From assembly GCA_965204055.1 (NCBI GenBank), contig OZ241967.1, positions 1,186,126-1,250,125 of the forward strand: 64,000 nucleotides of DNA, in the 5' to 3' direction. Position numbers and translations under genes: made by a program. Source of the DNA: Bdellovibrionales bacterium (GTDB taxonomy: Bacteria > Bdellovibrionota > Bdellovibrionia > Bdellovibrionales > UBA1609). Under the pieces are notes generated by a model. It made no database searches, was not told the origin of the DNA, and saw only the letters and a list, made by a program, of their open reading frames with translations. The first letter of the stretch is position 1. Each line of letters opens with the position of its first letter. This document shows, piece after piece, positions 1 to 64,000 of this stretch.

Positions 1-61
1 TACGCAAAGAAACAGGAAAAAAGGGCTTGAATAACAAAACAGGAAAAGGTTAAAGTGCCTT

Positions 62-1015
62 ATGCTTTACAATAATATTTTGGAAACCATCGGCAAAACC
101 CCCCTAGTGCGTTTGAATAAAATCAGTGCTCACTTAGATTGCACAGTTTATGCAAAATGCGAGTTTTTTAACCCAGGCGGATCTGTCAAAGATCGAATCG
201 CCTACAATATGATTGTTCAGGCAGAAAAAGAAGGCCTGATCCAAAAGGGAGATACCCTTATCGAGCCCACCAGTGGCAATACCGGCATAGGCATTGCTTT
301 AGCCGGAGCTGTTTTAGGCTACAAAGTCCTTATTATTATGCCGGAAAAAATGAGCCATGAAAAATCAGTCACTCTCAAAGCATTAGGGGCGGAAATCCGT
401 AGAACCCCCACAGAAGTGGCATACGATCATGAAGAAAGCCACATCAGCCTGGCCCGTCGCCTAACAAAAGAACTGCCCCGGGCATTTATGCTGGATCAAT
501 ATGCCAATCCTCATAATGTTTCTGCCCACTATGAAGGAACAGCCGTAGAAATACTGGAAGATTTAAACCAAAAAGTGGATATGATAATAGCCGGTGCGGG
601 CACAGGAGGCACTTTGACTGGCCTTTCCAAAAAAATAAAAGCCACGCGCCCAAACTGCGAAATAATAGGTGTGGATCCTGTAGGTTCTATTTTAGCAGGA
701 GAAGGCCCTATCCAAAATTATGAAGTAGAAGGAATTGGCTACGATTTTATCCCTCAGGTGCTGGAATGTGCCTATGTCACAGAGTGGGTAAAAACAAATG
801 ACAAAGAGTCTTTTCATAATGCTCTAAAACTTATTCGCGAAGAAGGGATTTTAGCAGGTGGGTCCAGCGGAGCAGTTCTGTCCGCGCTTTTTAAGACCGC
901 CCCCCGCCTAAATAAAAACCAAAATTGTGTGATTATTCTACCAGACGGTATCAGAAATTATATGAGTAAATTTTTAAACGAAACCTGGATGAAGGAAAAA
1001 TCCTTTACAACATAA
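62..1015 (+). CDS. PLP-dependent cysteine synthase / cystathionine beta-synthase family enzyme
   Basis: 317-aa ORF with the PLP-lysine motif GGSVKDR, SGNTGIG loop, IIMPEKMSxEK and GAGTGGT segments typical of the CysK/CBS fold. Confidence 0.85.
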   Translation: MLYNNILETIGKTPLVRLNKISAHLDCTVYAKCEFFNPGGSVKDRIAYNMIVQAEKEGLIQKGDTLIEPTSGNTGIGIALAGAVLGYKVLIIMPEKMSHEKSVTLKALGAEIRRTPTEVAYDHEESHISLARRLTKELPRAFMLDQYANPHNVSAHYEGTAVEILEDLNQKVDMIIAGAGTGGTLTGLSKKIKATRPNCEIIGVDPVGSILAGEGPIQNYEVEGIGYDFIPQVLECAYVTEWVKTNDKESFHNALKLIREEGILAGGSSGAVLSALFKTAPRLNKNQNCVIILPDGIRNYMSKFLNETWMKEKSFTT

Positions 1016-1065
1016 ACCTTATTACGGCATAAAACCTTACAGCATCAACCTTTACAGGAATAACT

Positions 1066-2202
1066 ATGAACACAAAGTGGCTTGATTTTTTATTAGAAAA
1101 AATTCCCTTAGGAGGTAACTTAAGCCTCACTCTGGCCCTTACCCTCTTTATATTTCTTGTGGCTTTTTTTCTCGGAAAGCCACTTGGTTATGTTATACGA
1201 AAAATCCTACAAAAATCCACCCACAAGCACTCTTTTCTTCAAACTCATGTTATTCCACAAATAGAAAAACCGGTTAGTATGATGAGTGTAGCTTTAATCT
1301 GGCTTTTGATTCTTAATTTTATGCCTCCACTCTGGAAATCTCTTGGGGGCATCCCTTTGTTTTTATCTAAGCCCTTGATTGGTGGTATAAAAATTTTAAT
1401 TAAAATAATTGTTGGTTCTGGATTAGTATGGATCAGCCACAACCTGGTAGATGAATTGGCAGGCTGGCTAATAAAAAGATTTTTTAAAGACACCCAGAAG
1501 GACTCTAATTTAAAAAACCATTTTCTTCCTTTTGTAAACCGTTTTATGAAAATTATTGTGCTCTGTTTCGGAAGTTTGTTGGTTCTGCAAAGTTTAGGCA
1601 TCAATGTAGTTTCTCTTTTAGCGGGTCTGGGGTTAGGAGGTATAGCTATTGCCCTGGCGGCTAAAGACTCCGCCGCCAATATTTTGGCATATATTAATAT
1701 TATGTTAGACAAACCTTTTTCTGTTGGAGATTGGATCTGTGTTAAGGATATAGAAGGGACCGTTATGGAGGTGGGTTTTCGTTCTTCTAAGATAAAAACT
1801 TTTTATGATTCTATTGTCACTGCTCCCAATTCCGCCTTAACCTCCACCAATATTGATAACATGGGAAAAAGAAAAGCCCGAAGAACACGCGTTTACCTGG
1901 GAGTGCGATACAACACTCCCCCGGAAAAAATAGAAAGCTTTATAACAGGCATAAAAAACATTTTGAAAAATAACCCCGCTGTCAAAAAAGATTATTTTCA
2001 AGTGTATTTTACGGAGTTTGGAGAGTCCGATTTAAAAATCATTCTAAACTTTTTTTTGTTAACTGGAGATTGGGAAAGCGAGTTAAAGGAAAAACAAAAT
2101 ATTTTCATGGGGATACTCAAGCTGGCTAAAGAATTACAGGTGGAGTTTGCCTTTCCCACACAAATTGTTCATTTAGAAAACACGCATAAACTAAAGGAGT
2201 AG
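1066..2202 (+). CDS. MscS-family mechanosensitive ion channel
   Basis: 378 aa with several N-terminal TM helices, then an MscS-type beta domain (LDKPFSVGDWICVKDIEGTVMEVGFRSSKIKT). Confidence 0.8.
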   Translation: MNTKWLDFLLEKIPLGGNLSLTLALTLFIFLVAFFLGKPLGYVIRKILQKSTHKHSFLQTHVIPQIEKPVSMMSVALIWLLILNFMPPLWKSLGGIPLFLSKPLIGGIKILIKIIVGSGLVWISHNLVDELAGWLIKRFFKDTQKDSNLKNHFLPFVNRFMKIIVLCFGSLLVLQSLGINVVSLLAGLGLGGIAIALAAKDSAANILAYINIMLDKPFSVGDWICVKDIEGTVMEVGFRSSKIKTFYDSIVTAPNSALTSTNIDNMGKRKARRTRVYLGVRYNTPPEKIESFITGIKNILKNNPAVKKDYFQVYFTEFGESDLKIILNFFLLTGDWESELKEKQNIFMGILKLAKELQVEFAFPTQIVHLENTHKLKE

Positions 2203-2276
2203 CTTGAACAAAAAAGGAGTAGCTTGAACAAAAAAAGGAATAGCTTGAACAAAAAAGGAGTAGCTTGAACAAAATT
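2193..2276. repeat. 4 x ~21-bp tandem repeat (AAGGAGTAGCTTGAACAAAAA) starting at the mscS stop codon
   Basis: GGAGTAGCTTGAACA at 2196, 2216, 2237 (one mismatch) and 2258; the first copy contains the TAG stop of the upstream ORF. Confidence 0.9.
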
Positions 2277-2326
2277 TTTTCTACAGCCACTTAAATAAAA
2301 CACTTAAAAAAAGGAACATAAACCTT

Positions 2327-3055
2327 ATGAGACAAGACAACAGAAACCCTAACCAACTTCGAACAATCACCATTACCCCCCATGTTTTAAAATACGCAGA
2401 AGGAAGTGCGGAAATTACTATGGGGAATACCCGTATTATATGCTCTGCCTCTGTAGATATGTCTTTGCCTAAATGGATGCGCATTCCAGAAATGGGCTGG
2501 GTAACAGCAGAATATGGAATGCTCCCCCGTTCCACCCACAACAGGATAAAACGAGAGAGAGCTAATAATTCCGGCCGATCACAAGAAATCTCCCGCCTGA
2601 TTGGACGCAGTCTCAGATCCGCTGTGGATTTGCGAAAATTAGGAGAAAGACAGATCCATATTGATTGTGATGTTATTCAAGCTGATGGGGGGACTCGTAC
2701 AGCCTCTATTACAGGTGGGTTTGTGGCTTTGGCTCTGGCCCTTAATTCCCTTAAAAAAGAAGTCCTGATTAAGCATATTCCTCTTACTCACTATGTTTCT
2801 GCCATCAGCCTGGGGATATTAAAAGACTTAGTATTATTAGATCTTTGTTGCAAAGAGGATCAAAAAGCCTCAGCAGATATGAATATTGTGTTTGCCTCCA
2901 ACGGGAGATTGGTAGAAATTCAAGGAACAGCGGAACACAACACTTTTAGTCGAAAACAATTAGATGATGTTTTAGATAAGGCCTGGACAGCTTGTAAGAG
3001 TTTGTTTAAAGAACAGGAAAAAATAATAGGATCCTTTTTCCCCTTACAGCTCTAA
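2327..3055 (+). CDS. rph: ribonuclease PH
   Basis: 242 aa; R(Q)D(N)R..NQLR N-terminus, GWVTAEYGMLPRST and DCDVIQADGGTRTASITG motifs characteristic of RNase PH. Confidence 0.9.
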   Translation: MRQDNRNPNQLRTITITPHVLKYAEGSAEITMGNTRIICSASVDMSLPKWMRIPEMGWVTAEYGMLPRSTHNRIKRERANNSGRSQEISRLIGRSLRSAVDLRKLGERQIHIDCDVIQADGGTRTASITGGFVALALALNSLKKEVLIKHIPLTHYVSAISLGILKDLVLLDLCCKEDQKASADMNIVFASNGRLVEIQGTAEHNTFSRKQLDDVLDKAWTACKSLFKEQEKIIGSFFPLQL

Positions 3056-3163
3056 AAATATCCTTTTTATTACCTTTCAGCAACCATGCGAAACAAACTT
3101 TATCACGGAAGACCATTGAATAACTGTTTTCCCATATAAAAAGCCAGTTTTTTAAATTTTTAA

Positions 3164-3193
3164 TTGACTTTATAACTTAATATGTAATATAAT
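3164..3193 (+). promoter_or_regulatory. sigma70-type promoter candidate (TTGACT-N18-TATAAT)
   Basis: TTGACT at 3164-3169 and TATAAT at 3188-3193, about 35 nt upstream of GAGGAGG-N7-ATG (3228). Confidence 0.4.
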
Positions 3194-3227
3194 TACCCTG
3201 TGTTCACAATCTTGAGGAGGTAGTTTT

Positions 3228-3623
3228 ATGGAATCTTTATCAGATGTTCCTATAGTTTTACAGTCTATTGGTGTCTTTATTGTTTTTTTGTCCTTATTGT
3301 TTTTTGGCTTTAATGTTATGCTTAACGCAAAAACAGAACCATTAAAGGATAACCAACAGCGTCTGGAAAAAACTTTGGACAAGTACCATGAGGAAAGTAA
3401 AAAAAACCATGAGGAAAGTAAAAAAAACCATGAGGAAAGTAAAAAAAACTATGAGGAAAGTAAAAAGCACATTGTCCACATGGAATCCGAGATAAAGGCA
3501 GAGCAAGAAAAAATTAAGGAAATACTTAATTCTGTTATGAGCAATATTGAAACTTTAAATAAAGCAGTAAGAGAAATAAATAAAGCGGTAAAAGAAAGGC
3601 TGGAATCATCAAAATTAAAGTGA
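3228..3623 (+). CDS. small membrane-anchored coiled-coil protein with 4 x HEESKKN repeats (paralogue of 60924..61241)
   Basis: Strong SD; N-terminal MESLSDVPIVLQ plus TM helix plus NAKTEPLKDNQ shared with the ORF at 60924..61241; 21-bp in-frame repeats at ~3387-3470. Confidence 0.55.
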   Translation: MESLSDVPIVLQSIGVFIVFLSLLFFGFNVMLNAKTEPLKDNQQRLEKTLDKYHEESKKNHEESKKNHEESKKNYEESKKHIVHMESEIKAEQEKIKEILNSVMSNIETLNKAVREINKAVKERLESSKLK

Positions 3624-3897
3624 TCATGTAACAGTCTCTCAGGAGCAGAGAGGAAAAAAGCAGTTAAAAGCTATTTTTTAAGCCCTAAGTCTGGTTTTAT
3701 ATACTGCAATTTTGCAGGGAATCCTAAAAAAACTTGAATAGAGGCTATTTTATAGGGTTTTGAACCCTTTTTTTCAAATCAATATCACATTCAGATCAAG
3801 TTTAATTTCTAAAAAGCAGTTATTCAGGACAGATCAAGATATAAGTCTTATAAATTTTTATTTAAGATCTATCTTCTTTTTTCCGATTTTATAAAAT

Positions 3898-4917
3898 ATG
3901 AAAAAATATATTGTTTTTTTCGCTTTTTCATTAAGTTTGACCACAATGGGCCTTTTTCTATTGGCAAACTGTGTTCAAGATAGCTCTAATGCAGGAGGAA
4001 ATAAGGGAGGACAATCCAGCGGTAACTTTGGTTTTACTCCAAACGCTCCTATTACAGAGTTTGACTCTACCGAAACAGGTAATGAGGGCTACGGATTTAC
4101 CGCAGATTCTATAAGAGGTAGCTCTGATGGTTCTTCTACAACAACATCCAGCGGGGAATGTGGTAACAACAACCCTCTTTGTAAAAGCTCTTCTGTTTTA
4201 GACTACGAAAGGAAATTTGGAACCAGTGCCCCTATTACCATAACCAACAACGACGCATTTGAAGATTTTAGATTAGGTGAACCTGTTAATAGCATGGATG
4301 ACATTAGAGAGCTAAGAGTGTATGTCAAGCTTAACAAAACTAACAATAACCGCTACGCAGGAAATGTCACTATTGCTTATGACGATCTTGAAAGAGACAG
4401 TTTTAGAGAAGTGAAATTTAAATCTGGAAAGGACGACAACGCCAGATACAATGTATGGTTCAAAAAAAGCGGTACAGATTATTTCCACGGCTTTTTTCAA
4501 GAAAAATACGGTGCCCTGATTCTAATAGTAGATTCTGTTACTCCCACAGTAGAAAGTCGAGACACATCTACACAAAGCACCTTATATAATGGTTCTATAT
4601 GGGTTATGCAGTTTCGCACCACTTTTAAGGGTAAAAATTCTTGTAACAATCATGATCAAAAATATGTTTTTCAATACAACAAAGAATTACAAGTAGGACA
4701 GGAAAGACTACCTATGCCTTCAGAATTAAAATATCGATGTTGGTTTATGACAAATGGTCCTTATGATTGCAGAACATGGAGAAGTGGACAAGGAGTAGAC
4801 ACTTTTAAAGATATATATCCTGATAGCTGTTATGAAAAAATGGGGACCTTTATAGGCTTAGACATTTTAAAAGCCTTTGGCGTAAACAAAAGATCTGATA
4901 TTGCAGTTCATAACTAA
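3898..4917 (+). CDS. putative lipoprotein, function unknown
   Basis: 339 aa; signal peptide ending in a lipobox-like LLANC; Ser/Gly-rich linker; several Cys. Confidence 0.5.
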   Translation: MKKYIVFFAFSLSLTTMGLFLLANCVQDSSNAGGNKGGQSSGNFGFTPNAPITEFDSTETGNEGYGFTADSIRGSSDGSSTTTSSGECGNNNPLCKSSSVLDYERKFGTSAPITITNNDAFEDFRLGEPVNSMDDIRELRVYVKLNKTNNNRYAGNVTIAYDDLERDSFREVKFKSGKDDNARYNVWFKKSGTDYFHGFFQEKYGALILIVDSVTPTVESRDTSTQSTLYNGSIWVMQFRTTFKGKNSCNNHDQKYVFQYNKELQVGQERLPMPSELKYRCWFMTNGPYDCRTWRSGQGVDTFKDIYPDSCYEKMGTFIGLDILKAFGVNKRSDIAVHN

Positions 4918-5021
4918 TAGAGATGGATCTACAACTTAAAGCAGGAACTTTAAAACAGGATGACTTTTTTAGGAATAACACTTAAATCGTCTAACCTCAA
5001 AATACAATTAAGGAGGAAAAA

Positions 5022-5483
5022 ATGAATCTTATAAAATTATATTTCACTGTTTTAATGGTACTCACTTTTTTGTTAACCGGTTGTGGAGAGACAAAAACAA
5101 GCGGACCAAAAAAAACTACTTCTCCACACAAAACTACCACCACACCCTCAGCCCATACAGCAAAATTAAAAGGGGAAGTATCAGGAAGAGCTGTGGATAT
5201 AAGTGTCTCTCTTCCCTCTAACACAAACCTGTTAGATTATAATGGAAGTGCCACTGTCACAGGAAAAATTAAAGCCTCCGACCTTCCCTGCCTCAGCAGT
5301 TTTCAGTCTTTTAACTGTAAAGCGGAGCTATCGGTTGGGAATATTAATATTAATAGTTGCTCTATAGGAAAACATAGCATAGGTATCCAAATTGTACTTT
5401 TCCGGGGAAAACAGCTAAAAGAGGGGTATACTATCAGTGGTATCATAGTTAACTCGCCTCTTTCCTGCCATTACCAGCAATAA
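5022..5483 (+). CDS. putative lipoprotein, function unknown
   Basis: 153 aa; SD AAGGAGG upstream; signal peptide with lipobox LLTGC. Confidence 0.5.
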   Translation: MNLIKLYFTVLMVLTFLLTGCGETKTSGPKKTTSPHKTTTTPSAHTAKLKGEVSGRAVDISVSLPSNTNLLDYNGSATVTGKIKASDLPCLSSFQSFNCKAELSVGNININSCSIGKHSIGIQIVLFRGKQLKEGYTISGIIVNSPLSCHYQQ

Positions 5484-5488
5484 ATATA

Positions 5489-6382
5489 ATGAAAAGCGCG
5501 AACAGGCAAAAATATTTTGATCAATTTTTGGAAGATCTGGAAATCCATTATTCCATTCATACTTATTCCGCCTATAAAAGAGATCTAGAGTTTTACAAAA
5601 AATTTTTAAAGAAAAGAAAGGGAACAGATATTTCCGCTTTCTACGAGTATATTGACAAACAAGGGTTTAGCGCACGGTCCAAAGGCAGAATTATCAGCAG
5701 TGTTCGCTCTTACTTTCGCTTTTTAGAATCAAAGGGGGAAAGAACACCTCTTAGAAAACTAAGTCCTGTGCCCATTCAAAAAAGCCTTCCCAAATTCATT
5801 TCATTAGAGGAGTTTCAAAAACTGTATCAGTCGGCCCGCGTAAAAGAAAACCCCAAAAGTGCCAGAAATCACATTACTTTACTTTTGCTTTTTGGGCTGG
5901 GGTGCAGGATTAGTGAGATTATTCAGTTAAACCTACAAGATATAAACGAATTAGATCACTCTCTTATTGTTACAGGAAAAAGAAAAAAACAAAGAATTTT
6001 ACCTCTTACACAAGAGCTTTTTACCCAACTTAACCAATACATTCAAAAACATCGTCCAGCCTTGTTAAAATCGCGTAAAACAAATTCTGTTTTAATCAAC
6101 AACAAAGGGGGACGACCCTCCAGAGTGGATATTTGGAGATGGCTTTCTGCCTGGTCCAAAAAAGCAGGTTTTGTGGAAGTCAAAAATCCTCATCAGTTTC
6201 GCCACGGTTTTGCCACCAATCTTTTGGAAAATGGTGCGGATTTAAGGAGTATCCAATTTTTATTAGGACATTCCAGCATACAAACCACTCAAATATACAC
6301 TTCTGTTCAACAAACACATTTACAAAAAACTATTAGAGAACACCACCCCCTTTCTTCCTTAAAAACTTTCCATAGAAAATAG
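5489..6382 (+). CDS. tyrosine recombinase, XerC/XerD family
   Basis: 297 aa; core-binding N-domain, GCRISE (Arg I), HQFRHGFATNLLENGADLRSIQFLLGHSSIQTTQIYT (H-x-x-R ... Y catalytic region). Confidence 0.85.
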   Translation: MKSANRQKYFDQFLEDLEIHYSIHTYSAYKRDLEFYKKFLKKRKGTDISAFYEYIDKQGFSARSKGRIISSVRSYFRFLESKGERTPLRKLSPVPIQKSLPKFISLEEFQKLYQSARVKENPKSARNHITLLLLFGLGCRISEIIQLNLQDINELDHSLIVTGKRKKQRILPLTQELFTQLNQYIQKHRPALLKSRKTNSVLINNKGGRPSRVDIWRWLSAWSKKAGFVEVKNPHQFRHGFATNLLENGADLRSIQFLLGHSSIQTTQIYTSVQQTHLQKTIREHHPLSSLKTFHRK

Positions 6383-6582
6383 GAAAATACTTCGTATCCC
6401 CCGATTTAAGGATTACATAATGTTGTCCTATAAATTGCTTGGTACATCTCCTTAAAAGTCCAGAGATTCCTGCCTTCAAGAGACTGAAAAGCCAAGTTGT
6501 TAGATTTTCCGTCCTAAAACTTGAAAAAATTGGACATCTATTGAAAAATCTGCATAAGTCAGAATAACAAAAAGGACACAAT

Positions 6583-7635
6583 ATGACTAAAAAGCAAAAG
6601 GGATTTTCTTCTTTTTGTTTTGCAAATTTATGCTTTTGCCTTCTTATTATTTTATGGGGTGCGTGGGTGCGCATTTCTCATTCCGGGGATGGTTGTGGGC
6701 AAAGTTGGCCCAGCTGTCAGGGGCAATATCTAATATCTATTGAAGAAGAGGGAAAAACTTGGATCGAATGGATCCATCGTGCCACCTCTGGCTTGTTTGG
6801 TGTGATGGTTTTAGGGCTTTTAGTGTGGGCTTTTTTAAAGTTTCCACGCCGTCATCCTGTTCGAAAAAGCACTTTACTTGCCTTCTGCTTTACTCTTAGT
6901 GAGGCTCTGATTGGGGCACGGCTGGTTTTAGCTGGCCTTACTGGGAGTAGTGCCTCTTGGGCACGCGCCCTAACTATGAATCTACATCTTTTAAACTCTA
7001 TCCTATTAACTTGTAGTCTGTTTATAACTTGGCGACTATCTTTGGGCCAGCGGTTTTCTTTTAGTTCGGGGTTTTTCTCCTCTGTTTTTTCTAAATTTTC
7101 AAACAGAAAACATATTATAGTTTTTATTCTGATTTTTTTTCTAATTGCTTTTTTCGGATCTTTTTCTTCTTTGTCTACCTCTTTGTTTCCCTCCTCTTCC
7201 CTTTGGAAGGGATTAAGTATGGATTTTAACCCAGACTCCCATTGGCTTATTCGTTGGCGACTTTTACATCCTGTTTTAGCTCTTATTTTTGGAGGAGGAT
7301 TTTTCTTATATCTTATCTATAGATCTTATGACCCTGCGGGACTGAAAATGAAAAACAAAAACTCTAAATCTACTGCTTTAAAATGGCTTTTCAAGTGGGT
7401 AAAACCAAAAAATTTCCTTAATTGTATAAAAGAGGTTAAAAAACCCAGTAAAATATTTGTACTTTGTTTGAGCTTGGCTTTGCTTTCTGGTTTGATGAAC
7501 TTATTACTACTTTCCCCTGTATTTTTAAAGCTTTTTCACCTGCTTATGGTTTATTTACTGTCTATGAGTTTTATACTTACCTTGGAAAAAAAACAGAAAG
7601 AAATAAAAAAACAAATTTATAGCCACTCCCATTAG
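6583..7635 (+). CDS. ctaA: heme A synthase (COX15/CtaA family)
   Basis: 350-aa polytopic membrane protein; N-terminal WGAWVRISHSGDGCGQSWPSCQG motif typical of CtaA/COX15. Confidence 0.65.
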   Translation: MTKKQKGFSSFCFANLCFCLLIILWGAWVRISHSGDGCGQSWPSCQGQYLISIEEEGKTWIEWIHRATSGLFGVMVLGLLVWAFLKFPRRHPVRKSTLLAFCFTLSEALIGARLVLAGLTGSSASWARALTMNLHLLNSILLTCSLFITWRLSLGQRFSFSSGFFSSVFSKFSNRKHIIVFILIFFLIAFFGSFSSLSTSLFPSSSLWKGLSMDFNPDSHWLIRWRLLHPVLALIFGGGFFLYLIYRSYDPAGLKMKNKNSKSTALKWLFKWVKPKNFLNCIKEVKKPSKIFVLCLSLALLSGLMNLLLLSPVFLKLFHLLMVYLLSMSFILTLEKKQKEIKKQIYSHSH

Positions 7636-7762
7636 AGACTATATTTAATTCTTGTGGTAGGTTAATTCTTCAGGCAATGTCCAACACGGCCAAACAGCCT
7701 GTCTGTCGGTTAAGGCACGATATTATAGCCGATGATATTAAAGCAAGAGCATAGCTCATCAA

Positions 7763-7942
7763 CCCGCATAGCGGGCGACTTATCCATGATCCTTTTTTCC
7801 AATTTTGCAAGTCACAACTCAAAATAGGCCAGCATGGCTGGCTACCTAAATCCCCGCATAGCGGGCGACTTATCCATGATCCTTTTTTCCAATTTTGCAA
7901 GTCACAACTCAAAATAGGCCAGCATGGCTGGCTACCTAAATC
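7763..7942. repeat. 2 x 90-bp tandem repeat with two hairpins per unit (CCCGC-ATA-GCGGG; GCCAGC-ATG-GCTGGC)
   Basis: Identical units at 7763-7852 and 7853-7942, directly downstream of the 7971 stop; the reverse complement is related to the 83-bp family at 61301-61632 and 48209-48286. Confidence 0.9.
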
Positions 7943-7970
7943 AGGATTATAAAATCTTTTGAATAACCAC

Positions 7971-9959
7971 TTACTGAAGGAGACCAGAACCAGGAGGACG
8001 CTTAATGATACCAGATCGTATATGTTCGCCATCTCCTATTATAGCACCCCCAGTTACCTTCCCCCCTGATATTCTGCCACCGAATACCTGTGCATTCCCA
8101 GTCACAACCCCACCTGATATTGTGCCACCTGATACCTGCGCATTCCCAGTCACAACCCCACCTGATATTGTGCCACCTGATACCCTTACAGTCCCACCAT
8201 CCAGCCGATCGTGTATTGCCAAAGACTCCCAGCCTCTCCCCTGGCTAGCCCATACTGTGCCTCCTGATATTGTGCCACCTGATATCTCTACATTCCCGCC
8301 CACTGTTGCACTACCAGATATTTCACCTCCTGATATTGTGCCCCCCCATATTGTACCTCCTGATACACGCGCACTCCCATATATCTCCCCTCCCTGTATT
8401 CTCCCTCCAGACACCTGTGCATTACCATACACATTCGCTGCTAATATTGAGCCTCCAGACACCTGTGCATTACCATATACACGACCGAATATTTTACCCC
8501 CCGTTATCCGTGCATTCCCGGACACCTGCGCATTAGACCCACATACCACGGCATTAGGACCTACATAAGCGGATGGGGTAACACTCGCTGAACCACCTAT
8601 ATATCCTCCCCCGTTTGTATGTTTTCTACCAACTTCTCGAACACCACAGCCTTCGACACAGGCTGAACCATTCCAAGCTAACCTACCAGTTGGGCACTGC
8701 TTACATTCTCCCGCATCCCACCAAGGTGTCTCATCTGGGCATTCGCAAGCAGTGCCTGCCGTGTTAAAACTTTTACCATCTGGGCATATACAACGTTTTT
8801 GTTCCATATCCCACACACTACCCGATGGACAAGCTACACAGGTCGTTCCATCCCAATCCGGCTTATTACCCGGATAATCTGGCTTACTTCCCGGACAAGT
8901 TACACAGGTTAAACCATCCCAATGAGTCCCCACACCACATACACATGCTACACCATTCCATACCCTGTCTGTCTCATCACAAACACAACCTGAACCATCC
9001 CACTTCCTGCCCCCAGTGCAGGGCACCTCACACACTATATCCCCATACTCATCAAATCCCTTCATAACAGTTTGTTGACCACTCTTTTTATCTACAGGAC
9101 AATCCTGACCTAACCTAACCACCTTCTCACAAACTCTTTCCCCGGCTGGGCCTATACCCTTAAAAGTGGTCTCAATACACTTACAATCCTTATTGCTCTC
9201 ATTAACTGCTCCCCCTTTGCACCTCTCCTTACAAACTGCTGTGTCAGGAACAGGAATGTCTTCACATTCCGATAAATCCACCCCACAAGCTTTACTTCCA
9301 TCATTTTTAACACCTGTTAGTATCTTGCCCTCTGGACAAACTGATAAATCACCACAAATAGCTGTCCCTTGCTTGTCAAAACCCCGTAAATACTGATTCT
9401 TTGCACAAGAAATGCCCACAATACCAGGCCCCCCTCTACCTCTGCTGGAGCAATCTAAAAGGGAACAGTGAGTAACCTTTTTGCTTATGGGATCAAAACG
9501 ATAGTCCACTTTACAGGCTTTAAAGTAACAGCCAGCTTGATCGTTAGCTCCGCTTCCGGCTGTGCAGGGCTTACCATCTAAGGTTTCTTGACCGCCCCCG
9601 TATTTTTTCTTGTAATAGACAGTTAAAGTTCTGGCCTCTGGGTTGTAGGTGGGTTTATTGGCTAATTCTATCTTAACGATGTTTAATACTGCTCTAAAAT
9701 CGCCTGGTTCAATTAAGGTGATGTCGTCTGTGAGGTTGGGGGTGTCTCCCGCATTATTTCTATTAGTTTGGACCAGGGAAGAAAGCGTGCCTTTTCTGTT
9801 AGTGGGATCGGAGAGGTGGGAGAGTTTGAGGTTGTAGAAGCAATCGGCGGGGTCTGAGAGGGCTTTTGTGAGTTTATACTGTAGGTCTTGTTCTGCTAAG
9901 GAAGTTCTGAGTATTCTGGTAGTTTGGGCGGTATGGCCTGAGAGTTTAAGCAAGCTCAT
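7971..9959 (-). CDS. large cysteine-rich surface protein with C-terminal G-N-A-Q-V-S-G-G beta-helix-type repeats; reading frame open upstream to 10417 and encoding a prepilin-type N-terminus
   Basis: 662-aa ORF from the first ATG; many CxC/CP motifs in the centre; GNAQVSGGxISGG repeats (54-bp DNA periodicity) at the C-terminus; upstream in-frame codons encode QG|FGLVEILILSSFGLFVS. Confidence 0.75.
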   Translation of the reverse strand: MSLLKLSGHTAQTTRILRTSLAEQDLQYKLTKALSDPADCFYNLKLSHLSDPTNRKGTLSSLVQTNRNNAGDTPNLTDDITLIEPGDFRAVLNIVKIELANKPTYNPEARTLTVYYKKKYGGGQETLDGKPCTAGSGANDQAGCYFKACKVDYRFDPISKKVTHCSLLDCSSRGRGGPGIVGISCAKNQYLRGFDKQGTAICGDLSVCPEGKILTGVKNDGSKACGVDLSECEDIPVPDTAVCKERCKGGAVNESNKDCKCIETTFKGIGPAGERVCEKVVRLGQDCPVDKKSGQQTVMKGFDEYGDIVCEVPCTGGRKWDGSGCVCDETDRVWNGVACVCGVGTHWDGLTCVTCPGSKPDYPGNKPDWDGTTCVACPSGSVWDMEQKRCICPDGKSFNTAGTACECPDETPWWDAGECKQCPTGRLAWNGSACVEGCGVREVGRKHTNGGGYIGGSASVTPSAYVGPNAVVCGSNAQVSGNARITGGKIFGRVYGNAQVSGGSILAANVYGNAQVSGGRIQGGEIYGSARVSGGTIWGGTISGGEISGSATVGGNVEISGGTISGGTVWASQGRGWESLAIHDRLDGGTVRVSGGTISGGVVTGNAQVSGGTISGGVVTGNAQVFGGRISGGKVTGGAIIGDGEHIRSGIIKRPPGSGLLQ

Positions 9960-9995
9960 GCTTACAAATAACCCGAAAGAGGATAGGATTAGGAT

Positions 9996-10016
9996 TTCTA
10001 CGAGGCCGAACCCTTG
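9996..10016 (-). other. class III (prepilin-type) signal cleavage motif Q-G|F-G-L-V-E, in frame with 7971..9959 but upstream of its first ATG
   Basis: Minus-strand codons caa ggg ttc ggc ctc gta gaa; Glu at +5, followed by a hydrophobic helix ILILSSFGLFV. Confidence 0.6.
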
Positions 10017-10150
10017 GTTGTCATATTTGCAAAGACGAAAACCCAGCCTGTTATAGTTGCGCAGGCGAAAACCCAGCTTGTCATTTGAGGTCCAACGGAC
10101 AAGATTCCCGCCTGTGCGGGAATGACAGAAACTGAAACCGGATCTTAACG

Positions 10151-10406
10151 ATAAAACGATAAAACGATAAAACGATAAAACGATAAAACGATAAAACGAT
10201 AAAACGATAAAACGATAAAACGATAAAACGATAAAACGATAAAACGATAAAACGATAAAACGATAAAACGATAAAACGATAAAACGATAAAACGATAAAA
10301 CGATAAAACGATAAAACGATAAAACGATAAAACGATAAAACGATAAAACGATAAAACGATAAAACGATAAAACGATAAAACGATAAAACGATAAAACGAT
10401 AAAACG
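10151..10406. repeat. 32 exact copies of an 8-bp unit (plus ATAAAACG / minus CGTTTTAT)
   Basis: 256 bp counted unit by unit; flanked by ATGAACACAAT (minus, ATG at 10417) and CGTTAAG; open in all three minus-strand frames. Confidence 0.95.
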
Positions 10407-10536
10407 ATTGTGTTCATTTTAGTTCCTTCCTTGTCAAGTGTTATTTTATCGGCTCATCAAAAACAAAACTTTAGTCAAAAGCACAAATATTTTTTCTAAA
10501 ATTCCCGCTTTGTAAAGGTGCTTGATATTGATATTT

Positions 10537-10552
10537 TGGCACGAATCTTGCA
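10537..10552 (+). promoter_or_regulatory. sigma54 (-24/-12) promoter candidate TGGCAC-N5-TTGCA
   Basis: tTGGCACgaatcTTGCAt with a GG to GC spacing of 12 nt, ~37 nt upstream of the ATG at 10589. Confidence 0.5.
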
Positions 10553-10588
10553 TACATTCTTTTATATTAAAAAACGGAGAAAAATATT

Positions 10589-10729
10589 ATGAAACAAAAC
10601 TCTCAAACTAAAAACAAAAAACCCACCTTCAGCCATGATAGCTTCTTTAAACATTTTTATTCTGATCCCAGTATGAAAAAGCCTTATATTGCTATTTTGC
10701 GAGTCTCAGCCGAACAAAAAACGCTCTAA
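10589..10729 (+). pseudogene. short ORF resembling the N-terminus of Rpn/YhgA-like nucleases (probable remnant)
   Basis: 46 codons; FSHDSFFKHFYSDP matches FLHDHLFKEVYSQP of the intact Rpn genes at 34534 and 42325; overlaps the 3' end of the convergent HTTM gene. Confidence 0.3.
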
Positions 10730-11621
10730 GCGCATTAGGAGGAATAAAAGCCATATAAGCAGACAATATAATGAACGCGAAAAAATAAATATTCAAACTA
10801 ATGGCAATGCCTATATGAAAAAACACACCTAAAATCAAAAAAGTTTTTCTAAGTTTTGTCCACACCAAGACTGGAAAGTAAACTTCAAACAAGACAGTAA
10901 AAACAGCTATTAACCCTGCTAACACAGGAAAAGAAAGCAGAAAAGAAAAATCAATCAAAGTAAAATCATAAAAAGAAAGAGCTTCCCATATTGCTGTGCC
11001 CTCCCACCAGGAACTGCCCTTTAGTTTTTCTAAACCGGAAAACATATAAATAACACATAACTGAATTTGTATAAACCGAAGAGACATTGTGTTTAACCAA
11101 TCCCCTTTTTCGGATCGATCGGAAATTAAGCCTTTTCGCTTGTGTAAAAAGTAATGCGCCCATTTCACTTGTTTATTAGATTGGGCAAATATGAGATAAA
11201 AAAGCCAAAAAGTAGCTATCACATCAGCACCAAATATAATACTGGGGTTTCTTTGTAAAAAAACCAGATGCAAAACAAAGGCTATAAGAGCCACCAATCG
11301 CCCCCCCACACCTAAAGCCATAAGAAGCAAAGCTATAATAAAACTCAGATAACAAATATACAAAAGAGCGTCAGAAGAAATAATAAAACTAAAACTGTTT
11401 TTTGCATACATTTTGTAAATGGTTTTAGCACCAGCACTACTTAACAAACCATTTTCATAAAAAAACATTCGTATATCAAAAAACCGAATCAAATACATAA
11501 CTAACAAAACAGAGCAAAAACAGAACCTAAAACAGGCAAGAGAAATAGTGTCAACAGGCTTAAACCAAAAGCTATCCCATTGCTGAATGCCTATAAAAAA
11601 TTTATCTTTTAACCATCTCAT
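10692..11621 (-). CDS. HTTM-domain (vitamin K carboxylase-like / SdpB-like) membrane protein
   Basis: 309-aa polytopic protein; N-terminal FWFKPVDTISLACFRFCF motif typical of HTTM domains. Confidence 0.65.
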   Translation of the reverse strand: MRWLKDKFFIGIQQWDSFWFKPVDTISLACFRFCFCSVLLVMYLIRFFDIRMFFYENGLLSSAGAKTIYKMYAKNSFSFIISSDALLYICYLSFIIALLLMALGVGGRLVALIAFVLHLVFLQRNPSIIFGADVIATFWLFYLIFAQSNKQVKWAHYFLHKRKGLISDRSEKGDWLNTMSLRFIQIQLCVIYMFSGLEKLKGSSWWEGTAIWEALSFYDFTLIDFSFLLSFPVLAGLIAVFTVLFEVYFPVLVWTKLRKTFLILGVFFHIGIAISLNIYFFAFIILSAYMAFIPPNALRAFFVRLRLAK

Positions 11622-11701
11622 TTTTTTGATCCTTAATCATTTAGGTAGTCCGTGAAAAACCTCTATTACTTTAATCATCCTAATTGACACTCCTTTTCCA
11701 C

Positions 11702-12364
11702 TCACAATAGATCATCGCCATCGCCAACAACATCATCATCAACGTCATCATCATCTTTGTCATTAACAGTGTCTATATTTCTGGATTTAACCTGTTTCCG
11801 ACAACGAGAAGAAGCAGAAAAAACAGTATTCATATTTTTCCTGTTATCAGGTGAAAAACCCCGGGGATCTAAAATTTTTGCTTTTTTAAAATGCGGGCGG
11901 TTTTCTACCATCACTTGGACAGTAATTTCATCAGCCAAAGGATGAATCCTACATAAGTAGGGTATAAAGTGCCGGATAATATGCCTTTTTCCTAAAAGCA
12001 TAAAAAAGCGAGAATGATAAATAAGGCGATTGTGATTCAAATAGATCCTTTTAGATTCTTTCCTGGAAGGAGGCCAACGAAAAGTGTCCACCTTGTTTTT
12101 TGAGTGAATAATCTCATACTCAAAAAAGTAATAATAAGTAGGGTTAGGAGCGTAAAAATCCCAGCTGGTAGAAAAAGACAAAGTATGAGCATAAGGCTTA
12201 AAATAGGGCATAACCTTTTCGTGAATCATAGACATATAATGTGGCACGATAAACATCATTGCCAAATGATATAAAATAAATAAAGAAAGTAGAACTTTTA
12301 AAACTCCACGAAGTTTCTTATTCTTGATAGGACCTTTAAAAACCGCTTTTACTTTTTTTTTCAT
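11702..12364 (-). CDS. membrane-anchored protein of unknown function, co-oriented with the HTTM gene, acidic C-terminal tail
   Basis: 220 aa; one N-terminal TM; WDFYAPNP motif; C-terminal DKDDDDVDDDVVGDGDD. Confidence 0.45.
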   Translation of the reverse strand: MKKKVKAVFKGPIKNKKLRGVLKVLLSLFILYHLAMMFIVPHYMSMIHEKVMPYFKPYAHTLSFSTSWDFYAPNPTYYYFFEYEIIHSKNKVDTFRWPPSRKESKRIYLNHNRLIYHSRFFMLLGKRHIIRHFIPYLCRIHPLADEITVQVMVENRPHFKKAKILDPRGFSPDNRKNMNTVFSASSRCRKQVKSRNIDTVNDKDDDDVDDDVVGDGDDLL

Positions 12365-12600
12365 TGATTTTTTACACCCTGTTATTATTTAATCATCAGT
12401 GAACAACCCTATCCACCACTGAAACGAAAAAGCCAAGTGGCTACTGTTCAGTTAGGAAAAAGCATTTATCCATAACCAATTATTTAATACCTAAAGAACA
12501 ATAAGAGCAAGTAAATTTAAACTCATTATTCCTTCAAAACCTATTTTTCCCTTAACTTTTTTGTTCGTTTACTCATTTAATAATCCATTTAATAATCTTT

Positions 12601-13320
12601 TTACAGCTTATTACTTACTTTCGAAGACCCTAAAGATCTTATTTCTTTAGAAACCCATTCCAGTTCATCCTGAAGGCTTTTTTGTTCAGAAAAAGAAGGC
12701 TTAGCACTCTCAAAGCGGGTTAAGATGGTTTTTAATTCTTCTGTTTCCAACAAAGATTCATTCTCATCTGCTAATAGCTCTCGAATATCCTCCGATGACG
12801 GCAGATCTTTTAAGCTCTTTAAGCCAAATACTTCCAAAAATCGAGGGGTGGTTTTATAGGTGATATACCGGCCCGGATCCACGCTCTTTGGCCCAAAACA
12901 CACAAGACCTTTTTCCATAAGTGTTTTAAGCAGATGACCAGATTCCACACCCCGCATTTCATCTATTGTCGATTTTTTACAGGGCTGGCGATAGGCCACA
13001 ATCACCAATACTTCCAAAGCCGGTGCAGATAACTGAAACAACCGTCCTTTAATCAGCCGGCGAATATAATCCTTGTTTTCTTCTTTTGTCCTCAGCTGAT
13101 AGGCCCCCGCTGTTTCTTTTAACTCTATCCCTCCAGTGCTATCCTTTTGGTATTTCTCTTTTAACAAAGATAGCCCTTTTTTAATTTCTGATAAAGGGAT
13201 TTTTTCCGTATGAAATAGCTTTAACAAATCTTGAAGAGATAAAGGACGACCCAAGGCAAAAAGTGCACTTTCTATTATAGATTGCAAATCATTGATAGAT
13301 AGTCTTTCTGTTTTTTTCAT
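12601..13320 (-). CDS. scpB: segregation and condensation protein B
   Basis: IESALFALGRPLSL, ELKETAGAYQLRTK and LSAPALEVLVIVAYRQP motifs; start moved to the ATG at 13320 (SD AAGGAG) because the longer ORF (to 13416) runs into a MITE-like element. Confidence 0.85.
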   Translation of the reverse strand: MKKTERLSINDLQSIIESALFALGRPLSLQDLLKLFHTEKIPLSEIKKGLSLLKEKYQKDSTGGIELKETAGAYQLRTKEENKDYIRRLIKGRLFQLSAPALEVLVIVAYRQPCKKSTIDEMRGVESGHLLKTLMEKGLVCFGPKSVDPGRYITYKTTPRFLEVFGLKSLKDLPSSEDIRELLADENESLLETEELKTILTRFESAKPSFSEQKSLQDELEWVSKEIRSLGSSKVSNKL

Positions 13321-13478
13321 TAAACACTCCTTTGTTAAATAGTAGCCCGTGAGCAACCTTTTTACTCCCTCTGAAAAACCAAGTGGCCTGCTTTTCAGTT
13401 TAGAGGGAAAAGACATTTATTCAGGATGAACTAAATAACCTTTAATTATAACTCTCATTTAAATATTCCTCATAAGTA

Positions 13479-14336
13479 TTAAGTACCCATCTCCTGAATA
13501 GAATGAAAATCCTTGTCTTTAAATGATCTCTGGACTAAAATGGAAATGTCAGCAAAATCTTTATCCTGCTCAAGAGACACAACCCCTAACCGGCTCAGCT
13601 CTAAAAGAGCCAAAAAAGTTACCAAAGTAGTTTGGGAAAGACTATCCCTTCCCGCTTGTTGGGTAAGCCCGCTCATTTTCATCTCAACCCCTACCCTTAA
13701 ACGATGATGAATGGCACGAATACAGTCCGATAAAAAAGGAAAAGGTTCTTGAAAGGACAAAGAAGAGGCCCCTTTTTTAGAAGAAGAGTCTTTTTCAAAT
13801 ACTCGCCGATAAGCCCTTAAAAGTTTAAGAAGAGGCTCTGGCTTTAGCTGTGGATCACGGGTAGTAGAAAAAAGCCGATTCCCGCTCTCGCTTTCAAGGG
13901 ACGGGGAAGCATAGATTTCCCTTCCCTCCGTTTGACTACTAAAATCTTCTGTCGCCCCAGAGGACCATACATCTTTTTTCAACAAAGAGTATTCACTCAA
14001 TTGCTTAGATACACTTTGCAAGACACGCATTTTCAACAAACTAAGCGTGAGAGCTTTTTCCAGTTCTTCTTCCTCGTTTTCTTTTTCTGCTTCAACAAAC
14101 TCTTGATGAGATTCAGAGGGAAAAAGCCGTTTAGATTTAATGTAAATAAGCAAAGCGGACATTCTTATAAAGTCCCCAGCAGAGTCCAAATCCTTAATAG
14201 AATTTTGCTCAATAAAAGCCAAATACTGCTCGGTGATTTTATGAATATCTATGTCAAAAATATCCATTTCCTCTCGACGAATAAGCTGAAGAAGGAGGTC
14301 TAAAGGACCACTAAACTCTTTAATCTGAATACGCAA
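13479..14336 (-). CDS. scpA: segregation and condensation protein A
   Basis: 285 aa; N-terminal FSGPLDLLLQLIRREEMDIFDIDIHKITEQYL and C-terminal TFLALLEL motifs; adjacent to scpB. Confidence 0.8.
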   Translation of the reverse strand: MRIQIKEFSGPLDLLLQLIRREEMDIFDIDIHKITEQYLAFIEQNSIKDLDSAGDFIRMSALLIYIKSKRLFPSESHQEFVEAEKENEEEELEKALTLSLLKMRVLQSVSKQLSEYSLLKKDVWSSGATEDFSSQTEGREIYASPSLESESGNRLFSTTRDPQLKPEPLLKLLRAYRRVFEKDSSSKKGASSLSFQEPFPFLSDCIRAIHHRLRVGVEMKMSGLTQQAGRDSLSQTTLVTFLALLELSRLGVVSLEQDKDFADISILVQRSFKDKDFHSIQEMGT

Positions 14337-14364
14337 TATAGCTCCTTTTGTGTTTTTTCCGGGT

Positions 14365-16128
14365 TTAAGTGTCTAATTGGGTATTATACAAAACCTCTTC
14401 TACTGTTGTCCTACCTTTACAAATTTTTTCTATACCGTTTTGCCGAAAAGTCACCATACCTTTTTTAATTGCCATTTTTTTAATGGTGTGACTATCTTTT
14501 TGATTCATTATCAATGTACGAATGTCTTCGTCTACTACCAGTATTTCCTGTATCATGGATCGGCCCGCGTAACCTTTAAAATCACACTTTTTACACCCTT
14601 TGGCTTTAAATATTTTTGCAGGTAATTTTATATCCGGATCTTCACTCATTAGAAAATTAAGGTCTTGTTTGGAAATACTTTGTGCTTGACGACAATCCAG
14701 GCAAAGCACCCTTACCAGACGCTGAGCCATAACGCCCAAAATGGAAGTGGCAATTAAAAAAGGTTCTCCTCCCATATCAATTAAACGAGGAAACACGGAG
14801 GCGGAGTCATTTGTATGTATTGTAGAAAGCACTAAATGGCCTGTTAAAGACGCGTTAATGGCAATTTTCATAGTTTCAATATCCCGAACTTCCCCCACCA
14901 TGATGGTATCCGGATCTTGACGCAAAATGGAACGAAGCCCGCTTGCAAAGGTTAAACCAATTTTTGAATTAACTTGAATTTGTCCAATGCCTTTAATGCG
15001 CCTTTCCACAGGATCTTCCACTGTAATAATGTTTCGATCTATGGAGTTAATTTGACTAAGCGCGGCATAAAGCGTAGTAGATTTTCCGCTTCCTGTTGGC
15101 CCGGTGATCAAAATAATCCCATAATTTTTCTCCAACAAGCCGTTAAAAATGTTTAAATTTTTTTGAGAAAACCCCAGATCATCTAATCCAAGAAGTAACT
15201 GAGTGCGATCTTGTAGGCGAAGCACCAGCCTTTCTCCGAAAGAGGTGGGGATACAGCTGAGTCGTATATCAATATCTTTTCCAGCCAGTCGTAAGTGGAT
15301 TCTACCATCTTGGGGGAGTCGTTTTTCCGCTATATTAAGATCAGCCATAATTTTTACTCTGGAAATAATGGCGTTTTGCAAACCCTTTGGAGGCTTGAAT
15401 ATGGGATAAAGAGCCCCATCTACCCTAAACCGCACTACTAACTCCTTTTCATAAGGCTCAATGTGAATATCAGAAGCTCTCTCCTTAACAGCTTTAAAAA
15501 GCAAGGTATTTACCAGTTTAATAACGGGTGCAGAGTCTTCCGTATCCAAAAGATCAATAACAGCACTTTCTATGTCATAATCCTCTTTGCTGATGTCAGC
15601 AAATTCGTCTAATTCGCCGGAGCTTCTTTCATAAACACTGTTAATAGCGGATTGCACTTTAGAGATTACGCTGATAACAGGTCGCACTTCTTTTTTAAAT
15701 TTTAACTTTAGATCCGAAAAAACCTGTAAATTAAGCGGGTTGGCACTAAGAACATAAATAACATGATCTTCTGACTTAAATGGCAAAACCATATTGGTCC
15801 TGGCATAGCTAATAGGAAAACGTTGAATTAAGTCCTCTGTTATGTCCTGCACAGGCACTTCTTTTATAAAAGGCACTTGCAAATGCTTGCACAAAAAAGA
15901 AAGAGCAGATTCTTCGTCCGAAAAATCTGTTTTTCTTTTCTCTAAAGTGTATTGGAGACTGACTCCTTTTTTATTTTTAGAGTGTAAAATGGTCTGTAAC
16001 TGAGTTTTGCTCAGTGTGCTGGATTTTAAAATAAGAGATTCGTAATTTTGAATGTCCATAAAGCCATAAATAGTTTGTCTTAAAATTTCACGGCGGGAAA
16101 TCCAATTTGTCAAGGTGGATCTTCTCAA
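14365..16128 (-). CDS. gspE: type II secretion / type IV pilus assembly ATPase (GspE/PilB family)
   Basis: 587 aa; Walker A GPTGSGKST, Asp and His boxes, C-terminal tetracysteine CLDC...CKKC; beside the gspF-N-like genes. Confidence 0.85.
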   Translation of the reverse strand: MRRSTLTNWISRREILRQTIYGFMDIQNYESLILKSSTLSKTQLQTILHSKNKKGVSLQYTLEKRKTDFSDEESALSFLCKHLQVPFIKEVPVQDITEDLIQRFPISYARTNMVLPFKSEDHVIYVLSANPLNLQVFSDLKLKFKKEVRPVISVISKVQSAINSVYERSSGELDEFADISKEDYDIESAVIDLLDTEDSAPVIKLVNTLLFKAVKERASDIHIEPYEKELVVRFRVDGALYPIFKPPKGLQNAIISRVKIMADLNIAEKRLPQDGRIHLRLAGKDIDIRLSCIPTSFGERLVLRLQDRTQLLLGLDDLGFSQKNLNIFNGLLEKNYGIILITGPTGSGKSTTLYAALSQINSIDRNIITVEDPVERRIKGIGQIQVNSKIGLTFASGLRSILRQDPDTIMVGEVRDIETMKIAINASLTGHLVLSTIHTNDSASVFPRLIDMGGEPFLIATSILGVMAQRLVRVLCLDCRQAQSISKQDLNFLMSEDPDIKLPAKIFKAKGCKKCDFKGYAGRSMIQEILVVDEDIRTLIMNQKDSHTIKKMAIKKGMVTFRQNGIEKICKGRTTVEEVLYNTQLDT

Positions 16129-16261
16129 AAAAATTAATTAGCGGTAATATCCTTCGGATATGGACTCATTATTTTTCCTAACCCGTATTTTTTTATTAAA
16201 AAGAACCTATTGCCTTTTTTTGAATGTTAATATTTAAATGTTTATGGTATAGAGAACAATT

Positions 16262-16930
16262 ATGTCAGATTCCGGTTATCAATTAGGCGCGCGCTTTTTT
16301 ATTTATTATGTGCCCTTGCTTTTTTCGCTCTGTGTGCATGAGTGGGCACATGCTTGGGTGGCCTCTCTAAAAGGGGACAATCTGGCCAGAGATCAAGGGC
16401 GACTGAGCTTAAATCCCTTGGTACATGCGGATATTTTAGGGACTGTCTTATTGCCACTTATTTCCATTTTCACTGGTCTACCTGTTTTTGGCTGGGCTAA
16501 GCCCGTGCCAGTGGATCCTTCTGTTCTTAAAAATCCGAAAAATGATATGTTTTGGATCGCGCTTGCAGGACCTTTGTCTAATTTTTGTTTATCTTTGATT
16601 GGGACAATTCTTCTGGCCATTTTTTATTTGTTGGACAATTTCTTACCAACCTTATATTCTGCTATATCAGTTACTACATTAGAGGCTTTTATTTACATTA
16701 ACCTCTTGTTAGGTTTTTTTAATTTAATACCTCTTCATCCTTTAGATGGGGGAAAAGTACTGGCTCGGTTTTTGCCAGTAGAATGGAACTGGCGACTGGA
16801 GCAATGGGAAACTTACACTACTTTTATTTTAATTGCTCTCTTTGTTATGGGTGCGTTTAGTTATTTGACACTTCCAGCCCATTGGCTTTCATCTCAGCTG
16901 ATTTTTTTGGCAAAAAATATTTTTACTTAA
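16262..16930 (+). CDS. site-2 protease family (M50) membrane metalloprotease
   Basis: 222 aa; HEWAHAW zinc motif and NLIPLHPLDGG motif; multiple TM helices. Confidence 0.8.
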   Translation: MSDSGYQLGARFFIYYVPLLFSLCVHEWAHAWVASLKGDNLARDQGRLSLNPLVHADILGTVLLPLISIFTGLPVFGWAKPVPVDPSVLKNPKNDMFWIALAGPLSNFCLSLIGTILLAIFYLLDNFLPTLYSAISVTTLEAFIYINLLLGFFNLIPLHPLDGGKVLARFLPVEWNWRLEQWETYTTFILIALFVMGAFSYLTLPAHWLSSQLIFLAKNIFT

Positions 16931-17003
16931 CGGCCTAAATAGTCAAAGAGAACGAACGAGGTTTTTCACGGACAGCTAAATATTAAATAGGAGTAATAAT
17001 AAT

Positions 17004-18212
17004 ATGCCTGTATTTGAATACAAAGGGGCTACAGCTAAAGGCCAACAAATCAGCGGAACAATACAAGCAAATGACTTGCAGAGTGCTAAATCTCAATTAA
17101 AAAATGATAATATTTTTTTATTTGATCTTAAAAACAAGACAGAGAAAAAAAAAGAACAACTAACTTTAATTTCCCGAAAAAAAGTGGATATAAAAACCCT
17201 TTGTTCCATGACTCGCTCGCTGGCTACCTTAATTAAGGCCAATGTGCCTTTAGTAGATTCTCTTACCACCCTCATCCGGCAAATCTCTCATCCCGCACTC
17301 ACTCCCGCACTCACTCAAATACGCAATCAGGTTAATGAAGGGTCTACCTTTCATAAAGCGTTAAGCCAATATCCCAAAATTTTTAACACAACTTATGTGT
17401 CCATGTGCAAAGCGGGAGAAAATTCCGGGACATTAGACATTATACTTTTAAAGTTGTCTGAGTTTACAGAAAGCCAAGCCGAAATGAGTAATAAAATTCG
17501 CTCCGCTTTAGCCTACCCTACTTTGTTGATATTTTTTACTTCAGGAGTGGTTTTGTTTTTGTTTGCCTATATTATACCAAAAATCACCACACTGTTTGAA
17601 GATAAAAACACCATTCCCTGGCACACAGAGTTAATTATGTCTATAAGCCATATCATCATACAATCATGGCTTCAGCTAATTATAGGTTCTGTTGTTCTTA
17701 TATTTATAGCTTACCGATGGACGAAAACACAAACCGGAAGGCAAAAAATGGATATATTTTTTCTTAAACTTCCCGTTATTGGAAAAATCATTCGCGCCAC
17801 CGCCATTTCCCGTTTTAGCCGGACCTTAGCCACCTTGCTAAAAGGGGGAGTTCCTATGTTAAAAGCAATGGACATTGTGCAAAATGTAGTGGGTAATGTG
17901 GTCTTAAAAAAAGCTATTCAGTCAGCACAAGCCAATATTCGTGAAGGAGAACCTATTGCGCGCCCTCTTCAGGAATCGGGGCAATTTCCACCTATGACAA
18001 TTCAAATGATAAAAATTGGAGAAAAAACCGGTAACTTAGAAGACATGCTTTTAAAAGTCAGTGACAATTATGATTTTCAAGTTAAAACTTCTGTAGACAC
18101 CTTAACTTCTTTGCTCGCGCCTGTTATGATAATGTTTATGGGATTAGTAGTGGGCTTTATTGTGTTTGCGGTAATGACCCCTGTTATGGATATGTATGGT
18201 GGAGTGCAGTAA
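17004..18212 (+). CDS. gspF: type II secretion system platform protein GspF
   Basis: 402 aa; duplicated GspF/PilC domain with three TM segments. Confidence 0.85.
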   Translation: MPVFEYKGATAKGQQISGTIQANDLQSAKSQLKNDNIFLFDLKNKTEKKKEQLTLISRKKVDIKTLCSMTRSLATLIKANVPLVDSLTTLIRQISHPALTPALTQIRNQVNEGSTFHKALSQYPKIFNTTYVSMCKAGENSGTLDIILLKLSEFTESQAEMSNKIRSALAYPTLLIFFTSGVVLFLFAYIIPKITTLFEDKNTIPWHTELIMSISHIIIQSWLQLIIGSVVLIFIAYRWTKTQTGRQKMDIFFLKLPVIGKIIRATAISRFSRTLATLLKGGVPMLKAMDIVQNVVGNVVLKKAIQSAQANIREGEPIARPLQESGQFPPMTIQMIKIGEKTGNLEDMLLKVSDNYDFQVKTSVDTLTSLLAPVMIMFMGLVVGFIVFAVMTPVMDMYGGVQ

Positions 18213-18380
18213 TCCCTTTTATTGACCAAAGCGCGAGGGTTTAAAAAATTATGGATATGTATGGCGGAGTGCAGTAATCCCTTTTAGGTGCTTATTCAGG
18301 GCAGACGGATTAAACCTTTAGATATATACTTGCCAAAAAGAAAAAAAAACACAATAATTTCTGAAAAAGGAGGAGAAAAA

Positions 18381-18914
18381 ATGCTTTTTAAACGAAAATG
18401 GGTAAATTTCTTCAAATATTTAAGCGGACACAGAAATACCAACCTCGCCAAAAGGTTTGATGGCCCAAGTAGGAGAAAAAAAAATCAACGAGTAAATTCT
18501 TTTAGAAACACCAAGGGCTTTAGTCTGTTAGAAATACTTATCGCCATGACTTTATTAGTGGGAGTGGTGGCAGGGCTTGTTTACCGCGTAATGCCCAGGC
18601 TTTCTCAAGGCCAGATGCGACAGGCCCGGATTACCATTAACCAGCTGGTCCAGGCAGTGGAAACTTTTTATATGGATTGCTCTTTTTACCCTTCCAATAT
18701 GGAGGGTCTGGAAGCTTTGATTGTAGCCCCTCAAAAATGTGAATCATGGGGACCGGAGCCTTATATTAGAAAAGTGCCAAAAGATCCCTGGGGAAATCAT
18801 TTTATATATGAATATGACGAAACCAATGGAACATATCAAATCATCAGCTTTGGCAAAGGGGGAAAAGAGGGTGGTGAAGGCCAAGCGACTGATATTTCCT
18901 CCAAAGATCTATAA
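18381..18914 (+). CDS. gspG: major pseudopilin GspG with a long leader
   Basis: KG|FSLLEILIAMTLL prepilin motif; C-terminal PKDPWGNHFIYEY....SFGKGGKEGGEG...DI typical of GspG; start placed at the ATG at 18381 (SD AAGGAGG); the track ORF starts at 18288. Confidence 0.85.
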   Translation: MLFKRKWVNFFKYLSGHRNTNLAKRFDGPSRRKKNQRVNSFRNTKGFSLLEILIAMTLLVGVVAGLVYRVMPRLSQGQMRQARITINQLVQAVETFYMDCSFYPSNMEGLEALIVAPQKCESWGPEPYIRKVPKDPWGNHFIYEYDETNGTYQIISFGKGGKEGGEGQATDISSKDL

Positions 18915-18937
18915 TAGCCCCTTATAAAAAAGCCTAT

Positions 18938-19687
18938 TTGCTTAAGGAAAAAAGGATGACACATCTCACTAAAATTAAGCAAATTCCCGCCTGCAAGGGA
19001 CTGCAAAGCCAACAACTTGGCTTTGCAGTGGCCCTTGGGCGAAAAAGGACAAATCAGGTGGCAATAAAATCTGCCGGTTTTACATTACTGGAATTACTAA
19101 TAGCCCTGGTGTTAATTGTCGGTATATTGGCAATGGGAACCACTTATGTTAAAAGGAAGGATAGCAGTATTAGAAAAACTTTCCGGCAGTTTATTGCCCT
19201 CAATCGCCAGTTAGATAGCCTGGCTCGCTTAAGAAGAGAAACTTACCGCCTCGTTATAAATATGAATGAAGACACTAATTACAACATGGCAAACGAAGAC
19301 AAAGAAGATAAACAAAACACCTGGTGGGTAGAAAAAAAACTTACCAAAAACCTTATGCCTGATGATGAGGAAGACAGCACTAACAAGATGGGCAATGCAA
19401 AACACTTAAACATCACATCAGATGGCTTTATTAGAGACAAAGATTTTTTTGAAAAACCTCAACCTTTACCCGAAAAATTAACTTTTGAAAGCCTGGAATC
19501 TTTAAGAAAAAAATCCCCTATAACCCAAGGGAAAGCTTATGTTTACTACTTCCCAGAAGGGCAGTTTGATATAGCTCTTTTAAAAATAAAAGGTAAAAGA
19601 GTTTATTGGTCTCTCTTTATTGATCGCTTAAAGGGAGAATTAACTGTATTTAATGAAAAAAAAAACCTAAAAGACTTTGAACAATAA
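18938..19687 (+). CDS. minor pseudopilin (GspH-like)
   Basis: AG|FTLLELLIALVLI prepilin motif ~45 aa from the start; position after gspG; likely ATG at 18956. Confidence 0.6.
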   Translation: MLKEKRMTHLTKIKQIPACKGLQSQQLGFAVALGRKRTNQVAIKSAGFTLLELLIALVLIVGILAMGTTYVKRKDSSIRKTFRQFIALNRQLDSLARLRRETYRLVINMNEDTNYNMANEDKEDKQNTWWVEKKLTKNLMPDDEEDSTNKMGNAKHLNITSDGFIRDKDFFEKPQPLPEKLTFESLESLRKKSPITQGKAYVYYFPEGQFDIALLKIKGKRVYWSLFIDRLKGELTVFNEKKNLKDFEQ

Positions 19688-19701
19688 AAGAGAGAACTTA
19701 A

Positions 19702-20214
19702 ATGTTTAAGAAAATGTTTAAGAAAAAAGGATTTACCTTGATCGAAATTTTAGTGGCCCTGATTATTCTGACAGGAGCCACTGTTATTGTCTCTAAAATA
19801 TGGGTGAGCAACCGCCAAAGAATGACAAAAATTGAGACCTATCACAAAGTAGTTCAGCTGATGGAAAGCAAAATGTCTGAATTAGAATTTGAATGGCGAA
19901 AAATAAAATTTAACTCTATTCCTAAAGAGGTAAAAGGGAACTTTAAAGAAGAAAAATATTTTTCATGGACCGTTAAAACCAGACCTCTTAAACTACCTGA
20001 CCCGAAACATCTACTTAATTTGTTTGGACAAAACCAAAGCCAGGGAGTAGCCCTTCAGGTGGCCCAGGTAACCACCGATTTTTTATCCCAAGCCGTTTTA
20101 GAAACTAAACTCACTATCCACTACCAGAAAGGAAAACTGAAAAATGCCTACTCTTTAACTACTTATATGGTGGATCACACTAAAAGCATTTCTATGCCGG
20201 GAGGCGGGCCTTAG
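19702..20214 (+). CDS. minor pseudopilin (GspI-like)
   Basis: MFKKMFKKKG|FTLIEILVALIIL; 170 aa; gene order. Confidence 0.65.
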   Translation: MFKKMFKKKGFTLIEILVALIILTGATVIVSKIWVSNRQRMTKIETYHKVVQLMESKMSELEFEWRKIKFNSIPKEVKGNFKEEKYFSWTVKTRPLKLPDPKHLLNLFGQNQSQGVALQVAQVTTDFLSQAVLETKLTIHYQKGKLKNAYSLTTYMVDHTKSISMPGGGP

Positions 20215-20255
20215 TCTTAGCTATAAAACTTAACTTCAAAAAAGGAGCAAAAACC

Positions 20256-21152
20256 TTGAAACAAAATAACTTAAATAAGACCATTATAAAACATAATAAA
20301 AAAGGGCTGACTTTATTAGAAGTGCTGATTTCCCTTATTTTATTTACATTTATAGCTTTGTCCCTTACTCGCCTCACAAACAACTCTATTAAATACACGA
20401 AACGGGTCTCACAAAACATAAAAATTACAAAATTCAGCAGAAATGTTTTACAGATTATAAGAAAAGATATTCGAAATATCTTTTACACTCAGGATATGAA
20501 CAGCGTGGCACATATATCCTTTAGAAAAGAAAATTCTCTACCTCCCCCTCTTTCAAATAACGAAAGATCAACCCGAAGATCCACATACAGGCAAAGGCAG
20601 AAACAAGAACAAGAAAAACAGCTTACCGAATTTGAAATTACTGAAATGGAACCCTATATGCAGAAGGCCCCTATTCTTTCTGCTGGAGTAAATGGCACAG
20701 AAGACCAGCTAAGTATAAGCTCTCTTTCTTGGACACGAAATCGGGAAAACGAAAAAACTGGTGATCAAAACTTAATTGTTTATTATCTTAAAAATTGTAA
20801 AAGCCGAACAAAAAAACAAGAAAAAAGCCAAGCAAAGAACCAGGCACAAGATAAAAAGTCCCTTTGTTTATGGAAAAAAGTCTCTACTATGATCAACCAG
20901 GACTTAGAGGATTTAAAGTTTTCCACAGAATTTGTGCTTTTAGAAAAGGTAAAAAAATTCCATTTATCTTACTATAACATGTATAGCAGTGAGTGGAAAA
21001 AGGAATGGAAAACAGGCCCTAAAGATAAAAATAATTTACCTTCTGCGATTCACATAACAATAGAATTTGAAAATCAGAAAAAACAAATTGTCCAACAAGA
21101 AACCCACTTGGTGTTGAATCAGCAAACATTAATCCCCCCCACAGGAAAATAA
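20256..21152 (+). CDS. minor pseudopilin (GspJ-like)
   Basis: KKG|LTLLEVLISLILF motif; 298 aa; gene order. Confidence 0.6.
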   Translation: MKQNNLNKTIIKHNKKGLTLLEVLISLILFTFIALSLTRLTNNSIKYTKRVSQNIKITKFSRNVLQIIRKDIRNIFYTQDMNSVAHISFRKENSLPPPLSNNERSTRRSTYRQRQKQEQEKQLTEFEITEMEPYMQKAPILSAGVNGTEDQLSISSLSWTRNRENEKTGDQNLIVYYLKNCKSRTKKQEKSQAKNQAQDKKSLCLWKKVSTMINQDLEDLKFSTEFVLLEKVKKFHLSYYNMYSSEWKKEWKTGPKDKNNLPSAIHITIEFENQKKQIVQQETHLVLNQQTLIPPTGK

Positions 21153-21176
21153 AACTGGTCTAAAAGAGTTAATAAA

Positions 21177-22544
21177 ATGAAACTATCTTTATATAAGAAA
21201 AATCAAAAAAGCAAAGCTTTACATAGCCTGCAACATGCTAAAAGCTGGAGATTATTTCTGTTCGAAAAAAATCAAAAAGGCATGGCTCTTATAATGGTTA
21301 TTTCCACCATAATATTTATCATTTTATTGATACAGGAAACTGTTTTTGAAACACAAATAGAATATCGCTCAGCGGTAGCGGAGTTAAACTCTCTAAGAGC
21401 TTACTATTCCGCTAAAGCGGGAATGGAAGTAAACCTGTTAAGAGTAAACACTTATGTCAAGTTACACAAACAACATGGAAACAAAATAGAACCTTTTCGA
21501 TCTTATGTAGATCTTATTTGGAAAATTCCTTTTGTATGGCCTCCCCCTGCCAGTAAACACATGGACTCTATAAGTTCAGGAGAGCTTTCTAAATTAACAG
21601 AAGACTCTTTTATGCAATCCACCCATTTTATGGCCACCATTGAACCAGAAAACAGCAGAATTGATATTAATGACCTGGCTTCTCCTATTCCCTCTCTTAG
21701 AAAATGGACCTTCCAAGTTCTTTATCGCCTCATTTACCACTTGCAAACCAATGATAAAAAACTGGCCTCTGTAATGGACCCATCAGATATTAGTGAAATT
21801 TTACACAACATAAAAGACTGGGCTGATCCGGATACCCACCGCAAAGGAAACAGCTCTGACTCAGAAAGCCAACTATATGATAAGGTAGGCTACCCTCCTA
21901 ATCGCTCTTTTTTTACCATAGAAGAGCTAAACCAGGTAGCGGGAATGTCTGATACTCTTTATAAAGCCCTTGAACCATTTATTACTGTATACGGCGAAAA
22001 AGGCTTAAATATAAACACAGCCCCTGTAGAGCTTTTACAAGCCTTACATGATGAGTTTCCAAAAGAGCTGGCAGAAGGAATAGCAAAACTTACAAATAAT
22101 CCAGCCGATCCCTTTTTGTTTACAAAAAAAGAAGATTTTTCCAAATTTTTAAAGGCAGAAGGAATGGAAGGGCTGGAACAAGCTTTATTTCCAAAAAATC
22201 CGCAAAGACAGCCAAAAAACGAAGAGTCTATTTCTTATATTCAATTTTCTGCTCCGCATAATTTTAGAATAAACAGCACGGGCCTTGCTGGAAACAGCCA
22301 AAAGACCCTTACAGCAACCTATTTCCACACCCCTGCCTTTACAACCCGTTTTAAGAAGCTAATGAAAGAGGAAAAAGAAAGGGAAAAAAAACGAATTTTA
22401 GCCCAAAGCCAGATCCATCAATCTCCCCCCCCCGGTTCCCAACCACCTCAAAGACCACAAAACCAACCTACAGGAGATAAATCCACCCCCACTTTTGATC
22501 GAAATTCATCCCCTACTATAATTTACTGGAAAGAAAGTTTTTAA
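21177..22544 (+). CDS. minor pseudopilin GspK-like
   Basis: KG|MALIMVISTIIFIILL without Glu+5 (as in GspK); internal LNINTAPVELLQAL motif; Pro-rich C-terminus. Confidence 0.65.
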   Translation: MKLSLYKKNQKSKALHSLQHAKSWRLFLFEKNQKGMALIMVISTIIFIILLIQETVFETQIEYRSAVAELNSLRAYYSAKAGMEVNLLRVNTYVKLHKQHGNKIEPFRSYVDLIWKIPFVWPPPASKHMDSISSGELSKLTEDSFMQSTHFMATIEPENSRIDINDLASPIPSLRKWTFQVLYRLIYHLQTNDKKLASVMDPSDISEILHNIKDWADPDTHRKGNSSDSESQLYDKVGYPPNRSFFTIEELNQVAGMSDTLYKALEPFITVYGEKGLNINTAPVELLQALHDEFPKELAEGIAKLTNNPADPFLFTKKEDFSKFLKAEGMEGLEQALFPKNPQRQPKNEESISYIQFSAPHNFRINSTGLAGNSQKTLTATYFHTPAFTTRFKKLMKEEKEREKKRILAQSQIHQSPPPGSQPPQRPQNQPTGDKSTPTFDRNSSPTIIYWKESF

Positions 22545-22592
22545 AAAGATAATATAATAAGCTATTAAGATACTAACCAAAAGGAGGTTCTT

Positions 22593-24314
22593 TTGATTTT
22601 CGTAGGTGTGGATATAGGCTCCTCAGCTGTAAAAGCCGTAGCTATTAAAAAAACCAAAAAAAGCTTTGATATTCTGCAAACCCATTTTTTCCCCATTAAA
22701 GTGGACGAAAGTGAAGAACAAAAACAACTGCTTATATCCACACATTTAAAAGCTCTTACTAATTTATATCAACCCAGAGAAACAAAATATATTTTTTCTT
22801 TTTCCCAAAATGAAGTAAGCACAGAAAAACTTCTTTTCCCTTTCAAGGAGCGATATAAAATACTAAAAAGCCTTCCCTATCAAATGGAAGATAAGCTTTC
22901 CCTGTTTGACCACAAACAGATGATCTCTGATATTAAACTCGGAGAGCTTTCAGAGGACAAAAGAGCGGTCTTGGTTTTTTCCGTCTTTAAGGAAAATGTT
23001 TCCCAACTCCTGAAGGAAGTAAAATCCGTAGGAGCAGAACCTTTTATTGTGACCTGCGAAGCCTCTGCCACAGCTAATTTGTTTTTAGCCCAAAAAAAAG
23101 AGGACCCAGCAAAAAAACGCAAAACCCCTAAAATAGAAAACACAAGTCAGGAACCTCAAACAACGGACAACTGTTTGTATTTAAAGATTGGCCACACGCA
23201 TACAATGGCTTTGCTTTTTTCAAGAGACTACTTACAAAATGTATATAGTTTTGAATGGGGAGTTTCTGACTGTATAAGGAAAATATCTTTAAAATATGAA
23301 ATTTCACTAAGCAAAGCTATGGATCAGTTTCGCGAAAAAGCTTTTGTTTTAACACAAACAAAAGGGTATACAGGCAGTCAAATCGAATTTGCTAAAATTA
23401 TTCAAGAGTCTTTCGAAAATTTAATTGATAAACTGCGTCTGGTTTTACTGCAAATAGAAGGAGAGAAAGGAAAGAGAAAATGTAAAAAAATATTGCTCTG
23501 TGGAGGGGGTGCGCAGGTGCGAAACCTACAGGCTTTGTTGTCTACTCGTTTAAATATTCCCGTGGCCCGAGTAGAACAATCCCCTCATTTGCCAAAATGG
23601 AATTTTAGAACCAATGAAATAAAACAAAACAACCTGATTACAGCTTTAGGAACAGCTATGGAAGGGCTGAAAAAAGCAAAAAATCCAGCCGTTAACTTTT
23701 TAAAAGAAGATTTTGCTGTTCAGTTTAACCCTTTTTCCTTTATAATGAACCAATGGAAAGAGCCTATAGCTTTAGCTGTAATGGTTTTGGTGCTGTTTTC
23801 CGGTTATTCTGCTTTAAGGAATCACCAATCTAAAGAGTTATCTCAAAAAACAGATAAAATTTTTAAAAAATATTCTATGCAAATTGCGAAGTTGCGTCCT
23901 AAACAAATTAATATTGAAAGAGTCCAGCATTTTGTAAATAGCAAAAAACAGTGGCTGGAACAAACCCAGTTAGCAGATAGGCTGAACCGTTTTCCCTCGG
24001 CTTTAGACAAAATAAAACTTTTAAGCATTGCTATAAAAAAGCAACCTTCTTGGAATTTAAAAATTCAGGATCTAAATATTACTGGCAATAATATAAAAAT
24101 AGAAGGAAGCATCTCTTCCCTCTATATTGAGGTGTTAGAAAAAAAATTGATGGGTTTAGCCATCATTAGTAGTTTTAAAAAATCACTCAACACAACAAAA
24201 CCAACGGCAAAAAATCCTGTGATAAAAGAAACAAACCTGGGAGAAAAAAAACCAAGTAAGGAAAAACAAGGTATAACATATTTTAAATACTCATTTACCC
24301 AAAAACAAAGCTAA
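22593..24314 (+). CDS. GspL/PilM-like assembly protein (actin-like ATPase fold plus TM segment)
   Basis: N-terminal IFVGVDIGSSAVKAVAI (actin/Hsp70-fold phosphate-1 motif), LLCGGGAQV, one TM helix ~aa 400; position after gspK. Confidence 0.5.
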   Translation: MIFVGVDIGSSAVKAVAIKKTKKSFDILQTHFFPIKVDESEEQKQLLISTHLKALTNLYQPRETKYIFSFSQNEVSTEKLLFPFKERYKILKSLPYQMEDKLSLFDHKQMISDIKLGELSEDKRAVLVFSVFKENVSQLLKEVKSVGAEPFIVTCEASATANLFLAQKKEDPAKKRKTPKIENTSQEPQTTDNCLYLKIGHTHTMALLFSRDYLQNVYSFEWGVSDCIRKISLKYEISLSKAMDQFREKAFVLTQTKGYTGSQIEFAKIIQESFENLIDKLRLVLLQIEGEKGKRKCKKILLCGGGAQVRNLQALLSTRLNIPVARVEQSPHLPKWNFRTNEIKQNNLITALGTAMEGLKKAKNPAVNFLKEDFAVQFNPFSFIMNQWKEPIALAVMVLVLFSGYSALRNHQSKELSQKTDKIFKKYSMQIAKLRPKQINIERVQHFVNSKKQWLEQTQLADRLNRFPSALDKIKLLSIAIKKQPSWNLKIQDLNITGNNIKIEGSISSLYIEVLEKKLMGLAIISSFKKSLNTTKPTAKNPVIKETNLGEKKPSKEKQGITYFKYSFTQKQS

Positions 24315-24408
24315 ACCAAACTGGTTTTGAAAAGGGCGCACCTCCAAAAGCTTTGCCCCCTATCAATCAAAACCAGAAAGTAGGAGTTTTTAAATACAGA
24401 GCAGGATA

Positions 24409-25602
24409 ATGGACTTAAGTAATTTTAAAGACACTTGTGTCAATGGATATAAAAACTTTCACAACTCGGTTGTGAACAGTTCAGCTTTTTATTTTCTAAA
24501 AGAAAAATATGATCATTTGACGCCTCTTTCCCGCAAAATCATTCAATGGGGGGGAGGGATTTTTGTGGTATGTATCCTGCTGTATTATCCTGTTTCTCAT
24601 CTCTATTCCTCCTGGAAAAATATGAAAGACTTTAAAACAAAAAACACGCTCACAAAAGATTTAATAGAGCTATCCACAGCAGGTCGATTAAGGGCAACCC
24701 CCTCAAACACTACCAGTCGAGATCCCGTTCGGTTTATCAGACAAAAAATACCCACCCTTCAAATACCTAAAGAAAAAATAGGGGAAATAAAAATAGAAAA
24801 AAACACTGTCCTTCCAGAAAATTTCTCTTTTTCTGGAACAGTAAAGACGGTGGCCGTAAAAATAAAAGACCTTAATTTAAAGGAAGTTATCCAGTACGGA
24901 CACCGACTGGAACACACCTCAGGAAATATTAAGCTAATGGATATTCATATCACGGAAAATCCAGAAAAAAGCAAACAGTTTAATGTTTCTTATATTTTAA
25001 GCTTTTTTAACCTCAACACACAGAGTACGAAGGACAAATTAACCCGCAAAGTCCAAAAAGATAAACTAATCAGAAAGGCACGACAAAAAAATAAATTAAC
25101 CCGTCCAGCACGAAAAAATATAGAAAATAAATTAACCCGTCCAGCACAGGGAGATAAATTAAAAATCATCCCCTCTTCTAATAAGAATCTTCCGCACCCA
25201 ATTATAAAACAAAGTAACTCAAAAAAGACTGAGGATAAAAAGCCAGATCCTACTCTTCCTCTTCCCCCTGATCTTTCATCTAAAAAAGACCCTATCCCAC
25301 TGTTAGATCTAAAAAAGGTTCCAAAAAACGACACTTCTTTTAAAAATCAACCAAGCGAGGTAAAAAGGAAAGATCTTCTACCTGTTGTTAACCCAATACC
25401 AGAACCTCCTGCCATTGACGATACCACACCCTCTATAAAAAAAGAACCTCCTGCCATTGACGATACCACACCCTCTATAAAAAAAGAACCTCCTGCCATT
25501 GACGACACCACACCCTCTATAAAAAAAGAACCTCCTGCCATTGACGACACCACACCCTCTGTAAAAAAAGAACCTCGGACAATAGAAAAAAAAGAAAAAT
25601 AA
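24409..25602 (+). CDS. bitopic membrane protein (GspM/PilO position) with a Pro-rich C-terminus containing 4 x 14-aa repeats
   Basis: Single TM (GGIFVVCILLYYPV); 42-bp in-frame repeats (EPPAIDDTTPSIKK) at 25402-25575. Confidence 0.35.
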   Translation: MDLSNFKDTCVNGYKNFHNSVVNSSAFYFLKEKYDHLTPLSRKIIQWGGGIFVVCILLYYPVSHLYSSWKNMKDFKTKNTLTKDLIELSTAGRLRATPSNTTSRDPVRFIRQKIPTLQIPKEKIGEIKIEKNTVLPENFSFSGTVKTVAVKIKDLNLKEVIQYGHRLEHTSGNIKLMDIHITENPEKSKQFNVSYILSFFNLNTQSTKDKLTRKVQKDKLIRKARQKNKLTRPARKNIENKLTRPAQGDKLKIIPSSNKNLPHPIIKQSNSKKTEDKKPDPTLPLPPDLSSKKDPIPLLDLKKVPKNDTSFKNQPSEVKRKDLLPVVNPIPEPPAIDDTTPSIKKEPPAIDDTTPSIKKEPPAIDDTTPSIKKEPPAIDDTTPSVKKEPRTIEKKEK

Positions 25603-25605
25603 AAA

Positions 25606-26664
25606 ATGAAAGTATTAAATAAATACATTAAAAAAATTTATACACTCTTAAAAGAACATAAAAGCAAATGGTTGGCTTTAATCGTATTGTCCTTGGTGTT
25701 TTTTCTTATCCTATTTCCTTATGAGTCCGCTGTGCTATATTTAACAAGCCAGATCAATAAACAAACAAAGTCTGCCATTCAGCTACAATACGACAGTTTT
25801 GCTATTTATCCCTTAGGGCCAACTCTGGTATTTAAAAATCCCAAAATTTTTATAGCAGGAAAGCAAAGAGCCTTTACAGCACACCAATTAAGCCTCAAGC
25901 CTTCTTACAAATCCTTGTTACAATTAAAACCAGGAGGAATTATTACCATCCGTTGGAAGAAAAATGCCCTACTGAGCTTAATTATTCGAAAAACAAAAAT
26001 TAAAAGAAAAAACCCAGGATGGCTACTTCAAGTAAGTACTCAAAACTTTAACCCTTTATTTCTCAGCGCATTTTTCCCTGTCTTGTCAAAAACAGAAGGA
26101 AAAATAAATATCTCTATGGAAGTTTTTTTAGATCCTCTTTTTGAAGTTCAACCAAAAGGGTTTTGGAATATAGAAGGAAACAATATTCAAAGTCGCATAT
26201 CCTCTTATACCATTCCCAACAATCCCACTTTTGGAACTATCATGTTCCCCTATTTTAAGTGGAGCCAATTTCGTTCAAACGGACAAATAAAAAACGGAGA
26301 AATTACCATTTCTGATCTTTCTCTTGGGAAAAAAAAAGACACTTCTCAAATAAAACTCAGAGGGGTTGTATTTATCGACTTAAAAAAACACACTGTATCA
26401 AAACGAATTAAACCACAGCTAAGGAGCTATAATATTGGTTTAGATATGTTAATGAGCACTCATCTAAAAAACCAATTTTATCCCTCTTTAGATATATTGC
26501 TTTCCAAAATTGGATCTAAAACTCCACAAGGCTGGCACTATTTGGGCCTTATAAACGGTGCCCGTTTTTCCATTCCTCGTTTTTCTCCTGTCTCCAAATT
26601 ACCTACTTTACAGGAAATACAAAATCCAACAGGAGAAGAAGAATCAAAATTAGAAAATCTTTAA
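25606..26664 (+). CDS. membrane-anchored protein in the GspN position
   Basis: 352 aa; N-terminal TM (WLALIVLSLVFFLILF); last gene of the co-oriented cluster; assignment by position only. Confidence 0.35.
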   Translation: MKVLNKYIKKIYTLLKEHKSKWLALIVLSLVFFLILFPYESAVLYLTSQINKQTKSAIQLQYDSFAIYPLGPTLVFKNPKIFIAGKQRAFTAHQLSLKPSYKSLLQLKPGGIITIRWKKNALLSLIIRKTKIKRKNPGWLLQVSTQNFNPLFLSAFFPVLSKTEGKINISMEVFLDPLFEVQPKGFWNIEGNNIQSRISSYTIPNNPTFGTIMFPYFKWSQFRSNGQIKNGEITISDLSLGKKKDTSQIKLRGVVFIDLKKHTVSKRIKPQLRSYNIGLDMLMSTHLKNQFYPSLDILLSKIGSKTPQGWHYLGLINGARFSIPRFSPVSKLPTLQEIQNPTGEEESKLENL

Positions 26665-26678
26665 ACTAAGGCTTAAAT

Positions 26679-26822
26679 ACGCACGCACCCACGCACGCAC
26701 CCACGCACGCACCCACGCACGCACCCACTCACTCACGCACGCACGCACCCACGCACGCACGCACGCACCCACGCACGCACGCACTCACTCATTCACTCAC
26801 TCACTCACTCACCCGCTCACTC
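26679..26822. repeat. C/A-rich tetranucleotide-type microsatellite (CACG/CACC/CACT)n
   Basis: ~144 bp of cacgcacgcaccca... then cactcactcact..., between convergent genes and forming the last codons and stop of tatD. Confidence 0.9.
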
Positions 26823-27589
26823 AAAAAAAGAGATCTGTAATTATTTTGGGTCTGTTGAGATAATTCCCATAAAGAAATTTTATGAATTTCTGCCACCACT
26901 TTTGCCGTGTGCAAAACCCAAGCGGGTTTATTTTGCTTTCCCCTGTATGGCACAGGAGCGAGATAGGGAGCATCTGTTTCCAAGTGTAGGCGATCCAAAG
27001 GAATTTTTCCACAAACTTCTCTTAAATCTCCCGCTTTTTTAAAAGTCACAATACCACTAAAAGAGATATTAAATCCCAAGTCCAAAGCAGAACGAGCAAG
27101 CTCCCAAGTTCCCGAAAAACAATGCAAGAGACCTCGGACAGAACCTCTAAATTCTTTTAATATAGCCTTTGTGTCTTCTTCGGCGGCGCGGGTATGAATT
27201 TCCACAGGCTTATTTTCCTCCTTGGCTAAAGTCATTTGCCTGTAAAAAGCCTCTTTTTGTTTTTCTCTGTCTGAATATTCATAATAATAATCCAGCCCTA
27301 TTTCTCCACAAGAAATAATGCCCTCTTCTTTTAAACCTGAGCTTAAAATTTTTTCCACTTCATTATTATACAGTTTTGCAGAATGAGGGTGCAGACCTAA
27401 AGCTCCTTTTACCTGAGGAAAAGTTTTGGAAAATTTTAAAACTTGTCCCCAATCCTCTGGTTCTGTACCAATAGTGATTATATTTTTGACACCCGCCTGA
27501 TCGGCCTCTGTTACCGCAGACTGAGCAGGAATGTCCAGCATATTCAAATGTGTATGCACATCTGTCCACTCTGACGTTTTATCAATCAT
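26801..27589 (-). CDS. tatD: TatD-family metal-dependent hydrolase/DNase
   Basis: 262 aa; DVHTHL N-terminal motif, GEIGLDYYY, HTRAAEEDT, HCFSG, ETDAPYLAPVPYRGK motifs. Confidence 0.85.
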   Translation of the reverse strand: MIDKTSEWTDVHTHLNMLDIPAQSAVTEADQAGVKNIITIGTEPEDWGQVLKFSKTFPQVKGALGLHPHSAKLYNNEVEKILSSGLKEEGIISCGEIGLDYYYEYSDREKQKEAFYRQMTLAKEENKPVEIHTRAAEEDTKAILKEFRGSVRGLLHCFSGTWELARSALDLGFNISFSGIVTFKKAGDLREVCGKIPLDRLHLETDAPYLAPVPYRGKQNKPAWVLHTAKVVAEIHKISLWELSQQTQNNYRSLFLSERVSE

Positions 27590-27727
27590 TATGACGGCTC
27601 CCTTGATTTTTTACTGAACTTCCCTTTAGATAATGCTTTTGACTGCGCATAAGACACCCCCTCTTGACTATTGACATTAAGTGGTATTATAATAATAGGC
27701 CTTGTTTGCTCTACTGCAACAAATTTT

Positions 27728-27804
27728 GGGGTGGTGGTCTAGTTGGTTAGGACGCCGGCCTGTCACGCTGGAGATCGCGGGTTCGAGCCCCGTCCACCCC
27801 GCCA
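27728..27804 (+). tRNA. tRNA-Asp (anticodon GTC), CCA encoded
   Basis: Manual cloverleaf: acceptor GGGGTGG/CCACCCC, anticodon stem CCGGC/GCTGG with loop CTGTCAC, T-arm GCGGG-TTCGAGC-CCCGT, discriminator G plus CCA, then a T-run. Confidence 0.9.
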
Positions 27805-27900
27805 GTTTTTTTCTAAATTACTGAAATTACTAATGTTTTTCATATTTTTCATAGTGATTTTTTAAACCCGAAATAACTTTACTTGCCTGTATCAAATAGT

Positions 27901-28115
27901 TGTCCGTAAAAAACCTCTGATTAAACGCGCGGTAAACTGTGGCTTGTCTGCATCAGAACATTGTCTATGAAAAACCTCTGATTAAACGCGCGGTAAACCC
28001 TTTGCATAATCAAAATCAAATAATATATGTCTATGAAAAACCTCTGATTAAACGCGCCACGGTAAACCTGTTGTGTTGCATAAAATATATGTCTGTGAAA
28101 AACCTCTGATTAAAC
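27901..28115. repeat. 4 direct copies of a 37-40-nt unit (TGTCTATGAAAAACCTCTGATTAAACGCGCGGTAAAC) separated by 22-29 nt
   Basis: Units at 27901-27937, 27962-27998, 28028-28067 (3-nt insertion) and 28090-28115 (truncated); the unit starts like the MITE terminus GTCCGTGAAAAACCTC; the interspersed segments resemble each other. Confidence 0.85.
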
Positions 28116-28129
28116 AGGTTATCCTTCTT

Positions 28130-28513
28130 CTACTCCTCATTCACTTTCTCTTGGCTTGGTTTAATACCGCCGTTTGGTTCCGGTTCTTGTTCCTTTGCTT
28201 GTTCCTGGTCTCGTTCCTTTGCTTGTTCCTGGTCTCGTTCCTTTGCTTGTTCCTGGTCTCGTTCCTTTGCTTGTTCCTGGTCTCGTTCCTTTTCCTTTTG
28301 CTTTATACATTGATCTAATTTTTTAGCTTTTTCTTTTTTCCACTCCTTTTCCAGACCCTGCACTAAAGATTGGCATTGATAATAATGCCTATAATGAACA
28401 TCACACCAAGCCACAGAGAAACAGAAAGCAATTATAGCAAGAATACCTATTATGGTCATTATCCAAGGATAATCAAAGATTGTTTTTTTCTCAGAAATAG
28501 TATCTTTACCCAT
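28130..28513 (-). CDS. small membrane protein with 4 x KERDQEQA repeats
   Basis: 127 aa; one TM (WIMTIIGILAIIAFCFSVAW); 24-bp in-frame repeats ~28186-28290; weak SD; strand chosen over the antisense ORF 28073..28318. Confidence 0.45.
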   Translation of the reverse strand: MGKDTISEKKTIFDYPWIMTIIGILAIIAFCFSVAWCDVHYRHYYQCQSLVQGLEKEWKKEKAKKLDQCIKQKEKERDQEQAKERDQEQAKERDQEQAKERDQEQAKEQEPEPNGGIKPSQEKVNEE

Positions 28514-28602
28514 CGTTTTTTCCTTTTTTAGTTTTTTATAATCCGGGACTCATTTTCATCTTTCTTTTATCATAGCAAAAATTCCAACTCTCTTCCTTTT
28601 AA

Positions 28603-28949
28603 TTAGTCCCCCGTGATAAAGTGTTTTTTCCCCGCCAAACTAAAAACCAAATTGCCTTGGCAAACTAAAAACCAAATTGTCTTGGCAAACTAAAAACCAA
28701 ATTGCCTTGGCAAACTAAAAACCAAATTGCCTTGGCAAACTAAAAACCAAATTGCCTTGGCAAACTAAAAACCAAATTGCCTTGGCAAACTAAAAACCAA
28801 ATTGCCTTGGCAAACTAAAAACCAAATTGTTGGCTTTTTAGTCCTTAAAGGTGGGAATCCAGTACCTAAAATGAAAGCCAAAAGGGCTTTCAGCCTTTTT
28901 CAAGAAGGAATCCAGTCAAAATAACAACTTTTTTCACGGGCCACTATTT
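28603..28949. mobile_element. MITE-like element with an internal 25-bp x 8 tandem array
   Basis: Ends TTAGTCCCCCGTGATAAA ... TTTTTTCACGGGCCACTATTT are inverted repeats; the internal array CAAACTAAAAACCAAATTGCCTTGG runs at period 25 from 28636 to 28833. Confidence 0.6.
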
Positions 28950-29096
28950 AGTCCCCCGTGATAAACCTCATTCTCCTTCGCTGTCATACCTGCGAAAGCA
29001 GGTATCCAGAACCTAAAATGAAAGCCCAACGGGCTTTTAGCCTTTTTCAAGGGAGAATCCAGTCAAAATAACATACTTTTTCACGTTCCACTATTT
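28950..29096. mobile_element. MITE-like element (same family)
   Basis: AGTCCCCCGTGATAAACC ... CTTTTTCACGTTCCACTATTT inverted termini; internal hairpin ATACCTGC-GAAA-GCAGGTAT. Confidence 0.6.
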
Positions 29097-29550
29097 ATAA
29101 ATATTTATAAAGTAAACAACATTATCTACAGTTTATAAAGAAATACAATCCTTTGTTCTAAATTCTTTTGGATTTTTGACGCCTTGCGTAATCCTAACCT
29201 TGTAATTTCTTCACCTAAAGCCCTCTTTGTTGAACCCAATCCCAATTTAACTGTAGAAGGAAATCCAATTCATCCTGGTTTTTTAAACCATAAGCAGAAT
29301 AAACAAGAATTAAATCAAAAAAAAACTTATTCACACCCAACTCCTATGGATGACCGGTTTGTCAATAAAAAAAATCCTGCACCATGAAAGGCTTTATCAT
29401 CAACATCAAGCCCAACATACAGTATATTATTTTTCATTGGATGCCCTCCTTTATGTTAAAAGTTATATTTACCCTCCTTATATCTTATAAGAAGGGCAAC
29501 TTCACATATTAGAGTAACCAGCCCCAGAAAAGGTTGGTCATCCATATCTT

Positions 29551-29705
29551 CTATTTAGTCGGTCGTGATAAACCTTGTTCATCTCCAACTGTAAAGCCAA
29601 GTACTTGGCTTTACAGTCCCACCTTGAGCGGGAATCTCGCCTGTTTTAGGACAAAGTAAGCCCTGTTTACTGTGTTGCAATACACTTTTTCACGGACTAC
29701 TAAAT
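29551..29705. mobile_element. MITE-like element (same family)
   Basis: CTATTTAGTCGGTCGTGATAAACC ... CTTTTTCACGGACTACTAAAT inverted termini; internal palindrome TGTAAAGCCAAGTACTTGGCTTTACA. Confidence 0.65.
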
Positions 29706-29740
29706 TAAAGAAAATCTCATCTATAAGAAACACTTACAAT

Positions 29741-32700
29741 TTACTCAGAGGTAATAGCCAACCAGCAAATGAGCTTAATATCTTCTTCTGAAATAGGAGG
29801 TAAAGGTTCAAGGGAACCGGCAGGTTCGAATCCCGTTTTAATAATCCAATTTATCAGCTTCTTGGCTTTCTCTTTTCCCTTATCACTATCATCATTAAAT
29901 TGTTCTCTTAAAAGCATTTCATCCCTTCTTGGCCAAGGAGATTCTACAATATCAAGAGCAGTATTTATAGCTTGCTCTGTCATATCAGAAGGTTTAAAAG
30001 ATCGAATAAAATCCGCTACCTCTCTATTTATTTTCCGTATTTTTGGCTGTAAATTAGCAGGATCCGCTTCATACATCCAAGAGCTTAAAATATCTTCTTT
30101 AGCCACATTCCAAAAATTATAAACTGACTTTCGAGCCTGCTTTGATAATACAGTTTTAGTATTTTCCTCAGCTTCAATAAGACGAAGGCAAGTTCCCATT
30201 TCCTTAACAATTTTTTTATTTTTTGGTTGCCATTTTTCATTTGAAGGGACAAACCTTAAGTAAGTTCTTTTTTCTCCAACAGTGGCACAAAAGAAAAATC
30301 CCTGCTCTTTTCCTTTGAGCATGCCCGAACCTGATTTCCACGGAAGGTTGACAATCCTATCTCGATTCTCTTTCAAGGCGTTTCTTAAAGTTTGACGATA
30401 TTCTTCCCCTGTTTGAGCAGAGCTAACTGTGCCTCCTCTTTCAAAAAGAGCAGGATTTTCTTTTAGAAGTTGGTTAATCTCTTCTCTTGTCTCAGTAAAA
30501 ACCTGCCTTCCGCTTTGTTCTCCTTCAATAGGAGAAGCAACACCGATACTTCTGGCGGCTAAGGCTAATTTATCTAAAATCCGTTGTTCTAAATCTAATA
30601 AAGCATCTAACCTGTCTGTAGGGAAAATGGTCCTTAAAAAAACCTCTTTATGCTGGCTTCCAATCCTATCAACCCGACCATGACGCTGAACCAAACGCAT
30701 AGGATTCCAAGGAAGGTCATAATTTATAATATGACAGCATTGTTGTAAATTTACCCCTTCTGCTAAAACATCAGTAGTTATTAAAATATCAAAATCATCT
30801 GATGGATTAGTAGATTCCATTGATTGAGGAGCAAAACCATTAACAGCTGATTCTCTGGACATTCCTGGATTAAATCTTTCTCTTTTATGATCAGAGCCTA
30901 TGATAGCCGCTATTCTTCCTTTATACTCTGTAAGCTCTGGATTATTATTTATTTCTTCTTCAAGAAATTTAAAAATCCATTGGACAGTGTCAGCAAAAAA
31001 AGAAAATATCAAAACCTTTCTCTTGTTTCTTCGTTCACTGGCATTCATTCCCTCTTTTTCAGATTGCCTTATTATTTTCTTTAATTCCTTAATAACTTTT
31101 TTCAGTTTTTCATCTTTTGTTTTTGTGATTTTATCTGCTTCTATTTTTAATTTTACAAGAATGTTTAAATCTTGTTTAACATCTCGTTTTAAGTTTTCAG
31201 CATTATAATTGTCTATACTCTCTGTATAAGGACTTTCTTTTAAAGACTCTTCTAAAGCTGTTTCATCATCAGCTGATAACTCCTGTAAAAATTGGGTAGA
31301 TATAACTTTTCCTTTATCAATAGCTTCTAAAAATAGCTTATGTTGTTTTACCATTCTTCCTAAAGTATTAGAAAAAGCAAACAAAGAAGACTCAAATCGT
31401 TTTAGAAGGCCAGAGCGTAAAAGACCAGCAATTCCTTCCGCTCTCCATTGGCTATCTTTATCCGGGTTTTTTAAATAACTATCAGGGATATATCTGGAGA
31501 ATTTAATTTTACAATTACTTTCAGGGTCAAGAGCCTGCTCTATATTTTCAAAAGGAAACATCTCATCCAATGAATAACGAACTGTTTGAGTTCTTGGAAC
31601 AGGAAAAGTGATTTGCAAAAGTGTTCCGTTTGGAGCTTTAATAGTGTCACTTTTATAATGCCTTTGTATAAACTGCCGTGTTCTTTTGACTGTTGTCCCG
31701 TCAATAATAGGAAATAATCTATCAGGGCTGAGGTCAGCTGGATTTTCGAGCATAGCTAAACGAAAAACTTCTTTTATAGATAAAATACCTTTATTAGCTA
31801 AGAAAGCATCCTGTTTTATAAAAAAATGAATAAGATTATAAAGGTCCCAAAGGGAATTATTGACAGGGGTAGCAGTTAACAACAAAACATCCTTCTTTTT
31901 TCCAGAAAGCAGTTGTCTTAAAATGCCTGCCCGCATAGGGGTGTCTGGATTTCTGTAGTTATGAGCTTCATCTATAATAACAAGCTGATATTCATCTACC
32001 TTTCTTTGTAATTTTTCTGAAACCCTTGTGACCTCTTCTTTATTTAATTGTTGATCTCTGGATAACTCTTCGTAAGATACACATTCAATAAAAATTTCAT
32101 ATTCAGATCTAAATTTTTTCCAGGTGCTATCTCTTAAACTGGCTGGACAAATCAACAAAGCTCTTTGTCGCCTGTTTTTATAAATTTCAATAATCTCACC
32201 AGCTATGTAGGTTTTCCCCAGCCCTACTTCGTCTGCTACTATAGCCCCATTGCATTCTTTAATAATTCGCAAAGCTCTAATGACACCATGTTTTTGAAAT
32301 TCAGTTAAATGTAAAAAGCTCTCTCCTAATTTACTGTCAACTTCAATCTCTTTTCCATAAAGTTCCCATAAAACTCTTATAAAAATTTCAAAAGGGGTTC
32401 GAATGGTCAGCAACTCCTCAAACAACCCGGCCAACTCAAAAGGAACAGCCTCCTCCCATAAGCTATCAAACCAGTTTTTTGCTTTCGTAATTGCTTCTTT
32501 ATCAGAACGACTGGTATTTAATTCCAGGTTTGTAGTCATTCCCGATTTTGTCATATTGGAAGAACCAACAATAATTCCTCCGTTTTCTTCTTTAATAAAA
32601 ATATAGGCTTTTGCGTGTAAAAAGTCTTTTTCATATCTCCGAATTTCAATATTTCCCGCTTTAAGGGCTTTAACAAAGTTTCTAATTCTTTGTTCGCTTT

Positions 32701-33067
32701 CAAAGCTAAATGGAAAGTGATTTCTTTCCTCCCATAGCCCTTTCTCAAGTGATTTTAAACTATCTTGTAGTTGCTTCTGTTTAAATTGCTTGTCCGTTTC
32801 TCCAATAGATCTTAAAGCAAAAAGATTTTTTGAAAAGAACTCAGCACCTATCATCAAACGCACACCTGCTGTGTTAATCAACTCATCCGCTATCTGAAAA
32901 AAACCTGCTGAAGTGAAAAAAGCAGTAGCAATACACACTTCATTATATTTAGAAATATCTTCTTGCTTTTTAAGAACAGCTTTTAAGGCTGAAGATAAAG
33001 TATTATCTTCAATATTATCAATCAGAACTGGGAAAAAAGATTTTTTAGAAGGAATACTTTTGCTCAA
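29741..33067 (-). CDS. PLD-like nuclease domain fused to an SNF2-family helicase
   Basis: 1108 aa; N-terminal HKD-like motif FLHAKAYIF...IIVGSSNMT; SNF2 motifs ADEVGLGKT (I), VIIDEAHNYRN (II), LLLTATPVNN (III), TDVLAEGVNLQ (V), QRHGRVDRIG (VI). Confidence 0.85.
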   Translation of the reverse strand: MSKSIPSKKSFFPVLIDNIEDNTLSSALKAVLKKQEDISKYNEVCIATAFFTSAGFFQIADELINTAGVRLMIGAEFFSKNLFALRSIGETDKQFKQKQLQDSLKSLEKGLWEERNHFPFSFESEQRIRNFVKALKAGNIEIRRYEKDFLHAKAYIFIKEENGGIIVGSSNMTKSGMTTNLELNTSRSDKEAITKAKNWFDSLWEEAVPFELAGLFEELLTIRTPFEIFIRVLWELYGKEIEVDSKLGESFLHLTEFQKHGVIRALRIIKECNGAIVADEVGLGKTYIAGEIIEIYKNRRQRALLICPASLRDSTWKKFRSEYEIFIECVSYEELSRDQQLNKEEVTRVSEKLQRKVDEYQLVIIDEAHNYRNPDTPMRAGILRQLLSGKKKDVLLLTATPVNNSLWDLYNLIHFFIKQDAFLANKGILSIKEVFRLAMLENPADLSPDRLFPIIDGTTVKRTRQFIQRHYKSDTIKAPNGTLLQITFPVPRTQTVRYSLDEMFPFENIEQALDPESNCKIKFSRYIPDSYLKNPDKDSQWRAEGIAGLLRSGLLKRFESSLFAFSNTLGRMVKQHKLFLEAIDKGKVISTQFLQELSADDETALEESLKESPYTESIDNYNAENLKRDVKQDLNILVKLKIEADKITKTKDEKLKKVIKELKKIIRQSEKEGMNASERRNKRKVLIFSFFADTVQWIFKFLEEEINNNPELTEYKGRIAAIIGSDHKRERFNPGMSRESAVNGFAPQSMESTNPSDDFDILITTDVLAEGVNLQQCCHIINYDLPWNPMRLVQRHGRVDRIGSQHKEVFLRTIFPTDRLDALLDLEQRILDKLALAARSIGVASPIEGEQSGRQVFTETREEINQLLKENPALFERGGTVSSAQTGEEYRQTLRNALKENRDRIVNLPWKSGSGMLKGKEQGFFFCATVGEKRTYLRFVPSNEKWQPKNKKIVKEMGTCLRLIEAEENTKTVLSKQARKSVYNFWNVAKEDILSSWMYEADPANLQPKIRKINREVADFIRSFKPSDMTEQAINTALDIVESPWPRRDEMLLREQFNDDSDKGKEKAKKLINWIIKTGFEPAGSLEPLPPISEEDIKLICWLAITSE

Positions 33068-33119
33068 TTCATATAACCTTTTGTTTTATTGAAAAATGAC
33101 TCTCTAATAACCTCAGTTA

Positions 33120-34091
33120 TTATGTTGGATTTGGTTTTTGATTTTGTATCTGTTGATTTGCTAAAATGTTGCTATATCGCCCCCAAGATACACCTTTAGT
33201 ATTTTCGTATAATTTTACAAAAGGACCAGGAAGATTAAAAAAACCATTGATTAAAATATGGGCCTCCCACAATAAATCTTGAAGTGTATTATCAGCAAAG
33301 TGAATTTTTAAACCTAACTTAGAAAGTTTTTTTATGGATAAAGGGCGGGTATGCATCAAATGTTCATCATAGTTTGATAAATAAGCAACAGCTTTGTCGA
33401 TTGTTTCGCTGTTGTTCTCACCTTTAAACATATATTCTTTGAGCCAGCTGGATACTAATTGTTTGGATAAACTTTCAGCATCTTCACACAGTTCCAGAAG
33501 ATTCAAAGAGTATTTTTCAATAAGAGGGATATAAGGCAACAGAGCTTCAGGGCCTTCTTTTTCTATTATTTTTCTTATTTTTTCAAAACTATTTTTTATC
33601 ATTCTTGCAGGGATACCATTGATTTGCGGATCAATAGGGCTTAAAATAGCACTGGGGTGTAAAATGATATTGTTTCCTGAAAGAGCTAACATTGTTGCCG
33701 CTGAATAGGCGGAATGAGGAATTAGAAAATCAACTTCTTTAAAATGACTGCGCAACAATTTCACAAGACGCTCTGTAGCATCTGGGCTACCTCCGGGACT
33801 ATGTAAAAGCACATCAACGGCAGAACTTCCTTTTACGGAGTTTATTAAATCAGTAACACCGTCTACATCAGATATATCAATGGAAATTAGAGCATCCGGT
33901 GGTAGAAGTTGTTGGTCTAAAAATTTTGTTACATATACCAGCAACGGTCGTTTGCGATATTTCTCAATGTCCTTATAACAATTTCTGCGAAGTTCCAGAA
34001 GGTTTACCTTTCCACCGGAAGTACACATAAAATTAAACCAATCTTGAGTCGTTTTAAACTTTATACGATTGGATTGAGGGTGGGAGTGCAT
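33120..34091 (-). CDS. Clp-fold serine protease of the SDH (serine dehydrogenase proteinase)/SppA-like type
   Basis: 323 aa; LLHSPGGSPDA, HSAYSAATMLALSG and SPIDPQ motifs as in ClpP/SppA-fold SDH proteases; 52 bp upstream of the helicase; start uncertain (alternative ATG at 34028). Confidence 0.6.
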   Translation of the reverse strand: MHSHPQSNRIKFKTTQDWFNFMCTSGGKVNLLELRRNCYKDIEKYRKRPLLVYVTKFLDQQLLPPDALISIDISDVDGVTDLINSVKGSSAVDVLLHSPGGSPDATERLVKLLRSHFKEVDFLIPHSAYSAATMLALSGNNIILHPSAILSPIDPQINGIPARMIKNSFEKIRKIIEKEGPEALLPYIPLIEKYSLNLLELCEDAESLSKQLVSSWLKEYMFKGENNSETIDKAVAYLSNYDEHLMHTRPLSIKKLSKLGLKIHFADNTLQDLLWEAHILINGFFNLPGPFVKLYENTKGVSWGRYSNILANQQIQNQKPNPT

Positions 34092-34293
34092 CAGTATCTA
34101 TCTCAAAATTTTTTGTTGAACCAGAACTATATTTATATATTTTTTTTCGACCCATAGCAATATCTATTTTTTCTGCAATATCGGAAATTTCCTTATATGT
34201 TTTATAAAACTCCAATGCTTTGGCATTTTCGTTTAAAACAGATTCAGGCAGGATTTCTTCAGTCGTAAGTTTTGATTTTTTTTGAGTAGTCAT
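34054..34293 (-). CDS. small hypothetical protein, first gene of the protease-helicase operon
   Basis: 79-aa ORF, same strand, overlaps the annotated protease start by 38 nt; no recognisable motif. Confidence 0.4.
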   Translation of the reverse strand: MTTQKKSKLTTEEILPESVLNENAKALEFYKTYKEISDIAEKIDIAMGRKKIYKYSSGSTKNFEIDTDALPPSIQSYKV

Positions 34294-34362
34294 ATTTTAT
34301 ATTATCGTTAATTTGGATTATGAAGTCAACAAAATTATAGCTGAAAAATCAAGCAAAAAACA

Positions 34363-35490
34363 CCTTAAAATGCCATTTTCACCCTATTTTACTTGTCATT
34401 GTTCCCTTTTGGAATATATTATCATCCTTTAAATTGTCCTTGCCCCTCGTTTTTTAGCTACCTTATTTCAATGGCACTTTAAAGAGGTAATAAATTTATA
34501 AGAGATTGACAAAAAGTTTTTTGTGCATCACTTTTGAACACCATGAAAAAAAGCAAAAAGTTTCTACACGATCATTTATTTAAAGAAGTTTACTCTCAAC
34601 CCAAATACTGCGTAGACATCTTAAGCCTTGTTTTCTCAACAGAGGAAATGAGCCTGTTTGATTGGACTACCCTTAAAACCGAAGCCACCACTTTTGTTGA
34701 CAAGCAATTTAGAGAAAAACGAATGGACCTTCTGGTCTCAGCCCTTTTTAAAGGCTCCCGGAAGCCTGCCAGAGTGTTGTTCTTAATGGAGCACAAGAGT
34801 CAAGAAGACCCGGAGCTATTACGGCAATTTTTAATGTATCAGGCAGGTATTTATCAAAGTACCCGTGATCCAGTGCTCCCTATATTTATCAACCAAAGTC
34901 CAAACAAAACTTGGAAAGGGTCTTTAGATTTTCATGGTTTTTTAGATAATTTTGAAGGAGAGTTAAAAAAGAGGTTTAAAGAGAATGTGTTAAATTTTCG
35001 CCCCAGAGTATTGAATATTCAGGCTTTAGATATAGATAAGGCCAAGGGCTTGACAACGTGTCCTATTTTGTATATTTTAAAGCATATATGGAACTTAAAC
35101 GCGAAAAAGATAAAGGGGTTATTTACAATAGGCCGTGGTTTGAGTCAAAATGAGCGAGAAGCTTTGATCGTGCGAGCGGTGGATTATGTTCGTCAATATG
35201 ATCCTAATTTTAATTGGAAGATAGTAAGAGAGATTGAACAAACCACAGTCAAAAAGGAGGAAAGAGTTATGGCACCGTTACTTCAGTATTCATTGGATGA
35301 AGCCAGAGAAGAAGGCTTAAAAAAAGGCCGACTGGAAGGTATAGAAAAAGGCATGGAAAAAGGCATGCAGGCGGTAGCCTTAAACATGTTGAAAGCAAAA
35401 GCGGATCTATCTTTTATCTCCAAAATGACAGGTCTTTCTGAGGCAGAAATCGAAAAACTTAAAAACAACTCTTAAAAAGAGTTTTTCATT
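34363..35490. repeat. ~1.1 kb direct repeat, copy 1 (Rpn gene plus its upstream region)
   Basis: Aligns by eye with 42190-43318 at high identity, with a ~35-bp indel upstream and a 36-bp indel in the (GGCATGGAAAAA)n tract. Confidence 0.85.
34534..35475 (+). CDS. Rpn (YhgA-like) recombination-promoting nuclease / putative transposase family, copy 1
   Basis: 313 aa; HDHLFKEVYSQP N-terminus, RMDLLV...VLFLMEHKSQ (PD-(D/E)xK-type D...E-x-K), C-terminal EEGLKKGRLEGIEKG and TGLSEAEIEKL; likely start ATG at 34543. Confidence 0.8.
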   Translation: MNTMKKSKKFLHDHLFKEVYSQPKYCVDILSLVFSTEEMSLFDWTTLKTEATTFVDKQFREKRMDLLVSALFKGSRKPARVLFLMEHKSQEDPELLRQFLMYQAGIYQSTRDPVLPIFINQSPNKTWKGSLDFHGFLDNFEGELKKRFKENVLNFRPRVLNIQALDIDKAKGLTTCPILYILKHIWNLNAKKIKGLFTIGRGLSQNEREALIVRAVDYVRQYDPNFNWKIVREIEQTTVKKEERVMAPLLQYSLDEAREEGLKKGRLEGIEKGMEKGMQAVALNMLKAKADLSFISKMTGLSEAEIEKLKNNS

Positions 35491-35707
35491 TTTTTCTGCA
35501 ACGGAAAAAGACAATATTAAAGATCAGGTGTTGCTTTATGCCAGTGCATCTGCTTTTTCCAATCCTTCAACTGGCTTTAATAAAGCTCAAGGTGTGCCCT
35601 TGCCCCCAGGAGTGGAGCTTACAAAACAGATTGTCAGTCGTTCCCCTGATAATATTTAAACGTTTAATTTATCTCTTTGGGTTTAATAATTTTTTTAGGA
35701 TGTGGCT

Positions 35708-38700
35708 TTAAAGTTTCTTTTTCCAAAGATTGTAATACTTTAAAACGGCGGTTAAGCGGGACTGGTAGTCCCCAGTTCTGTGAAAGGTCTCAAAGATATG
35801 AATAAGTTGTTTTTGAGACAAGCCGTAAAGGTGAGCCACTACAGCGTCTAATTCATAAATCATATTGTTCTTTTTTTCTTCATCCAGCGGACCATATTCT
35901 ACACCTACAGCTTCAGCCCATTTAGAAAATCGTTTATCTGGGGAAGCTAACCGACCAGAGAGAGCTACAACTTTTTTCCAAAGAGGGTTTTCTCTGGAAG
36001 GTCTGGGAATAGGAAAAGTATTAAGAAGAAAAAAACTAAGACTATTTGTAGAAATAAATAAACGAGCATACCAATCTAAAGGAATAGAGCTTAAAACTCC
36101 AAGTAAAAAGGCTTCATCTTTTTCATCTCCTCTTGGAAGTAGAAAATAAGGTGCTTTATGAACTAAAAACACTTTAGGGGGCAAAAGGCTGGTTTTAACC
36201 GTTCTGTAATCAATGCTGTTTGTTACATCGTGAAATGCAATTCTTGGTTTAAAGCAAGATAAAGTATTTTTATTTTGTATATAATCAATGGAAAACTCTG
36301 AATGAACGCTTTTTTGATTTTTATGACTATTAAGTCTTTTGTTATAAAGCCAAGAGAGTGCTGTTTCAGGATTGGCATAAGCATAATACTTCCTTGTATC
36401 AGTTTTCCAGATATTAAAAGACCTACCTGTCCAAACTGGCCAAAACCCTTTTGGACATTTTTTTGATTTTAAATCCATTAAAGGTTTTGATCCTGTAGTA
36501 TGTAATTCTGTATCAGGTCGAACTCTCCAACTATTTTTATCATTCAAACCTAACCGGGGGCTTTTCCTTAATTGAAGAAAAACATCCATAGAATCTTCTC
36601 TTGGTAAAGAGGGTAAGGAAGCAGAATCTGTCCATGAAAATACTTGCTTTTCTGTAAAAGACAAAGACAGTTTGTTTTCTTTAGCTTGCAACTCCTCATG
36701 GGAATAAAAAGGGCCTTGAATATGGATTGTTTTACCAGTGGGGCGGAAATCTCTTGTTCGGCTTAATTTTTTTTCAAATTGTTGGACAAAGGGTTTAAAA
36801 GTGAGATTGTGTTTTTCAGATGTTTTTTTTAAGGAAATCAAAGCAATATTATATTGAGCATGAACTTCCGAAAAAATCCACTTCTTGTTATTGATTAGCA
36901 TTGTTATATTAGAAGAAGCATTATTAAAAATGTCTTTTCTAAATAACTCCGATCCCTTTGCGGAAAAAACATTCCCTGGAAGAACGACCCCCAAAAATCC
37001 ACAATCTTTACAAATAAGATGCCAAAATCTCCATGAGAAAAATTTATACAAGTCAGAATCTCCTGAACCGGATTGAACATAAGATGATTGTTTCAATACA
37101 TTTTTAAGCCTTTTAACATTTGATAGCTCTTTCTCATACTCTTTGACAAGGTGAGGGTATTGTCTTTTTACTTTTTGATATTCTGCCTCTCTCTCCCTTT
37201 GAGAAAGTCCTCTTAATCCGGGAAAATGCCTGGCCCAAAAAGCATGTTCTTCCAGCTTGATTTTTTCCCAAGGAGGGTTGCCAATAATTACATCAAAGCC
37301 AGGCCTCTTTCTTAAAAAAACTTCAGGAAAAGCTATGGGAAAATGAAGGGTTTTTAAATTTTTAAGCTCTAAACGAGCTGATTTTAGTTCTTTGGAATTA
37401 TGAATGCTTTTTATGTTTTTTACCCATTCTACCAGTTTAAAACCACTTACTTGGTTAGTTATGCGATTAAAAATTATTACATCAAACAAGGCTTTAGTAT
37501 CCTTTAAAGAAGATTCAATCTCTTTTTTAAAGAGTCTGCTTGCTTTTATTTCCTCAACACTTAAATCAGCAAGTTTTCTCATATCTTGAAGAGACTTTTT
37601 TGCCTGACCAATTAGTTTTTCTCTATCAATCAGATCAAAAGACAAGTTTTCTGATTCTTGTTTGCTTTTAAGCTCTGATTGAAATTCCTTAATGGTCCCT
37701 ATACCCACAAGGGAGTTTCCACAAATTAGATTGTGATTAAAATAGGAAAGAGGAAGCCCTGGAACAAATGTATGTGTCCAAAGTGATAACTTGGCCAATT
37801 GCACCGCCAAGTCATTATTGTCCACCCCGTAAATGCAGTGCTTTGCAATATGTCGGGCTAAATATTTTCTGTCTTCAACTGGAAAATAATCGTCAGATAT
37901 ACCTATATCTTTGAGATTTTTTTCCGCTGTCTTTTTTGTTTTATCTAAAATATTTTGAACACCCTTTAAAGGTCTGTTATTCAAATAGTCTGCCATTTTG
38001 TTTTCAATCCTATCAACCGCTGCCACTAAAAAATGCCCGGACCCCATCGCAATGTCCGCCGTAAAAAAGTTAAAAAATTCTTTTTCTGCGTCTTCGTCAT
38101 GCAATTTATTTAAGCGGTTAAAATGCTCTTTTAAAGCGGGTTCAAGAGATTTGTCTAAAATATAATCAACAATAAAACTTTTGGTGTAATAACTACCTGT
38201 TGCTTTTCTTGCTCCAGATTGATTGTGCAAATAAACCTCTCCCTTTTTAACAATAATTTCTTCTGTTTTTTTAGATTTCTTGTTTTTACTGACTTTTAAC
38301 TTCCTTAAAGGGACATAAATATTGTTTGTATCCAATGTTAAATCCGTATCAGCTATTGATAAATTAGACTCTAAAAGTCCCTCATAAATAGTCCCAAATT
38401 CACGAGGACCCAGAAAACGAAAATCCACTGGGCCAAGAGGAGTTTCCTCATTTTCCATAAGAAGCAAGCTTTTTAAAGCAGGCACAAAAAATTTATTGGA
38501 AACAGAAACCTTTGCAATTTCATGCCCTGTTGTTGAAACCTCTTTTTCACTACTAAACAAGCCTCCGTTATAAGCCATAATTCCCCACTCAATATTTCCT
38601 TTATCAATAGCCTCCCAAAGCCTAACTGTTTCTTTCCAGTGATTATCTCCTTCTTCAGGTTCTTTCCCGTTTGAAAAAAGTTTTGATAATTCTAAAGCTT

Positions 38701-39859
38701 TTTGTTTTAAAGATCGGTTATGATAAGCTGAATTTGTATTATAAGGTAACAAATCTTTATCTTCTGCATAAGCTATAAATAAAAGGCGAAACAAAACAAT
38801 CAATGTCATTTGATAAGTTTCATTTAACTCTTCAGGAGAAGGTTTTTTTAAGCTTCTTGCATGAACAATCCCTTTAGCTATTTGAGGAATAATCTCATCA
38901 TAAATTCGTGGTTTTAAGTTTTTTGCTACACCTTCTGAAAAACGTTTTGAGTTTTCTAAAATTTCAGTTAAAGAACCTTGTTCACTTAATGCCTCTGCGG
39001 AAAAAATAAGCCATAGATAACCCAGATTTTCTTCCTGCAAGAGAGAAGGCTGGCATTCCACATAAGTTTCTGTTCGGGAATTATGGCTTAATCCTGTTTC
39101 TTTTTTTGTGCTGTAAAGCCGAATATGATTATCTTGAATCATTAAAACCCAAGGCATGTGCTCCTGGTCCGCTTTATTCATAGCATAACTAACAGGGGAT
39201 AGTTGATTAAAACGTTGTTCTTTAGATTCGTGTGTTTCTGAAGGTTCCAGTAAAACAGCTAAAGCTCTTTTTTTATCATGGCTTTTTAAAATATATGTCC
39301 GGTCGTCAAGCTGGCTAATTTGAAAGCCAAGCCCTTTTAAAAGCTCTTTTTTTCCAAAAACAGATATGGCTTTAGATTTTTCTTTGGCTTTCTCCCAATC
39401 AGGACGATTTTTTACTCCATAAGTAAGATGATGAGAAGACAACATGCCTTTATTGTTGATTCCAAATAATCCTTCTTCTATAGAAGAAAGAAAACGAGAA
39501 CAAAATTTTAAGGCTCTGTGCCGGTTGGGTTGTTTTAAAGCTACCTGACAAAATTTTTCAACTAGTTCAAGTTGAATGTTTTTATAAACAGGAGGGTTTT
39601 CTCCAGAAGCACCACAAAGAGAAGCTTGATTATCACCATGAATAACAGTTAATAAAACCGGTGATGCTCTATGGTTTTTCCTTTTCTTTTGAGCCTTTTT
39701 TACAGTTTCAGTGTTGGGGGTGTTATTGCCTGTTAACACTGCTATTTCTAAGGCATCCCTTCCTTTTCCTAAAATTAATTTCTCCGACTTAAGCCCTGAT
39801 ATTAAATTGGAAAGGGGCCTTGATTGAAAATCATCGAGAAATTTCTTTACAGCACTCAT
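35708..39859 (-). CDS. giant N6-adenine DNA methyltransferase of the PglX / type IIG-IIL restriction-modification type
   Basis: 1383 aa; LIVLFRLLFIAYAEDKDLLP helix, SAM motif DIAMGSGHFLVAAV, catalytic motif IV VIIGNPPWEKIK, ~400-aa C-terminal region in the usual target-recognition position; no nuclease motif could be confirmed in the N-terminal ~280 aa. Confidence 0.8.
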   Translation of the reverse strand: MSAVKKFLDDFQSRPLSNLISGLKSEKLILGKGRDALEIAVLTGNNTPNTETVKKAQKKRKNHRASPVLLTVIHGDNQASLCGASGENPPVYKNIQLELVEKFCQVALKQPNRHRALKFCSRFLSSIEEGLFGINNKGMLSSHHLTYGVKNRPDWEKAKEKSKAISVFGKKELLKGLGFQISQLDDRTYILKSHDKKRALAVLLEPSETHESKEQRFNQLSPVSYAMNKADQEHMPWVLMIQDNHIRLYSTKKETGLSHNSRTETYVECQPSLLQEENLGYLWLIFSAEALSEQGSLTEILENSKRFSEGVAKNLKPRIYDEIIPQIAKGIVHARSLKKPSPEELNETYQMTLIVLFRLLFIAYAEDKDLLPYNTNSAYHNRSLKQKALELSKLFSNGKEPEEGDNHWKETVRLWEAIDKGNIEWGIMAYNGGLFSSEKEVSTTGHEIAKVSVSNKFFVPALKSLLLMENEETPLGPVDFRFLGPREFGTIYEGLLESNLSIADTDLTLDTNNIYVPLRKLKVSKNKKSKKTEEIIVKKGEVYLHNQSGARKATGSYYTKSFIVDYILDKSLEPALKEHFNRLNKLHDEDAEKEFFNFFTADIAMGSGHFLVAAVDRIENKMADYLNNRPLKGVQNILDKTKKTAEKNLKDIGISDDYFPVEDRKYLARHIAKHCIYGVDNNDLAVQLAKLSLWTHTFVPGLPLSYFNHNLICGNSLVGIGTIKEFQSELKSKQESENLSFDLIDREKLIGQAKKSLQDMRKLADLSVEEIKASRLFKKEIESSLKDTKALFDVIIFNRITNQVSGFKLVEWVKNIKSIHNSKELKSARLELKNLKTLHFPIAFPEVFLRKRPGFDVIIGNPPWEKIKLEEHAFWARHFPGLRGLSQREREAEYQKVKRQYPHLVKEYEKELSNVKRLKNVLKQSSYVQSGSGDSDLYKFFSWRFWHLICKDCGFLGVVLPGNVFSAKGSELFRKDIFNNASSNITMLINNKKWIFSEVHAQYNIALISLKKTSEKHNLTFKPFVQQFEKKLSRTRDFRPTGKTIHIQGPFYSHEELQAKENKLSLSFTEKQVFSWTDSASLPSLPREDSMDVFLQLRKSPRLGLNDKNSWRVRPDTELHTTGSKPLMDLKSKKCPKGFWPVWTGRSFNIWKTDTRKYYAYANPETALSWLYNKRLNSHKNQKSVHSEFSIDYIQNKNTLSCFKPRIAFHDVTNSIDYRTVKTSLLPPKVFLVHKAPYFLLPRGDEKDEAFLLGVLSSIPLDWYARLFISTNSLSFFLLNTFPIPRPSRENPLWKKVVALSGRLASPDKRFSKWAEAVGVEYGPLDEEKKNNMIYELDAVVAHLYGLSQKQLIHIFETFHRTGDYQSRLTAVLKYYNLWKKKL

Positions 39860-40200
39860 ATTCTAATTTTTCGGGTAATTTAACAAAAACTTTAATATTT
39901 TATAGATTTATTTTATATAACCGCCGACTTTTCTCGCAGTTTCCGCTCTATCTGAGTAGATCACAGCAAAACCACAGCAAAATTACAGCAAGTCGCCAAA
40001 GTGTTATTAAGCAGACAATGTTACTCAGACAGATAAAAAGGGGCTTGCTTTATTTTTTATTGATTTTTATGATGATTTTTAAAAAAATAAGCCTAATCAG
40101 CAACTGAATTTTTGGGCCTTTAGGAGAAAATCAATAATCCTGATTTTAACCGTGTCGAACTTGACACTTTTAAAAACGAAGCAGAACTGAAGGATGTGTT

Positions 40201-42006
40201 ATGATTGAAAAATTATATTCCATTTTAAATGAATTTAAAAAACCAGAATTTATGATCGAGAACAAAATCTACCGTAAAATCTGTGACTTTAACAATAAAG
40301 AATTTAATGAAAAAAAATTACCAAGAACTTCTAAATTTTTTTATGAAGAATTAGCTTTTGCTTTTATGGAAGGAAGAAATCCTCCTTTAGAATGGGGAAA
40401 TACTTTTTATACTCCATTATTTGGTTATATTGATCCTACAACTAAACAGTGGAGCTCTTCTTATCCAGACATTCAACAGATCACTCCTGAAATGGTGATT
40501 TATTGGGAAAAACGCTCTTCAGAAGTTAGTAATCCAATTTTGCAATGTCGTTATTCAGGACTTGTATGGGATTTTTCACAAAAAATAAGAAATTTAAACC
40601 CCGATATATCAATTGTTCATAGATTCATTGATTCTGTAATTAATATGGCCAATTTAGGAGAAAACCCTTTTTTAAAAGATAAATTGGAAAGAAGTTTAAA
40701 AGTGGCCATTTCCACTAATAACCAACAAAGAATTATCTCTACTCGTGATGCTATTATTAAATATGAAAACACTTATGCTAAGGATGATAAACTGGGAACA
40801 TGGGGATATTCTTACGATTTGTTAATTAGTAACAAAAACCTATATCGTAAAGTTCAATTAAGAGAGAAACAAGAAAACAAAATTATACAAGAACTAGAAA
40901 AAAAATTAAAGAAATTTTCCGATAGAGAATCAAAAAATCTCAGTCCTCATTCTGTTGAGTATATAGCAACAAAATTAGCTCCCTATTATAAAGGCAAAAA
41001 TGATATGGAAAATATGAAAAGGGTTTTACTTATATATAGAGATTCTTTTTTATATGGAATTAACAACAATCGTGTAATGATAGGAAGCCATTGGTTAGAG
41101 AAAATTAGAATAATTTTATTTCAGTATGGTTTATCTGAAGAAGCAAAAGAGTTAGAACCTAATATAAGAACCCTTCAAAAGGAAGATTTAAAATATCTGC
41201 AAAAGTTTGAAACATCTGTTAAAATTCCAAAAGCGCAAATTGACAATTACATCTCTGAGCTTGATAGAAAGAGTCTCTCTGAGGCATTAAATTGTATTGC
41301 ATTGTCTTTTATCCCTGATAAAGAAGAAGCTAAAAATATTGTTCTTAAAATTGCAAAAGAACATCCATTACAGGCCAGGATTAGTCAATCTATTATGGAT
41401 CATACGGGAAGGAAAGTTGCTACAATTGATCCTATAGAAAATGATTTGGCGGGACATATTGTTCGTCAAATATCTCAATCAATGCAGATGAATCTATCTT
41501 TTATTGCATTAGGATTAAATCATTTAAAAGAGCATAAATTATTAGATGCTAATTCACTTGCAAATCATCTATTCCAGTCACCAGTATTTATACAGGCAAA
41601 TCATCCAATTATAAAACAAGGTTTAATTGCATATTTTAATAAAAACTATATTGTAAGTTGTTCTGTATTGATACATCAAATTGAATCAGCAATAAGAGAG
41701 TTAATTTCCGTAGCTGGAGGAGCAATTTATCAGCCTTCTAATAATTATAGAAAAACAGGTTTTAAGTTAAGACCTTTAGGAACTTTGCTGAGAGATGAAA
41801 TTTTTACTAAAGTTTTTGAAAAATTAAATAGTAATATACCAGAGTTTTTCAGAATCCTGTTAGTAGATAAACGATCTCTGAATATTAGAAATTCTATTTA
41901 TCATGGTCATTTTCCTGCCGGTTTTTTTAATGAAAGGATTGCTATTCATATTATTCATATATTACTTATTTTGTCAGTTTTGAGGAAAGGTAAAACACTC
42001 TCTTAA
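40201..42006 (+). CDS. hypothetical protein with a DUF4209-like C-terminus (R-N-x-x-x-H motif, HEPN-like)
   Basis: 601 aa, very AT-rich; C-terminal SLNIRNSIYHGHFPAGFF fits R-x4-H; divergent from the methyltransferase gene. Confidence 0.4.
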   Translation: MIEKLYSILNEFKKPEFMIENKIYRKICDFNNKEFNEKKLPRTSKFFYEELAFAFMEGRNPPLEWGNTFYTPLFGYIDPTTKQWSSSYPDIQQITPEMVIYWEKRSSEVSNPILQCRYSGLVWDFSQKIRNLNPDISIVHRFIDSVINMANLGENPFLKDKLERSLKVAISTNNQQRIISTRDAIIKYENTYAKDDKLGTWGYSYDLLISNKNLYRKVQLREKQENKIIQELEKKLKKFSDRESKNLSPHSVEYIATKLAPYYKGKNDMENMKRVLLIYRDSFLYGINNNRVMIGSHWLEKIRIILFQYGLSEEAKELEPNIRTLQKEDLKYLQKFETSVKIPKAQIDNYISELDRKSLSEALNCIALSFIPDKEEAKNIVLKIAKEHPLQARISQSIMDHTGRKVATIDPIENDLAGHIVRQISQSMQMNLSFIALGLNHLKEHKLLDANSLANHLFQSPVFIQANHPIIKQGLIAYFNKNYIVSCSVLIHQIESAIRELISVAGGAIYQPSNNYRKTGFKLRPLGTLLRDEIFTKVFEKLNSNIPEFFRILLVDKRSLNIRNSIYHGHFPAGFFNERIAIHIIHILLILSVLRKGKTLS

Positions 42007-42189
42007 GTCCTAAACCTTCTATGTGGTTCTTATCTCTTGTATACTTTAGAAGGCATGCATGCCGTACAATAAAGATTTTTGTTTGCAGATTCTATAAAGC
42101 TATATATTAGCTCCTAAGAAATGCTTAGCCTGTTATTTTGCTTATTTTTTATCATTTTTACAGGGATACCATTGATTTGCGGGTCAATA

Positions 42190-43318
42190 GGCCTTAAAAT
42201 GCCATTTTCACCCTATTTTACCTGTGATTTGTCTTTACTATTTTTTAGCTACCTTATTTCAATGGCACTTTAAAGAGGTAATAAATTTGTAAGAGATTGA
42301 CAAAAAGTTTTTTGTGCGTCACTTTTGAACACCATGAAAAAAAGTAAAAAGTTTCTACACGATCATTTATTTAAAGAAGTTTACTCTCAACCCAAATACT
42401 GCGTAGACATCTTAAGCCTTGTTTTCTCAAAAAAAGAAATGAGCCTGTTTGATTGGACTACCCTTAAAACCGAAGCCACCTCTTTTATTGACGAGTCATC
42501 AAGAGAAAAACGAATGGACCTTCTGGTCTCAGCCCTTTTTAAAGATTCCAGGAAGCCTGCCAGAGTGTTGTTCTTAATGGAGCACAAGAGTCAAGAAGAC
42601 CCGGAGCTATTACGGCAATTTTTAATGTATCAGGCAGGTATTTATCAAAGTACCCGTGATCCAGTGCTTCCAGTATTCATCAATCAAAGTCCAAACAAGA
42701 AATGGAAAGGGTCTTTAGATTTTCACGATTTTTTGAATAATTTTGAAGGAGAGTTAAAAAAGAGGTTTAAAGAGAATGTGTTAAATTTTCGCCCCAGAGT
42801 ATTGAATATTCAGGCTTTAGATATAGATAAGGCCAAGGGCTTGACAACGCGTCCTATTTTGTATATTTTAAAGCATATATGGAACTTAAACGCGAAAAAG
42901 ATAAAGGGGTTATTTACAATAGGCCGTGGTTTGAGTCAAAATGAGCGAGAAGCTTTGATCGTGCGAGCGGTGGATTATGTTCGTCAATATGATCCTAATT
43001 TTAATTGGAAGATAGTAAGAGAGATTGAACAAACCACAGTCAAAAAGGAGGAAAGAGTTATGGCACCGTTACTTCAGTATTCATTGGATGAAGCCAGAGA
43101 AGAAGGCTTAAAAAAAGGCCGACTGGAAGGTATAGAAAAAGGCATGGAAAAAGGCATGGAAAAAGGCATGGAAAAAGGCATGGAAAAAGGCATGCAGGCG
43201 GTAGCCTTAAACATGTTGAAAGCAAAAGCGGATCTATCTTTTATCTCCAAAATGACAGGTCTTTCTGAGGCAGAAATCGAAAAACTTAAAAATAACTCTT
43301 AAAAAAGTTTTCATCAAA
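42190..43318. repeat. ~1.1 kb direct repeat, copy 2
   Basis: See 34363-35490. Confidence 0.85.
42325..43302 (+). CDS. Rpn (YhgA-like) recombination-promoting nuclease family, copy 2
   Basis: 325 aa, near-identical to copy 1 except for scattered substitutions and 4 instead of 1 GMEK units (12-bp repeat at 43141-43188). Confidence 0.8.
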   Translation: MNTMKKSKKFLHDHLFKEVYSQPKYCVDILSLVFSKKEMSLFDWTTLKTEATSFIDESSREKRMDLLVSALFKDSRKPARVLFLMEHKSQEDPELLRQFLMYQAGIYQSTRDPVLPVFINQSPNKKWKGSLDFHDFLNNFEGELKKRFKENVLNFRPRVLNIQALDIDKAKGLTTRPILYILKHIWNLNAKKIKGLFTIGRGLSQNEREALIVRAVDYVRQYDPNFNWKIVREIEQTTVKKEERVMAPLLQYSLDEAREEGLKKGRLEGIEKGMEKGMEKGMEKGMEKGMQAVALNMLKAKADLSFISKMTGLSEAEIEKLKNNS

Positions 43319-43453
43319 AAGAGCTGAGGTATCCAAAAATAGGAACCAATCCATGATTTTTTTAAGCTACAACTTTGTATTTCTGTTTCCAAAAAAGGAC
43401 ATTTATTAACTTGAAATGCTATTTTCACACTGTTTTACTTGCCATTATCTATA

Positions 43454-44031
43454 TTAAATTTTTAAATATTGGTTGATGATTTTTTTTACCTGGTTGATTG
43501 TCGCTTGTAAGTTTGCATTCTCCACACAATAATCAAACTGAGTGCTTTGCTCTAACTCTTTTCGCGCCTGCTTCATCCGTCTTTCTATATCCTCTGCACT
43601 GTTTTCTTTTCTTTTACGAACACGATTCGCTAACTCCTCTTGAGAAGGAGGAGAAATAAAAATTCTTAAAGTTGAGGGTAAAGCTTTTTAATTGCGTTTG
43701 CACCTTGTAAATCAAAATCTTTGATAATAGCCCGCCCCTTATTCCAATGCTGGGTAATTTGCTCGATAGCGGTCCCGTAATAATGATTATAAACATAAGC
43801 CCATTCTGCAAAAAAGTTTTTCTGGGTAAGAAATAAAAACTTTTTTTCACTCACAAAATGATAGTCCTGGCCTTCTCGCTCAGCCCCCCTTAAAGGACGA
43901 GTAGTGTAAGAAATGGTTTTGCCCATTATCCTTGAACCATATAAAGATAATATCTCTTTTACTATCGTGGATTTTCCCGACCCACTTGGCCCAGATAAAA
44001 CGATAATTTTTTTTTTCATAAAACTAAACAA
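43454..44031 (-). pseudogene. gmk: guanylate kinase with a single-nucleotide frameshift
   Basis: The N-terminal 121 aa carry the P-loop SGPSGSGKST and TTRPLRGAEREGQDYHF. The C-terminal part (LRIFISPPSQEELANRVRKR...ERRMKQARKELE) continues in another frame to a stop at 43454. Total 578 nt, one short of a multiple of 3. Confidence 0.75.
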
Positions 44032-44257
44032 AGGATTACACTTTGTCCTTCCTATATAACGAAAAAACTTTTTCTCATCAAACTAAATAGTTTATCCTGA
44101 ATAAGTTTGTTCAGTTAAGTAAACCACTTGGATCACATCTCCTTAAAAGTCCAGAGATTCCCGCTCTTAAGTTAGAATAACAGAGGAAAAAAAGCATTTG
44201 TTAAAGACCAACTCAAAAAAACAACTCAAAAGGATATTATACCCTACTTTCTCTAAT

Positions 44258-45223
44258 TCATTCTACATTTTGAACTTGTTCACGCAGTTTTTCAATAAAA
44301 TTTTTTGAGTGCACCACTTCCTTTGTCAGCTTAAAATCTTGAGACTTAGCACCAATGGTGTTCATCTCCCTTATCATTTCTTGAAGATAAAAAGACATTT
44401 TTTTGCCTATAACACTAGGGGCTGAAATAAGAACTTGAAAAGCCCGGATATGCTCTTCCATACGGCTGATTTCCTCACCAATATCCATACGATTAATTAA
44501 AGCCCCTACCACCTCTTCCTCCATTTTAGCCCGAACCGACTCAGGAGAGGATGCACGAGAGGTAAACGTATTCTTACTGGAAGAAGTATCTCCTGCATTA
44601 GAGTTTTCCAGCCGGAGAAGTGTCCTGTCATCAATAAATTCGTCTATTTTTTTCTTTATGTTTTTTCGCACCGATTGGCTTTGCCGAACGGAATGTCGCT
44701 TTATCTTTTGCAAAGAAAGAAAAAGTTGTTTTGTGTTTTTTTGAAAATCGTGTTTTAACGCCAACCCCTCTCGCACTCTTTCTTTATTGCATAGGTTGAT
44801 TGCCGTTCGAAAAAGGGACTTTAGTTTTTGCTTTTCTATCGCTGACACAAGCGTGGGCTGGGTATGAATTTCCAAAACTCCCGGTTGTTGAGCGAGAATA
44901 TGTAGGCTCAAGTCATTTTCCATTTTTAAGGATATAGCCATTTTCTTATACAAGGCCTTCCATTTTATAGCTTGTTCTTTATTCCATCTTATATTTGTTT
45001 GTTTTAAAGGCCATGGCGGGTTTCGGGTGATTAACAAATTAACAGTCCCTCTTTGGAATTTTTTTTGCAGTTCTTTTCTAAACTCCCCTTCCATTCCCGC
45101 ATAAAAAGGAGGAAGTTGCGCCCGGGCTTCAAAATGCTTACTGTTATAAGATTGAACAATCACCTCGATATAACAATCTTTTGTTTTCCAACAACTTACT
45201 CCGTAGCCTGTCATACTTTTCAT
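44258..45223 (-). CDS. yicC: YicC-family stress-induced protein
   Basis: 321 aa; MKSMTGYG N-terminus and C-terminal EMIREMNTIGAKS motif; adjacent to gmk as in many genomes. Confidence 0.8.
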   Translation of the reverse strand: MKSMTGYGVSCWKTKDCYIEVIVQSYNSKHFEARAQLPPFYAGMEGEFRKELQKKFQRGTVNLLITRNPPWPLKQTNIRWNKEQAIKWKALYKKMAISLKMENDLSLHILAQQPGVLEIHTQPTLVSAIEKQKLKSLFRTAINLCNKERVREGLALKHDFQKNTKQLFLSLQKIKRHSVRQSQSVRKNIKKKIDEFIDDRTLLRLENSNAGDTSSSKNTFTSRASSPESVRAKMEEEVVGALINRMDIGEEISRMEEHIRAFQVLISAPSVIGKKMSFYLQEMIREMNTIGAKSQDFKLTKEVVHSKNFIEKLREQVQNVE

Positions 45224-45479
45224 TTTTTATCCCTTCTAAGTTTTTGCCAAAAAAAGCTATCTTACCAAAAAACCACAGTCCATCTTGCTAAAAAACAAAC
45301 TATCTTTCCAAAACCAGCCCTGTTCCTCTAAATAGTAGGCAATAATTGACTAAAATCTAAACGATCCAAAGTGTCCAGTCCAGATTTTTATTCAATGTAT
45401 AGTGAATAAAGCAAAAATCATTTAATCTTATAAATAGTCGCCTGTAAAAAAGTCTGTTTCTTCACAGCGAGAAGGAATT

Positions 45480-46934
45480 ATGAAAAAAGTTTTAATTATT
45501 GATGATGAAAACACCCTCCGCCAATCTCTTTCCAAAGCTTTAGAGCTAAACGGATATTTAACAGTAAAGGTGGGATCAAAAAAAAGTTTTCACGAATTGC
45601 CTAAAAACGCTTGCTTTGATATAGCCTTGTTAGATTTAAAATTACCAGATGGAGATGGGTTGGAATTAATACAGTGCTTGAAAGAAAGAACCCCCAACAT
45701 TCAAGTGATTGTTATGACAGGCTACGGAACTATCGATCTGGCCGTATCCGCTACAAAACAAGGAGCATTTCATTTTATAACAAAGCCTTTTAATATAGGA
45801 GAGATTATCAACCTGTGCTCAAAAGCTCTGTTTCAATCTCAGTTAGAAACAGAAAACGCCAGGCTCCGATCTTGCGTAAAAAAACAATACCGGTTTGATC
45901 AAATTATTGGGCAAAGCAGACCCCTTCTTAACTTGTTAGAAATGATTAAAAAAATCTCTCACTCCTCCTCCACAGTGCTTATTACAGGAGAAAGTGGAAC
46001 TGGAAAAGAGTTGGTGGCTAAATCCATCCACTTTAATTCCCCACTTAGCCGAGGCCCTTTTATTCCTGTGCATTGTGGAGCTATTCCAAAAGATCTTTTA
46101 GAGAGTGAACTGTTTGGCCATAAAAAAGGTTCCTTTACCGGTGCTATAAAAGACCGCATTGGCCGATTTCAAATGGCAAAAGGAGGTACTCTTTTTTTAG
46201 ATGAAATAAGCACTATGGATTTATCCACACAAGTTAAACTGCTTAGGGTTCTTCAGGAAAAAGAATTTCAACCGGTGGGGGGGGAGCATGTCATTCGATC
46301 TCAAGCGCGCATTATCTCTGCCAGCAACGAAGATCTGGAACAAGCCGTCCGAAAAGGCACTTTTAGAAAAGACCTATATTACCGCCTAAATGTTATTCCT
46401 CTATCTATAGCCTCTTTAAGAGAAAGAAAAGAGGATATTCCTCTCTTAATTAACTATTTCATAAAAAACTTTAATAAAAGCCGATTAAATAAATTTAAAG
46501 GATTATCAAAGTCTGCCATCAACCAACTCTGCCAATATGAATGGCCAGGGAACATTAGAGAGTTAGAAAATATGATCGAGCGTCTTTGTGTGCTAAACAA
46601 TAATTCTATCGTGCAGGATACAGATTTGCCTTCACAATATCGTGGCCTTTCTTCTCAGAGCACGCAAGAAGAAATGATGGAAATTCCAGAAACTGGTTTA
46701 GATTTTAACAACATTGTCAACTTGTTTGAAAACAAAATTATTTTAAAAGCCCTGGAAAAAACAAAATGGAACCGCAACCAGGCGGCTAAGTTACTAAAAC
46801 TAAACCGCACTACCCTTTTAGAAAAAATCAAAAAAAAGGGATTAAAGGCAAACAGGCCGACTATTGTAGAAAATATTGTAGAAAACACTATAGAAAATAC
46901 CAAAGAATCCACACTTTTGCCTAAGGATGTTTAG
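45480..46934 (+). CDS. sigma54-dependent response regulator (NtrC family)
   Basis: Receiver domain (DLKLPDGDG), AAA+ domain with GESGTGKE and GSFTGA (GAFTGA variant), C-terminal Fis-type HTH (NRNQAAKLLKLNRTTL). Confidence 0.85.
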   Translation: MKKVLIIDDENTLRQSLSKALELNGYLTVKVGSKKSFHELPKNACFDIALLDLKLPDGDGLELIQCLKERTPNIQVIVMTGYGTIDLAVSATKQGAFHFITKPFNIGEIINLCSKALFQSQLETENARLRSCVKKQYRFDQIIGQSRPLLNLLEMIKKISHSSSTVLITGESGTGKELVAKSIHFNSPLSRGPFIPVHCGAIPKDLLESELFGHKKGSFTGAIKDRIGRFQMAKGGTLFLDEISTMDLSTQVKLLRVLQEKEFQPVGGEHVIRSQARIISASNEDLEQAVRKGTFRKDLYYRLNVIPLSIASLRERKEDIPLLINYFIKNFNKSRLNKFKGLSKSAINQLCQYEWPGNIRELENMIERLCVLNNNSIVQDTDLPSQYRGLSSQSTQEEMMEIPETGLDFNNIVNLFENKIILKALEKTKWNRNQAAKLLKLNRTTLLEKIKKKGLKANRPTIVENIVENTIENTKESTLLPKDV

Positions 46935-47040
46935 GACTCTATACACCCATTCTTTTCAACATATCAAACATGGCTTTTGCCTAAGGATGTTTAGGACTCT
47001 ATACACCCATTCTTTTCAACATATCAAACATGGCTTTTAC
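46914..47040. repeat. 2.1 copies of a 60-bp tandem repeat spanning the response-regulator stop codon
   Basis: 46921-46980 and 46981-47040 are identical except for the last 2 nt; each holds the hairpin CCTAA-GGATGT-TTAGG. Confidence 0.9.
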
Positions 47041-47049
47041 CTTAACAGA

Positions 47050-48048
47050 TTAAAAAGTTTCGTCAAAAGCCACTTCCCCTTTTATCCCCACTTGATAAGC
47101 CGAGGGCTTTCTTTCAAAAAAGTTAGTTAGTTCTTGTGTGTCCTGAAGATCCATAAAACTAAAAGGGTTTCGGACTTTAAATTGAGGTGGAATGCCTAAT
47201 TGCTCTAAACGCAAGTTGGTAATATACTGAAGATAGGTTTTCATATCTTTTAAACTCAACCCAACTACTCCTCTTTCCAAAATTTCTTCAGCAAAAGAAA
47301 GTTCACAGTCAATAGCTTCGTGAAACATAGCTATAATCATGTTATTCATACCGGGGTGAAAAATATCAGGCTGTTCTCTTCTGGCCACTTCAATCACTTT
47401 AAAGGCAAACTGAATGTGACAGCTTTCATCTCGAAACACCCAATTAGTTCCTGTAGCCAGACCATTTAAAAGCCCTTTGGAACGCAAAAAGTACACATAA
47501 GCAAAGGCTGAAAAGAAAAATAACCCTTCAATAGCCCCCGCGAAACAAATCAAATTCATCAAGAAACTTCTTTTATCTTCTAAAGTATTTAATTTGTTTA
47601 ATTGCTCTACAGTGTCCATCCATTTAAAGCTGAAGTCTGCTTTTTTCTTAATAGAGGGGATTTCAGTAATAGCGGAAAAAGCTTTAGCCCGCTCGTTATG
47701 ATCAGGAATATAAGAGTCCAGGAGAGTGAGATAAAATTGCACATGAAGCATCTCTTCGTAAAGCTGGCGCCCTAAATACATGCGCGCCTCCGGGGAATTG
47801 ATATGCTTATATAAATTTAACACCAGGTTATTGCCGACAATGGTGTCTCCTGTGGCAAAAAAAGCCACCAACCTTTGAATCAGGAATGTTTCATTAGGGT
47901 TCAACTTTTGGCTTAAATCTACAATATCTGGACTAAAATCCACCTCATCTACAGTCCAAGTATTTTTGATGGCGTTTTTATACATTTCGTAAAACATGGG
48001 GTATTTCATAGGTCGCAAAGTAAGCTCAAAACCAGGATCTAATATCAT
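47050..48048 (-). CDS. nrdB: class I ribonucleotide reductase small (beta) subunit
   Basis: 332 aa; di-iron ligand motifs EEMLHVQFY and RDESCHIQF; typical R2 length. Confidence 0.85.
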   Translation of the reverse strand: MILDPGFELTLRPMKYPMFYEMYKNAIKNTWTVDEVDFSPDIVDLSQKLNPNETFLIQRLVAFFATGDTIVGNNLVLNLYKHINSPEARMYLGRQLYEEMLHVQFYLTLLDSYIPDHNERAKAFSAITEIPSIKKKADFSFKWMDTVEQLNKLNTLEDKRSFLMNLICFAGAIEGLFFFSAFAYVYFLRSKGLLNGLATGTNWVFRDESCHIQFAFKVIEVARREQPDIFHPGMNNMIIAMFHEAIDCELSFAEEILERGVVGLSLKDMKTYLQYITNLRLEQLGIPPQFKVRNPFSFMDLQDTQELTNFFERKPSAYQVGIKGEVAFDETF

Positions 48049-48208
48049 TAAAATTTCTCCTTTTTTTATATATGTTGTTTATATTTATTATATGTTAGCC
48101 CACTCTGAATAAATAATCAGCAATGAGCAACGCGTTGAAAATTTTTCAGGACCAAATAATTGAAGTAAAATGATGTTATTTATTTATTGCGTCGCGTTAC
48201 TCCCAAAA

Positions 48209-48286
48209 CGGAAGTGCAGGTGCATCTTCAGAAGCAACTGGCAAAATTAACCATCAGCAACATGGATAACTATCCCCCTTTGGGGG
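48209..48286. repeat. single copy of the 83-bp hairpin-ended repeat family
   Basis: GCAGGTGCATCTTCAGAAGCAACTGGCAAAATTAACCATCAGCAACATGGATAACTATCCCCCTTTGGGGG, identical to the units at 61301-61632, abutting the stop codon at 48287. Confidence 0.85.
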
Positions 48287-50962
48287 CTATTTGCAGGGGA
48301 TTTTGTTTGTCCGACACATCCATTGAACACGATGGCTCATCCTCTGAAATATGTCATCATGCGGAGAACCAAACTTCCCCACCTTGTGGTTTAATTGCTT
48401 GCCCTTCGGCAATAACTTCTTTAAATCTAAACTCGCCAATCCCCTCTTGCTCCCTTTTCCCCTTTTCGCACTCCTTCTGTATCCTCTCCTTGAATTTCCA
48501 CTGGCAGAACCTCCACCGCTGTAACCCGCAAACTTACCCCCCGCATATCCATGTAATATCTTCTTGCCCTTAGCTGAATCTCCACCTCCGGATCCCCTCC
48601 TACCAGGACCGGAAGAACCACCACCGCCACCAAGACCACCAAGCCCCCCGCCTGTGCCACCACCGCGTCCGCCAAGCAGTCCACTCATACCACCCGGAGA
48701 ACTCTTGTCTTCCTCTTGCTCATCCTCCCCTAAATCAGGCTCCTCTCCCAATGGATCCGCAGGCCCGGAAAGAGGGTCATCATCTGGTAATTCAAAGGGC
48801 TTCCTCCTTCTCTTACGAGGATCCTTATCAGGACCACCCCCTCCCAACTCTGGAACCGGAGCAGGAGGACCATCTGGAGAGGATATAATTGGGGAACCAG
48901 TAGGCCTGATTATCGGTTGTTGTGGTATAACTGGGGATTTTTGTTCCCACTCAAGCGGTGGTTCACCACCACACTCCCGCATAGACGCTAAAAGACTTGT
49001 ACCTATGTTTGTGCTCATATCTTGTATTGATCTATTGGCCTCACGGCCTGTTACCTCACATTGCCCAGGAGCTTTTGCTATATTTACCTCTCTGCCATCG
49101 CTTTGGGTTGTGTGAGTGGTTATATATTGTTCTTTATAATGACTAAAAAACCTCTCTGTGCAAGAATGCTCTGAAGGATTATATCCTTCTTTGTCTCTTA
49201 TACTACCACGGCAAGCCTCCTTAAACGCTTTTGCCACCTTATTCTGCTCCTGACGACAGCCTGATTGACAACTGTTAGCCTTGCTTGTGCATTGACCAAC
49301 CATTGCCCCCTTCATTCCCGCATAAAGACCAGAAGTCTCTTTTACCGCGTCACATTGCTCCTTTGCCCCTCTAAATGCACTCATACCTACATGTAATTTG
49401 CCTAAACCATCTAAAGCCGTGGCTAATCCTCCACCCACACACTGCTCAGGACTATGGCAACATTTGTTGGCTTTTTTTTGAAGCTCCGCACAGGTCTCTA
49501 TCGCCTCCTCTAAAGCTAAAACTAAATCCGCCTCGCAACTCTGATTTTCATCCCTCTTACACACCACCCACCACGAAAAAGGCTGTATAGGTTCACCAGA
49601 TTCGTCAAACTGAGCATCTACCTCTTTTTTCACAAAGGGCGATATATAGCTTATATAGCTATCCTCAGTAATATTATTTATTAGGAAACTCAGATGTTCA
49701 TTAGAAGTATCTGTAGTACCTAAACCCAGTCCCCTCCTTCTTGAAGAAGCACTTGTCATTTTAGAAAAATAACCTACTATGTCTTCAGGATTAACATCGG
49801 TAAATATCTTTTCTGCTTTTGTTTGTCCCGCCACCTCACAAAATTCTAGACAGCCTGGATTACCTTTTGTAGCGGGTTCTTTACATAGGAGAGTCACACC
49901 ACGCCCTTTTTCCTCTGCTTTTTTTTTAATGTATCCTGAGCATTTTTCAGCATATATTTTATTGAATGTGTCTTTTAACTTCGATAAACACCCTCCACGC
50001 TGTCCCTCAATAGATTCTTCTACTGCAAGCGGAATATTAAGAGGGGGGCTATCGCAAATAGTACTGCATTCTATGTCATTTATTGAATCACAAACCCCTG
50101 TTTTACCACTTATAGAATTTACATATTCATTACACTGGTCTTGGCATTCTCCCGTATCAGTGGCTACCGATGATCGCTCACTCGTTTCCTTAAGTCTTCG
50201 ACATTCTGCTAAGTGCTCAATATTAGTACGTGACAGACAAACCCTATCGCAAGGTATTCCACCGCTGGTCCGTAAATTAGAATATTTTGTTTCACATTCA
50301 TTTTCTACTTGTACATGATCTGAACCATCACTTAATATTTCCTGTTTGCACATGGCTAATACTTTGCCAAGCTCACCTCTCATATCACTACCACCGCGAC
50401 GACAAGCACTATAACAGGAATACCCTTGTACGAATACTCTTTGAAATTTTTCACAGGTTGATGAATCCCCACCTGCTGTACTGGAGACGGATCGTGCATC
50501 TGCATCTGCAACCGAACCGTTAATCATTTCCCTCGTTTTTGTTGAATCATAAGCGAAACGGCTTAACTGTGCTTCTGATTCAACAGGGCTTGATTCCGCA
50601 TCTTTTTCATGATCAGCACCAGCATCATCACCATCACCATCACTATCACCATCACTCCTCCATGTCGCTTCCATCTCTGTCATACGTTGGTTACATTCTT
50701 CGTCTAACGTTGCACCTCTGAATATTTCAACTCCATTTATGGATCTTTTATCTCCACCTCTCAGACAACGCTCATATACCTCTCTGGGGGTTGTTTGTGC
50801 ATAGCCACTAAAACAGAACAAAATCTGTATCAAAACCACTATCAGAACACTTAAAGCTTGCAATATACCCTCCCTTATGCCTGCTTTTCTAAAGAAGTTA
50901 ACCTGATTTTTAGAAGAATATAAAAAAATAAAAGCCAAAACTGCTTGACAGTTTTCCCGCAA
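48287..50962 (-). CDS. large secreted cysteine-rich protein with a Pro-rich and Gly/Arg-rich C-terminal half (paralogue of 61634..64000)
   Basis: 891-aa ORF from a TTG. The likely true start is the TTG at 50863, preceded by AAGGGAGGG. That gives the signal peptide M-QALSVLIVVLIQILFCFSGYA|Q. No recognisable catalytic motif. Confidence 0.7.
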   Translation of the reverse strand: MRENCQAVLAFIFLYSSKNQVNFFRKAGIREGILQALSVLIVVLIQILFCFSGYAQTTPREVYERCLRGGDKRSINGVEIFRGATLDEECNQRMTEMEATWRSDGDSDGDGDDAGADHEKDAESSPVESEAQLSRFAYDSTKTREMINGSVADADARSVSSTAGGDSSTCEKFQRVFVQGYSCYSACRRGGSDMRGELGKVLAMCKQEILSDGSDHVQVENECETKYSNLRTSGGIPCDRVCLSRTNIEHLAECRRLKETSERSSVATDTGECQDQCNEYVNSISGKTGVCDSINDIECSTICDSPPLNIPLAVEESIEGQRGGCLSKLKDTFNKIYAEKCSGYIKKKAEEKGRGVTLLCKEPATKGNPGCLEFCEVAGQTKAEKIFTDVNPEDIVGYFSKMTSASSRRRGLGLGTTDTSNEHLSFLINNITEDSYISYISPFVKKEVDAQFDESGEPIQPFSWWVVCKRDENQSCEADLVLALEEAIETCAELQKKANKCCHSPEQCVGGGLATALDGLGKLHVGMSAFRGAKEQCDAVKETSGLYAGMKGAMVGQCTSKANSCQSGCRQEQNKVAKAFKEACRGSIRDKEGYNPSEHSCTERFFSHYKEQYITTHTTQSDGREVNIAKAPGQCEVTGREANRSIQDMSTNIGTSLLASMRECGGEPPLEWEQKSPVIPQQPIIRPTGSPIISSPDGPPAPVPELGGGGPDKDPRKRRRKPFELPDDDPLSGPADPLGEEPDLGEDEQEEDKSSPGGMSGLLGGRGGGTGGGLGGLGGGGGSSGPGRRGSGGGDSAKGKKILHGYAGGKFAGYSGGGSASGNSRRGYRRSAKRGKGSKRGLASLDLKKLLPKGKQLNHKVGKFGSPHDDIFQRMSHRVQWMCRTNKIPCK

Positions 50963-50967
50963 TATGA

Positions 50968-50985
50968 GGGGGGGGGGGGGGGGGG
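50968..50985. repeat. homopolymer G18 (C18 on the coding strand) upstream of the cysteine-rich protein gene
   Basis: Counted 3+10+5 G in the printed blocks; lies between TTTTAC and TCATATT on the minus strand. Confidence 0.9.
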
Positions 50986-51304
50986 TAAAAGTTTTTTTTG
51001 ATTATAAAGTTTCATATTATCTATTCTATCGGCTGTTCTGATAAAAACTTGAACCATTTTTTTCATTTTAGTAAAAAAGTGTGTATTTAAAGACAAACTG
51101 TGTCCAAAAAACAGGTTTTTCACCAACTATTTTAACCGAATATGATAAAAATTCCTGCAGGAAAGTAAACAAGACTTACTTTGCTCCAAAACAGGCGAAT
51201 AGACTCCTGACTTCCGCATTATGCGCCCCGACTTCAGCACAACACTATGTGTTAAAAAAATATTTTGATGTTTTGTTCGGATGGAACAAAGAGGATTAAA
51301 CTTC

Positions 51305-51374
51305 AGAATAAGGCAGATGAGAGAATAAGGCAGATGAGAGAATAAGGCAGATGAGAGAATAAGGCAGATGAGAG
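51305..51374. repeat. 4 x 17-bp tandem repeat (AGAATAAGGCAGATGAG)
   Basis: Units start at 51305, 51322, 51339 and 51356; intergenic. Confidence 0.9.
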
Positions 51375-51792
51375 AGATTTTAACAAGAGACCAATATAGC
51401 CTTATAGAAAATGAAAACAAAAATCTTTATTGTCCGCCCTCTAAAAGCACACAAGAAATAAGATCCATATACGAGGCCTTAGGTCTTAAAAGAGTGTCTA
51501 AATTTTGAACCAAATCTTAAAAATGTGTTCCCTCCAAAATTTTGTAAGTATCTGAAATTACTCATTTATTGCATTGTGTTGTGCGGAAATCGGGAAAAAC
51601 TCTTGACTGGAATTTTATTACTATAGTAGTTTTTTTGCAGGCTACTATTGATATTCGGTTCACTTTTTATCATTCCAGCTTAAGAACAGGAATCTTGCTG
51701 TTTTGTTGTAAGCTGGTCCTCTATAGTCGTCTGTGAAAAAACTAACTGAGCTAAAAAAGCAATAAAACCACAATCTTAAGGAGGAAAAAATT

Positions 51793-52578
51793 ATGTTTTA
51801 TGGTAACATGGGAGTCGGAGCAATAATTGGTATTGGCATTATTATTCTATTTCTTATTTTCTCTATTATCAAAATTTTACCAGAGTGGCAAAGAGGTGTA
51901 ATCCTTCGATTCGGGCGATTTGTGGGGGTCCGTGGCCCGGGGCTGATTATCCTGATTCCTATGGTGGAGCAAATTAGACGAGTGGAAACCCGAACCATAA
52001 CTATGGATGTCCCTCCTCAGGATGTAATCACCTTAGACAACATAAGCTTAAAAGTAAACGCTGTGCTTTATTTCCGCATTACAGATCCAGAAAAAGCCAC
52101 CCTTAAAGTGGAAAACTATGCAGAAGCCACCTATCAGTTAGCGCAAACTACTTTGCGAGCCACCTTAGGGCAATATCAATTAGATGATCTGCTGGCTAAA
52201 AGAGACAAAATAAACCACACCCTTCAAAATATTTTGGACCACGAAACAGAACCTTGGGGTATTAAAATTTCAAAAGTGGAAGTAAAACATATTGACTTAC
52301 CTAAGGAAATGCAAAGGGCTATGGCTCGTCAAGCGGAAGCGGAAAGAGAGCGAAGAGCCAAAGTCATTAGCGCGGAAGGAGAATTTCAAAGAGCAGAAAA
52401 GCTGAAAGAAGCCTCAGAGATTATTTCTTCCTCCCCTTCAGCCATACAGCTGGCCTACCTACAAGCTTTAAACGAAATTTCTAATGAAGGCACTAAAACA
52501 GTAGTTTTTCCAATTCCCATGAACCTGTTAGAAGCTTTTCAACAGTTTAAAAAAGAACCGGAAAAAAATGCCAATTAG
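51793..52578 (+). CDS. SPFH/band 7 (stomatin-like) membrane protein
   Basis: 261 aa; N-terminal TM then an SPFH domain (PEWQRGVILRFGRF..GPGL, TLDN..L.V.AV, WGIKISKVEVKHIDLP, AEAERERRAKVISAEGE). Confidence 0.85.
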   Translation: MFYGNMGVGAIIGIGIIILFLIFSIIKILPEWQRGVILRFGRFVGVRGPGLIILIPMVEQIRRVETRTITMDVPPQDVITLDNISLKVNAVLYFRITDPEKATLKVENYAEATYQLAQTTLRATLGQYQLDDLLAKRDKINHTLQNILDHETEPWGIKISKVEVKHIDLPKEMQRAMARQAEAERERRAKVISAEGEFQRAEKLKEASEIISSSPSAIQLAYLQALNEISNEGTKTVVFPIPMNLLEAFQQFKKEPEKNAN

Positions 52579-52667
52579 AGTCCCTGGCAATGTCTATTCT
52601 ATTTATGTTTTTGAGTGTTAAAAAATTAGGAAAAATAGTTTTTTTAAGATTGTAGCTTTGGAAAAAA

Positions 52668-53873
52668 TTAAAGAGGTTTTAGTCTGAGAATTTTCCCAGC
52701 ATCTACGGACAAATAAATAAATCCCTTTGGCCCCTCTATCACATTACGAACCCTAAACTCCAGATCCGATAACAATCTTTCTTCTGTGTGAGGTTTTTGA
52801 TTTTTTATTTCCACCCGGTTTAAATGTCTTAAAACTAACGCACCAGAAAAAAAACTATGCTTCCACTTTTTAAATTTCTTGCCGGAATAAATAAGCAACC
52901 CAGAAGGAGCAATAGAAGGAACATAATATTTTATAGGCCCCTCCATTCCCTTTTTCTCAAAACCTTCGCCTATTTTAGGTCCCCAATATTCTCTGCCGTG
53001 GGTAATAACGGGCCAACCATAATTTTTGCCTTTCTGTATCAGGTTAATTTCATCTCCCCCTCTTGGGCCATGCTCTTGCTCCCAAATTTGCCTGGTTTCG
53101 GGATGGATAAAAAGCCCTTGAGAATTGCGATGGCCAAAACTCCAGATCTCAGGTTGAGCACCTTTCACAGAAACAAAAGGGTTGTCTTTTGGAGGCTTTC
53201 CGTCTTCTGTTAAGCGCAAAACTTTTCCAAAATGATTATCTAATTTTTGAGCAAAATGCCGTTCTGTTCGATCTCCCACTGTGACATATAAAAAACCGGC
53301 TTTGTCAAATACCATGCGAGAACCAAAGTGACGACTGGCAGAAACGGCCGGGCGCGCTTTAAAGATGTCCTTTAACTGCACCAATGCCCCATCTTTTAAA
53401 ACCGCCACCGCCAAGGCTGTTGTCTGTTTTCTCCTTTCCTCCTTGGAATAAGAAAGATACACTTTTTTATTTTCTGAAAAACGAGGGTGAAGAGCTATAT
53501 CTAATAAACCTCCTTGACCTCTGGCATATACTTTAGGCGCGCCAGAAATAGACACTACTGCCCCCGTCTGAATATTTAGTTTTTTGATACTCCCTTCTCT
53601 CTCAGTAAAAAGCATTTCCGTCTCGCTGATAAAAACCATACCCCACACGATCCCTAAATCTTCTGCCAACACTTCCACGGCAAAAGGGACACTAACAGAA
53701 GGGTATTGTTTCAGAATTTTCCAGTTCGGATTAGACACCTTATCGGAAGATTTTTTTTCCACTCCGCAAGCTGGCAAAATAACCAAACTACTAACAATTA
53801 AAAAAATAAAAGTGATTTTAAACCCGTTAGATATACTGATCCAATTAAATATTTCCTGTTTCATATATACCAT
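52668..53873 (-). CDS. PQQ-dependent soluble sugar (glucose/sorbosone) dehydrogenase family lipoprotein
   Basis: 401 aa; lipobox LPAC; HFGSRMVFD, GHRNSQGL and EHGPRGGDEINLIQKGKNYGWP beta-propeller motifs. Confidence 0.8.
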   Translation of the reverse strand: MVYMKQEIFNWISISNGFKITFIFLIVSSLVILPACGVEKKSSDKVSNPNWKILKQYPSVSVPFAVEVLAEDLGIVWGMVFISETEMLFTEREGSIKKLNIQTGAVVSISGAPKVYARGQGGLLDIALHPRFSENKKVYLSYSKEERRKQTTALAVAVLKDGALVQLKDIFKARPAVSASRHFGSRMVFDKAGFLYVTVGDRTERHFAQKLDNHFGKVLRLTEDGKPPKDNPFVSVKGAQPEIWSFGHRNSQGLFIHPETRQIWEQEHGPRGGDEINLIQKGKNYGWPVITHGREYWGPKIGEGFEKKGMEGPIKYYVPSIAPSGLLIYSGKKFKKWKHSFFSGALVLRHLNRVEIKNQKPHTEERLLSDLEFRVRNVIEGPKGFIYLSVDAGKILRLKPL

Positions 53874-53983
53874 TTTACAGTGTTCTTTTTCAATCTCAAG
53901 CCCTAAAGCCTTTCGTTTTAAATTTATAGATTCAATAAAAGCAGTATTTTTAAATTACAGAACAAAATGGAAGTTGGTAAGTT

Positions 53984-54763
53984 TCAGTAGCCGATTTTAA
54001 AATCCTCTTCTGGAAGAGTAAGGATTTCACACCCCCCTTCCTGAATAAGCACAGTATGCTCAAACTGAGCAGAAAGAGTTTGATCAGAAGTCTCGTAATA
54101 TTTAATCTCAGAATCTTGTATTTCAAACTCCTTTATAGGGGCTGAAGTCTCGTTAACCATAGGCTCTACTGTAATACAGCAATTAGGTTTTAAAACCACG
54201 CCCTTGCCTCTTTTTCCTATAGAGGACACAAAAGGCTCTTCATGAAAGTTTTTACCGATTCCGTGGCCTCCGATCTCTTTCACCGGGTAAAATCCTTTTC
54301 TTGTCACACATTTATTAATAGCAAAACCAATATCTCCCGTTGTCCTACCTGCCTGCACCTGCTCAATCCCCTTCATCATAGCCTGATACGCACATTCTGT
54401 AATGATCTGAGCTTTTTTTGACACCTTTCCTACATAAAAAGTTCTGGAAGTATCTCCATGAAAACCGTCTTTAATGCAAGTTACATCAATATTTACAATA
54501 TCCCCTTCCCGCAAAATATAAGGCCCTGGAAGACCATGACAAATACAATGGTTCACAGAAACACACACAGACTTAGGATACCCCTTATATCCTAAAGGAG
54601 CTGGCACAGCCCCTAAAGACAAAGTAAGCTTATGCGCTGTTTCATTCAATAGCTCTGTGCTAATTCCAGGCTGAACAGCCTTTCCCACCTGGGCTAATAC
54701 CTCAGCCGCTAAACGGCCTACTGCCCTCATTAAAAGTATTTCCTGCTCTGTTAAAGGAGACAT
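53984..54763 (-). CDS. map: type I methionine aminopeptidase
   Basis: 259 aa; metal-ligand context DIVNIDVT, GFHGDTS, GHGIG, EPM and FEHT. Confidence 0.9.
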   Translation of the reverse strand: MSPLTEQEILLMRAVGRLAAEVLAQVGKAVQPGISTELLNETAHKLTLSLGAVPAPLGYKGYPKSVCVSVNHCICHGLPGPYILREGDIVNIDVTCIKDGFHGDTSRTFYVGKVSKKAQIITECAYQAMMKGIEQVQAGRTTGDIGFAINKCVTRKGFYPVKEIGGHGIGKNFHEEPFVSSIGKRGKGVVLKPNCCITVEPMVNETSAPIKEFEIQDSEIKYYETSDQTLSAQFEHTVLIQEGGCEILTLPEEDFKIGY

Positions 54764-54807
54764 AAAACCCTTTGGATGATTAAATTAAAACCCCATATAC
54801 TAAGACA

Positions 54808-54840
54808 CAAAAAAAGGAGCTTGTGTTAAAAACAAGCTCC
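54808..54840 (-). terminator. rho-independent terminator candidate downstream of the SWIB gene
   Basis: Minus strand GGAGCTTGT-TTTTAAC-ACAAGCTCC followed by TTTTTTT. Confidence 0.55.
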
Positions 54841-54873
54841 TCTCTTAGTAAATTTTAATAAACCATTGTCATT

Positions 54874-55278
54874 TTACTTTAGATGTTTACCCAGTCCTCC
54901 TGGCACATCAAACATACGAATCTGCTTTTTGTTTCCAAAAATCTGTTTCAGTTTGTCATCTAAGTTTATATTTCTTCTGTTTTTTGAATCCTGCAACCCA
55001 TTCTTTTTCACATAGTTCCAAAAATACTTAATAGCCTTTTGCCTTGTAACTGACTTAGCACCTATTACTGCTGAAAGCTTATCTGAAGCTTTCATTGTTT
55101 TCATAAGAGCTGGATTCAGCTTTCTTTTCTTTTTCTTGGCTACTTTCTTCTTGGCTTTCTTCTTTACTACCTTCTTCTTAGCTTTCTTCTTTACTACCTT
55201 CTTCTTAGCTTTTTTCTTTACTGCCTTCTTTTTAGCTTTTTTCTTTACTGCCTTCTTTTTAGCTTTTTTCTTTGCCAT
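54874..55278 (-). CDS. SWIB/MDM2-domain protein with a lysine-rich (histone H1-like) repeat N-terminus
   Basis: 134 aa; N-terminal (KKKAKKKAV)n; C-terminal LSAVIGAKSVTRQKAIKYFWNYVKKNGLQDSKNRRNINLDDKLKQIFG matches the SWIB consensus. Confidence 0.8.
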   Translation of the reverse strand: MAKKKAKKKAVKKKAKKKAVKKKAKKKVVKKKAKKKVVKKKAKKKVAKKKKRKLNPALMKTMKASDKLSAVIGAKSVTRQKAIKYFWNYVKKNGLQDSKNRRNINLDDKLKQIFGNKKQIRMFDVPGGLGKHLK

Positions 55279-55440
55279 GTTGACCTCCAGATTGTGTGAC
55301 TGTTTTGAAACAGGTTCTATTTACAAGGTAGATAATACCCATAAAATATCCGATTATCAAAAGAAAAAATTAAAAAAAATATTTTATGACTTAGGACAGT
55401 AAAAAAAGATTAAGCTATATGGGTAAATGAACCCGCAAAA

Positions 55441-55773
55441 TTAGAGCTTTTGAGGCTTTTTCTGACAAGGAGGAGAGGGCGAAACAGGAGCACTTACGCT
55501 GGCCCATTCTTCAGGAGTCATAGTCTTCTGAGAGAAGGCATGAACAGGCCCATTAAGCTCATCTTTTAAAATTTGATACACTTTTTGATGACGCTGAACA
55601 ACACCTAAACCCTTAAAATCATTGGAAACAATCAGGACACGAAAATGGGTTTCCGCTCCTTCAGGGGTTTGATGGTTAAAGCTCTCATTCACCACCTCTA
55701 ACAGTGCAATATTAAGCTGAGCTGTCAATTTTTGCCGTATCTTACCTTCTATACTCATATCTTCTGCTACCAT
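55441..55773 (-). CDS. BolA-family protein
   Basis: NESFNH....ETHFRVLIVSNDFKG...VQRHQKVYQIL......VHAFSQKTMTPEEW fits the BolA consensus. Confidence 0.8.
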   Translation of the reverse strand: MVAEDMSIEGKIRQKLTAQLNIALLEVVNESFNHQTPEGAETHFRVLIVSNDFKGLGVVQRHQKVYQILKDELNGPVHAFSQKTMTPEEWASVSAPVSPSPPCQKKPQKL

Positions 55774-55929
55774 ATATAAAAGCCATTAGGAAAGGAGAAA
55801 TTCTTTCCTGGTTTATCTCAGAGAATAAACTAAAAAAATTAACGCTAATGGACTTAAGTCCAGCAAATTAATTAACGCCCTGTTCCTAAATGGAGACAAA
55901 CAGAGTTTTTCACAAGCTATCAAACCCGT

Positions 55930-57327
55930 TTACTTTTTAGAAGGACCCAGCATATTTTCCGGTTGAACATAGCGGTCAAACTCCTCAGCAGTAATATAAC
56001 CTAAACGTAAAGCCGCCTCTTTTAATGTCCAGCTATTTTGATATGCAGACTTAGCAATTTGCGCAGATTTATCATACCCAATATGAGGGTTAAGAGCCGT
56101 TACCAACATCAGAGAGTGCTCCAGATTTTGCTCTAACTGCTGTTTGTTTGGTTTTATACCCTCTACACAATGCTTTTGAAAACTAACCATAGCGTCTGAA
56201 AGCAAACGAATAGCCCTGAGTATGTTAAAAATTATCAGAGGCTTAAAAACATTTAATTCAAAATGTCCACTGGATGCTCCTATAGCTACCGCAGTGTCAC
56301 AACCTATCACCTCGGCGCAAACCATTGTTAAAGCCTCGATTTGTGTGGGGTTTACCTTTCCCGGCATAATAGAACTACCTGGTTCACCTGCGGGGATAAA
56401 AATTTCGTTTAACCCAGCTCGTGGGCCACTGGCCATTAAGCGAATATCATTGCCTATTTTCATCAAACTACAAGCCATCGTTTTTAATGTTCCACTTAGT
56501 TCCAATAGATCATCATGGGCAGAGCTGGAAGAAAAATGATTTTTTACTAATACAAAGGGATAACCTGTTTCTTCCGCAATAAGGGTAATGGCCTGATGGG
56601 CAAAATCCGCCGGCGCGTTTAAGCCAGTTCCTACTGCTGTACCTCCTAAAGTTAATCCATATAAATGAGATAGGCTATTTTGCACTCTATCCTGATTATC
56701 AGCCATCTGTTGAGCATAGCCGGAAAACTCCTGATCCAAACCAATAGGGGTAGCATCCATCAAATGAGTGCGCCCCACTTTTATAATGCCCGTAAACTCT
56801 TTTACTTTAGAACGCAGGCTTTTTTCCAAGCCCTTTAAAGCGGGCAAGAGGCGGGTATTTATATGATCCACAGCTACAATATTCATAGCTGTAGGAAACA
56901 CATCATTAGAGGATTGACCTTTATTTACATCGTCATTGGGATGGACACTTTTATCCCCAGGTTTATCTCCTAAAATCTGGATGGCCCGATTGGCTATCAC
57001 CTCATTAACATTCATATTGCTTTGAGTGCCACTACCTGTTTGCCACACCACAAGCGGAAAATCTGAGTCCCATTTTCCTTGTCTCACTTCCTCACTGGCC
57101 TGGATAATAGCCCGTGCTTTTTTACTATCTAAAAGGGATAAAGATTCATTCACTTTGGCAGAACATTTTTTTATCAGGGTGAGAGCGTAAATAATCTCTA
57201 TGGGCATTCTTTCTGCCAAACCACCAATGCGGAAGTTTTCCAAAGACCGTTGGGTTTGCGCTCCCCAAAGGCGATCTTTCGGAATATGAACCACGCCTAA
57301 GCTGTCGGACTCTTCACGAAAAGACAT
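55930..57327 (-). CDS. fumC: class II fumarate hydratase
   Basis: 465 aa; signature GSSIMPGKVNPTQ plus conserved TGSGTQSNMNVNEV. Confidence 0.9.
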   Translation of the reverse strand: MSFREESDSLGVVHIPKDRLWGAQTQRSLENFRIGGLAERMPIEIIYALTLIKKCSAKVNESLSLLDSKKARAIIQASEEVRQGKWDSDFPLVVWQTGSGTQSNMNVNEVIANRAIQILGDKPGDKSVHPNDDVNKGQSSNDVFPTAMNIVAVDHINTRLLPALKGLEKSLRSKVKEFTGIIKVGRTHLMDATPIGLDQEFSGYAQQMADNQDRVQNSLSHLYGLTLGGTAVGTGLNAPADFAHQAITLIAEETGYPFVLVKNHFSSSSAHDDLLELSGTLKTMACSLMKIGNDIRLMASGPRAGLNEIFIPAGEPGSSIMPGKVNPTQIEALTMVCAEVIGCDTAVAIGASSGHFELNVFKPLIIFNILRAIRLLSDAMVSFQKHCVEGIKPNKQQLEQNLEHSLMLVTALNPHIGYDKSAQIAKSAYQNSWTLKEAALRLGYITAEEFDRYVQPENMLGPSKK

Positions 57328-57347
57328 ATTACCAACATCCTTTTGCT

Positions 57348-58094
57348 TTAGTTTGAAAGAGCCAGCTCTTTAGGCTTAAAATGGGCTGTATTCATCAATA
57401 ACGCACTCTTTCCCACCGCTCGAATCACAAATAAACCCTTTTTCTCCGCATACACTTGCGCTCCCGCATCTGACTTAATATAGGCTACGGCCCCATAGAC
57501 CTTCCAGCGCGCATACTCAGGGCAAAAACCCCTAAAATCCCGCATAGTCTCTAAAAAATAATCCACATCTTTTGGCTTTAAAGTGGTCTTTACTTCCACC
57601 GCTACCACTTCGTCTCCATTAGCCGCTATAATATCAAACTCTCTCTCTTTTTTCTTATATATACCAGAAAAACGGGTCATGGTGTGAGTAACCGCTATGC
57701 CTTGTGAGCTAAGCAGTTCTATTAGACTCCCTTCTACCAGAGCCTCCACTAATTTGCCCCACTGAGATGTAAATAAAGTCTCCAGCTTTCTGATAGAGCG
57801 AGTAACTTTTTTCACCTCCTGGCTCATTTTTTTCACCTCTTGGTCGGTTTCTTGCATCCGGCGGTCGGTTTCCTGCATCCGGCGGTCGGTTTCCTGCATC
57901 CGGCGGTCGGTTTCCTGCATCCGGCGGTCGGTTTCTTGCATTTGTTCTCTAACTTCTCGGGCGTTTTCCCTCAAAGTCTCTCTCAACTCCAAAATGCTTC
58001 TCGCTAAACCTTCTGCTGTTATAGACTGGGCCATATTTTCCTCCCCTTTTTTGTTTTTAGCAAATTTCTTTTTAATTTTCAACCTTACACTCAT
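57348..58094 (-). CDS. coiled-coil protein with a C-terminal PD-(D/E)xK-like (DUF3782-type) domain and 5 x QETDRRMQ repeats
   Basis: 248 aa; 24-bp in-frame repeats ~57846-57945; C-terminal EFDIIAANGDEVVAVEVKTTL (D...E-x-K). Confidence 0.5.
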   Translation of the reverse strand: MSVRLKIKKKFAKNKKGEENMAQSITAEGLARSILELRETLRENAREVREQMQETDRRMQETDRRMQETDRRMQETDRRMQETDQEVKKMSQEVKKVTRSIRKLETLFTSQWGKLVEALVEGSLIELLSSQGIAVTHTMTRFSGIYKKKEREFDIIAANGDEVVAVEVKTTLKPKDVDYFLETMRDFRGFCPEYARWKVYGAVAYIKSDAGAQVYAEKKGLFVIRAVGKSALLMNTAHFKPKELALSN

Positions 58095-58215
58095 TACTTC
58101 TATGCAAAATTAAGGCCCAAATCACTTATCTATTGAAAAAAATCAAAAAACTCTATAACCTTTGAGGTCAATAAATATAAAATCCAGTTTAATATCATCT
58201 TAAAAAGGAAAAATA

Positions 58216-58521
58216 ATGATCGTAAATCGCTGGCAAGCCCCCATCCTTCCCACAGAAGAGCAAGTTTTAATGATTTTTGAGCGAGAAGGTTTAAAACCTT
58301 TTGAAGAAATCTACCACCCAGGGGAGGAGGTAAAAGATCATCGTCACCCTTTTGACGAAGTAAGAATGTTGGTAAAAGGCTCTTTACTGATTGATATAGC
58401 TGGAAACCGGCTCCTCTTAAGAGAGGGGGACAAAATAGTAATCCCCTCCAACACTCGCCACTCTAAAAAAGTGCAAGGAGAAACCCCTTGCAAATGTATC
58501 TGCTCCTACAAAGCATTTTAA
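58216..58521 (+). CDS. small cupin-domain protein
   Basis: 101 aa; HRHPFDEV...GDKIVIPSNTRH two-motif cupin pattern. Confidence 0.6.
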   Translation: MIVNRWQAPILPTEEQVLMIFEREGLKPFEEIYHPGEEVKDHRHPFDEVRMLVKGSLLIDIAGNRLLLREGDKIVIPSNTRHSKKVQGETPCKCICSYKAF

Positions 58522-58617
58522 TCCAATAATCGACAGAAGCTCCCGACTTCTTTAGGAATAATGCAAATGTATCTGCTCCTACAAAGCATTTTAATCCAGC
58601 AAGCTTTATTATGTAAA

Positions 58618-60729
58618 TTACAACTTTATTTTATCAGAGGGGCGAAGAGTCCATACCAAAAGTACATATATTAAGTGCAAAAGAGCAAAGCCAGCCACAT
58701 ACTCCACTCCTCCAGAACCAAACCCATAAGAATGCAAGCCTTGGCCTAAAATGTAATTTACCCCATACCAGGCCATCACAATTAAAAAAAAGACCAACAC
58801 AGAGCCTACAGCCAAACCAAACTCTTTAATCCAACCCACTAACCGCCCATGCAGTAGAACCAAATAACCCAGCAAACTGATTAAAGCCCATGTCTCTTTA
58901 GGATCCCAACCCCAAAACCGCCCCCATGAGTAGTCGGCCCAAATGCCTCCCAATATAGTTCCACCAGCTAAAAGCACCACTCCCACCTGTAAGGAGCGAT
59001 CAATACACTTGGCAAACATCCGAATTTTATCCTGATCCTTTGTTCCTTTTCTTAAGAAAATAAAGAGCAGAACATCACTTAGAGCAAACGCCAGAAAAAA
59101 AGCAGAGTAACTCATAGTGATAACTAATACATGAGTAGCAAGCCAAAAGTTAGAACGCAAAACCGCTTCTAATGGTTCCAAACGACCATCTAACAAATCA
59201 GGTGCTGAGTCTGCCAAAAGCAAACAAAACAAAGCCACCGCACTTGCGCAAGCAAAAACAGAAAAAACCTTGTGTCTGAACCACAAAAAAGCCCCTAAAA
59301 TAACAGTCACCCAGGGAACCCAAATCACGGTTTCATACATATTGGTAACGGGAGGGCGACCCATAATAAAAGAGCGCAACACCATTCCGTATCCTTGCAG
59401 AACAAAACCCCCTGCCCATACAATTAAAGTGCTATAAAAAAAAACTTTTTTTTGAAAAAGAAAGTGCGAAAACAACAATAAAAAACCCAATAAATAAAAA
59501 ACCCAAGCGTAGCGAAAAGGGTTAAGCTGATTGTAATGTAGCTCTATAGAGGTTTTAGACATAGATTTTTTATATTCAGGGTATTTTAAAATGAGATATT
59601 GTTTAAAGTTAAAAATTTTAGTTTCTAAAGTCTCTTTTGCTGGTTTGAGATTAAAGTTTTTAAACCCACTTGATAAATCTTTGTCGGAAATCTTACCTTT
59701 TGCAGAAGAAGTTTTATCCTGTGCAGAAACTTTATCTTGTTCAGAAGAAGCTTTATCCTGTGCAGAAACTTTATCTTGTTCAGAAGAAGCTTTATCCTTT
59801 ACAGAAACTTTATCTTGTTCAGAAGAAGTTTTATCCTGTGCAGAAACTGTATCTTTTACGGAAATCAGTTTTCCTTGAGCGGAAATCATAGTCACATAAG
59901 CTTTTATTATATTTTGAAACAGCTGATACTCTTTTTCTGAATCTTTTAATTTTAATAAAGCGCGCCAGGTTCTACCACCTGTATCATCTACCTGCTCCCA
60001 CTGATCACCCCCTTTGTCGCCTGTATCACTAAGTGTCTCTATAGTGTTTTTATCTCTTGCCTCTTCATCTATAAAACCACTCCCTTTGTCGCCTGTATCA
60101 CCAAGTGTCTCTATAGTGTTTTTATCTCCTGCCTCTTCATCTATAAAATCACTCCCTTTGTCGCCTGTATCACTAAGTTTTGCTCCTTGGTTTTCCTCCT
60201 GTTCAAACTTTTTAGATTTAGGGACGGCAGGGACCCAACCCGGTATTTCTCCTCTTTGAAAAGCCTTGTAGAGAATCAGACGATTCTCTAATTTTTGCAA
60301 AGCTTTAAAGTAATCATCTAAAGGTTCTTTATTTTTTTGCCTCCCTCTAAGCTCTGCTATTTCCTGAATAAACACTTTATTTTTTAACAAGGTATTTGGA
60401 CTAAAAAGAGTTTTATCTTTGTCCAACTTTAGAGTTTCCCTTAATACAGACTCTCTTACTTGAACAAAATCCACTTCATTCCAATATTCCGGCAAAAGCA
60501 TCCAGAACATCAGAATATCCACCGCAGGCTGTTTATGAAATTTTGTTTTTCCGTATATAAACCGCAAACTTTCACGAGCAAAAGTATCAAAAGGCTTAAC
60601 TCGCCCCCCACTTTGCACAGGCAAAGATTTTATACTTAACTCTTTTCTTATCAGCTGATCTGCAAAAGAAAAAACAGGAAAAACAAAAAGTATACTTATC
60701 AATATAATAATATAACTACTTTTTCTCAT
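58618..60729 (-). CDS. ccsBA: cytochrome c biogenesis system II protein, fused CcsB/CcsA (ResB/ResC-like)
   Basis: 703 aa; C-terminal WGRFWGWDPKETWALI (WWD heme-handling motif) with many TM helices; N-terminal CcsB-like region interrupted by two repeat families. Confidence 0.75.
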   Translation of the reverse strand: MRKSSYIIILISILFVFPVFSFADQLIRKELSIKSLPVQSGGRVKPFDTFARESLRFIYGKTKFHKQPAVDILMFWMLLPEYWNEVDFVQVRESVLRETLKLDKDKTLFSPNTLLKNKVFIQEIAELRGRQKNKEPLDDYFKALQKLENRLILYKAFQRGEIPGWVPAVPKSKKFEQEENQGAKLSDTGDKGSDFIDEEAGDKNTIETLGDTGDKGSGFIDEEARDKNTIETLSDTGDKGGDQWEQVDDTGGRTWRALLKLKDSEKEYQLFQNIIKAYVTMISAQGKLISVKDTVSAQDKTSSEQDKVSVKDKASSEQDKVSAQDKASSEQDKVSAQDKTSSAKGKISDKDLSSGFKNFNLKPAKETLETKIFNFKQYLILKYPEYKKSMSKTSIELHYNQLNPFRYAWVFYLLGFLLLFSHFLFQKKVFFYSTLIVWAGGFVLQGYGMVLRSFIMGRPPVTNMYETVIWVPWVTVILGAFLWFRHKVFSVFACASAVALFCLLLADSAPDLLDGRLEPLEAVLRSNFWLATHVLVITMSYSAFFLAFALSDVLLFIFLRKGTKDQDKIRMFAKCIDRSLQVGVVLLAGGTILGGIWADYSWGRFWGWDPKETWALISLLGYLVLLHGRLVGWIKEFGLAVGSVLVFFLIVMAWYGVNYILGQGLHSYGFGSGGVEYVAGFALLHLIYVLLVWTLRPSDKIKL

Positions 60730-60923
60730 AATAGATTCCCCCTAAGTGCTCCTCCTAAAGGTTTATTCATACCAAGTTTATCCATGTCGTGTCTGTATAG
60801 TTTTGCCAGCTACCCCTGAAAATGTGCTCACCCTTCTGCTTTATATCAAAATGAGGATAAAAAAAGGGCCTTAACCAGACAGACCCTCCACTACTTATTT
60901 ATTATGGAATAAAGTTTTTTTTC

Positions 60924-61241
60924 TTACTTGATCGCAGTTGCTATTAACCGATCCAGACTAACTCTTATCTCTCTTATCTCCGCTTTTATCTCTTTTTGCT
61001 CCACCTTTATCTCTTTTTGCTCCGCTTTTATCTCTTTTTGCTCCGCCTTTATCTCTGATTTTATCTCTCTTATCTCCATCTTTATCTCTTTTTGCTCTGA
61101 TTCTATACGCGCTTGATTATCCTTTAAAGGCTCAATTTTTGCATTTAGCAAAGCATTAACCCCCACAAGCAAAAAAGACAGGACAATTACAACAACACCG
61201 GCAGTTTGTAAAACTATAGGAACATCTGATAACACTTCCAT
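60924..61241 (-). CDS. small membrane-anchored coiled-coil protein with KAEQKEI heptad repeats (paralogue of 3228..3623)
   Basis: 105 aa; SD AAAGGAGG; MEVLSDVPIVLQT plus TM plus NAKIEPLKDNQ shared with the 3228 ORF; 21-bp repeats ~60975-61060. Confidence 0.55.
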   Translation of the reverse strand: MEVLSDVPIVLQTAGVVVIVLSFLLVGVNALLNAKIEPLKDNQARIESEQKEIKMEIREIKSEIKAEQKEIKAEQKEIKVEQKEIKAEIREIRVSLDRLIATAIK

Positions 61242-61267
61242 TAAATACCTCCTTTTAATTACATATC

Positions 61268-61295
61268 ATTGTAATATAAGAAAAATATTTGTCAA
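61268..61295 (-). promoter_or_regulatory. sigma70-type promoter candidate (TTGACA-N16-TACAAT)
   Basis: Minus strand TTGACA (61295-61290) and TACAAT (61273-61268), ~25 nt upstream of the SD/ATG of 60924..61241. Confidence 0.4.
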
Positions 61296-61300
61296 CGGGG

Positions 61301-61632
61301 GCTGAGCGGAAAAGCAGGTGCATCTTCAGAAGCAACTGGCAAAATTAACCATCAGCAACATGGATAACTATCCCCCTTTGGGGGCTGAGCGGAAAAGCAG
61401 GTGCATCTTCAGAAGCAACTGGCAAAATTAACCATCAGCAACATGGATAACTATCCCCCTTTGGGGGCTGAGCGGAAAAGCAGGTGCATTATATTAGGCA
61501 CCTTGCAAAACTATAAAAAAGCAACATGGATAACTATCCCCCTTTGGGGGCTGAGCGGAAAAGCAGGTGCATCTTCAGAAGCAACTGGCAAAATTAACCA
61601 TCAGCAACATGGATAACTATCCCCCTTTGGGG
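61301..61632. repeat. 4 x 83-bp tandem repeat, each unit ending in the hairpin CCCCC-TTT-GGGGG
   Basis: GCTGAGCGG starts at 61301, 61384, 61467 and 61550. Units 1, 2 and 4 are identical. Unit 3 has a substituted 36-nt core containing the palindrome AGGTGC...GCACCT. The array abuts the stop codon at 61634. Confidence 0.9.
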
Positions 61633-61633
61633 G

Positions 61634-64000
61634 CTATTTGCAGGGGATTTTGTTTGTCCGACACATCCATTGAACACGATGGCTCATCCTCTGAAATATG
61701 TCATCATGCGGAGAACCAAACTTCCCCACCTTGTGGTTTAATTGCTTGCCCTTCGGCAATAACTTCTTTAAATCTAAACTCGCCAATCCCCTCTTGCTCC
61801 CTTTTCCCCTTTTCGCACCCCTTCTGTATCCTCTCCTTGAATTTCCACTGGCAGAACCTCCACCGCTGTAACCCGCAAACTTACCCCCCGCATATCCATG
61901 TAATATCTTCTTGCCCTTAGCTGAATCTCCACCTGATCCCCCTCTTCTACCAGGACCGGAAGAACCACCACCGCCACCAAGACCACCAAGCCCCCCGCCT
62001 GTGCCACCACCGCGTCCGCCAAGCAGTCCACTCATACCACCCGGAGAACTCTTATCTTCCTCTTGCTCATCCTCCCCTAAATCAGGCTCCTCTCCCAATG
62101 GATCCGCAGGCCCGGAAAGAGGGTCATCATCTGGTAATTCAAAGGGCTTCCTCCTTCTCTTACGAGGATCCTTATCAGGACCACCCCCTCCCAACTCTGG
62201 AACCGGAGCAGGAGGACCATCTGGAGAGGATATAATTGGGGAACCAGTAGGCCTGATTATCGGTTGTTGTGGTATAACTGGGGATTTTTGTTCCCACTCA
62301 AGCGGTGGTTCACCACCACACTCCCGCATAGACGCTAAAAGACTTGTACCTATGTTTGTGCTCATATCTTGTATTGATCTATTGGCCTCACGGCCTGTTA
62401 CCTCACATTGCCCAGGAGCTTTTGCTATATTTACCTCTCTGCCATCGCTTTGGGTTGTGTGAGTGGTTATATATTGTTCTTTATAATGACTAAAAAACCT
62501 CTCTGTGCAAGAATGCTCTGAAGGATTATATCCTTCTTTGTCTCTTATACTACCACGGCAAGCCTCCTTAAACGCTTTTGCCACCTTATTCTGCTCCTGA
62601 CGACAGCCTGATTGACAACTGTTAGCCTTGCTTGTGCATTGACCAACCATTGCCCCCTTCATTCCCGCATAAAGACCAGAAGTCTCTTTTACCGCGTCAC
62701 ATTGCTCCTTTGCCCCTCTAAATGCACTCATACCTACATGTAATTTGCCTAAACCATCTAAAGCCGTGGCTAATCCTCCACCCACACACTGCTCAGGACT
62801 ATGGCAACATTTGTTGGCTTTTTTTTGAAGCTCCGCACAGGTCTCTATCGCCTCATCTAAAGCTAAAACTAAATCCGCCTCGCAACTCTGGTTTCCTCCT
62901 TTCTCGCACACCACCCACCACGAAAAAGGCTGTATAGGCTCACCAGATTCGCCGGCAAATTGATCTTCTACCGCTTGTTTTGCAAGGGGTTGTATATAGT
63001 GATTTTGATACCACTCCTCATTAATATTTTGTATTAACCAACTAATGTGTCGGTTACCTTGATCTGAAGAATTACTCCGGCGATCATCATGATCATGATA
63101 ATAATTCACTATGTCTTTAGGATTAACATCGGTAAATATCTTTTCTGCTTCTGTTTGTCCCGCCACCTCACAAAATTCTAGACAGCCTGGATTACCTTTT
63201 GTAGCGGGTTCTTTACATAGGAGACTCGAATTGCTCCCTTTTTCCCCTTCTTTTTTTTTAATGTATCCTAAGCATTCTTCAGTATATATTTTATTGAATG
63301 TGCTTGTTAACTTCGATAAACAACTATTGCGCTGTCCCCTAATAGATTCTGATTCTTCCACAGCCAACAGAATATCAGGAGGGGGGCTATTGCAAATAGC
63401 ATTGCAGTCTATGCTACCGTTATCTATTGAGTCACAAACCCCTGTTTTACCAATTATAGAATTTACATATTGATCACACTGACTACTACAGTCCCCCTCC
63501 CTTGCTACTACTGATCTGTGACCTCTTCCTGAGTTCTCAAGTCTTTTCTTTAATTTGTCGCATTCCTCTAATAAGTAATCTAAGCGCATGTGAGAACCAG
63601 AACCTTTTCGAAACTGAACACAAACATCTGTGCAAGATCGCCCACCGCTGGTCCGTAAATTAGAATATTCTGTTCCACATTCATTTTCTACTTCTACTTC
63701 TACTTGTGCTTGTGCTTGTGCTTGTGCTTTTTGCTTATTACAGCTTGCGAACATCAGGCCATACTGCTGTCCATCCATGCTGGTATCAGCTGGATCGTAG
63801 TTTTTACATACTTCTTCACAATCTAATGTTCCACCCATTGCCTGCGCAGATAATCCTGAAAACTGTTCACAGTCATCTCCTACTGCACTTGCTTCCACAC
63901 TCTCATCTGATGATGCAGCCATGCTGTTCCCCTCTGCTTGCACATTCAATACCTGTTGCTCAACTGCTCTCAAACGTCTTTCACACTCTATTTGCTTGCT
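61634..64000 (-). CDS. large secreted cysteine-rich protein, paralogue of 48287..50962; 5' end beyond the window
   Basis: Frame open to position 64000. The C-terminal ~420 aa are nearly identical to the 48287 gene. The N-terminal part is divergent but shares blocks such as LLCKEPATKGNPGCLEFCEVAGQT. Confidence 0.7.
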   Translation of the reverse strand, partial: SKQIECERRLRAVEQQVLNVQAEGNSMAASSDESVEASAVGDDCEQFSGLSAQAMGGTLDCEEVCKNYDPADTSMDGQQYGLMFASCNKQKAQAQAQAQVEVEVENECGTEYSNLRTSGGRSCTDVCVQFRKGSGSHMRLDYLLEECDKLKKRLENSGRGHRSVVAREGDCSSQCDQYVNSIIGKTGVCDSIDNGSIDCNAICNSPPPDILLAVEESESIRGQRNSCLSKLTSTFNKIYTEECLGYIKKKEGEKGSNSSLLCKEPATKGNPGCLEFCEVAGQTEAEKIFTDVNPKDIVNYYHDHDDRRSNSSDQGNRHISWLIQNINEEWYQNHYIQPLAKQAVEDQFAGESGEPIQPFSWWVVCEKGGNQSCEADLVLALDEAIETCAELQKKANKCCHSPEQCVGGGLATALDGLGKLHVGMSAFRGAKEQCDAVKETSGLYAGMKGAMVGQCTSKANSCQSGCRQEQNKVAKAFKEACRGSIRDKEGYNPSEHSCTERFFSHYKEQYITTHTTQSDGREVNIAKAPGQCEVTGREANRSIQDMSTNIGTSLLASMRECGGEPPLEWEQKSPVIPQQPIIRPTGSPIISSPDGPPAPVPELGGGGPDKDPRKRRRKPFELPDDDPLSGPADPLGEEPDLGEDEQEEDKSSPGGMSGLLGGRGGGTGGGLGGLGGGGGSSGPGRRGGSGGDSAKGKKILHGYAGGKFAGYSGGGSASGNSRRGYRRGAKRGKGSKRGLASLDLKKLLPKGKQLNHKVGKFGSPHDDIFQRMSHRVQWMCRTNKIPCK

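What the first reader, a model, noticed from the sequence alone, without database searches (positions are those of the whole stretch)
29741..34293. Candidate three-gene defence operon: small protein, SDH-type Clp-fold serine protease and PLD-nuclease/SNF2-helicase fusion
Three co-oriented, tightly spaced genes lie inside a tRNA-linked accessory island (a 38-nt overlap, then a 52-nt gap). The 1108-aa protein joins an HKD/PLD-type nuclease motif (HAKAYIF...GSSN) to a complete SNF2 motor. Those two activities are separate proteins in DISARM (DrmC and DrmD). The partner is a ClpP/SppA-fold SDH protease (GGS, SAATM and DPQ motifs), preceded by a 79-aa ORF with no recognisable motif. I do not recognise protease plus PLD-SNF2 as a named defence system, so it may be an undescribed combination. 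Function is inferred only from domain logic and island context.
Basis: inference. Interest (0 to 1): 0.75.

Follow-up and report, generated by a model that had tools for sequence, protein, structure and literature searches.

The report
Two separate modules, not one trio
The three genes are real, but they are two independent units placed side by side: a nuclease-helicase that works with a large DNA methyltransferase just outside the flagged region, and a mobile, uncharacterised pair of a small protein and a Clp-like protease sitting between them.

Summary
All three ORFs, their spacing and their domains are confirmed. The "three-gene system" does not hold up. Across 80 species-level genomes from many phyla, the 79-aa protein and the SDH protease always occur together, with overlapping genes. 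The PLD-SNF2 gene lies within 10 kb in only 2 of those 80 loci. It is adjacent in all 11 contexts examined, including a haloarchaeal and a mycobacterial plasmid, usually with nothing in between. That pair reads as a two-gene, ATP-dependent restriction-modification-like system. It resembles MANTIS/BR type 2 and class 1 DISARM but lacks their defining ATPase and helicase partners. In one Bdellovibrionales lineage the small+protease cassette sits between the two genes, and relatives show each module surviving without the other. The cassette has no hit among PADLOC's defence-system models and no informative annotation. It is highly conserved (50-87% identity across phyla) and often lies next to restriction genes. 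Its most likely role is a toxin-antitoxin or abortive-infection-like protease module, but this is inference. Interest is moderate: the trio is not a system, but the cassette is worth testing.

The parts
29741..33067 (-). PLD(HKD) nuclease fused to an SNF2-type SF2 ATPase, 1108 aa. Predicted restriction (motor plus nuclease) subunit of module A.
   Evidence: Pfam PLDc_2, SNF2-rel_dom and Helicase_C. Best PADLOC model is PDLC01075 'HKD+Snf2', 1.1e-70. Motifs are intact. There are 6759 homologues, and the top 120 are near full length (937-1141 aa, 85-100% of the query covered) at 52% identity or more.
32555..32617 (-). Single HKD motif (H151-A-K153 ... G168-S-S-N171). One motif per chain implies that an active site forms only in a dimer.
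   Evidence: Sequence. The dimeric single PLD site is shown for MtsD, with BfiI cited as the comparison, in bioRxiv 10.64898/2026.09.23.753747.
35708..39859 (-). Eco57I / type IIG-like N6-adenine methyltransferase with specificity region, 1383 aa.
   Evidence: Pfam Eco57I 2.8e-19. PADLOC REase_MTase_IIG PDLC03620 9.5e-269, end to end. MGSGHF 605-610 and NPPW 861-864. Adjacent to PLD-SNF2 in L001, L004, L081-L084, L086, L087, L107 and L108.
33120..34091 (-). SDH-family Clp-fold serine protease, 323 aa. Effector of module B, the mobile cassette.
   Evidence: PF01972 9.6e-21. The AF2 model has pLDDT 77 and Foldseek matches ClpP and the NfeD 1510-N protease. S130, D154, H244 and H247 are invariant. 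There are 178 relatives among 185,579 species genomes, and the 80 fetched are 51-71% identical across many phyla.
34054..34293 (-). 79-aa partner protein of the protease. It has one long helix and a conserved, unstructured C-terminal tail, and overlaps the protease start by 38 nt.
   Evidence: A homologue is upstream of the protease in 80 of 81 loci by jackhmmer, and in the 81st by tblastn. The overlap is 23-50 nt in all 58 loci where the protease start could be assigned. The family has 96 clusters at 50% identity, all stand-alone proteins of 50-130 aa. AF2 gives a helix at 17-46 and a low-confidence tail.
34301..34329 (-). Promoter-like site (TTGACT-17-GATAAT) just upstream of the small ORF.
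   Evidence: This is a consensus match only, and such sites are not enriched over shuffles. No terminator-like site lies between the protease and PLD-SNF2, so the three genes are probably co-transcribed here.
34534..35475 (+). Rpn/YhgA-type recombination-promoting nuclease gene, inserted on the opposite strand between the methyltransferase and the cassette.
   Evidence: Pfam Transposase_31 5.3e-19 and TIGR01784. It is absent from this position in L081, where the four genes are contiguous.
42143..42206 (-). Remnant of a second SDH protease gene (aa 147-167), joined to a copy of the spacer upstream of the small gene and to a second Rpn gene.
   Evidence: the repeat finder D9 and D10. blastn gives 93% over 58 nt, and tblastn 76% over 21 aa.
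42325..43302 (+). Second Rpn/YhgA gene, 92% identical to the first. With it, it forms a direct repeat of about 1.07 kb flanking the methyltransferase and DUF4209 genes.
27728..27804 (+). tRNA-Asp at the left edge of the accessory stretch.
   Evidence: ARAGORN.

Best explanation
The flagged interval is a composite of two modules.

**Module A** is a two-gene, ATP-dependent restriction-modification-like system.
- The 1383-aa Eco57I/type IIG-like adenine methyltransferase (35708-39859) recognises a DNA motif and methylates host DNA.
- The PLD-SNF2 protein (29741-33067) is its restriction subunit. A dimer forms one HKD active site, and the SNF2 motor uses ATP to engage or translocate on unmethylated DNA before cleavage.

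**Module B** is an autonomous, horizontally mobile two-gene cassette: the 79-aa protein followed by an overlapping SDH Clp-fold serine protease.
- The protease is catalytically intact and is never found without the small protein.
- The most likely role is a toxin-antitoxin or abortive-infection-type module. The small protein, through its conserved flexible C-terminal tail, would hold the protease in check or serve as its dedicated substrate, and release of the protease would harm the cell or an invader.

In one Bdellovibrionales lineage Module B lodged in the spacer between the two Module A genes, as small toxin-antitoxin or abortive-infection genes are known to do within restriction loci (from my own knowledge, for example prrC in EcoprrI; not checked here). 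In this window it is probably co-transcribed with PLD-SNF2.

**Shown:** gene content, domains, intact motifs, the two conserved pairings and their independence.
**Inferred:** restriction activity, the roles of the subunits, and any toxicity or regulation of the protease.
For: **The small protein and the protease are an obligate pair.**
- The pair is present in 81 of 81 loci.
- The genes overlap by 23-50 nt in all 58 loci where this could be scored.
- Every other neighbour is variable; no family occurs in more than 6 of 80 loci.
- The 80 loci fetched from the genome scan are 51-71% identical across Patescibacteria, Bacteroidota, Bdellovibrionota, Gammaproteobacteria, Chloroflexota, Omnitrophota and Gemmatimonadota. 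Closer relatives in the protein search reach 87%.

**The methyltransferase and PLD-SNF2 are a pair.**
- They are adjacent in L081, L082, L083, L084, L086, L087, L001 and L004 and L107 and L108.
- The gap is -4 to 128 nt in L086, L087, L107 and L108.
- The two proteins diverge in parallel: 40% and 41% identity in Halorubrum, 37% and 39% in Mycobacterium.

**The two modules are independent.**
- L082 has Module A without the cassette.
- L083 keeps the small gene, but the protease is replaced by a SocA_Panacea gene plus a 141-aa gene.
- L090 has an intact cassette flanked only by remnants of the methyltransferase and PLD-SNF2.
- In L104 and L105 the protease has an internal deletion; in L106 an IS element splits it. 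The small gene is intact in all three.
- The closest cassette relatives (83-87% identity) lie next to type I hsdM/hsdS (L088) or transposases (L089), with no intact PLD-SNF2. L090 retains only remnants.

**Conflict context of the cassette.**
- Among 140 immediate neighbours, the most frequent Pfam families are GmrSD_N (5), HNH (5), Eco57I (4), N6_Mtase (3), MmeI_Mtase (3) and Methylase_S (2) (PADLOC).
- Among 140 ORFs at least 6.5 kb away in the same loci, no family has more than 2 members and most are housekeeping.

**Protease competence.** The Ser, Asp and His residues are invariant and the fold is ClpP-like.

**Precedent for a PLD plus SF2 restriction effector.** SauUSI (7CLG) matches across the junction of the PLD and helicase domains. 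MtsD of MANTIS is required for restriction and its solved structure is a dimer with a single PLD site.
Against: - No experiment exists for either module.
- The N-terminal ~530 aa of the methyltransferase has no assigned fold. I cannot say whether it carries its own nuclease, as the PADLOC 'type IIG' label would imply.
- The four-gene block (methyltransferase, small, protease, PLD-SNF2) persisted while the proteins diverged to about 70-75% identity, and it sits at different chromosomal sites (window compared with L081). L004 shows a second, independent juxtaposition of the cassette with a distant PLD-SNF2/Eco57I pair. Some functional cooperation is therefore not excluded.
- Finding the small gene without the protease (4-5 events) but never the reverse is not statistically significant, because the protease gene is four times longer. 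The pattern also fits a model where the small protein is a substrate.
- The cassette has no hit to any PADLOC model. Most of its neighbours are not defence genes, so a defence or toxin-antitoxin role is only a likelihood.
- The neighbour enrichment was read from top-25 family lists, not from per-protein counts.
Confidence: 0.65

Rival explanations
1. The genes form one integrated system in this lineage, either the trio or the quartet with the methyltransferase. The protease and its small partner would regulate the PLD-SNF2 restriction subunit. For example, they could degrade it when it engages unmodified host DNA (a self-encoded 'restriction alleviation', analogous to ClpXP acting on HsdR of EcoKI). 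Alternatively, they could act as a second-line effector when restriction is blocked.
For: - The gene order small, protease, PLD-SNF2 with a 50-53 nt spacer is kept in the window, L001 and L081, at 70-83% protein identity and at different chromosomal sites.
- No terminator-like site lies between the protease and PLD-SNF2.
- L004 joins the cassette to a distant (27% identity) PLD-SNF2/Eco57I pair.
- The cassette is repeatedly found next to other restriction systems: type I in L088, M.EcoRI-like plus DUF262-HNH in 5 loci, and GmrSD in L001.
- ClpXP-dependent restriction alleviation is from my own knowledge (Makovets et al. 1999) and was not checked here.
Against: - In 78 of 80 cassette loci there is no PLD-SNF2 within 10 kb.
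- Module A works as a bare two-gene unit in distant taxa (L086, L087, L107, L108).
- Each module survives the loss of the other (L082, L090).
- The majority of cassette neighbours are unrelated to restriction.
Confidence: 0.15
2. The small+protease cassette is not a conflict module. It would be a self-contained protease and substrate (or pro-peptide) pair with a physiological or regulatory role, like the NfeD protease and stomatin. Its position in this island would be incidental hitch-hiking.
For: - The closest solved relatives by sequence are the NfeD 1510-N stomatin-specific proteases, which cleave an operon-encoded partner. That they cleave an operon partner is from my own knowledge.
- The small protein's conserved C-terminal tail looks like a peptide ligand or substrate.
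- There is no PADLOC hit.
- Most neighbours are housekeeping or unknown.
Against: - The distribution is patchy: 178 relatives among 185,579 species genomes, at 50-70% identity across phyla. That indicates frequent horizontal transfer, not a housekeeping role.
- Copies are flanked by transposases (L089), duplicated (L090) or interrupted by an IS element (L106).
- Restriction genes are enriched among immediate neighbours compared with distal genes.
Confidence: 0.15
3. The locus is a reduced member of a named system: class 1 DISARM (with a DrmC-DrmD fusion plus DrmMI) or MANTIS/BR type 2.
For: - PADLOC gives DrmD hits (9.6e-46) and DrmMI hits (1.7e-66).
- NCBIfam DISARM_DrmD scores 183 bits.
- The HKD-N-terminal SNF2 architecture equals that of the BR type 2 helicase MtsD.
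Against: - The scores are far below the equivalog cutoffs: 183 against 610 for DrmD, and 153 against 1100 for the PLD anti-phage helicase NF042964.
- No DrmA, DrmB, DUF499 or DUF3780 was found. Of the window's ORFs, 35 were scanned: 15 against Pfam and 14, including the largest, against PADLOC. None was found in eight other Module A loci either (precomputed Pfam labels; annotated product names only).
Confidence: 0.04

Closest known systems
MANTIS (Gao_RL) / DUF499-centred BREX-related type 2 system (MtsA-D)
   Same: - The effector has an N-terminal HKD/PLD nuclease fused to a Swi2/Snf2-type SF2 ATPase.
- It is paired with an N6-adenine methyltransferase that marks self DNA.
- The logic is restriction-modification-like (PMC12839542; bioRxiv 10.64898/2026.09.23.753747).
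   Different: - There is no DUF499 AAA+ ATPase (MtsA) and no DUF3780 protein (MtsB), both of which MANTIS needs for methylation and restriction.
- The methyltransferase here is a much larger Eco57I/type IIG-like protein (1383 aa).
- The NCBIfam model for a PLD anti-phage helicase (NF042964, which I did not link to MtsD) scores 153 bits against a cutoff of 1100.
Class 1 DISARM (DrmD SNF2 helicase, DrmMI adenine methyltransferase, DrmC PLD nuclease, DrmA, DrmB)
   Same: The locus combines an SNF2 helicase, a PLD nuclease and a large adenine methyltransferase. There are partial HMM matches to DrmD and DrmMI.
   Different: - PLD and SNF2 are one polypeptide.
- The core markers DrmA and DrmB (DUF1998) are absent.
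- The DrmD equivalog score is 183 against a cutoff of 610.
SauUSI (PDB 7CLG), an ATP-dependent type IV restriction enzyme
   Same: It has an N-terminal PLD nuclease followed by an SF2 motor. The sequence match spans the junction of the two domains (query 130-299). It is a characterised, dimeric, ATP-driven nuclease (as described).
   Different: SauUSI is a stand-alone enzyme that targets modified DNA through its own recognition domain. Here a cognate methyltransferase is always adjacent, which implies that unmodified DNA is the target.
Type III (Mod/Res) and type ISP restriction-modification enzymes
   Same: A methyltransferase-specificity component works together with an SF2 motor-nuclease component in ATP-dependent restriction. 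This comparison is from my own knowledge.
   Different: The nuclease is HKD/PLD at the N-terminus rather than PD-(D/E)xK. The motor is of SNF2 type. The methyltransferase is of Eco57I/gamma class with a long N-terminal domain of unknown function.
Type II toxin-antitoxin modules, and toxin-antitoxin or abortive-infection genes embedded in restriction loci (for example prrC in EcoprrI)
   Same: - A small upstream gene overlaps a larger downstream gene.
- The module moves horizontally on its own.
- It is found inside or beside restriction loci.
- A SocA_Panacea antitoxin-domain gene lies in the same slot in L083, immediately after the retained small gene where the protease would be.
   Different: - No known toxin or antitoxin family matches.
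- A 323-aa Clp-fold protease would be an unusual toxin.
- Toxicity and neutralisation are untested.
NfeD (1510-N) protease and stomatin operons
   Same: This is the nearest solved relative by sequence (E about 0.007-0.02), and it shares the ClpP-like fold. The protease acts on a partner encoded in the same operon (from my own knowledge).
   Different: - There is no membrane or OB domain and no stomatin/PHB partner.
- The catalytic residues follow the Ser-Asp-His order of the SDH family rather than a Ser-Lys dyad.
- The partner is a 79-aa soluble protein.

Membership tests
SDH-family Clp-fold serine protease (Pfam PF01972 / NCBIfam NF047768) | Significant match to the family model above the curated cutoff | tested here: met
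   The Pfam score is 74.5 bits against a cutoff of 31.3. The stricter NCBIfam equivalog cutoff is not reached (82.8 against 250), so this is a family member but not the named equivalog.
SDH-family Clp-fold serine protease (Pfam PF01972 / NCBIfam NF047768) | Ser, Asp and His catalytic residues in that order, on a ClpP-like fold | tested here: met
   S130 (also S127), D154 and H244/H247 are invariant in 20 homologues. Foldseek matches the AF2 model to ClpP and NfeD with probability 1.00. Which Ser and which His are catalytic was not resolved.
Class 1 DISARM | DrmA helicase and DrmB (DUF1998) core genes in the locus | tested here: not met
   No such hits were found among the window ORFs scanned, or in the called genes or annotated products of L081-L087, L107 and L108.
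Class 1 DISARM | DrmD equivalog (NF038317) | tested here: not met
   183.2 bits against a cutoff of 610.
MANTIS / BREX-related type 2 | DUF499 AAA+ ATPase (MtsA) and DUF3780 protein (MtsB) encoded with the methyltransferase and helicase | tested here: not met
   Neither is present in the window island or in eight other loci of this PLD-SNF2 clade.
MANTIS / BREX-related type 2 | HKD nuclease N-terminal to a Swi2/Snf2 helicase, acting as effector alongside an N6-methyltransferase | tested here: met
   The domain order is PLDc_2 127-204 followed by SNF2 258-416 and Helicase_C 674-803. An adjacent methyltransferase carries NPPW.
Type IIG restriction-modification enzyme (fused nuclease and methyltransferase) | Gamma-class N6-adenine methyltransferase motifs and a full-length family match | tested here: met
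   PADLOC REase_MTase_IIG PDLC03620 9.5e-269 over residues 35-1382. Motif I is MGSGHF and motif IV is NPPW.
Type IIG restriction-modification enzyme (fused nuclease and methyltransferase) | Its own N-terminal endonuclease domain | tested here: inconclusive
   The N-terminal ~530 aa is conserved but matches no Pfam or PDB entry. No invariant D...(D/E)xK pattern stands out among the invariant columns across 8 homologues.
Type II toxin-antitoxin module | Two tightly coupled genes that move as an autonomous unit | tested here: met
   The pair is present in 81 of 81 loci, with overlaps of 23-50 nt and variable flanks.
Type II toxin-antitoxin module | One product is toxic and is neutralised by the other | not testable with these tools
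   Only indirect evidence is available. The protease is never found without the small gene, and there are several cases of a disrupted protease with an intact small gene. This is not statistically decisive.
   Trio adjacency is found only in the Bdellovibrionales relatives L001 and L081. In 78 of 80 cassette loci there is no PLD-SNF2 within 10 kb, and 7 of the 8 PLD-SNF2 context look-ups outside the cassette scan (L081-L084, L086, L087, L107, L108) lack an intact cassette.

The most novel reading that the evidence does not exclude
The small-protein plus SDH-protease cassette may be a previously unrecognised, widely transferred conflict module. It could be a new protease-based toxin-antitoxin or abortive-infection family. 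More interestingly, it could be a portable protease that travels with restriction systems, either to police their motor-nuclease subunits (a self-encoded restriction alleviation) or to fire when restriction is inhibited. Separately, the methyltransferase plus PLD-SNF2 pair would be a minimal two-gene relative of MANTIS/DISARM that achieves methylation and restriction without the DUF499 ATPase.
Probability: 0.3. Interest if true: 0.7.

Novelty: new variant of a known kind. Interest (0 to 1): 0.42.

Why it matters
Three points matter.

1. **A mis-drawn system boundary is corrected.** Anyone cloning "the trio" would leave out the methyltransferase that PLD-SNF2 needs. Such a construct might be toxic or inert.

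2. **Module A is a minimal relative of MANTIS and DISARM.** The methyltransferase plus PLD-SNF2 pair is very widespread in Bacteria and Archaea, and the public records I inspected annotate it only as "hypothetical protein" plus "helicase-related protein". MANTIS needs an extra AAA+ loader to methylate. A two-gene version would be a simple comparison for asking how a PLD-SNF2 effector is coupled to a methyltransferase.

3. **Module B is an unstudied, highly conserved pair.** It has 50-87% identity across phyla, no PADLOC or literature match, and local enrichment next to restriction genes. If the protease turns out to be a toxin or an abortive-infection effector, it would add a Clp-fold protease class to the known protease-based defence effectors.

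Tried and rejected
- **Named systems.** PADLOC, NCBIfam, Pfam and PHROGs scans did not place the trio in any named system. The protease and the small protein have no PADLOC hit.
- **DISARM and MANTIS membership.** Rejected because the core genes are missing and the scores are below cutoff.
- **Phage origin of the cassette.** Rejected as a general explanation. There are only 12 relatives in 2.9 million viral contigs, and only one is closer than 45% identity. There is a PHROG of unknown function, and one distant lambdoid example exists (L109).
- **Literature.** Searches for SDH/DUF114/PF01972 or ClpP-like proteases in a defence context found nothing relevant. The 'DUF114' hits were mostly word-start artefacts such as DUF1145 and DUF1149.
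- **PDB sequence searches.** A single-sequence search with the methyltransferase found nothing. A profile search found only weak matches of about 50 residues to CamA and BsaXI.
- **Small protein.** The AF2 model is only moderately confident (pLDDT 68), so I did not run a fold search on it.
- **L083.** I considered that the small protein could be the toxin neutralised by PanA. I could not distinguish this from PanA pairing with the downstream 141-aa gene, which has no Pfam hit.
- **Decay asymmetry.** I considered using the pattern of disrupted proteases with intact small genes as proof of protease toxicity. I rejected it as not significant, given the 4:1 ratio of gene lengths.
- **Exhausted tools.** The caps on the search for homologous proteins, the look-up of encoding contigs and the genome-contig scan were all reached, so I could not run a larger neighbourhood census of the PLD-SNF2 clade.

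Full report
**1. The observation**

They are 29741-33067 (1108 aa, TTG start), 33120-34091 (323 aa) and 34054-34293 (79 aa). They are separated by a 52-nt gap and a 38-nt overlap.

Pfam confirms the domains. The large protein has PLDc_2 (127-204), SNF2-rel_dom (258-416) and Helicase_C (674-803). The 323-aa protein matches SDH_protease (PF01972, 74.5 bits against a cutoff of 31.3). The 79-aa ORF has no hit in Pfam, PADLOC, NCBIfam or PHROGs.

The catalytic and ATPase motifs are intact:
- One HKD motif: H151-x-K153...G168-S-S-N171.
- Helicase motifs: GLGKT, DEAH, TATP and QRHGRVDRIG.
- Protease motifs: HSAYSAATM (126-134), IDPQ (153-156) and HLMH (244-247).

tRNA-Asp lies at 27728-27804. An accessory stretch of about 15.5 kb follows it, up to a truncated gmk and yicC.

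**2.

Upstream on the same strand lies a 1383-aa protein (35708-39859). It has an Eco57I methylase domain, an end-to-end match to PADLOC's REase_MTase_IIG model (9.5e-269), and the motifs MGSGHF and NPPW.

Between this gene and the small ORF, on the opposite strand, is an Rpn/YhgA-type nuclease gene (34534-35475). Further on are a DUF4209 protein that matches the PADLOC candidate PDC-S39 and a second Rpn copy, 92% identical to the first.

**3. Does the trio travel together?**

The protease is remarkably conserved. The best 120 of 948 database hits are 62-100% identical and come from Bdellovibrionales, Patescibacteria, Peribacteria and others.

A scan of one genome per species found 178 relatives, and I fetched 80 loci with 10-kb flanks. 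The results were:
- tblastn with the window's proteins found a homologue of the small protein directly upstream of the protease in most loci. PLD-SNF2 appeared in only two: L001 (83% identity, same gene order) and L004 (27% identity, different order).
- A jackhmmer search of the upstream ORFs raised the small-protein count to 80 of 81. The remaining locus, L055, is positive by tblastn.
- All-against-all clustering of about 1,200 flanking ORFs showed that only the protease and the small protein are shared. No other family occurs in more than 6 of the 80 loci.
- In all 58 loci where the protease start could be assigned by a simple rule, the small ORF overlaps it by 23-50 nt.

The conserved unit is therefore the pair, not the trio.

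**4. What PLD-SNF2 travels with**

PLD-SNF2 belongs to a very large family. There are 6759 hits, and the top 120 are near full length (937-1141 aa, 85-100% of the query covered) at 52% identity or more. Every context I could examine has an Eco57I-type methyltransferase next to it, of about 1070-1450 aa except in L084 (893 aa):

| Locus | PLD-SNF2 identity | Arrangement |
|---|---|---|
| L081 | 75% | methyltransferase, small, protease, PLD-SNF2, contiguous |
| L082 | 70% | divergent methyltransferase, no cassette |
| L083 | 73% | other genes between the two |
| L084 | 54% | adjacent 893-aa methyltransferase |
| L086 | 52% | 128-nt gap |
| L087 | 55% | 1-nt gap |
| L107 (Halorubrum plasmid) | 41% | methyltransferase 40% identical over its full length |
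| L108 (Mycobacterium plasmid) | 39% | methyltransferase 37% identical over residues 1-1023, 4-nt overlap |
| L004 | 27% | Eco57I plus TaqI_C methyltransferase adjacent |

The two proteins diverge in parallel across domains of life. This is good evidence for a functional pair. In the two annotated records I inspected (L107, L108) they are labelled only "hypothetical protein" and "helicase-related protein".

**5. A series of relatives shows the modules are independent**

Within the Bdellovibrionales clade I found each of these states:
- All four genes intact: the window, L001 and L081.
- Methyltransferase and PLD-SNF2 without the cassette: L082, whose genome carries a cassette elsewhere (inferred from shared contig lengths).
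- The small gene retained but the protease replaced by a SocA_Panacea gene and a 141-aa gene: L083.
- An intact cassette flanked only by short remnants of the methyltransferase and PLD-SNF2: L090.
- The small gene intact while the protease has an internal deletion (L104, L105) or is split by an IS element (L106), and an orphan small gene in a defence island (L103).

The closest relatives of the window's cassette (83-87% identity) lie next to type I hsdM/hsdS (L088), between transposases (L089), or duplicated (L090), with no intact PLD-SNF2. L090 retains only remnants.

The window itself holds a 58-nt remnant of a second protease gene, joined to the second Rpn copy.

**6. What the cassette is**

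*Protease.* The AF2 model (pLDDT 77) matches ClpP and the NfeD 1510-N protease. By sequence, NfeD is the only solved relative. Ser, Asp and His candidates are invariant, so the enzyme is probably active.

*Small protein.* The family has 96 clusters at 50% identity, all stand-alone proteins of 50-130 aa. AF2 predicts one long helix (17-46) followed by a conserved tail of low confidence (G48, R49, Y53, S59, T60, I65, S76, Y77). A conserved tail of this kind typically folds only when bound to a partner.

*Context.* The cassette is rare in viral contigs (12 hits in 2.9 million).
- Among 140 flanking ORFs, the families with three or more members are all restriction or defence families: GmrSD_N 5, HNH 5, Eco57I 4, N6_Mtase 3 and MmeI_Mtase 3. 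Methylase_S, AAA_15 and AAA_21 follow with 2 each (PADLOC).
- Among 140 ORFs at least 6.5 kb away in the same loci, no family has more than two members and most are housekeeping.
- Five loci carry the same M.EcoRI-like methyltransferase plus DUF262-HNH nuclease pair beside the cassette.

*Reading.* The cassette looks like an autonomous, mobile, conflict-associated two-gene module. The small-gene-first, overlapping layout and the Panacea substitution in L083 suggest toxin-antitoxin or abortive-infection logic, with the protease as effector.

This is inference, for three reasons. The decay asymmetry is not statistically significant. A protease-substrate model fits the data equally well. I found nothing in the literature.

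**7. What the methyltransferase plus PLD-SNF2 pair is**

The architecture has experimentally studied precedents. SauUSI (7CLG) aligns across the junction of the PLD and helicase domains. MtsD of MANTIS/BR type 2 is a dimeric PLD-SF2 effector that restricts unmethylated DNA marked by an N6-adenine methyltransferase.

Membership in a named system fails:
- MANTIS and BR systems are defined by a DUF499 ATPase, and type 2 also by DUF3780. Neither is present here or in eight other loci.
- DISARM requires DrmA and DrmB. Neither was found among the window ORFs scanned, and the DrmD equivalog score is 183 against a cutoff of 610.

The most likely mechanism is a minimal, two-gene, ATP-dependent restriction-modification-like system. 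The methyltransferase would supply recognition and self-marking. A PLD-SNF2 dimer would supply the motor and a single HKD site.

Whether the methyltransferase's conserved N-terminal ~530 aa is a nuclease could not be decided.

**8. Verdict**

The PLD-SNF2 fusion is common and of a known kind.

In this window the trio is probably co-transcribed. A promoter-like site precedes the small ORF, and no terminator-like site lies before PLD-SNF2. Lineage-specific cooperation, such as the protease policing or backing up the restriction subunit, remains possible and I put it at about 15%.

The part of real interest is the small+protease cassette, which is widespread, highly conserved and unstudied. The second point of interest is that Module A may be a natural minimal counterpart of MANTIS and DISARM. 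Overall interest is moderate.

Noticed in passing
window 40201-42006 (+): A 601-aa DUF4209 protein matches the PADLOC candidate single-gene defence system PDC-S39 nearly end to end (1.7e-28). It is transcribed divergently from the methyltransferase and is not conserved next to Module A elsewhere.
   Followed up: partly
window 34450-35485 and 42241-43311; 42143-42229: Two Rpn/YhgA recombination-promoting nuclease genes (92% protein identity, 94% DNA identity) form a direct repeat of about 1.07 kb around the methyltransferase and DUF4209 genes. Just upstream of the second copy is a 58-nt remnant of an SDH protease gene, fused to a copy of the spacer upstream of the small gene. This points to a past duplication and deletion of the junction between the cassette and Rpn.
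   Followed up: partly
window 27850-29700: The non-coding stretch between tRNA-Asp and PLD-SNF2 is rich in repeats. It has a 25-nt tandem array of about 10 copies (28602-28876), 61-66 nt repeats in 4 copies (27882-28126), a 97-nt pair (28854 and 29001), and a short motif TTTAGTCCCCCGTGATAAA in 3 copies. The 127-aa ORF at 28130-28513 contains a 12/24-nt coding repeat (KERDQEQA units).
   Followed up: no
L083 8272-9879: In a relative, the slot between the methyltransferase and PLD-SNF2 holds an intact small-protein gene, then a SocA_Panacea antitoxin-domain gene and a 141-aa gene with no Pfam hit, in place of the protease. This may be a PanA-type toxin-antitoxin pair that displaced the protease, or a hint that the small protein can pair with another partner.
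   Followed up: partly
L107 (Halorubrum lacusprofundi pHLAC01) and L108 (Mycobacterium gallinarum plasmid): The methyltransferase plus PLD-SNF2 pair is conserved on an archaeal and an actinobacterial plasmid at about 37-41% identity for both proteins. It is annotated only as 'hypothetical protein' and 'helicase-related protein'.
   Followed up: yes
L109 3712-4921 (K. pneumoniae 727-kb plasmid, lambdoid nin-like region): A distant SDH protease (about 30-33% identity) sits between replication genes and RusA/antiterminator genes. It is also preceded, 14 nt upstream, by a 67-aa ORF with no detectable similarity to the small-protein family. The 'small ORF plus SDH protease' layout may therefore extend to remote branches.
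   Followed up: partly
L019, L027, L040, L042, L062 (next to the cassette): Five loci from different candidate phyla share the same M.EcoRI-like methyltransferase plus DUF262(GmrSD_N)-HNH nuclease pair directly beside the small+protease cassette. This suggests that a four-gene islet is co-transferred.
   Followed up: partly
L001 1240-2100 and 6368-8467: The closest species-level relative carries an ArdC-like anti-restriction/zincin gene 8.7 kb upstream. It also has a full GmrSD type IV restriction gene inserted between the methyltransferase and the cassette. This indicates a context of a conjugative element or defence island.
   Followed up: no

Follow-up and report, generated by a model that had tools for sequence, protein, structure and literature searches.

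The window analysed here is a stretch of 64,000 nucleotides from a Bdellovibrionales bacterium (contig OZ241967.1). A defence island lies in it, and the features of the island to which we refer, together with those of a short scar close to gmk, are the following.

27728-27804: tRNA-Asp.
29741-33067, minus strand: HKD (PLD) plus SNF2 helicase, with which the ancestral island ends.
33120-34091, minus strand: SDH-type ClpP-fold protease (PF01972), intact, which contains the parental segment 33590-33647.
34054-34293, minus strand: 79-aa gene, which overlaps the protease start and is paired with the protease in all relatives examined.
34301-34329, minus strand: promoter-like site of the cassette, TTGACT-N17-GATAAT, which eight cassettes conserve and the scar has lost.
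34363-34400, plus strand: copy 1 of a 38-nt motif, at its original location and with the palindrome AAAATGCCATTTT inside it; TTGTCA, at the distal end of the motif, forms the -35 element of a divergent promoter-like site that faces Rpn1.
34401-34434, no strand assigned: 34-nt spacer of ancestral origin, which L085 also conserves and copy 2 lacks.
34435-35487, plus strand: Rpn1 unit (CDS 34543-35475; internal RpnS-like start 35269; two EKGM repeats), which ends after a terminator-like hairpin.
35486-35653, plus strand: remnant of gene X, its last 56 codons, 86% identical to residues 283-338 of the 338-aa L085 protein.
35708-39859, minus strand: type IIG restriction-methyltransferase, a full-length PADLOC match and ancestral neighbour of the cassette.
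40201-42006, plus strand: DUF4209 single-gene module (HEPN superfamily; PADLOC candidate PDC-S39).
41995-42105, no strand assigned: lineage-specific repeat of ~110 nt between the DUF4209 gene and the scar, with an inverted copy at 51394-51497.
42143-42200, minus strand: 58-nt remnant of an SDH-protease gene (codons ~148-166), non-coding, located by self-BLASTN and tblastn.
42192-42229, plus strand: motif copy 2 (36/38 to copy 1), severed from the cassette promoter and genes.
42193-42200, no strand assigned: junction microhomology CTTAAAAT, common to both parents (33640-33647 and 34364-34371).
42230-43313, plus strand: Rpn2 unit (CDS 42334-43302; internal RpnS-like start 43060; five EKGM repeats), which abuts motif position 38.
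43312-43408: stretch of 97 nt without a significant relative.
43409-43446, plus strand: motif copy 3 (32/38), an isolated copy whose flanks are unrelated and which lies 8 nt past the stop codon of gmk.
Beyond motif copy 3, minus strand: gmk, then yicC.

The 79-aa gene and the protease gene are referred to below as the cassette. The intact protease scores 74.5 bits against PF01972 (cut-off 31.3), and DUF4209 belongs to the HEPN superfamily (PMC3710099). The region is AT-rich (~35% GC), and the nearest reference genomes are Bdellovibrionales MAGs. An island of the integrase type is not indicated: no integrase was found among the island genes scanned, the 3' end of the tRNA-Asp gene is not repeated anywhere in the window, in which there is no tRNA-derived att repeat, and an Rfam search of 27.5-52 kb returned the tRNA only.

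The protease remnant and its junction

A first-pass annotation of this DNA had proposed that a fragment of a second protease gene is fused to sequence preceding the second Rpn copy. Comparison of the window with itself by BLASTN confirms a significant match between 42143-42200 and 33590-33647, inside the SDH-protease gene, in which 54 of 58 nucleotides agree (93.1% identity, ungapped, same orientation, E 1.5e-17), and repeat finding on the window returns the same pair. The positions originally given, 42144-42200 and 33591-33648, were one base off, and there are four mismatches, not ~5. The coding that had been read on the minus strand is borne out as well: the fragment gives ILRPIDPQINGIPVKMIKN, against ILSPIDPQINGIPARMIKN in the intact protease, and is placed by tblastn at residues 147-167. 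It also shows homology to the family at large, with matches to the protease orthologues of other genomes (L001, L002, L083 and L085). It could be argued that a region of this composition (~35% GC) might produce such a match, or the copies of the motif described below, by chance. Given the E value of the fragment, its matches to the orthologues and the absence of any motif match with ten or fewer mismatches in 40 simulated sequences, against the three observed, we attach next to no likelihood to this.

The fragment has four mismatches to the window's own protease, and 9, 9 and 14 to the orthologues of L001, L002 and L083, respectively. These comparisons support the derivation of the 58 nt from an SDH-protease gene, closest to the allele of the window itself, and the fragment preserves a cassette allele of the window type. 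Its frame, in which 19-21 protease codons are left, runs from stop to stop over 32 codons and has no start codon; the fragment is for that reason non-coding, a pseudogene remnant and not an intact reading frame. Three of its four substitutions alter the amino acid, compared with 2-3 of 6-9 in intact orthologues, a pattern that, in numbers as small as these, would fit an unconstrained remnant. To the left of 42143, protease homology is not above chance (alignment score 21 against a shuffle mean of 20.3). A promoter-like site across the junction (TTGATT-N17-TAAAAT, 42172-42200) was considered as a functional element and rejected, because such sites occur at chance level, with two found against 1.7 expected.

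The protease homology ends on its right in the octamer CTTAAAAT, which occurs at 33640 in the protease interior, at 34364 upstream of Rpn1 and at 42193 in the junction; to the right of the octamer, copy 2 tracks 34372 onward. The switch of homology that had been described at this point is real, as is the proposed loss of ~0.7 kb across a microhomology, here an identity of 8 nt, although the size of ~715 bp was approximate: the segment between the two parental octamers that is absent from the scar measures 724 bp. In the intact cassette this segment comprises the promoter, the 79-aa gene and the initial ~147 codons of the protease. Both parents of the junction are identifiable and collinear, on one strand and in their native order, and the crossover lies in a short identity common to the two. 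The other junctions of the region have 0-1 nt of microhomology. An 8-nt identity of which one copy was kept is the anatomy of a microhomology-mediated deletion or of a template switch, and it is by one or other of these that the join probably arose.

Scars of microhomology deletion or replication slippage are known from decaying duplicate genes. The present scar resembles them in that its parents can be identified, in the removal of one copy of an 8-nt direct repeat together with everything between the copies, and in leaving a non-coding remnant with substitutions that look unconstrained. It differs from them in the exceptionally small size of the remnant and in the additional sharp breakpoints that delimit its other sides.

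The scar is also present in a second assembly, that of a close relative (L083), where the same locus lies next to gmk and the core genes are 97-100% identical to those of the window. Two strains of the scar lineage were thus compared, and both have it. The junction is identical at 121 of 121 nt; since the whole of the surrounding 2.7-kb block is 100% identical, this identity would be uninformative with respect to selection. The cassettes themselves differ more between these strains, with amino acid identities of 73% for the protease and 59% for the small gene, against 95% for the adjacent helicase, which argues that the cassette allele has been swapped between two otherwise near-identical genomes. 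The undeleted arrangement foreseen by the first-pass annotation was not found in L083, at the loci of the DUF4209 orthologues (L088 and L089) or in two metagenome scans, which amounts to very limited sampling.

The 38-nt motif and the ancestral island

The sequence that continues to the right of the junction octamer is a 38-nt motif. It had been described as the upstream region of Rpn, and here the first-pass annotation assigned the fusion partner wrongly. The motif is the cassette's own distal upstream DNA, since it stands upstream of the small gene in L085 and L086, which have no Rpn, with 36 of 38 positions conserved and surrounding DNA that is ~83% identical, and since a recognisable version of it is found in L002; in L001 only its proximal half is present. 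Because the motif belongs to the cassette, a single cassette is the source of the sequence on either side of the junction, and its native order and orientation are preserved there. When up to 12 mismatches are allowed, the window contains three copies, against 0.05 expected from simulated sequences. The third copy, near gmk, had been noticed before and is real (43409-43446, 32/38); cassette homology around it is not above that of shuffled controls. Metagenome scans with the motif, one using its exact core and one a degenerate form, gave no matches.

An alignment of upstream regions covered eight cassettes, which share the promoter-like TTGACT-N17-GATAAT (window 34329-34301), a CTTGATTTT box and a palindrome, AAAAT-N3-ATTTT, that takes in the microhomology octamer. 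A divergent promoter-like site, TTGTCA-N16-TATATT, lies at the distal end of the motif and is directed towards X in L085 and, in the window, towards Rpn1. The motif accordingly has the appearance of a control region in the divergent intergenic spacer of the cassette, and not of a sequence associated with Rpn.

L085 and L086 represent another lineage, in which the island occupies a different chromosomal site and contains neither Rpn nor DUF4209. Their gene set consists of the methyltransferase (78% amino acid identity), X, a 78-aa gene, the protease (79%) and the helicase (87%); X encodes a membrane-like protein of 338 aa and is on the opposite strand. L002 holds two paralogous cassettes, and methyltransferase remnants adjoin the cassettes of both L002 and L084. 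The contexts of the DUF4209 orthologues in L088 and L089 were also considered as a guide to the ancestral junction and were set aside, as only the coding sequence is common to them and they give no information.

These genomes bear on a proposal made at first pass, namely that the Rpn copies are the arms of a composite mobile element with the methyltransferase and DUF4209 genes as its cargo. There is a likeness to a composite transposon in that two directly repeated gene units of ~1.1 kb surround cargo genes, in this case 6.7 kb of defence genes, and the DUF4209 gene of L089 also has Rpn genes on both sides. However, the methyltransferase already adjoins the cassette and the helicase in the Rpn-less L085 and L086, and is therefore ancestral to the locus and not foreign to it. 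DUF4209 is a separate single-gene module, the homology of which to L088 and L089 is confined to the coding sequence and ends at the stop codon, and in L083 the arrangement is at the same chromosomal site. The Rpn units of the window have no IS ends with inverted repeats, no target-site duplications and no known transposase of the autonomous type, their flanks are unrelated, and evidence of movement is lacking; searches of plasmid and phage collections with the scar and Rpn2 gave no matches. Rpn proteins are, moreover, reported not to be transposases, and rpn genes move, but not as conventional transposons (PMC10400941). The proposal is not borne out by these observations, and we regard it as highly improbable.

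The Rpn units and their ends

The two Rpn repeats of ~1.1 kb that had been noted previously are real, and extend over 34363-35487 and 42192-43313 when the 38-nt motif (34363-34400 and 42192-42229) is included. Self-BLASTN aligns 34450-35485 with 42241-43311 at 93.75% identity with gaps and 96.3% ungapped. The copies score 69.1 and 71.7 bits against PF04754 (Transposase_31; cut-off 21), and the match to TIGR01784 scores 58.1 bits (cut-off 52.1). Both keep ...RMDLLVSA...LFLMEHKSQED... (D...E-H-K), in which the catalytic positions are assigned by analogy and not by alignment to RpnA, and both look intact. The sequence AGGAGG-N7-ATG occurs at 35269 and 43060, 12 residues before the four-residue repeats, and is the predicted start of RpnS. 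EKGM is found twice in Rpn1 and five times in Rpn2. In E. coli a difference in repeat number abolishes cross-neutralisation between RpnS and RpnL (PMC10400941), and by analogy the two paralogues of the window may be insulated from each other likewise.

In several of these respects the locus resembles the rpn arrays that have been described in defence islands (Zhong et al. 2023, PMC10400941). The two have in common the Transposase_31 and TIGR01784 matches and the defence-island location, C-terminal four-residue repeats that vary in number (here EKGM, two against five), and, 12 residues ahead of the repeats, an internal ATG with a ribosome-binding site, as in the RpnS antitoxins. Inverted repeats and target duplications are absent from both, and there are tandem and partial copies, as seen in the tandem duplication of L083 and in L004 and L089. 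The locus is unlike those arrays in that the copies in the window are dispersed, 7.8 kb apart, and have exactly the same unit ends, whereas the ends of the published regions vary.

Each unit starts with TGTC (34435 and 42230) and ends with TTCAT (35487 and 43313), just past a terminator-like hairpin. No terminal inverted repeats or target duplications are found at either unit, the ends TGTCC... and ...TTCAT not being inverted repeats of one another. The flanks differ on both sides. The first unit lies between the 34-nt spacer and codon 283 of X, and the second starts directly after motif position 38 and is followed by unrelated DNA, so that the unit is 34 nt from motif copy 1 and 0 nt from copy 2. 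Homology between the window and L085 stops at 34434 and restarts at 35485, and the last 56 codons of X are kept after Rpn1. The Rpn1 unit has thus taken the place of the 5' 85% of X, an ancestral gene.

A search of genome contigs with Rpn2 gave a best match of 74% identity, in the Bdellovibrionales MAG L004; multiple copies and fragments of Rpn occur in both L004 and L089. In L083 there is an additional tandem Rpn, the junction of which (window 35650|34377) lies inside the motif and the ends of which are arbitrary. The five Rpn units of the two strains, that of the window and L083, form a mosaic alignment, which indicates gene conversion among the copies. Because of this, the divergence between Rpn1 and Rpn2 was rejected as a date for the duplication. 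Also rejected was the possibility that Rpn1 was copied from copy 2 by motif-anchored recombination, as copy 1 retains the ancestral 34-nt spacer.

Formation of the locus and its significance

The explanation that we consider probable is that 42143-42229 is a dead second copy of the 79-aa/SDH-protease cassette, truncated on its 3' side and with 724 bp lost or never copied, and that the adjoining, discrete rpn unit was placed there separately. A second cassette copy would have been severed on the 3' side at protease codon ~166, and would then have lost, or would never have received, the 724 bp between the CTTAAAAT octamers of the protease interior and of the distal control motif, to leave a remnant that would encode nothing and drive nothing. 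The same rpn unit of ~1.05 kb, with the same ends, would have come to lie beside this remnant as Rpn2 and, as Rpn1, would have replaced most of X beside the intact cassette. We infer that a fuller copy of the cassette once occupied the site of the scar. Separate placement of the rpn unit at the two sites is more likely than its duplication together with the cassette, because a single duplication needs two boundary coincidences.

Those coincidences arise in the model originally put forward, in which one segmental duplication of 33590-35487 entered the spacer between DUF4209 and gmk and was later reduced by deletions of 724 and 34 bp. Its right end must fall within 0-5 nt of the boundary between Rpn1 and the X remnant, and the 34-bp deletion must stop exactly at the left end of the rpn unit; in addition, no intermediate form was found. 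The three patches are, on the other hand, in the order and orientation of the parent locus and similarly diverged from it (6.9%, 5.3% and 3.7-6.3%), and published rpn arrays are ascribed to direct duplications of genomic regions (PMC10400941). A joint duplication is thus a possible, though doubtful, origin. With respect to the extent of the ancestral duplicate, the portion from the protease interior to the cassette upstream region stands, and the inclusion of Rpn is made doubtful by identical unit ends with different flanks.

It should be noted that the explanation that we consider probable also has observations against it. A second cassette in undeleted form was not found in any genome. Divergence is of a similar degree for the fragment (6.9%), for the motif (5.3%) and, without gaps, for the Rpn unit (3.7%), which fits a joint duplication too, and the absence of the 34-nt spacer from copy 2 could be the result of a later deletion.

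A further explanation is a single complex replicative event, in which serial primer-template switching stitched the 58 nt, the motif, the Rpn unit, the 97 nt and the motif again into the spacer between DUF4209 and gmk. Such an event would produce a patchwork of short, sharp-ended segments, and one junction does have an 8-nt microhomology; in addition, a template-switching model has been put forward for the RecA-independent recombination that Rpn nucleases stimulate, and these nucleases have been suggested as a source of substrates for microhomology-mediated assembly of islands (PMC5350276). We nevertheless find it unlikely, for microhomology at the other junctions amounts to 0-1 nt, motif 3 has clearly diverged further (6/38) than motif 2 (2/38), and switches that fall exactly at the ends of the Rpn unit are left unaccounted for.

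The role that Rpn itself might have had deserves consideration irrespective of the order of events. Rpn nucleases raise RecA-independent recombination, for which a template-switch model and a role in the microhomology-mediated assembly of islands have been suggested (PMC5350276), and it is a speculation of the authors of the array study that RpnL itself may start the events by which rpn genes are duplicated (PMC10400941). What is seen here is like the recombination described by Kingston et al. (2017, PMC5350276) in that an rpn gene in a genome island has a short-identity junction as its immediate neighbour, with several further illegitimate junctions within ~1.3 kb; it is unlike it in that the published evidence comes from overexpression in E. 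coli. The 'Rpn-associated shuffling' of defence cargo suggested by the first-pass annotation is a plausible idea. The scar would fit this picture of Rpn-linked recombination, which does not imply that Rpn was its maker; microhomology deletions arise without Rpn too.

The breakpoints of at least five separate events fall in the motif or within 8 nt of it. They include the scar at positions 2-9, the tandem duplication of L083 at 14|15, both edges of motif 3, the point (position 38) at which Rpn2 joins motif 2, and the limits of homology in L002 and L001. Furthermore, all three copies of the motif, each in a context of its own, have the same sharp ends. Two explanations are possible for this recurrence, which concerns two strains only: selection may keep the regulatory site, or the site may be prone to recombination. 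It can be envisaged that the motif is a preferred recombination site and that the ~1.05-kb rpn unit is a discrete module copied, with fixed ends, to the distal side of the motif, a speculative extension that we hold to be quite unlikely. If it were true, the breakpoints would be natural footprints of site-biased, Rpn-linked joining of DNA, and would bear on how rpn genes spread without being transposases.

The scar is ordinary in itself, and its surroundings provide a modest lead on the placement of rpn units. Taken alone it is a dead remnant that makes no change to the function of the cell; its value is as a well-resolved record of the rebuilding of a defence island. A conserved five-gene island, consisting of the type IIG methyltransferase, gene X, the 79-aa gene, the SDH protease and the HKD-SNF2 helicase, appears to have been remodelled in three ways: an rpn unit replaced one of its genes, its cassette was duplicated and decayed, and the allele of the cassette was swapped between near-identical strains. 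If more genomes were to show rpn units repeatedly beside the motif and with fixed ends, this would offer a concrete handle on how rpn genes move.

Allelic differences between two closely related strains

A second, closely related assembly carries the same locus beside gmk on a 144-kb contig (L083), and core genes are 97-100% identical between the two strains. The cassette, consisting of the 79-aa gene and the SDH-type protease gene, occupies 33120-34293 in the window and 1560-2748 in L083; at the amino-acid level, the two alleles are 73% identical in the protease and 59% in the small protein. Identity rises to 95% in the adjacent helicase and to 38 of 38 positions in the cassette's distal upstream motif. 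The cassette allele has therefore been exchanged between these near-identical strains. It was also observed that, towards its C terminus (window 36000-37250), the type IIG methyltransferase is only ~70% identical to its L083 counterpart; a swap of the target-recognition domain is a possible cause.

The gmk gene, normally essential, is split in the window by the loss of one base from a run of Ts (43666-43672), the site reading AAAG-TTGAGGG in the window versus AAAGTTTGAGGG in L083, where gmk is intact (188 aa). An assembly error is the likely cause; otherwise the split gene would be a pseudogene of very recent origin.

Repeats and a MITE-like element

Repeats and copies of the MITE-like element
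Window 41995-42105; window 51394-51497, inverted; L083 20115-20218: ~110-nt repeat
Window 48209-50137 and 61556-63481: 1.95-kb direct repeat, 92% identical
Window 27888-29100: closely packed tandem repeats (periods 66, 24 and 25 nt) between tRNA-Asp and the helicase
Window 44095-44212: related copy of the MITE-like element, between gmk and yicC
Window 6430-6473 and 10102-10128: fragments of the MITE-like element

The 12-nt repeat encoding EKGM is present in two copies in the first rpn unit of the window (35336-35367), five in the second (43127-43194) and about four in L083, whose Rpn1b differs in its repeat unit. This variation agrees with the strain-level variation of four-residue repeats reported for Rpn/RpnS (PMC10400941). 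At the locus of a DUF4209 orthologue (L089), the last ~240 nt of the gene are partially duplicated in tandem directly 3' of it (11909-12147, 88% identical), a further small scar of rearrangement, in surroundings rich in Rpn genes.

Upstream of Rpn1a, L083 carries a MITE-like insertion of ~130 nt (2922-3050), which has terminal inverted repeats (GTCGGCC...GGACCGAC). A duplication of 7-8 bp of target sequence, CTACCTTA, accompanies it, and the corresponding site in the window is empty.

Copies of the ~110-nt repeat are 76% identical, one overlapping the DUF4209 stop codon and another being intergenic, and Rfam gave no match for it. Two large ORFs on the minus strand, of 891 and 779 aa, are each covered in part by the 1.95-kb repeat; tandem repeats of ~83 nt (61297-61635) precede both. 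The 24-nt array lies within an ORF of 127 aa, whose product repeats a KERDQEQA motif.

The five-gene island and the 79-aa/protease pair

Conserved island
Window 29741-39859
L085 4395-14359, and L086: a second lineage

The island comprises genes for a type IIG methyltransferase, a 338-aa membrane-like product (gene X), the 79-aa protein, the SDH-type ClpP-fold protease and an HKD+SNF2 helicase. It is conserved in the two lineages, although at different chromosomal sites. The 79-aa/protease pair also occurs on its own, beside other restriction systems, in four relatives (L001, L002, L084 and L087). Because PADLOC returned no match for either the protease or the 79-aa protein, the pair may represent an undescribed defence module.

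Follow-up and report, generated by a model that had tools for sequence, protein, structure and literature searches.

In the stretch of DNA analysed here (the window, 64 kb in full), the gene for a large cysteine-rich secreted protein is preceded by a homopolymer of 18 C, and the C18 locus is a candidate contingency locus and a plausible on/off switch of the textbook kind. The homopolymer lies on the minus strand (50985..50968; G18 on the plus strand) and sets in 30 nt past ATG 51015, i.e., ten codons into a promoter-proximal reading frame. We give an even chance to the reading that C18 is prone to slippage, lies in the 5' end of a sigma28-driven transcript, and acts, if at all, via the reading frame and not via promoter geometry. 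The features of the locus are as follows:

51084..51134, minus strand, conserved block upstream of the promoter with an imperfect inverted repeat, GGACA-N5-TGTC(T/C)
51026..51052, minus strand, sigma28/FliA-type promoter TCAAGTTT-N11-GCCGATAG, with -35 at 51052..51045 and -10 at 51033..51026
50875..51015, minus strand, promoter-proximal ORF of 46 aa, MKLYNQKKLL-PPPPPP-SYCGKTVKQFWLLFFYILLKIRLTSLEKQA, from ATG 51015 to TAA 50877..50875
50968..50985, minus strand, C18 homopolymer, codons 11-16 of the ATG 51015 frame, six CCC (Pro)
50864..50967, minus strand, stretch of 104 nt from the tract to the TTG, with the main-ORF frame open throughout
50868..50876, minus strand, strong Shine-Dalgarno sequence AAGGGAGGG, 4 nt ahead of TTG 50863
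48287..50863, minus strand, main ORF, 858 aa from TTG 50863, cysteine-rich secreted protein of a family without a name
50863..50798, minus strand, predicted signal peptide (M)QALSVLIVVLIQILFCFSGYA/Q at the start of the main ORF (the slash marks the cleavage site)

From ATG 51015 to the exit of the tract the minus strand reads ATG-AAA-CTT-TAT-AAT-CAA-AAA-AAA-CTT-TTA-(C)18-TCATATTGCGGG, which matches the preliminary description of this DNA letter for letter. C18 is the sole G/C run of more than 9 nt in the 64-kb window, the next longest being C9, at 22425..22433, and G8. Since the window has about 37% G+C, a run of 18 C cannot be attributed to chance. The tract is long, perfect, and built of a unit whose length is no multiple of three, as is characteristic of simple repeats at contingency loci. 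Phase variation through homopolymers is textbook knowledge in the host-adapted genera Neisseria, Haemophilus, Campylobacter, Helicobacter, and Treponema.

The promoter at 51052..51026 departs from the extended consensus TAAAGTTT-N11-GCCGATAA by one mismatch in each element, and a gap of 10 nt separates the end of its -10 element from ATG 51015. Sites with two or fewer mismatches to this consensus occur three times in the window; Markov simulations gave 0.31 on average. A loose scan of the window with T[TA]AAG-N14-16-CCGATA revealed no enrichment (4 sites vs. 3.8 by chance), so that the extended 16-nt consensus is the only informative sigma28 search pattern here. The attack-phase consensus reported for Bdellovibrio bacteriovorus is TTAAG-N16-CCGATA (PMC3627812). 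An identical 27-nt promoter is present at two related loci (L002:4006 and L006:4550), and a similar one, TTAGGTTT-N11-TCCGATAA, at L003:3885, the locus of a distant homologue, stands 8 nt ahead of an in-frame ATG. In the conserved 5' module of the family, a probably near-leaderless ATG follows a sigma28-type promoter. From the position of the sigma28 match, transcription is predicted to start near 51016-51022; if it begins just before ATG 51015, the tract would occupy about +35 to +52 of the transcript. With the conserved promoter 41-85 nt upstream of it, the tract is expected to be transcribed. The block at 51084..51134 is present once in the window and recurs almost unchanged in L002 and L006, and the sequence farther upstream diverges. 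A sigma54 promoter was looked for by eye in the TTGGACA-N-TTGTC part of this block and rejected, the GG-GC spacing being one base short. The window ORFs that were scanned included no fliA gene.

As assembled, the main-ORF frame is one base off from that of ATG 51015. The earlier claim that the two frames are one nucleotide out of phase and would be joined by 19 or 16 C agrees with the frame computation. With 18 C, the frame of ATG 51015 closes after 46 aa at TAA 50877..50875, which shares bases with the main-ORF Shine-Dalgarno sequence. Tract lengths of 17 or 20 C end the frame at 50910 and yield a product of 34-35 aa. With 16, 19, or 22 C, it fuses with the large ORF; the fused ORF has 909 aa from ATG 51015 at 19 C, and 925-927 aa at these three lengths if counted from ATG 51066. 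In silico, adding or removing a single C switches the product between a full-length and a truncated form, and the internal start may bypass this toggle.

In the proposed mechanism, ATG 51015 would serve as a promoter-proximal and probably near-leaderless start. At tract lengths of 3n+1 C (16, 19, 22), ribosomes from ATG 51015 would read into the large ORF and produce a protein of 909 aa with a 73-aa pre-sequence that includes the signal peptide. At 3n C (18), they would make the 46-aa peptide and stop on the Shine-Dalgarno sequence, 11 nt ahead of TTG 50863, and at 3n+2 C they would stop 47 nt ahead of that TTG. Because the main ORF is equipped with a Shine-Dalgarno sequence and a TTG start of its own, out-of-frame tract lengths would probably give low or altered expression and not be fully OFF. 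On a homopolymer of 18 nt, RNA polymerase could slip and blur the frame state set at the DNA level. We infer the use of ATG 51015, the instability of tract length, and the effect on expression from the sequence.

The related loci have counterparts of ATG 51015 in frame with their genes. In L002, an ATG 7 nt past the -10 element opens the signal peptide of P0003 (MKFYNQKIFTQSRLISPLFLLLSVFSSYA/D) in frame, and the first 10 codons from ATG 51015 are homologous to this start (MKFYNQK...). In L003, the ATG 8 nt past the -10 element reads in frame into P0004 and its signal peptide, with a pre-sequence of 72 aa, close to the 73 aa predicted for the window gene at 19 C. These in-frame, promoter-proximal ATGs appear to speak for a switch of the frameshift type. 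The frameshift mechanism is favoured because ATG 51015 lies near the conserved promoter and its counterparts start P0003 and P0004.

The downstream start has a relative of its own. TTG 50863 begins a hydrophobic, signal-peptide-like stretch that ends in GYA/Q, and the sequence agrees with the earlier proposal of a start at this TTG with the Shine-Dalgarno sequence AAGGGAGGG and a signal peptide. The positional orthologue P0125 (L006) starts unambiguously at GTG 5001, which is homologous to TTG 50863, and the Shine-Dalgarno sequence in front of it, GGAGGTGA, is homologous to that of the window. This homology implies that the window gene has an internal bypass start and that its "OFF" state may be leaky. 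As far as the sequence indicates, the type-1 N-terminal module can do without an upstream ATG, since it carries a Shine-Dalgarno sequence and a start of its own for its expression. P0125 has an in-frame TGA two codons upstream of its GTG; in the window, this TGA is missing and TTG stands in place of GTG, both changes that upstream read-through would tolerate or favour.

It is possible, although we hold it with considerable doubt, that the tract is incidental to a 5' untranslated or relic region and that translation starts from TTG 50863 at any tract length. The stretch from ATG 51015 to the Shine-Dalgarno sequence would then be the decayed 5' coding end left after a new N-terminal module was recombined in. 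The GTG start of P0125, with the same Shine-Dalgarno sequence and a stop just upstream, is consistent with this account, and L006 has an analogous relic, a chimeric ORF of 105 aa between the promoter and the real gene. The part behind the tract, read in the C18 frame, weakly resembles the N-terminus of P0002 with its signal peptide (9 of 1000 shuffles equal the resemblance, uncorrected for 9 tests). The G/C tract is absent from all three readable related 5' regions (L002, L003, and L006). Tandem repeats are abundant in the genome at all kinds of positions, 3' intergenic regions included, and given this abundance a neutral product of slippage is possible. In addition, the RNA structure predicted at the Shine-Dalgarno sequence is unchanged over 12-24 C. 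Against an incidental tract, an 18-nt G/C run is far beyond the run-length distribution of the window, and it sits ten codons past a conserved promoter-proximal ATG. The main frame is also open back to the tract over the 104-nt stretch, as in only 5.2% of its shuffles, and the same layout recurs at a second locus described below. The 104 nt between tract and TTG had no homologue in any of the related loci retrieved.

The preliminary description had also offered a promoter switch, in which C18 forms the spacer between a -35 TTTTAC (50990..50985) and a -10 TCATAT/CATATT; as a sigma70 promoter, this would drive a transcript from about 50955. We judge this very improbable. The TTG start that belonged to the proposal stands, being homologous to the GTG of P0125, and the spacer between the hexamers measures 17-18 nt and not the 18-19 nt given. 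Such a spacer is near the optimum, the TTG start at 50863 follows downstream behind a Shine-Dalgarno sequence of its own, and precedents exist in Neisseria porA/opc and in Treponema pallidum tp0126 (PMC7864442). The hexamers, however, match their consensus at only 2 of 6 (-35) and 3-4 of 6 (-10) positions, and a promoter scan gave no site across the tract. The conserved sigma28-type promoter 41-85 nt upstream is also common to homologues that have no tract, and the homology of L006 to the window begins only at the Shine-Dalgarno sequence, with no conserved promoter ahead of the TTG module. The promoter-spacer part of the proposal is therefore not supported, and a frame-shifting tract after ATG 51015 is better supported.

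The length of the tract depends on the assembly. The assembled C18 may be off by at least 1, as long-read-style contig names in related assemblies suggest. Long homopolymers are the main class of error in long-read data. A wrong tract length, or an artefact, would make the true gene a plain ORF from ATG 51015 (19 or 16 C) or one without a long tract, which we regard as improbable. The names of related contigs (contig_N, ctgN_19x_c) do point to long-read assemblers, one added C restores the 909-aa ORF, and the tract lies exactly where the homology to L002 stops, the leader of L002 being homologous to the window up to TTTAC, directly ahead of the tract. However, the tract is internal to a contig of 2.3 Mb, away from the contig ends, and its 18 nt fall short of typical assembly k-mers, which makes a chimeric join at poly-G unlikely. 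A G8 run at 46277..46284 has the same length in three assemblies. The argument from hypermutability, moreover, survives an error in length. The only contig of the same species, L001 (contig_52, L001/L087), found through an nrdB look-up, is 99.3-99.7% identical and begins at window position 49609, inside the gene. A strain of 99.5% identity is contained in ENA analysis ERZ25068284.

Poly(C) is a classic activator of Rho. Action of the tract through RNA or the nascent peptide, as an EF-P-dependent stall of the leader at hexaproline or as a poly(C) Rho-loading site that couples leader translation to transcription, would accord with the 5-6 prolines that the tract encodes in all three frames and with the stop of the assembled leader ORF on the main-ORF Shine-Dalgarno sequence. 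We nevertheless consider it highly unlikely, as neither the proline stretch nor a C-rich leader is conserved in any homologue, and a poly-Pro or poly-Gly signature was found in 0 of 20 N-termini of the family. The predicted structure of the leader RNA is ordinary, its fold being no more stable than that of shuffled sequences (z = 0.74), and an Rfam search of 50600..51800 returned no match. Length-dependent pairing of the C tract with the GGGAGGG Shine-Dalgarno sequence was considered as well and rejected; pairing is predicted, but it is constant over 12-24 C, and random 18-nt inserts overlap with it. It is distantly conceivable that G18 on the plus strand would fold into a G-quadruplex and promote recombination, like the one upstream of Neisseria pilE.

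The frame-shifting arrangement at C18 has a parallel in the window at 10.1-10.4 kb. This locus has a promoter that matches the sigma28 consensus perfectly, followed by a Shine-Dalgarno sequence, by ATG 10417 with four codons, and then by 32 copies of the octamer, (TTTTATCG)x32, at 10149..10404; the 662-aa ORF behind the array is one frame off and is joined only at 28, 31, 34, or 37 copies. The spacer of 189 nt has no stop in the frame of this ORF, as is the case for 4.7% of shuffles. The link between C18 and the octamer switch suggested earlier is strengthened by this shared layout of promoter, start, repeat, and out-of-frame ORF. We put forward, with considerable reserve, that simple repeats 4-10 codons past FliA-promoter-proximal starts are a general contingency mechanism by which large secreted proteins of the attack-phase type are switched stochastically, with C18 and (TTTTATCG)32 as two instances. 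If true, the proteins would be switched on, off, or between N-terminal forms, and no such set of contingency loci would have been described before in a predatory or Bdellovibrionota lineage. If the length of the C18 tract varies and alters expression, this uncultured Bdellovibrionales bacterium would bet-hedge on secreted proteins under the control of the attack-phase sigma factor, which, if real, would bear on prey or host range and on immune or defence evasion. A literature search found no report of homopolymer phase variation in Bdellovibrio-like bacteria. The candidate locus at C18 is of a known kind, for which no earlier report was found in this phylum.

Several described systems resemble the window locus in part. 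Neisseria pilC has a poly-G frameshift switch in the signal-peptide or 5' coding region. In Gardnerella nanH3, a poly-C tract of 8-14 just after the signal peptide varies within populations (10.1101/2020.09.16.300947), and within-population variation has also been documented for poly-G tracts of 7-11 (PMC7864442). Like nanH3 and pilC, the window gene encodes a secreted or surface protein and has a G/C homopolymer within its first few dozen codons, and a one-base change converts the full-length product into a short peptide, or the reverse, in silico. Contrary to nanH3, the window tract is 18 nt long, against 8-14, and lies before the signal peptide and not after it. Unlike both genes, the window gene has a second downstream start with a strong Shine-Dalgarno sequence, so that out-of-frame states of its putative switch may not be OFF. 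Homopolymer switches within promoters have been described for Bordetella fim, N. meningitidis porA and opc, and T. pallidum tprE/G/J/L and tp0126 (PMC7864442). The window shares with these a G/C homopolymer upstream of the start of the main ORF of a surface or secreted protein gene; unlike them, its tract has no credible -35/-10 flanks and lies downstream of a sigma28-type promoter. The FliA attack-phase promoters of B. bacteriovorus (PMC3627812) are similar to the predicted promoter of the window locus in their consensus, the window gene downstream encodes a secreted protein, and the closest relatives of the window organism are Bdellovibrionales MAGs. Repeat-based switching at FliA attack-phase promoters was not found in a literature search.

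Variation of N-terminal modules of the expression-site or cassette type is known from Neisseria pilE/pilS and Mycoplasma vsp/vpma. The family studied here is loosely like these systems in its conserved promoter and leader, its exchangeable N-terminal modules, and its leftover relics, and the 3' two-thirds of its paralogues are homogenised. In contrast to these systems, it presents evolutionary mosaics between strains only, with neither a silent cassette array nor a recombinase site nor switching within a population observed.

Look-ups of exact proteins (P0001, P0002, and the neighbouring SPFH, GSDH, and M24 proteins) gave no record of the same locus elsewhere, and scans of genome and metagenome contig collections with the family alignment revealed no relatives. 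A protein search with the hypothetical N-terminus fused at 19 C also returned nothing, and because it missed P0001 itself, it was uninformative. In L004 (contig_1), reached through the SPFH homologue, an NfeD gene occupies the position of paralogue 1. The annotated "MVQ..." start of P0003 is probably upstream of the transcription start, inside the promoter, and the N-terminus of P0002 has the same first three residues. The public model of the window gene, of 891 aa, starts at the TTG directly behind the C18 tract. A pre-sequence of 73 aa before the cleavage site is unusual. The main-ORF protein had no match in Pfam and no significant match in a sequence search of the PDB, and the best hit of its model in Foldseek against the PDB had E = 0.39. 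In the AlphaFold2 model, of mean pLDDT 64, residues 190-630 are helical and 634-835 disordered.

On the minus strand of the window, the reading frame upstream of the large cysteine-rich ORF of paralogue 1 starts ATG(51015) AAA CTT TAT AAT CAA AAA AAA CTT TTA and runs into 18 C, followed by TCATATTGCGGG. The features of the locus are:

51052..51026, minus strand: putative promoter
51015, minus strand: promoter-proximal ATG
50985..50968, minus strand: C18 tract
50863, minus strand: internal TTG, start of the 858-aa main ORF

A window-wide run count showed the tract to be the sole G/C homopolymer longer than 9 nt, the next by length being C9 at 22425..22433 and G8 at 46277..46284. At the window's G+C content of about 37%, the tract cannot be due to chance. 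When the region was reconstructed in silico with 13–24 C, the frame of ATG 51015, which is also that of ATG 51057 and ATG 51066, ended at TAA 50877..50875 with 18 C, terminated at 50910 with 17 or 20 C, and joined the large ORF with 16, 19 or 22 C. TTG 50863 has a Shine-Dalgarno sequence, AAGGGAGGG, 4 nt ahead of it and opens the signal peptide (M)QALSVLIVVLIQILFCFSGYA|Q. The minus-strand sequence and the frame rebuild thus bear out the preliminary description of the tract, the frames and this signal peptide. The public model P0001 (891 aa) begins at TTG 50962, right behind the tract, which is simply the longest-ORF choice. Because the related assemblies look long-read, the true tract may differ by one from the 18 C assembled. 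The G8 run, which lies inside a sigma54-activator gene, has equal length in the same-species contig L001 (3841..3848) and in L006 (11861..11868), a comparison of three assemblies at 94–99.7% identity; being short, it says little on an 18-nt run, and it can usefully serve as an internal check on homopolymer calls.

Three related 5' regions were readable: L002, from a strain about 94% identical, with P0003 (positional orthologue of paralogue 2); L006, from the same strain, with P0125 (positional orthologue of paralogue 1), reached via a cluster listing; and L003 with P0004, 39% identical. The tract is absent from all three, and 20 family N-termini are free of any poly-Pro or poly-Gly signature. 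A block of about 125 nt is near-identical in the window, L002 and L006, with diverging flanks, and contains TCAAGTTT-N11-GCCGATAG, one mismatch per half from the sigma28/FliA consensus TAAAGTTT-N11-GCCGATAA. L003 carries TTAGGTTT-N11-TCCGATAA at the equivalent position. At two mismatches or fewer, the 16-nt consensus has only three sites in the window, all on the minus strand and immediately upstream of ORF starts; Markov-simulated windows have 0.31 such sites on average. In B. bacteriovorus, TTAAG-N16-CCGATA was found in 92 of 140 mapped attack-phase promoters (PMC3627812). Conservation in relatives, the consensus match and its rarity in simulated windows lead us to read 51052..51026 as the probable promoter of paralogue 1. 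Transcription would start a few nucleotides ahead of ATG 51015, so that the mRNA would be near-leaderless.

The preliminary description had also proposed that the tract is the spacer of a promoter serving TTG 50863. TTTTAC does lie at the position described, with a spacer of 17–18 nt if it is taken as the -35, but the hexamers are poor (2/6 for the -35, 3–4/6 for the -10 TCATAT/CATATT). A scan shows no site across the tract, the conserved promoter sits upstream, and no conserved sequence specific to the TTG module precedes it. As far as sequence can tell, the spacer model fails on three counts; with the conserved promoter upstream, the tract would therefore be transcribed, at about +35 to +52, within the frame opened by ATG 51015. 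An RNA-structure switch was also rejected: the C tract is predicted to pair with GGGAGGG, yet this pairing is unchanged across 12–24 C. The leader is no more structured than shuffled sequences, and the leader region has no Rfam match.

The evidence on the start codon points both ways. In L002, the signal peptide of P0003, MKFYNQKIFTQSRLISPLFLLLSVFSSYA|D, begins at an ATG 7 nt past the -10, and in L003 an ATG 8 nt past the -10 is in frame with P0004 behind a 72-aa pre-sequence; both favour the promoter-proximal ATG. Homology between the window's first ten codons (MKLYNQKKLL) and those of L002 extends as far as TTTAC, which abuts the tract, and 19 C would give the window gene a pre-sequence of 73 aa, near that of P0004. 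The 104 nt from tract to TTG are open in the main frame, as in only 5.2% of shuffles, again in favour of the promoter-proximal ATG. The internal TTG is favoured by L006: there GGAGGTGA precedes the GTG start codon of the gene, and an in-frame TGA two codons upstream makes this start unambiguous. Homology between the window and L006 starts exactly at this Shine-Dalgarno sequence, and TTG 50863 is the homologue of the GTG. The window lacks the upstream TGA and has the weaker TTG in place of the GTG, changes that fit read-through from upstream and do not prove it.

Under a frameshift mechanism, 3n+1 C would yield a 909-aa fusion, 3n C a 46-aa peptide whose stop falls on the main ORF's Shine-Dalgarno sequence, and 3n+2 C a peptide of 34–35 aa. 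The out-of-frame states may be leaky, as the main ORF still has a Shine-Dalgarno sequence and a start codon to itself. In silico, a one-unit change switches the frame of ATG 51015 between fusion to the main ORF and a short peptide, as in the frameshift class, and the tract is a candidate contingency locus of that type. In working principle, it comes closest to known frameshift switches whose homopolymer lies in the signal-peptide or 5' coding part of a gene. The tract resembles Neisseria pilC, another 5' homopolymer frameshift switch. It can also be likened to Gardnerella nanH3, where a tract of 8–14 C is variable within cultures (10.1101/2020.09.16.300947). The earlier comparison with the promoter-located fim, opc and porA switches does not fit, and the tract is likewise unlike the T. 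pallidum poly-G tracts of the promoter-located class (PMC7864442). A literature search for repeat-based phase variation in Bdellovibrio-like bacteria found no report.

The octamer locus at 10149..10473, which the preliminary description had linked to the tract, does share its layout of sigma28 promoter, ATG, repeat and large ORF one step off frame. Its promoter is the best sigma28 match of the window, without mismatches, at 10473 (minus strand), TAAAGTTT-N12-GCCGATAA. It is followed by a Shine-Dalgarno sequence AAGGAAGGAA, ATG 10417, four codons and (TTTTATCG)x32 at 10404..10149. With 28, 31, 34 or 37 copies ATG 10417 is in frame across a 189-nt spacer, which only 4.7% of shuffles leave open in that frame, into a 662-aa ORF (7971..9959) with no Pfam match; with the 32 copies assembled, the frame stops after 90 aa. 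The annotated ATG 9959 has no Shine-Dalgarno sequence, and a hydrophobic stretch, LVEILILSSFGLFVS, lies just upstream of it. Two frame-shifting repeats that share a layout and are each one step out of frame raise the likelihood of a systematic arrangement above what one repeat alone would give. As a caution for the tract, tandem repeats are numerous in this genome, in all kinds of positions.

The large ORF has housekeeping neighbours (nrdB, sigma54 activator, SPFH, fumarase, cytochrome c assembly), and a type II secretion cluster lies at 14–26 kb. The closest species representatives of the SPFH protein are Bdellovibrionales MAGs (81% identity). The signal peptide suggests that the large-ORF product is secreted. 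It has no Pfam domain, its AlphaFold2 model is helical with moderate confidence, and neither sequence nor model comparison gave a significant PDB neighbour. A word-indexed search found only four relatives; a family profile run exhaustively with HMMER gave 79 cluster representatives, of which 27 had E <= 1e-30. All have a common plan: behind the signal peptide comes a cysteine-rich N-terminal part that varies, then the conserved core CCHxPExCVGGGLA, a linker rich in Pro/Gly and a basic C-terminus that is again conserved.

The 5' ends of the family are mosaics behind a common promoter module (L006 4550..5010; L002 4006..4130; window 50860..51134). In L006 the order is promoter, SD-GTG, a 105-aa chimeric relic ORF and a second SD-GTG, the start of P0125; the relic fuses a type-1 start to a signal peptide (YWRYEKPSCW...SVFSSYA) like that of the family protein P0002, and GGAGGTGA(R)TAGTGCA(R)GGTAG occurs there twice. 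In the distant family members P0126, P0131 and P0151, the annotated N-termini are in-frame tandem repeats preceding the signal peptide (three copies of SLVLSVCQSWQILNRxRLSVF in P0126), and in L003 tandem repeats of about 60 nt precede the promoter (3400..3700). The family may habitually carry 5'-end repeats. Just upstream of the window's promoter module, 51135..51600 (minus strand) includes a perfect 17-mer repeated 4.2 times (51305..51375) and has its counterpart downstream of the orthologous gene in L006 (7620..7898, 9531..9578), interrupted by a DDE transposase gene.

Paralogues 1 and 2 encode proteins identical over roughly the C-terminal two-thirds, with 92% DNA identity (48209..50137 vs 61556..63481), and L001 begins at 49609, where both become identical. 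They lie between ribonucleotide reductase genes, with nrdB downstream of paralogue 1 and, by analogy with L002, nrdA probably upstream of paralogue 2; about 13 kb of housekeeping genes separate them. In L005, a more distant genome, nrdA adjoins nrdB, with no family member at that locus; gene order around the paralogues differs in the two close strains. An 83-bp unit lies downstream of both paralogues (61297..61635, 48209..48288), in 4.1 tandem copies behind paralogue 2 and one behind paralogue 1. The 99.5%-identical L001 has several copies behind paralogue 1 (1324..1818), so copy number varies between close strains. Near-perfect tandem repeats are unusually dense in the window, mostly between ORFs of at least 150 aa; among them are tetranucleotide-type arrays (ACGC/CACT, about 145 nt) between two convergent genes. 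Examples of the tandem repeats are:

2193..2274
3385..3466
7763..7942
26679..26823
28177..28292
28636..28829
46914..47042
55130..55273

The stretch 29741..43302 is likely a defence island, with:

29741..33067: SNF2 helicase with PLD nuclease domain
35708..39859: Eco57I-like restriction-modification methylase, 1383 aa, with a weaker sigma28-like site ahead (39894)
within 29741..43302: DUF4209 protein

Nearly the same sequence precedes each of two paralogous ORFs (34534..35475 and 42325..43302). One of these ORFs is found on the upstream side of the methylase gene, the other on the downstream side of the DUF4209 gene.
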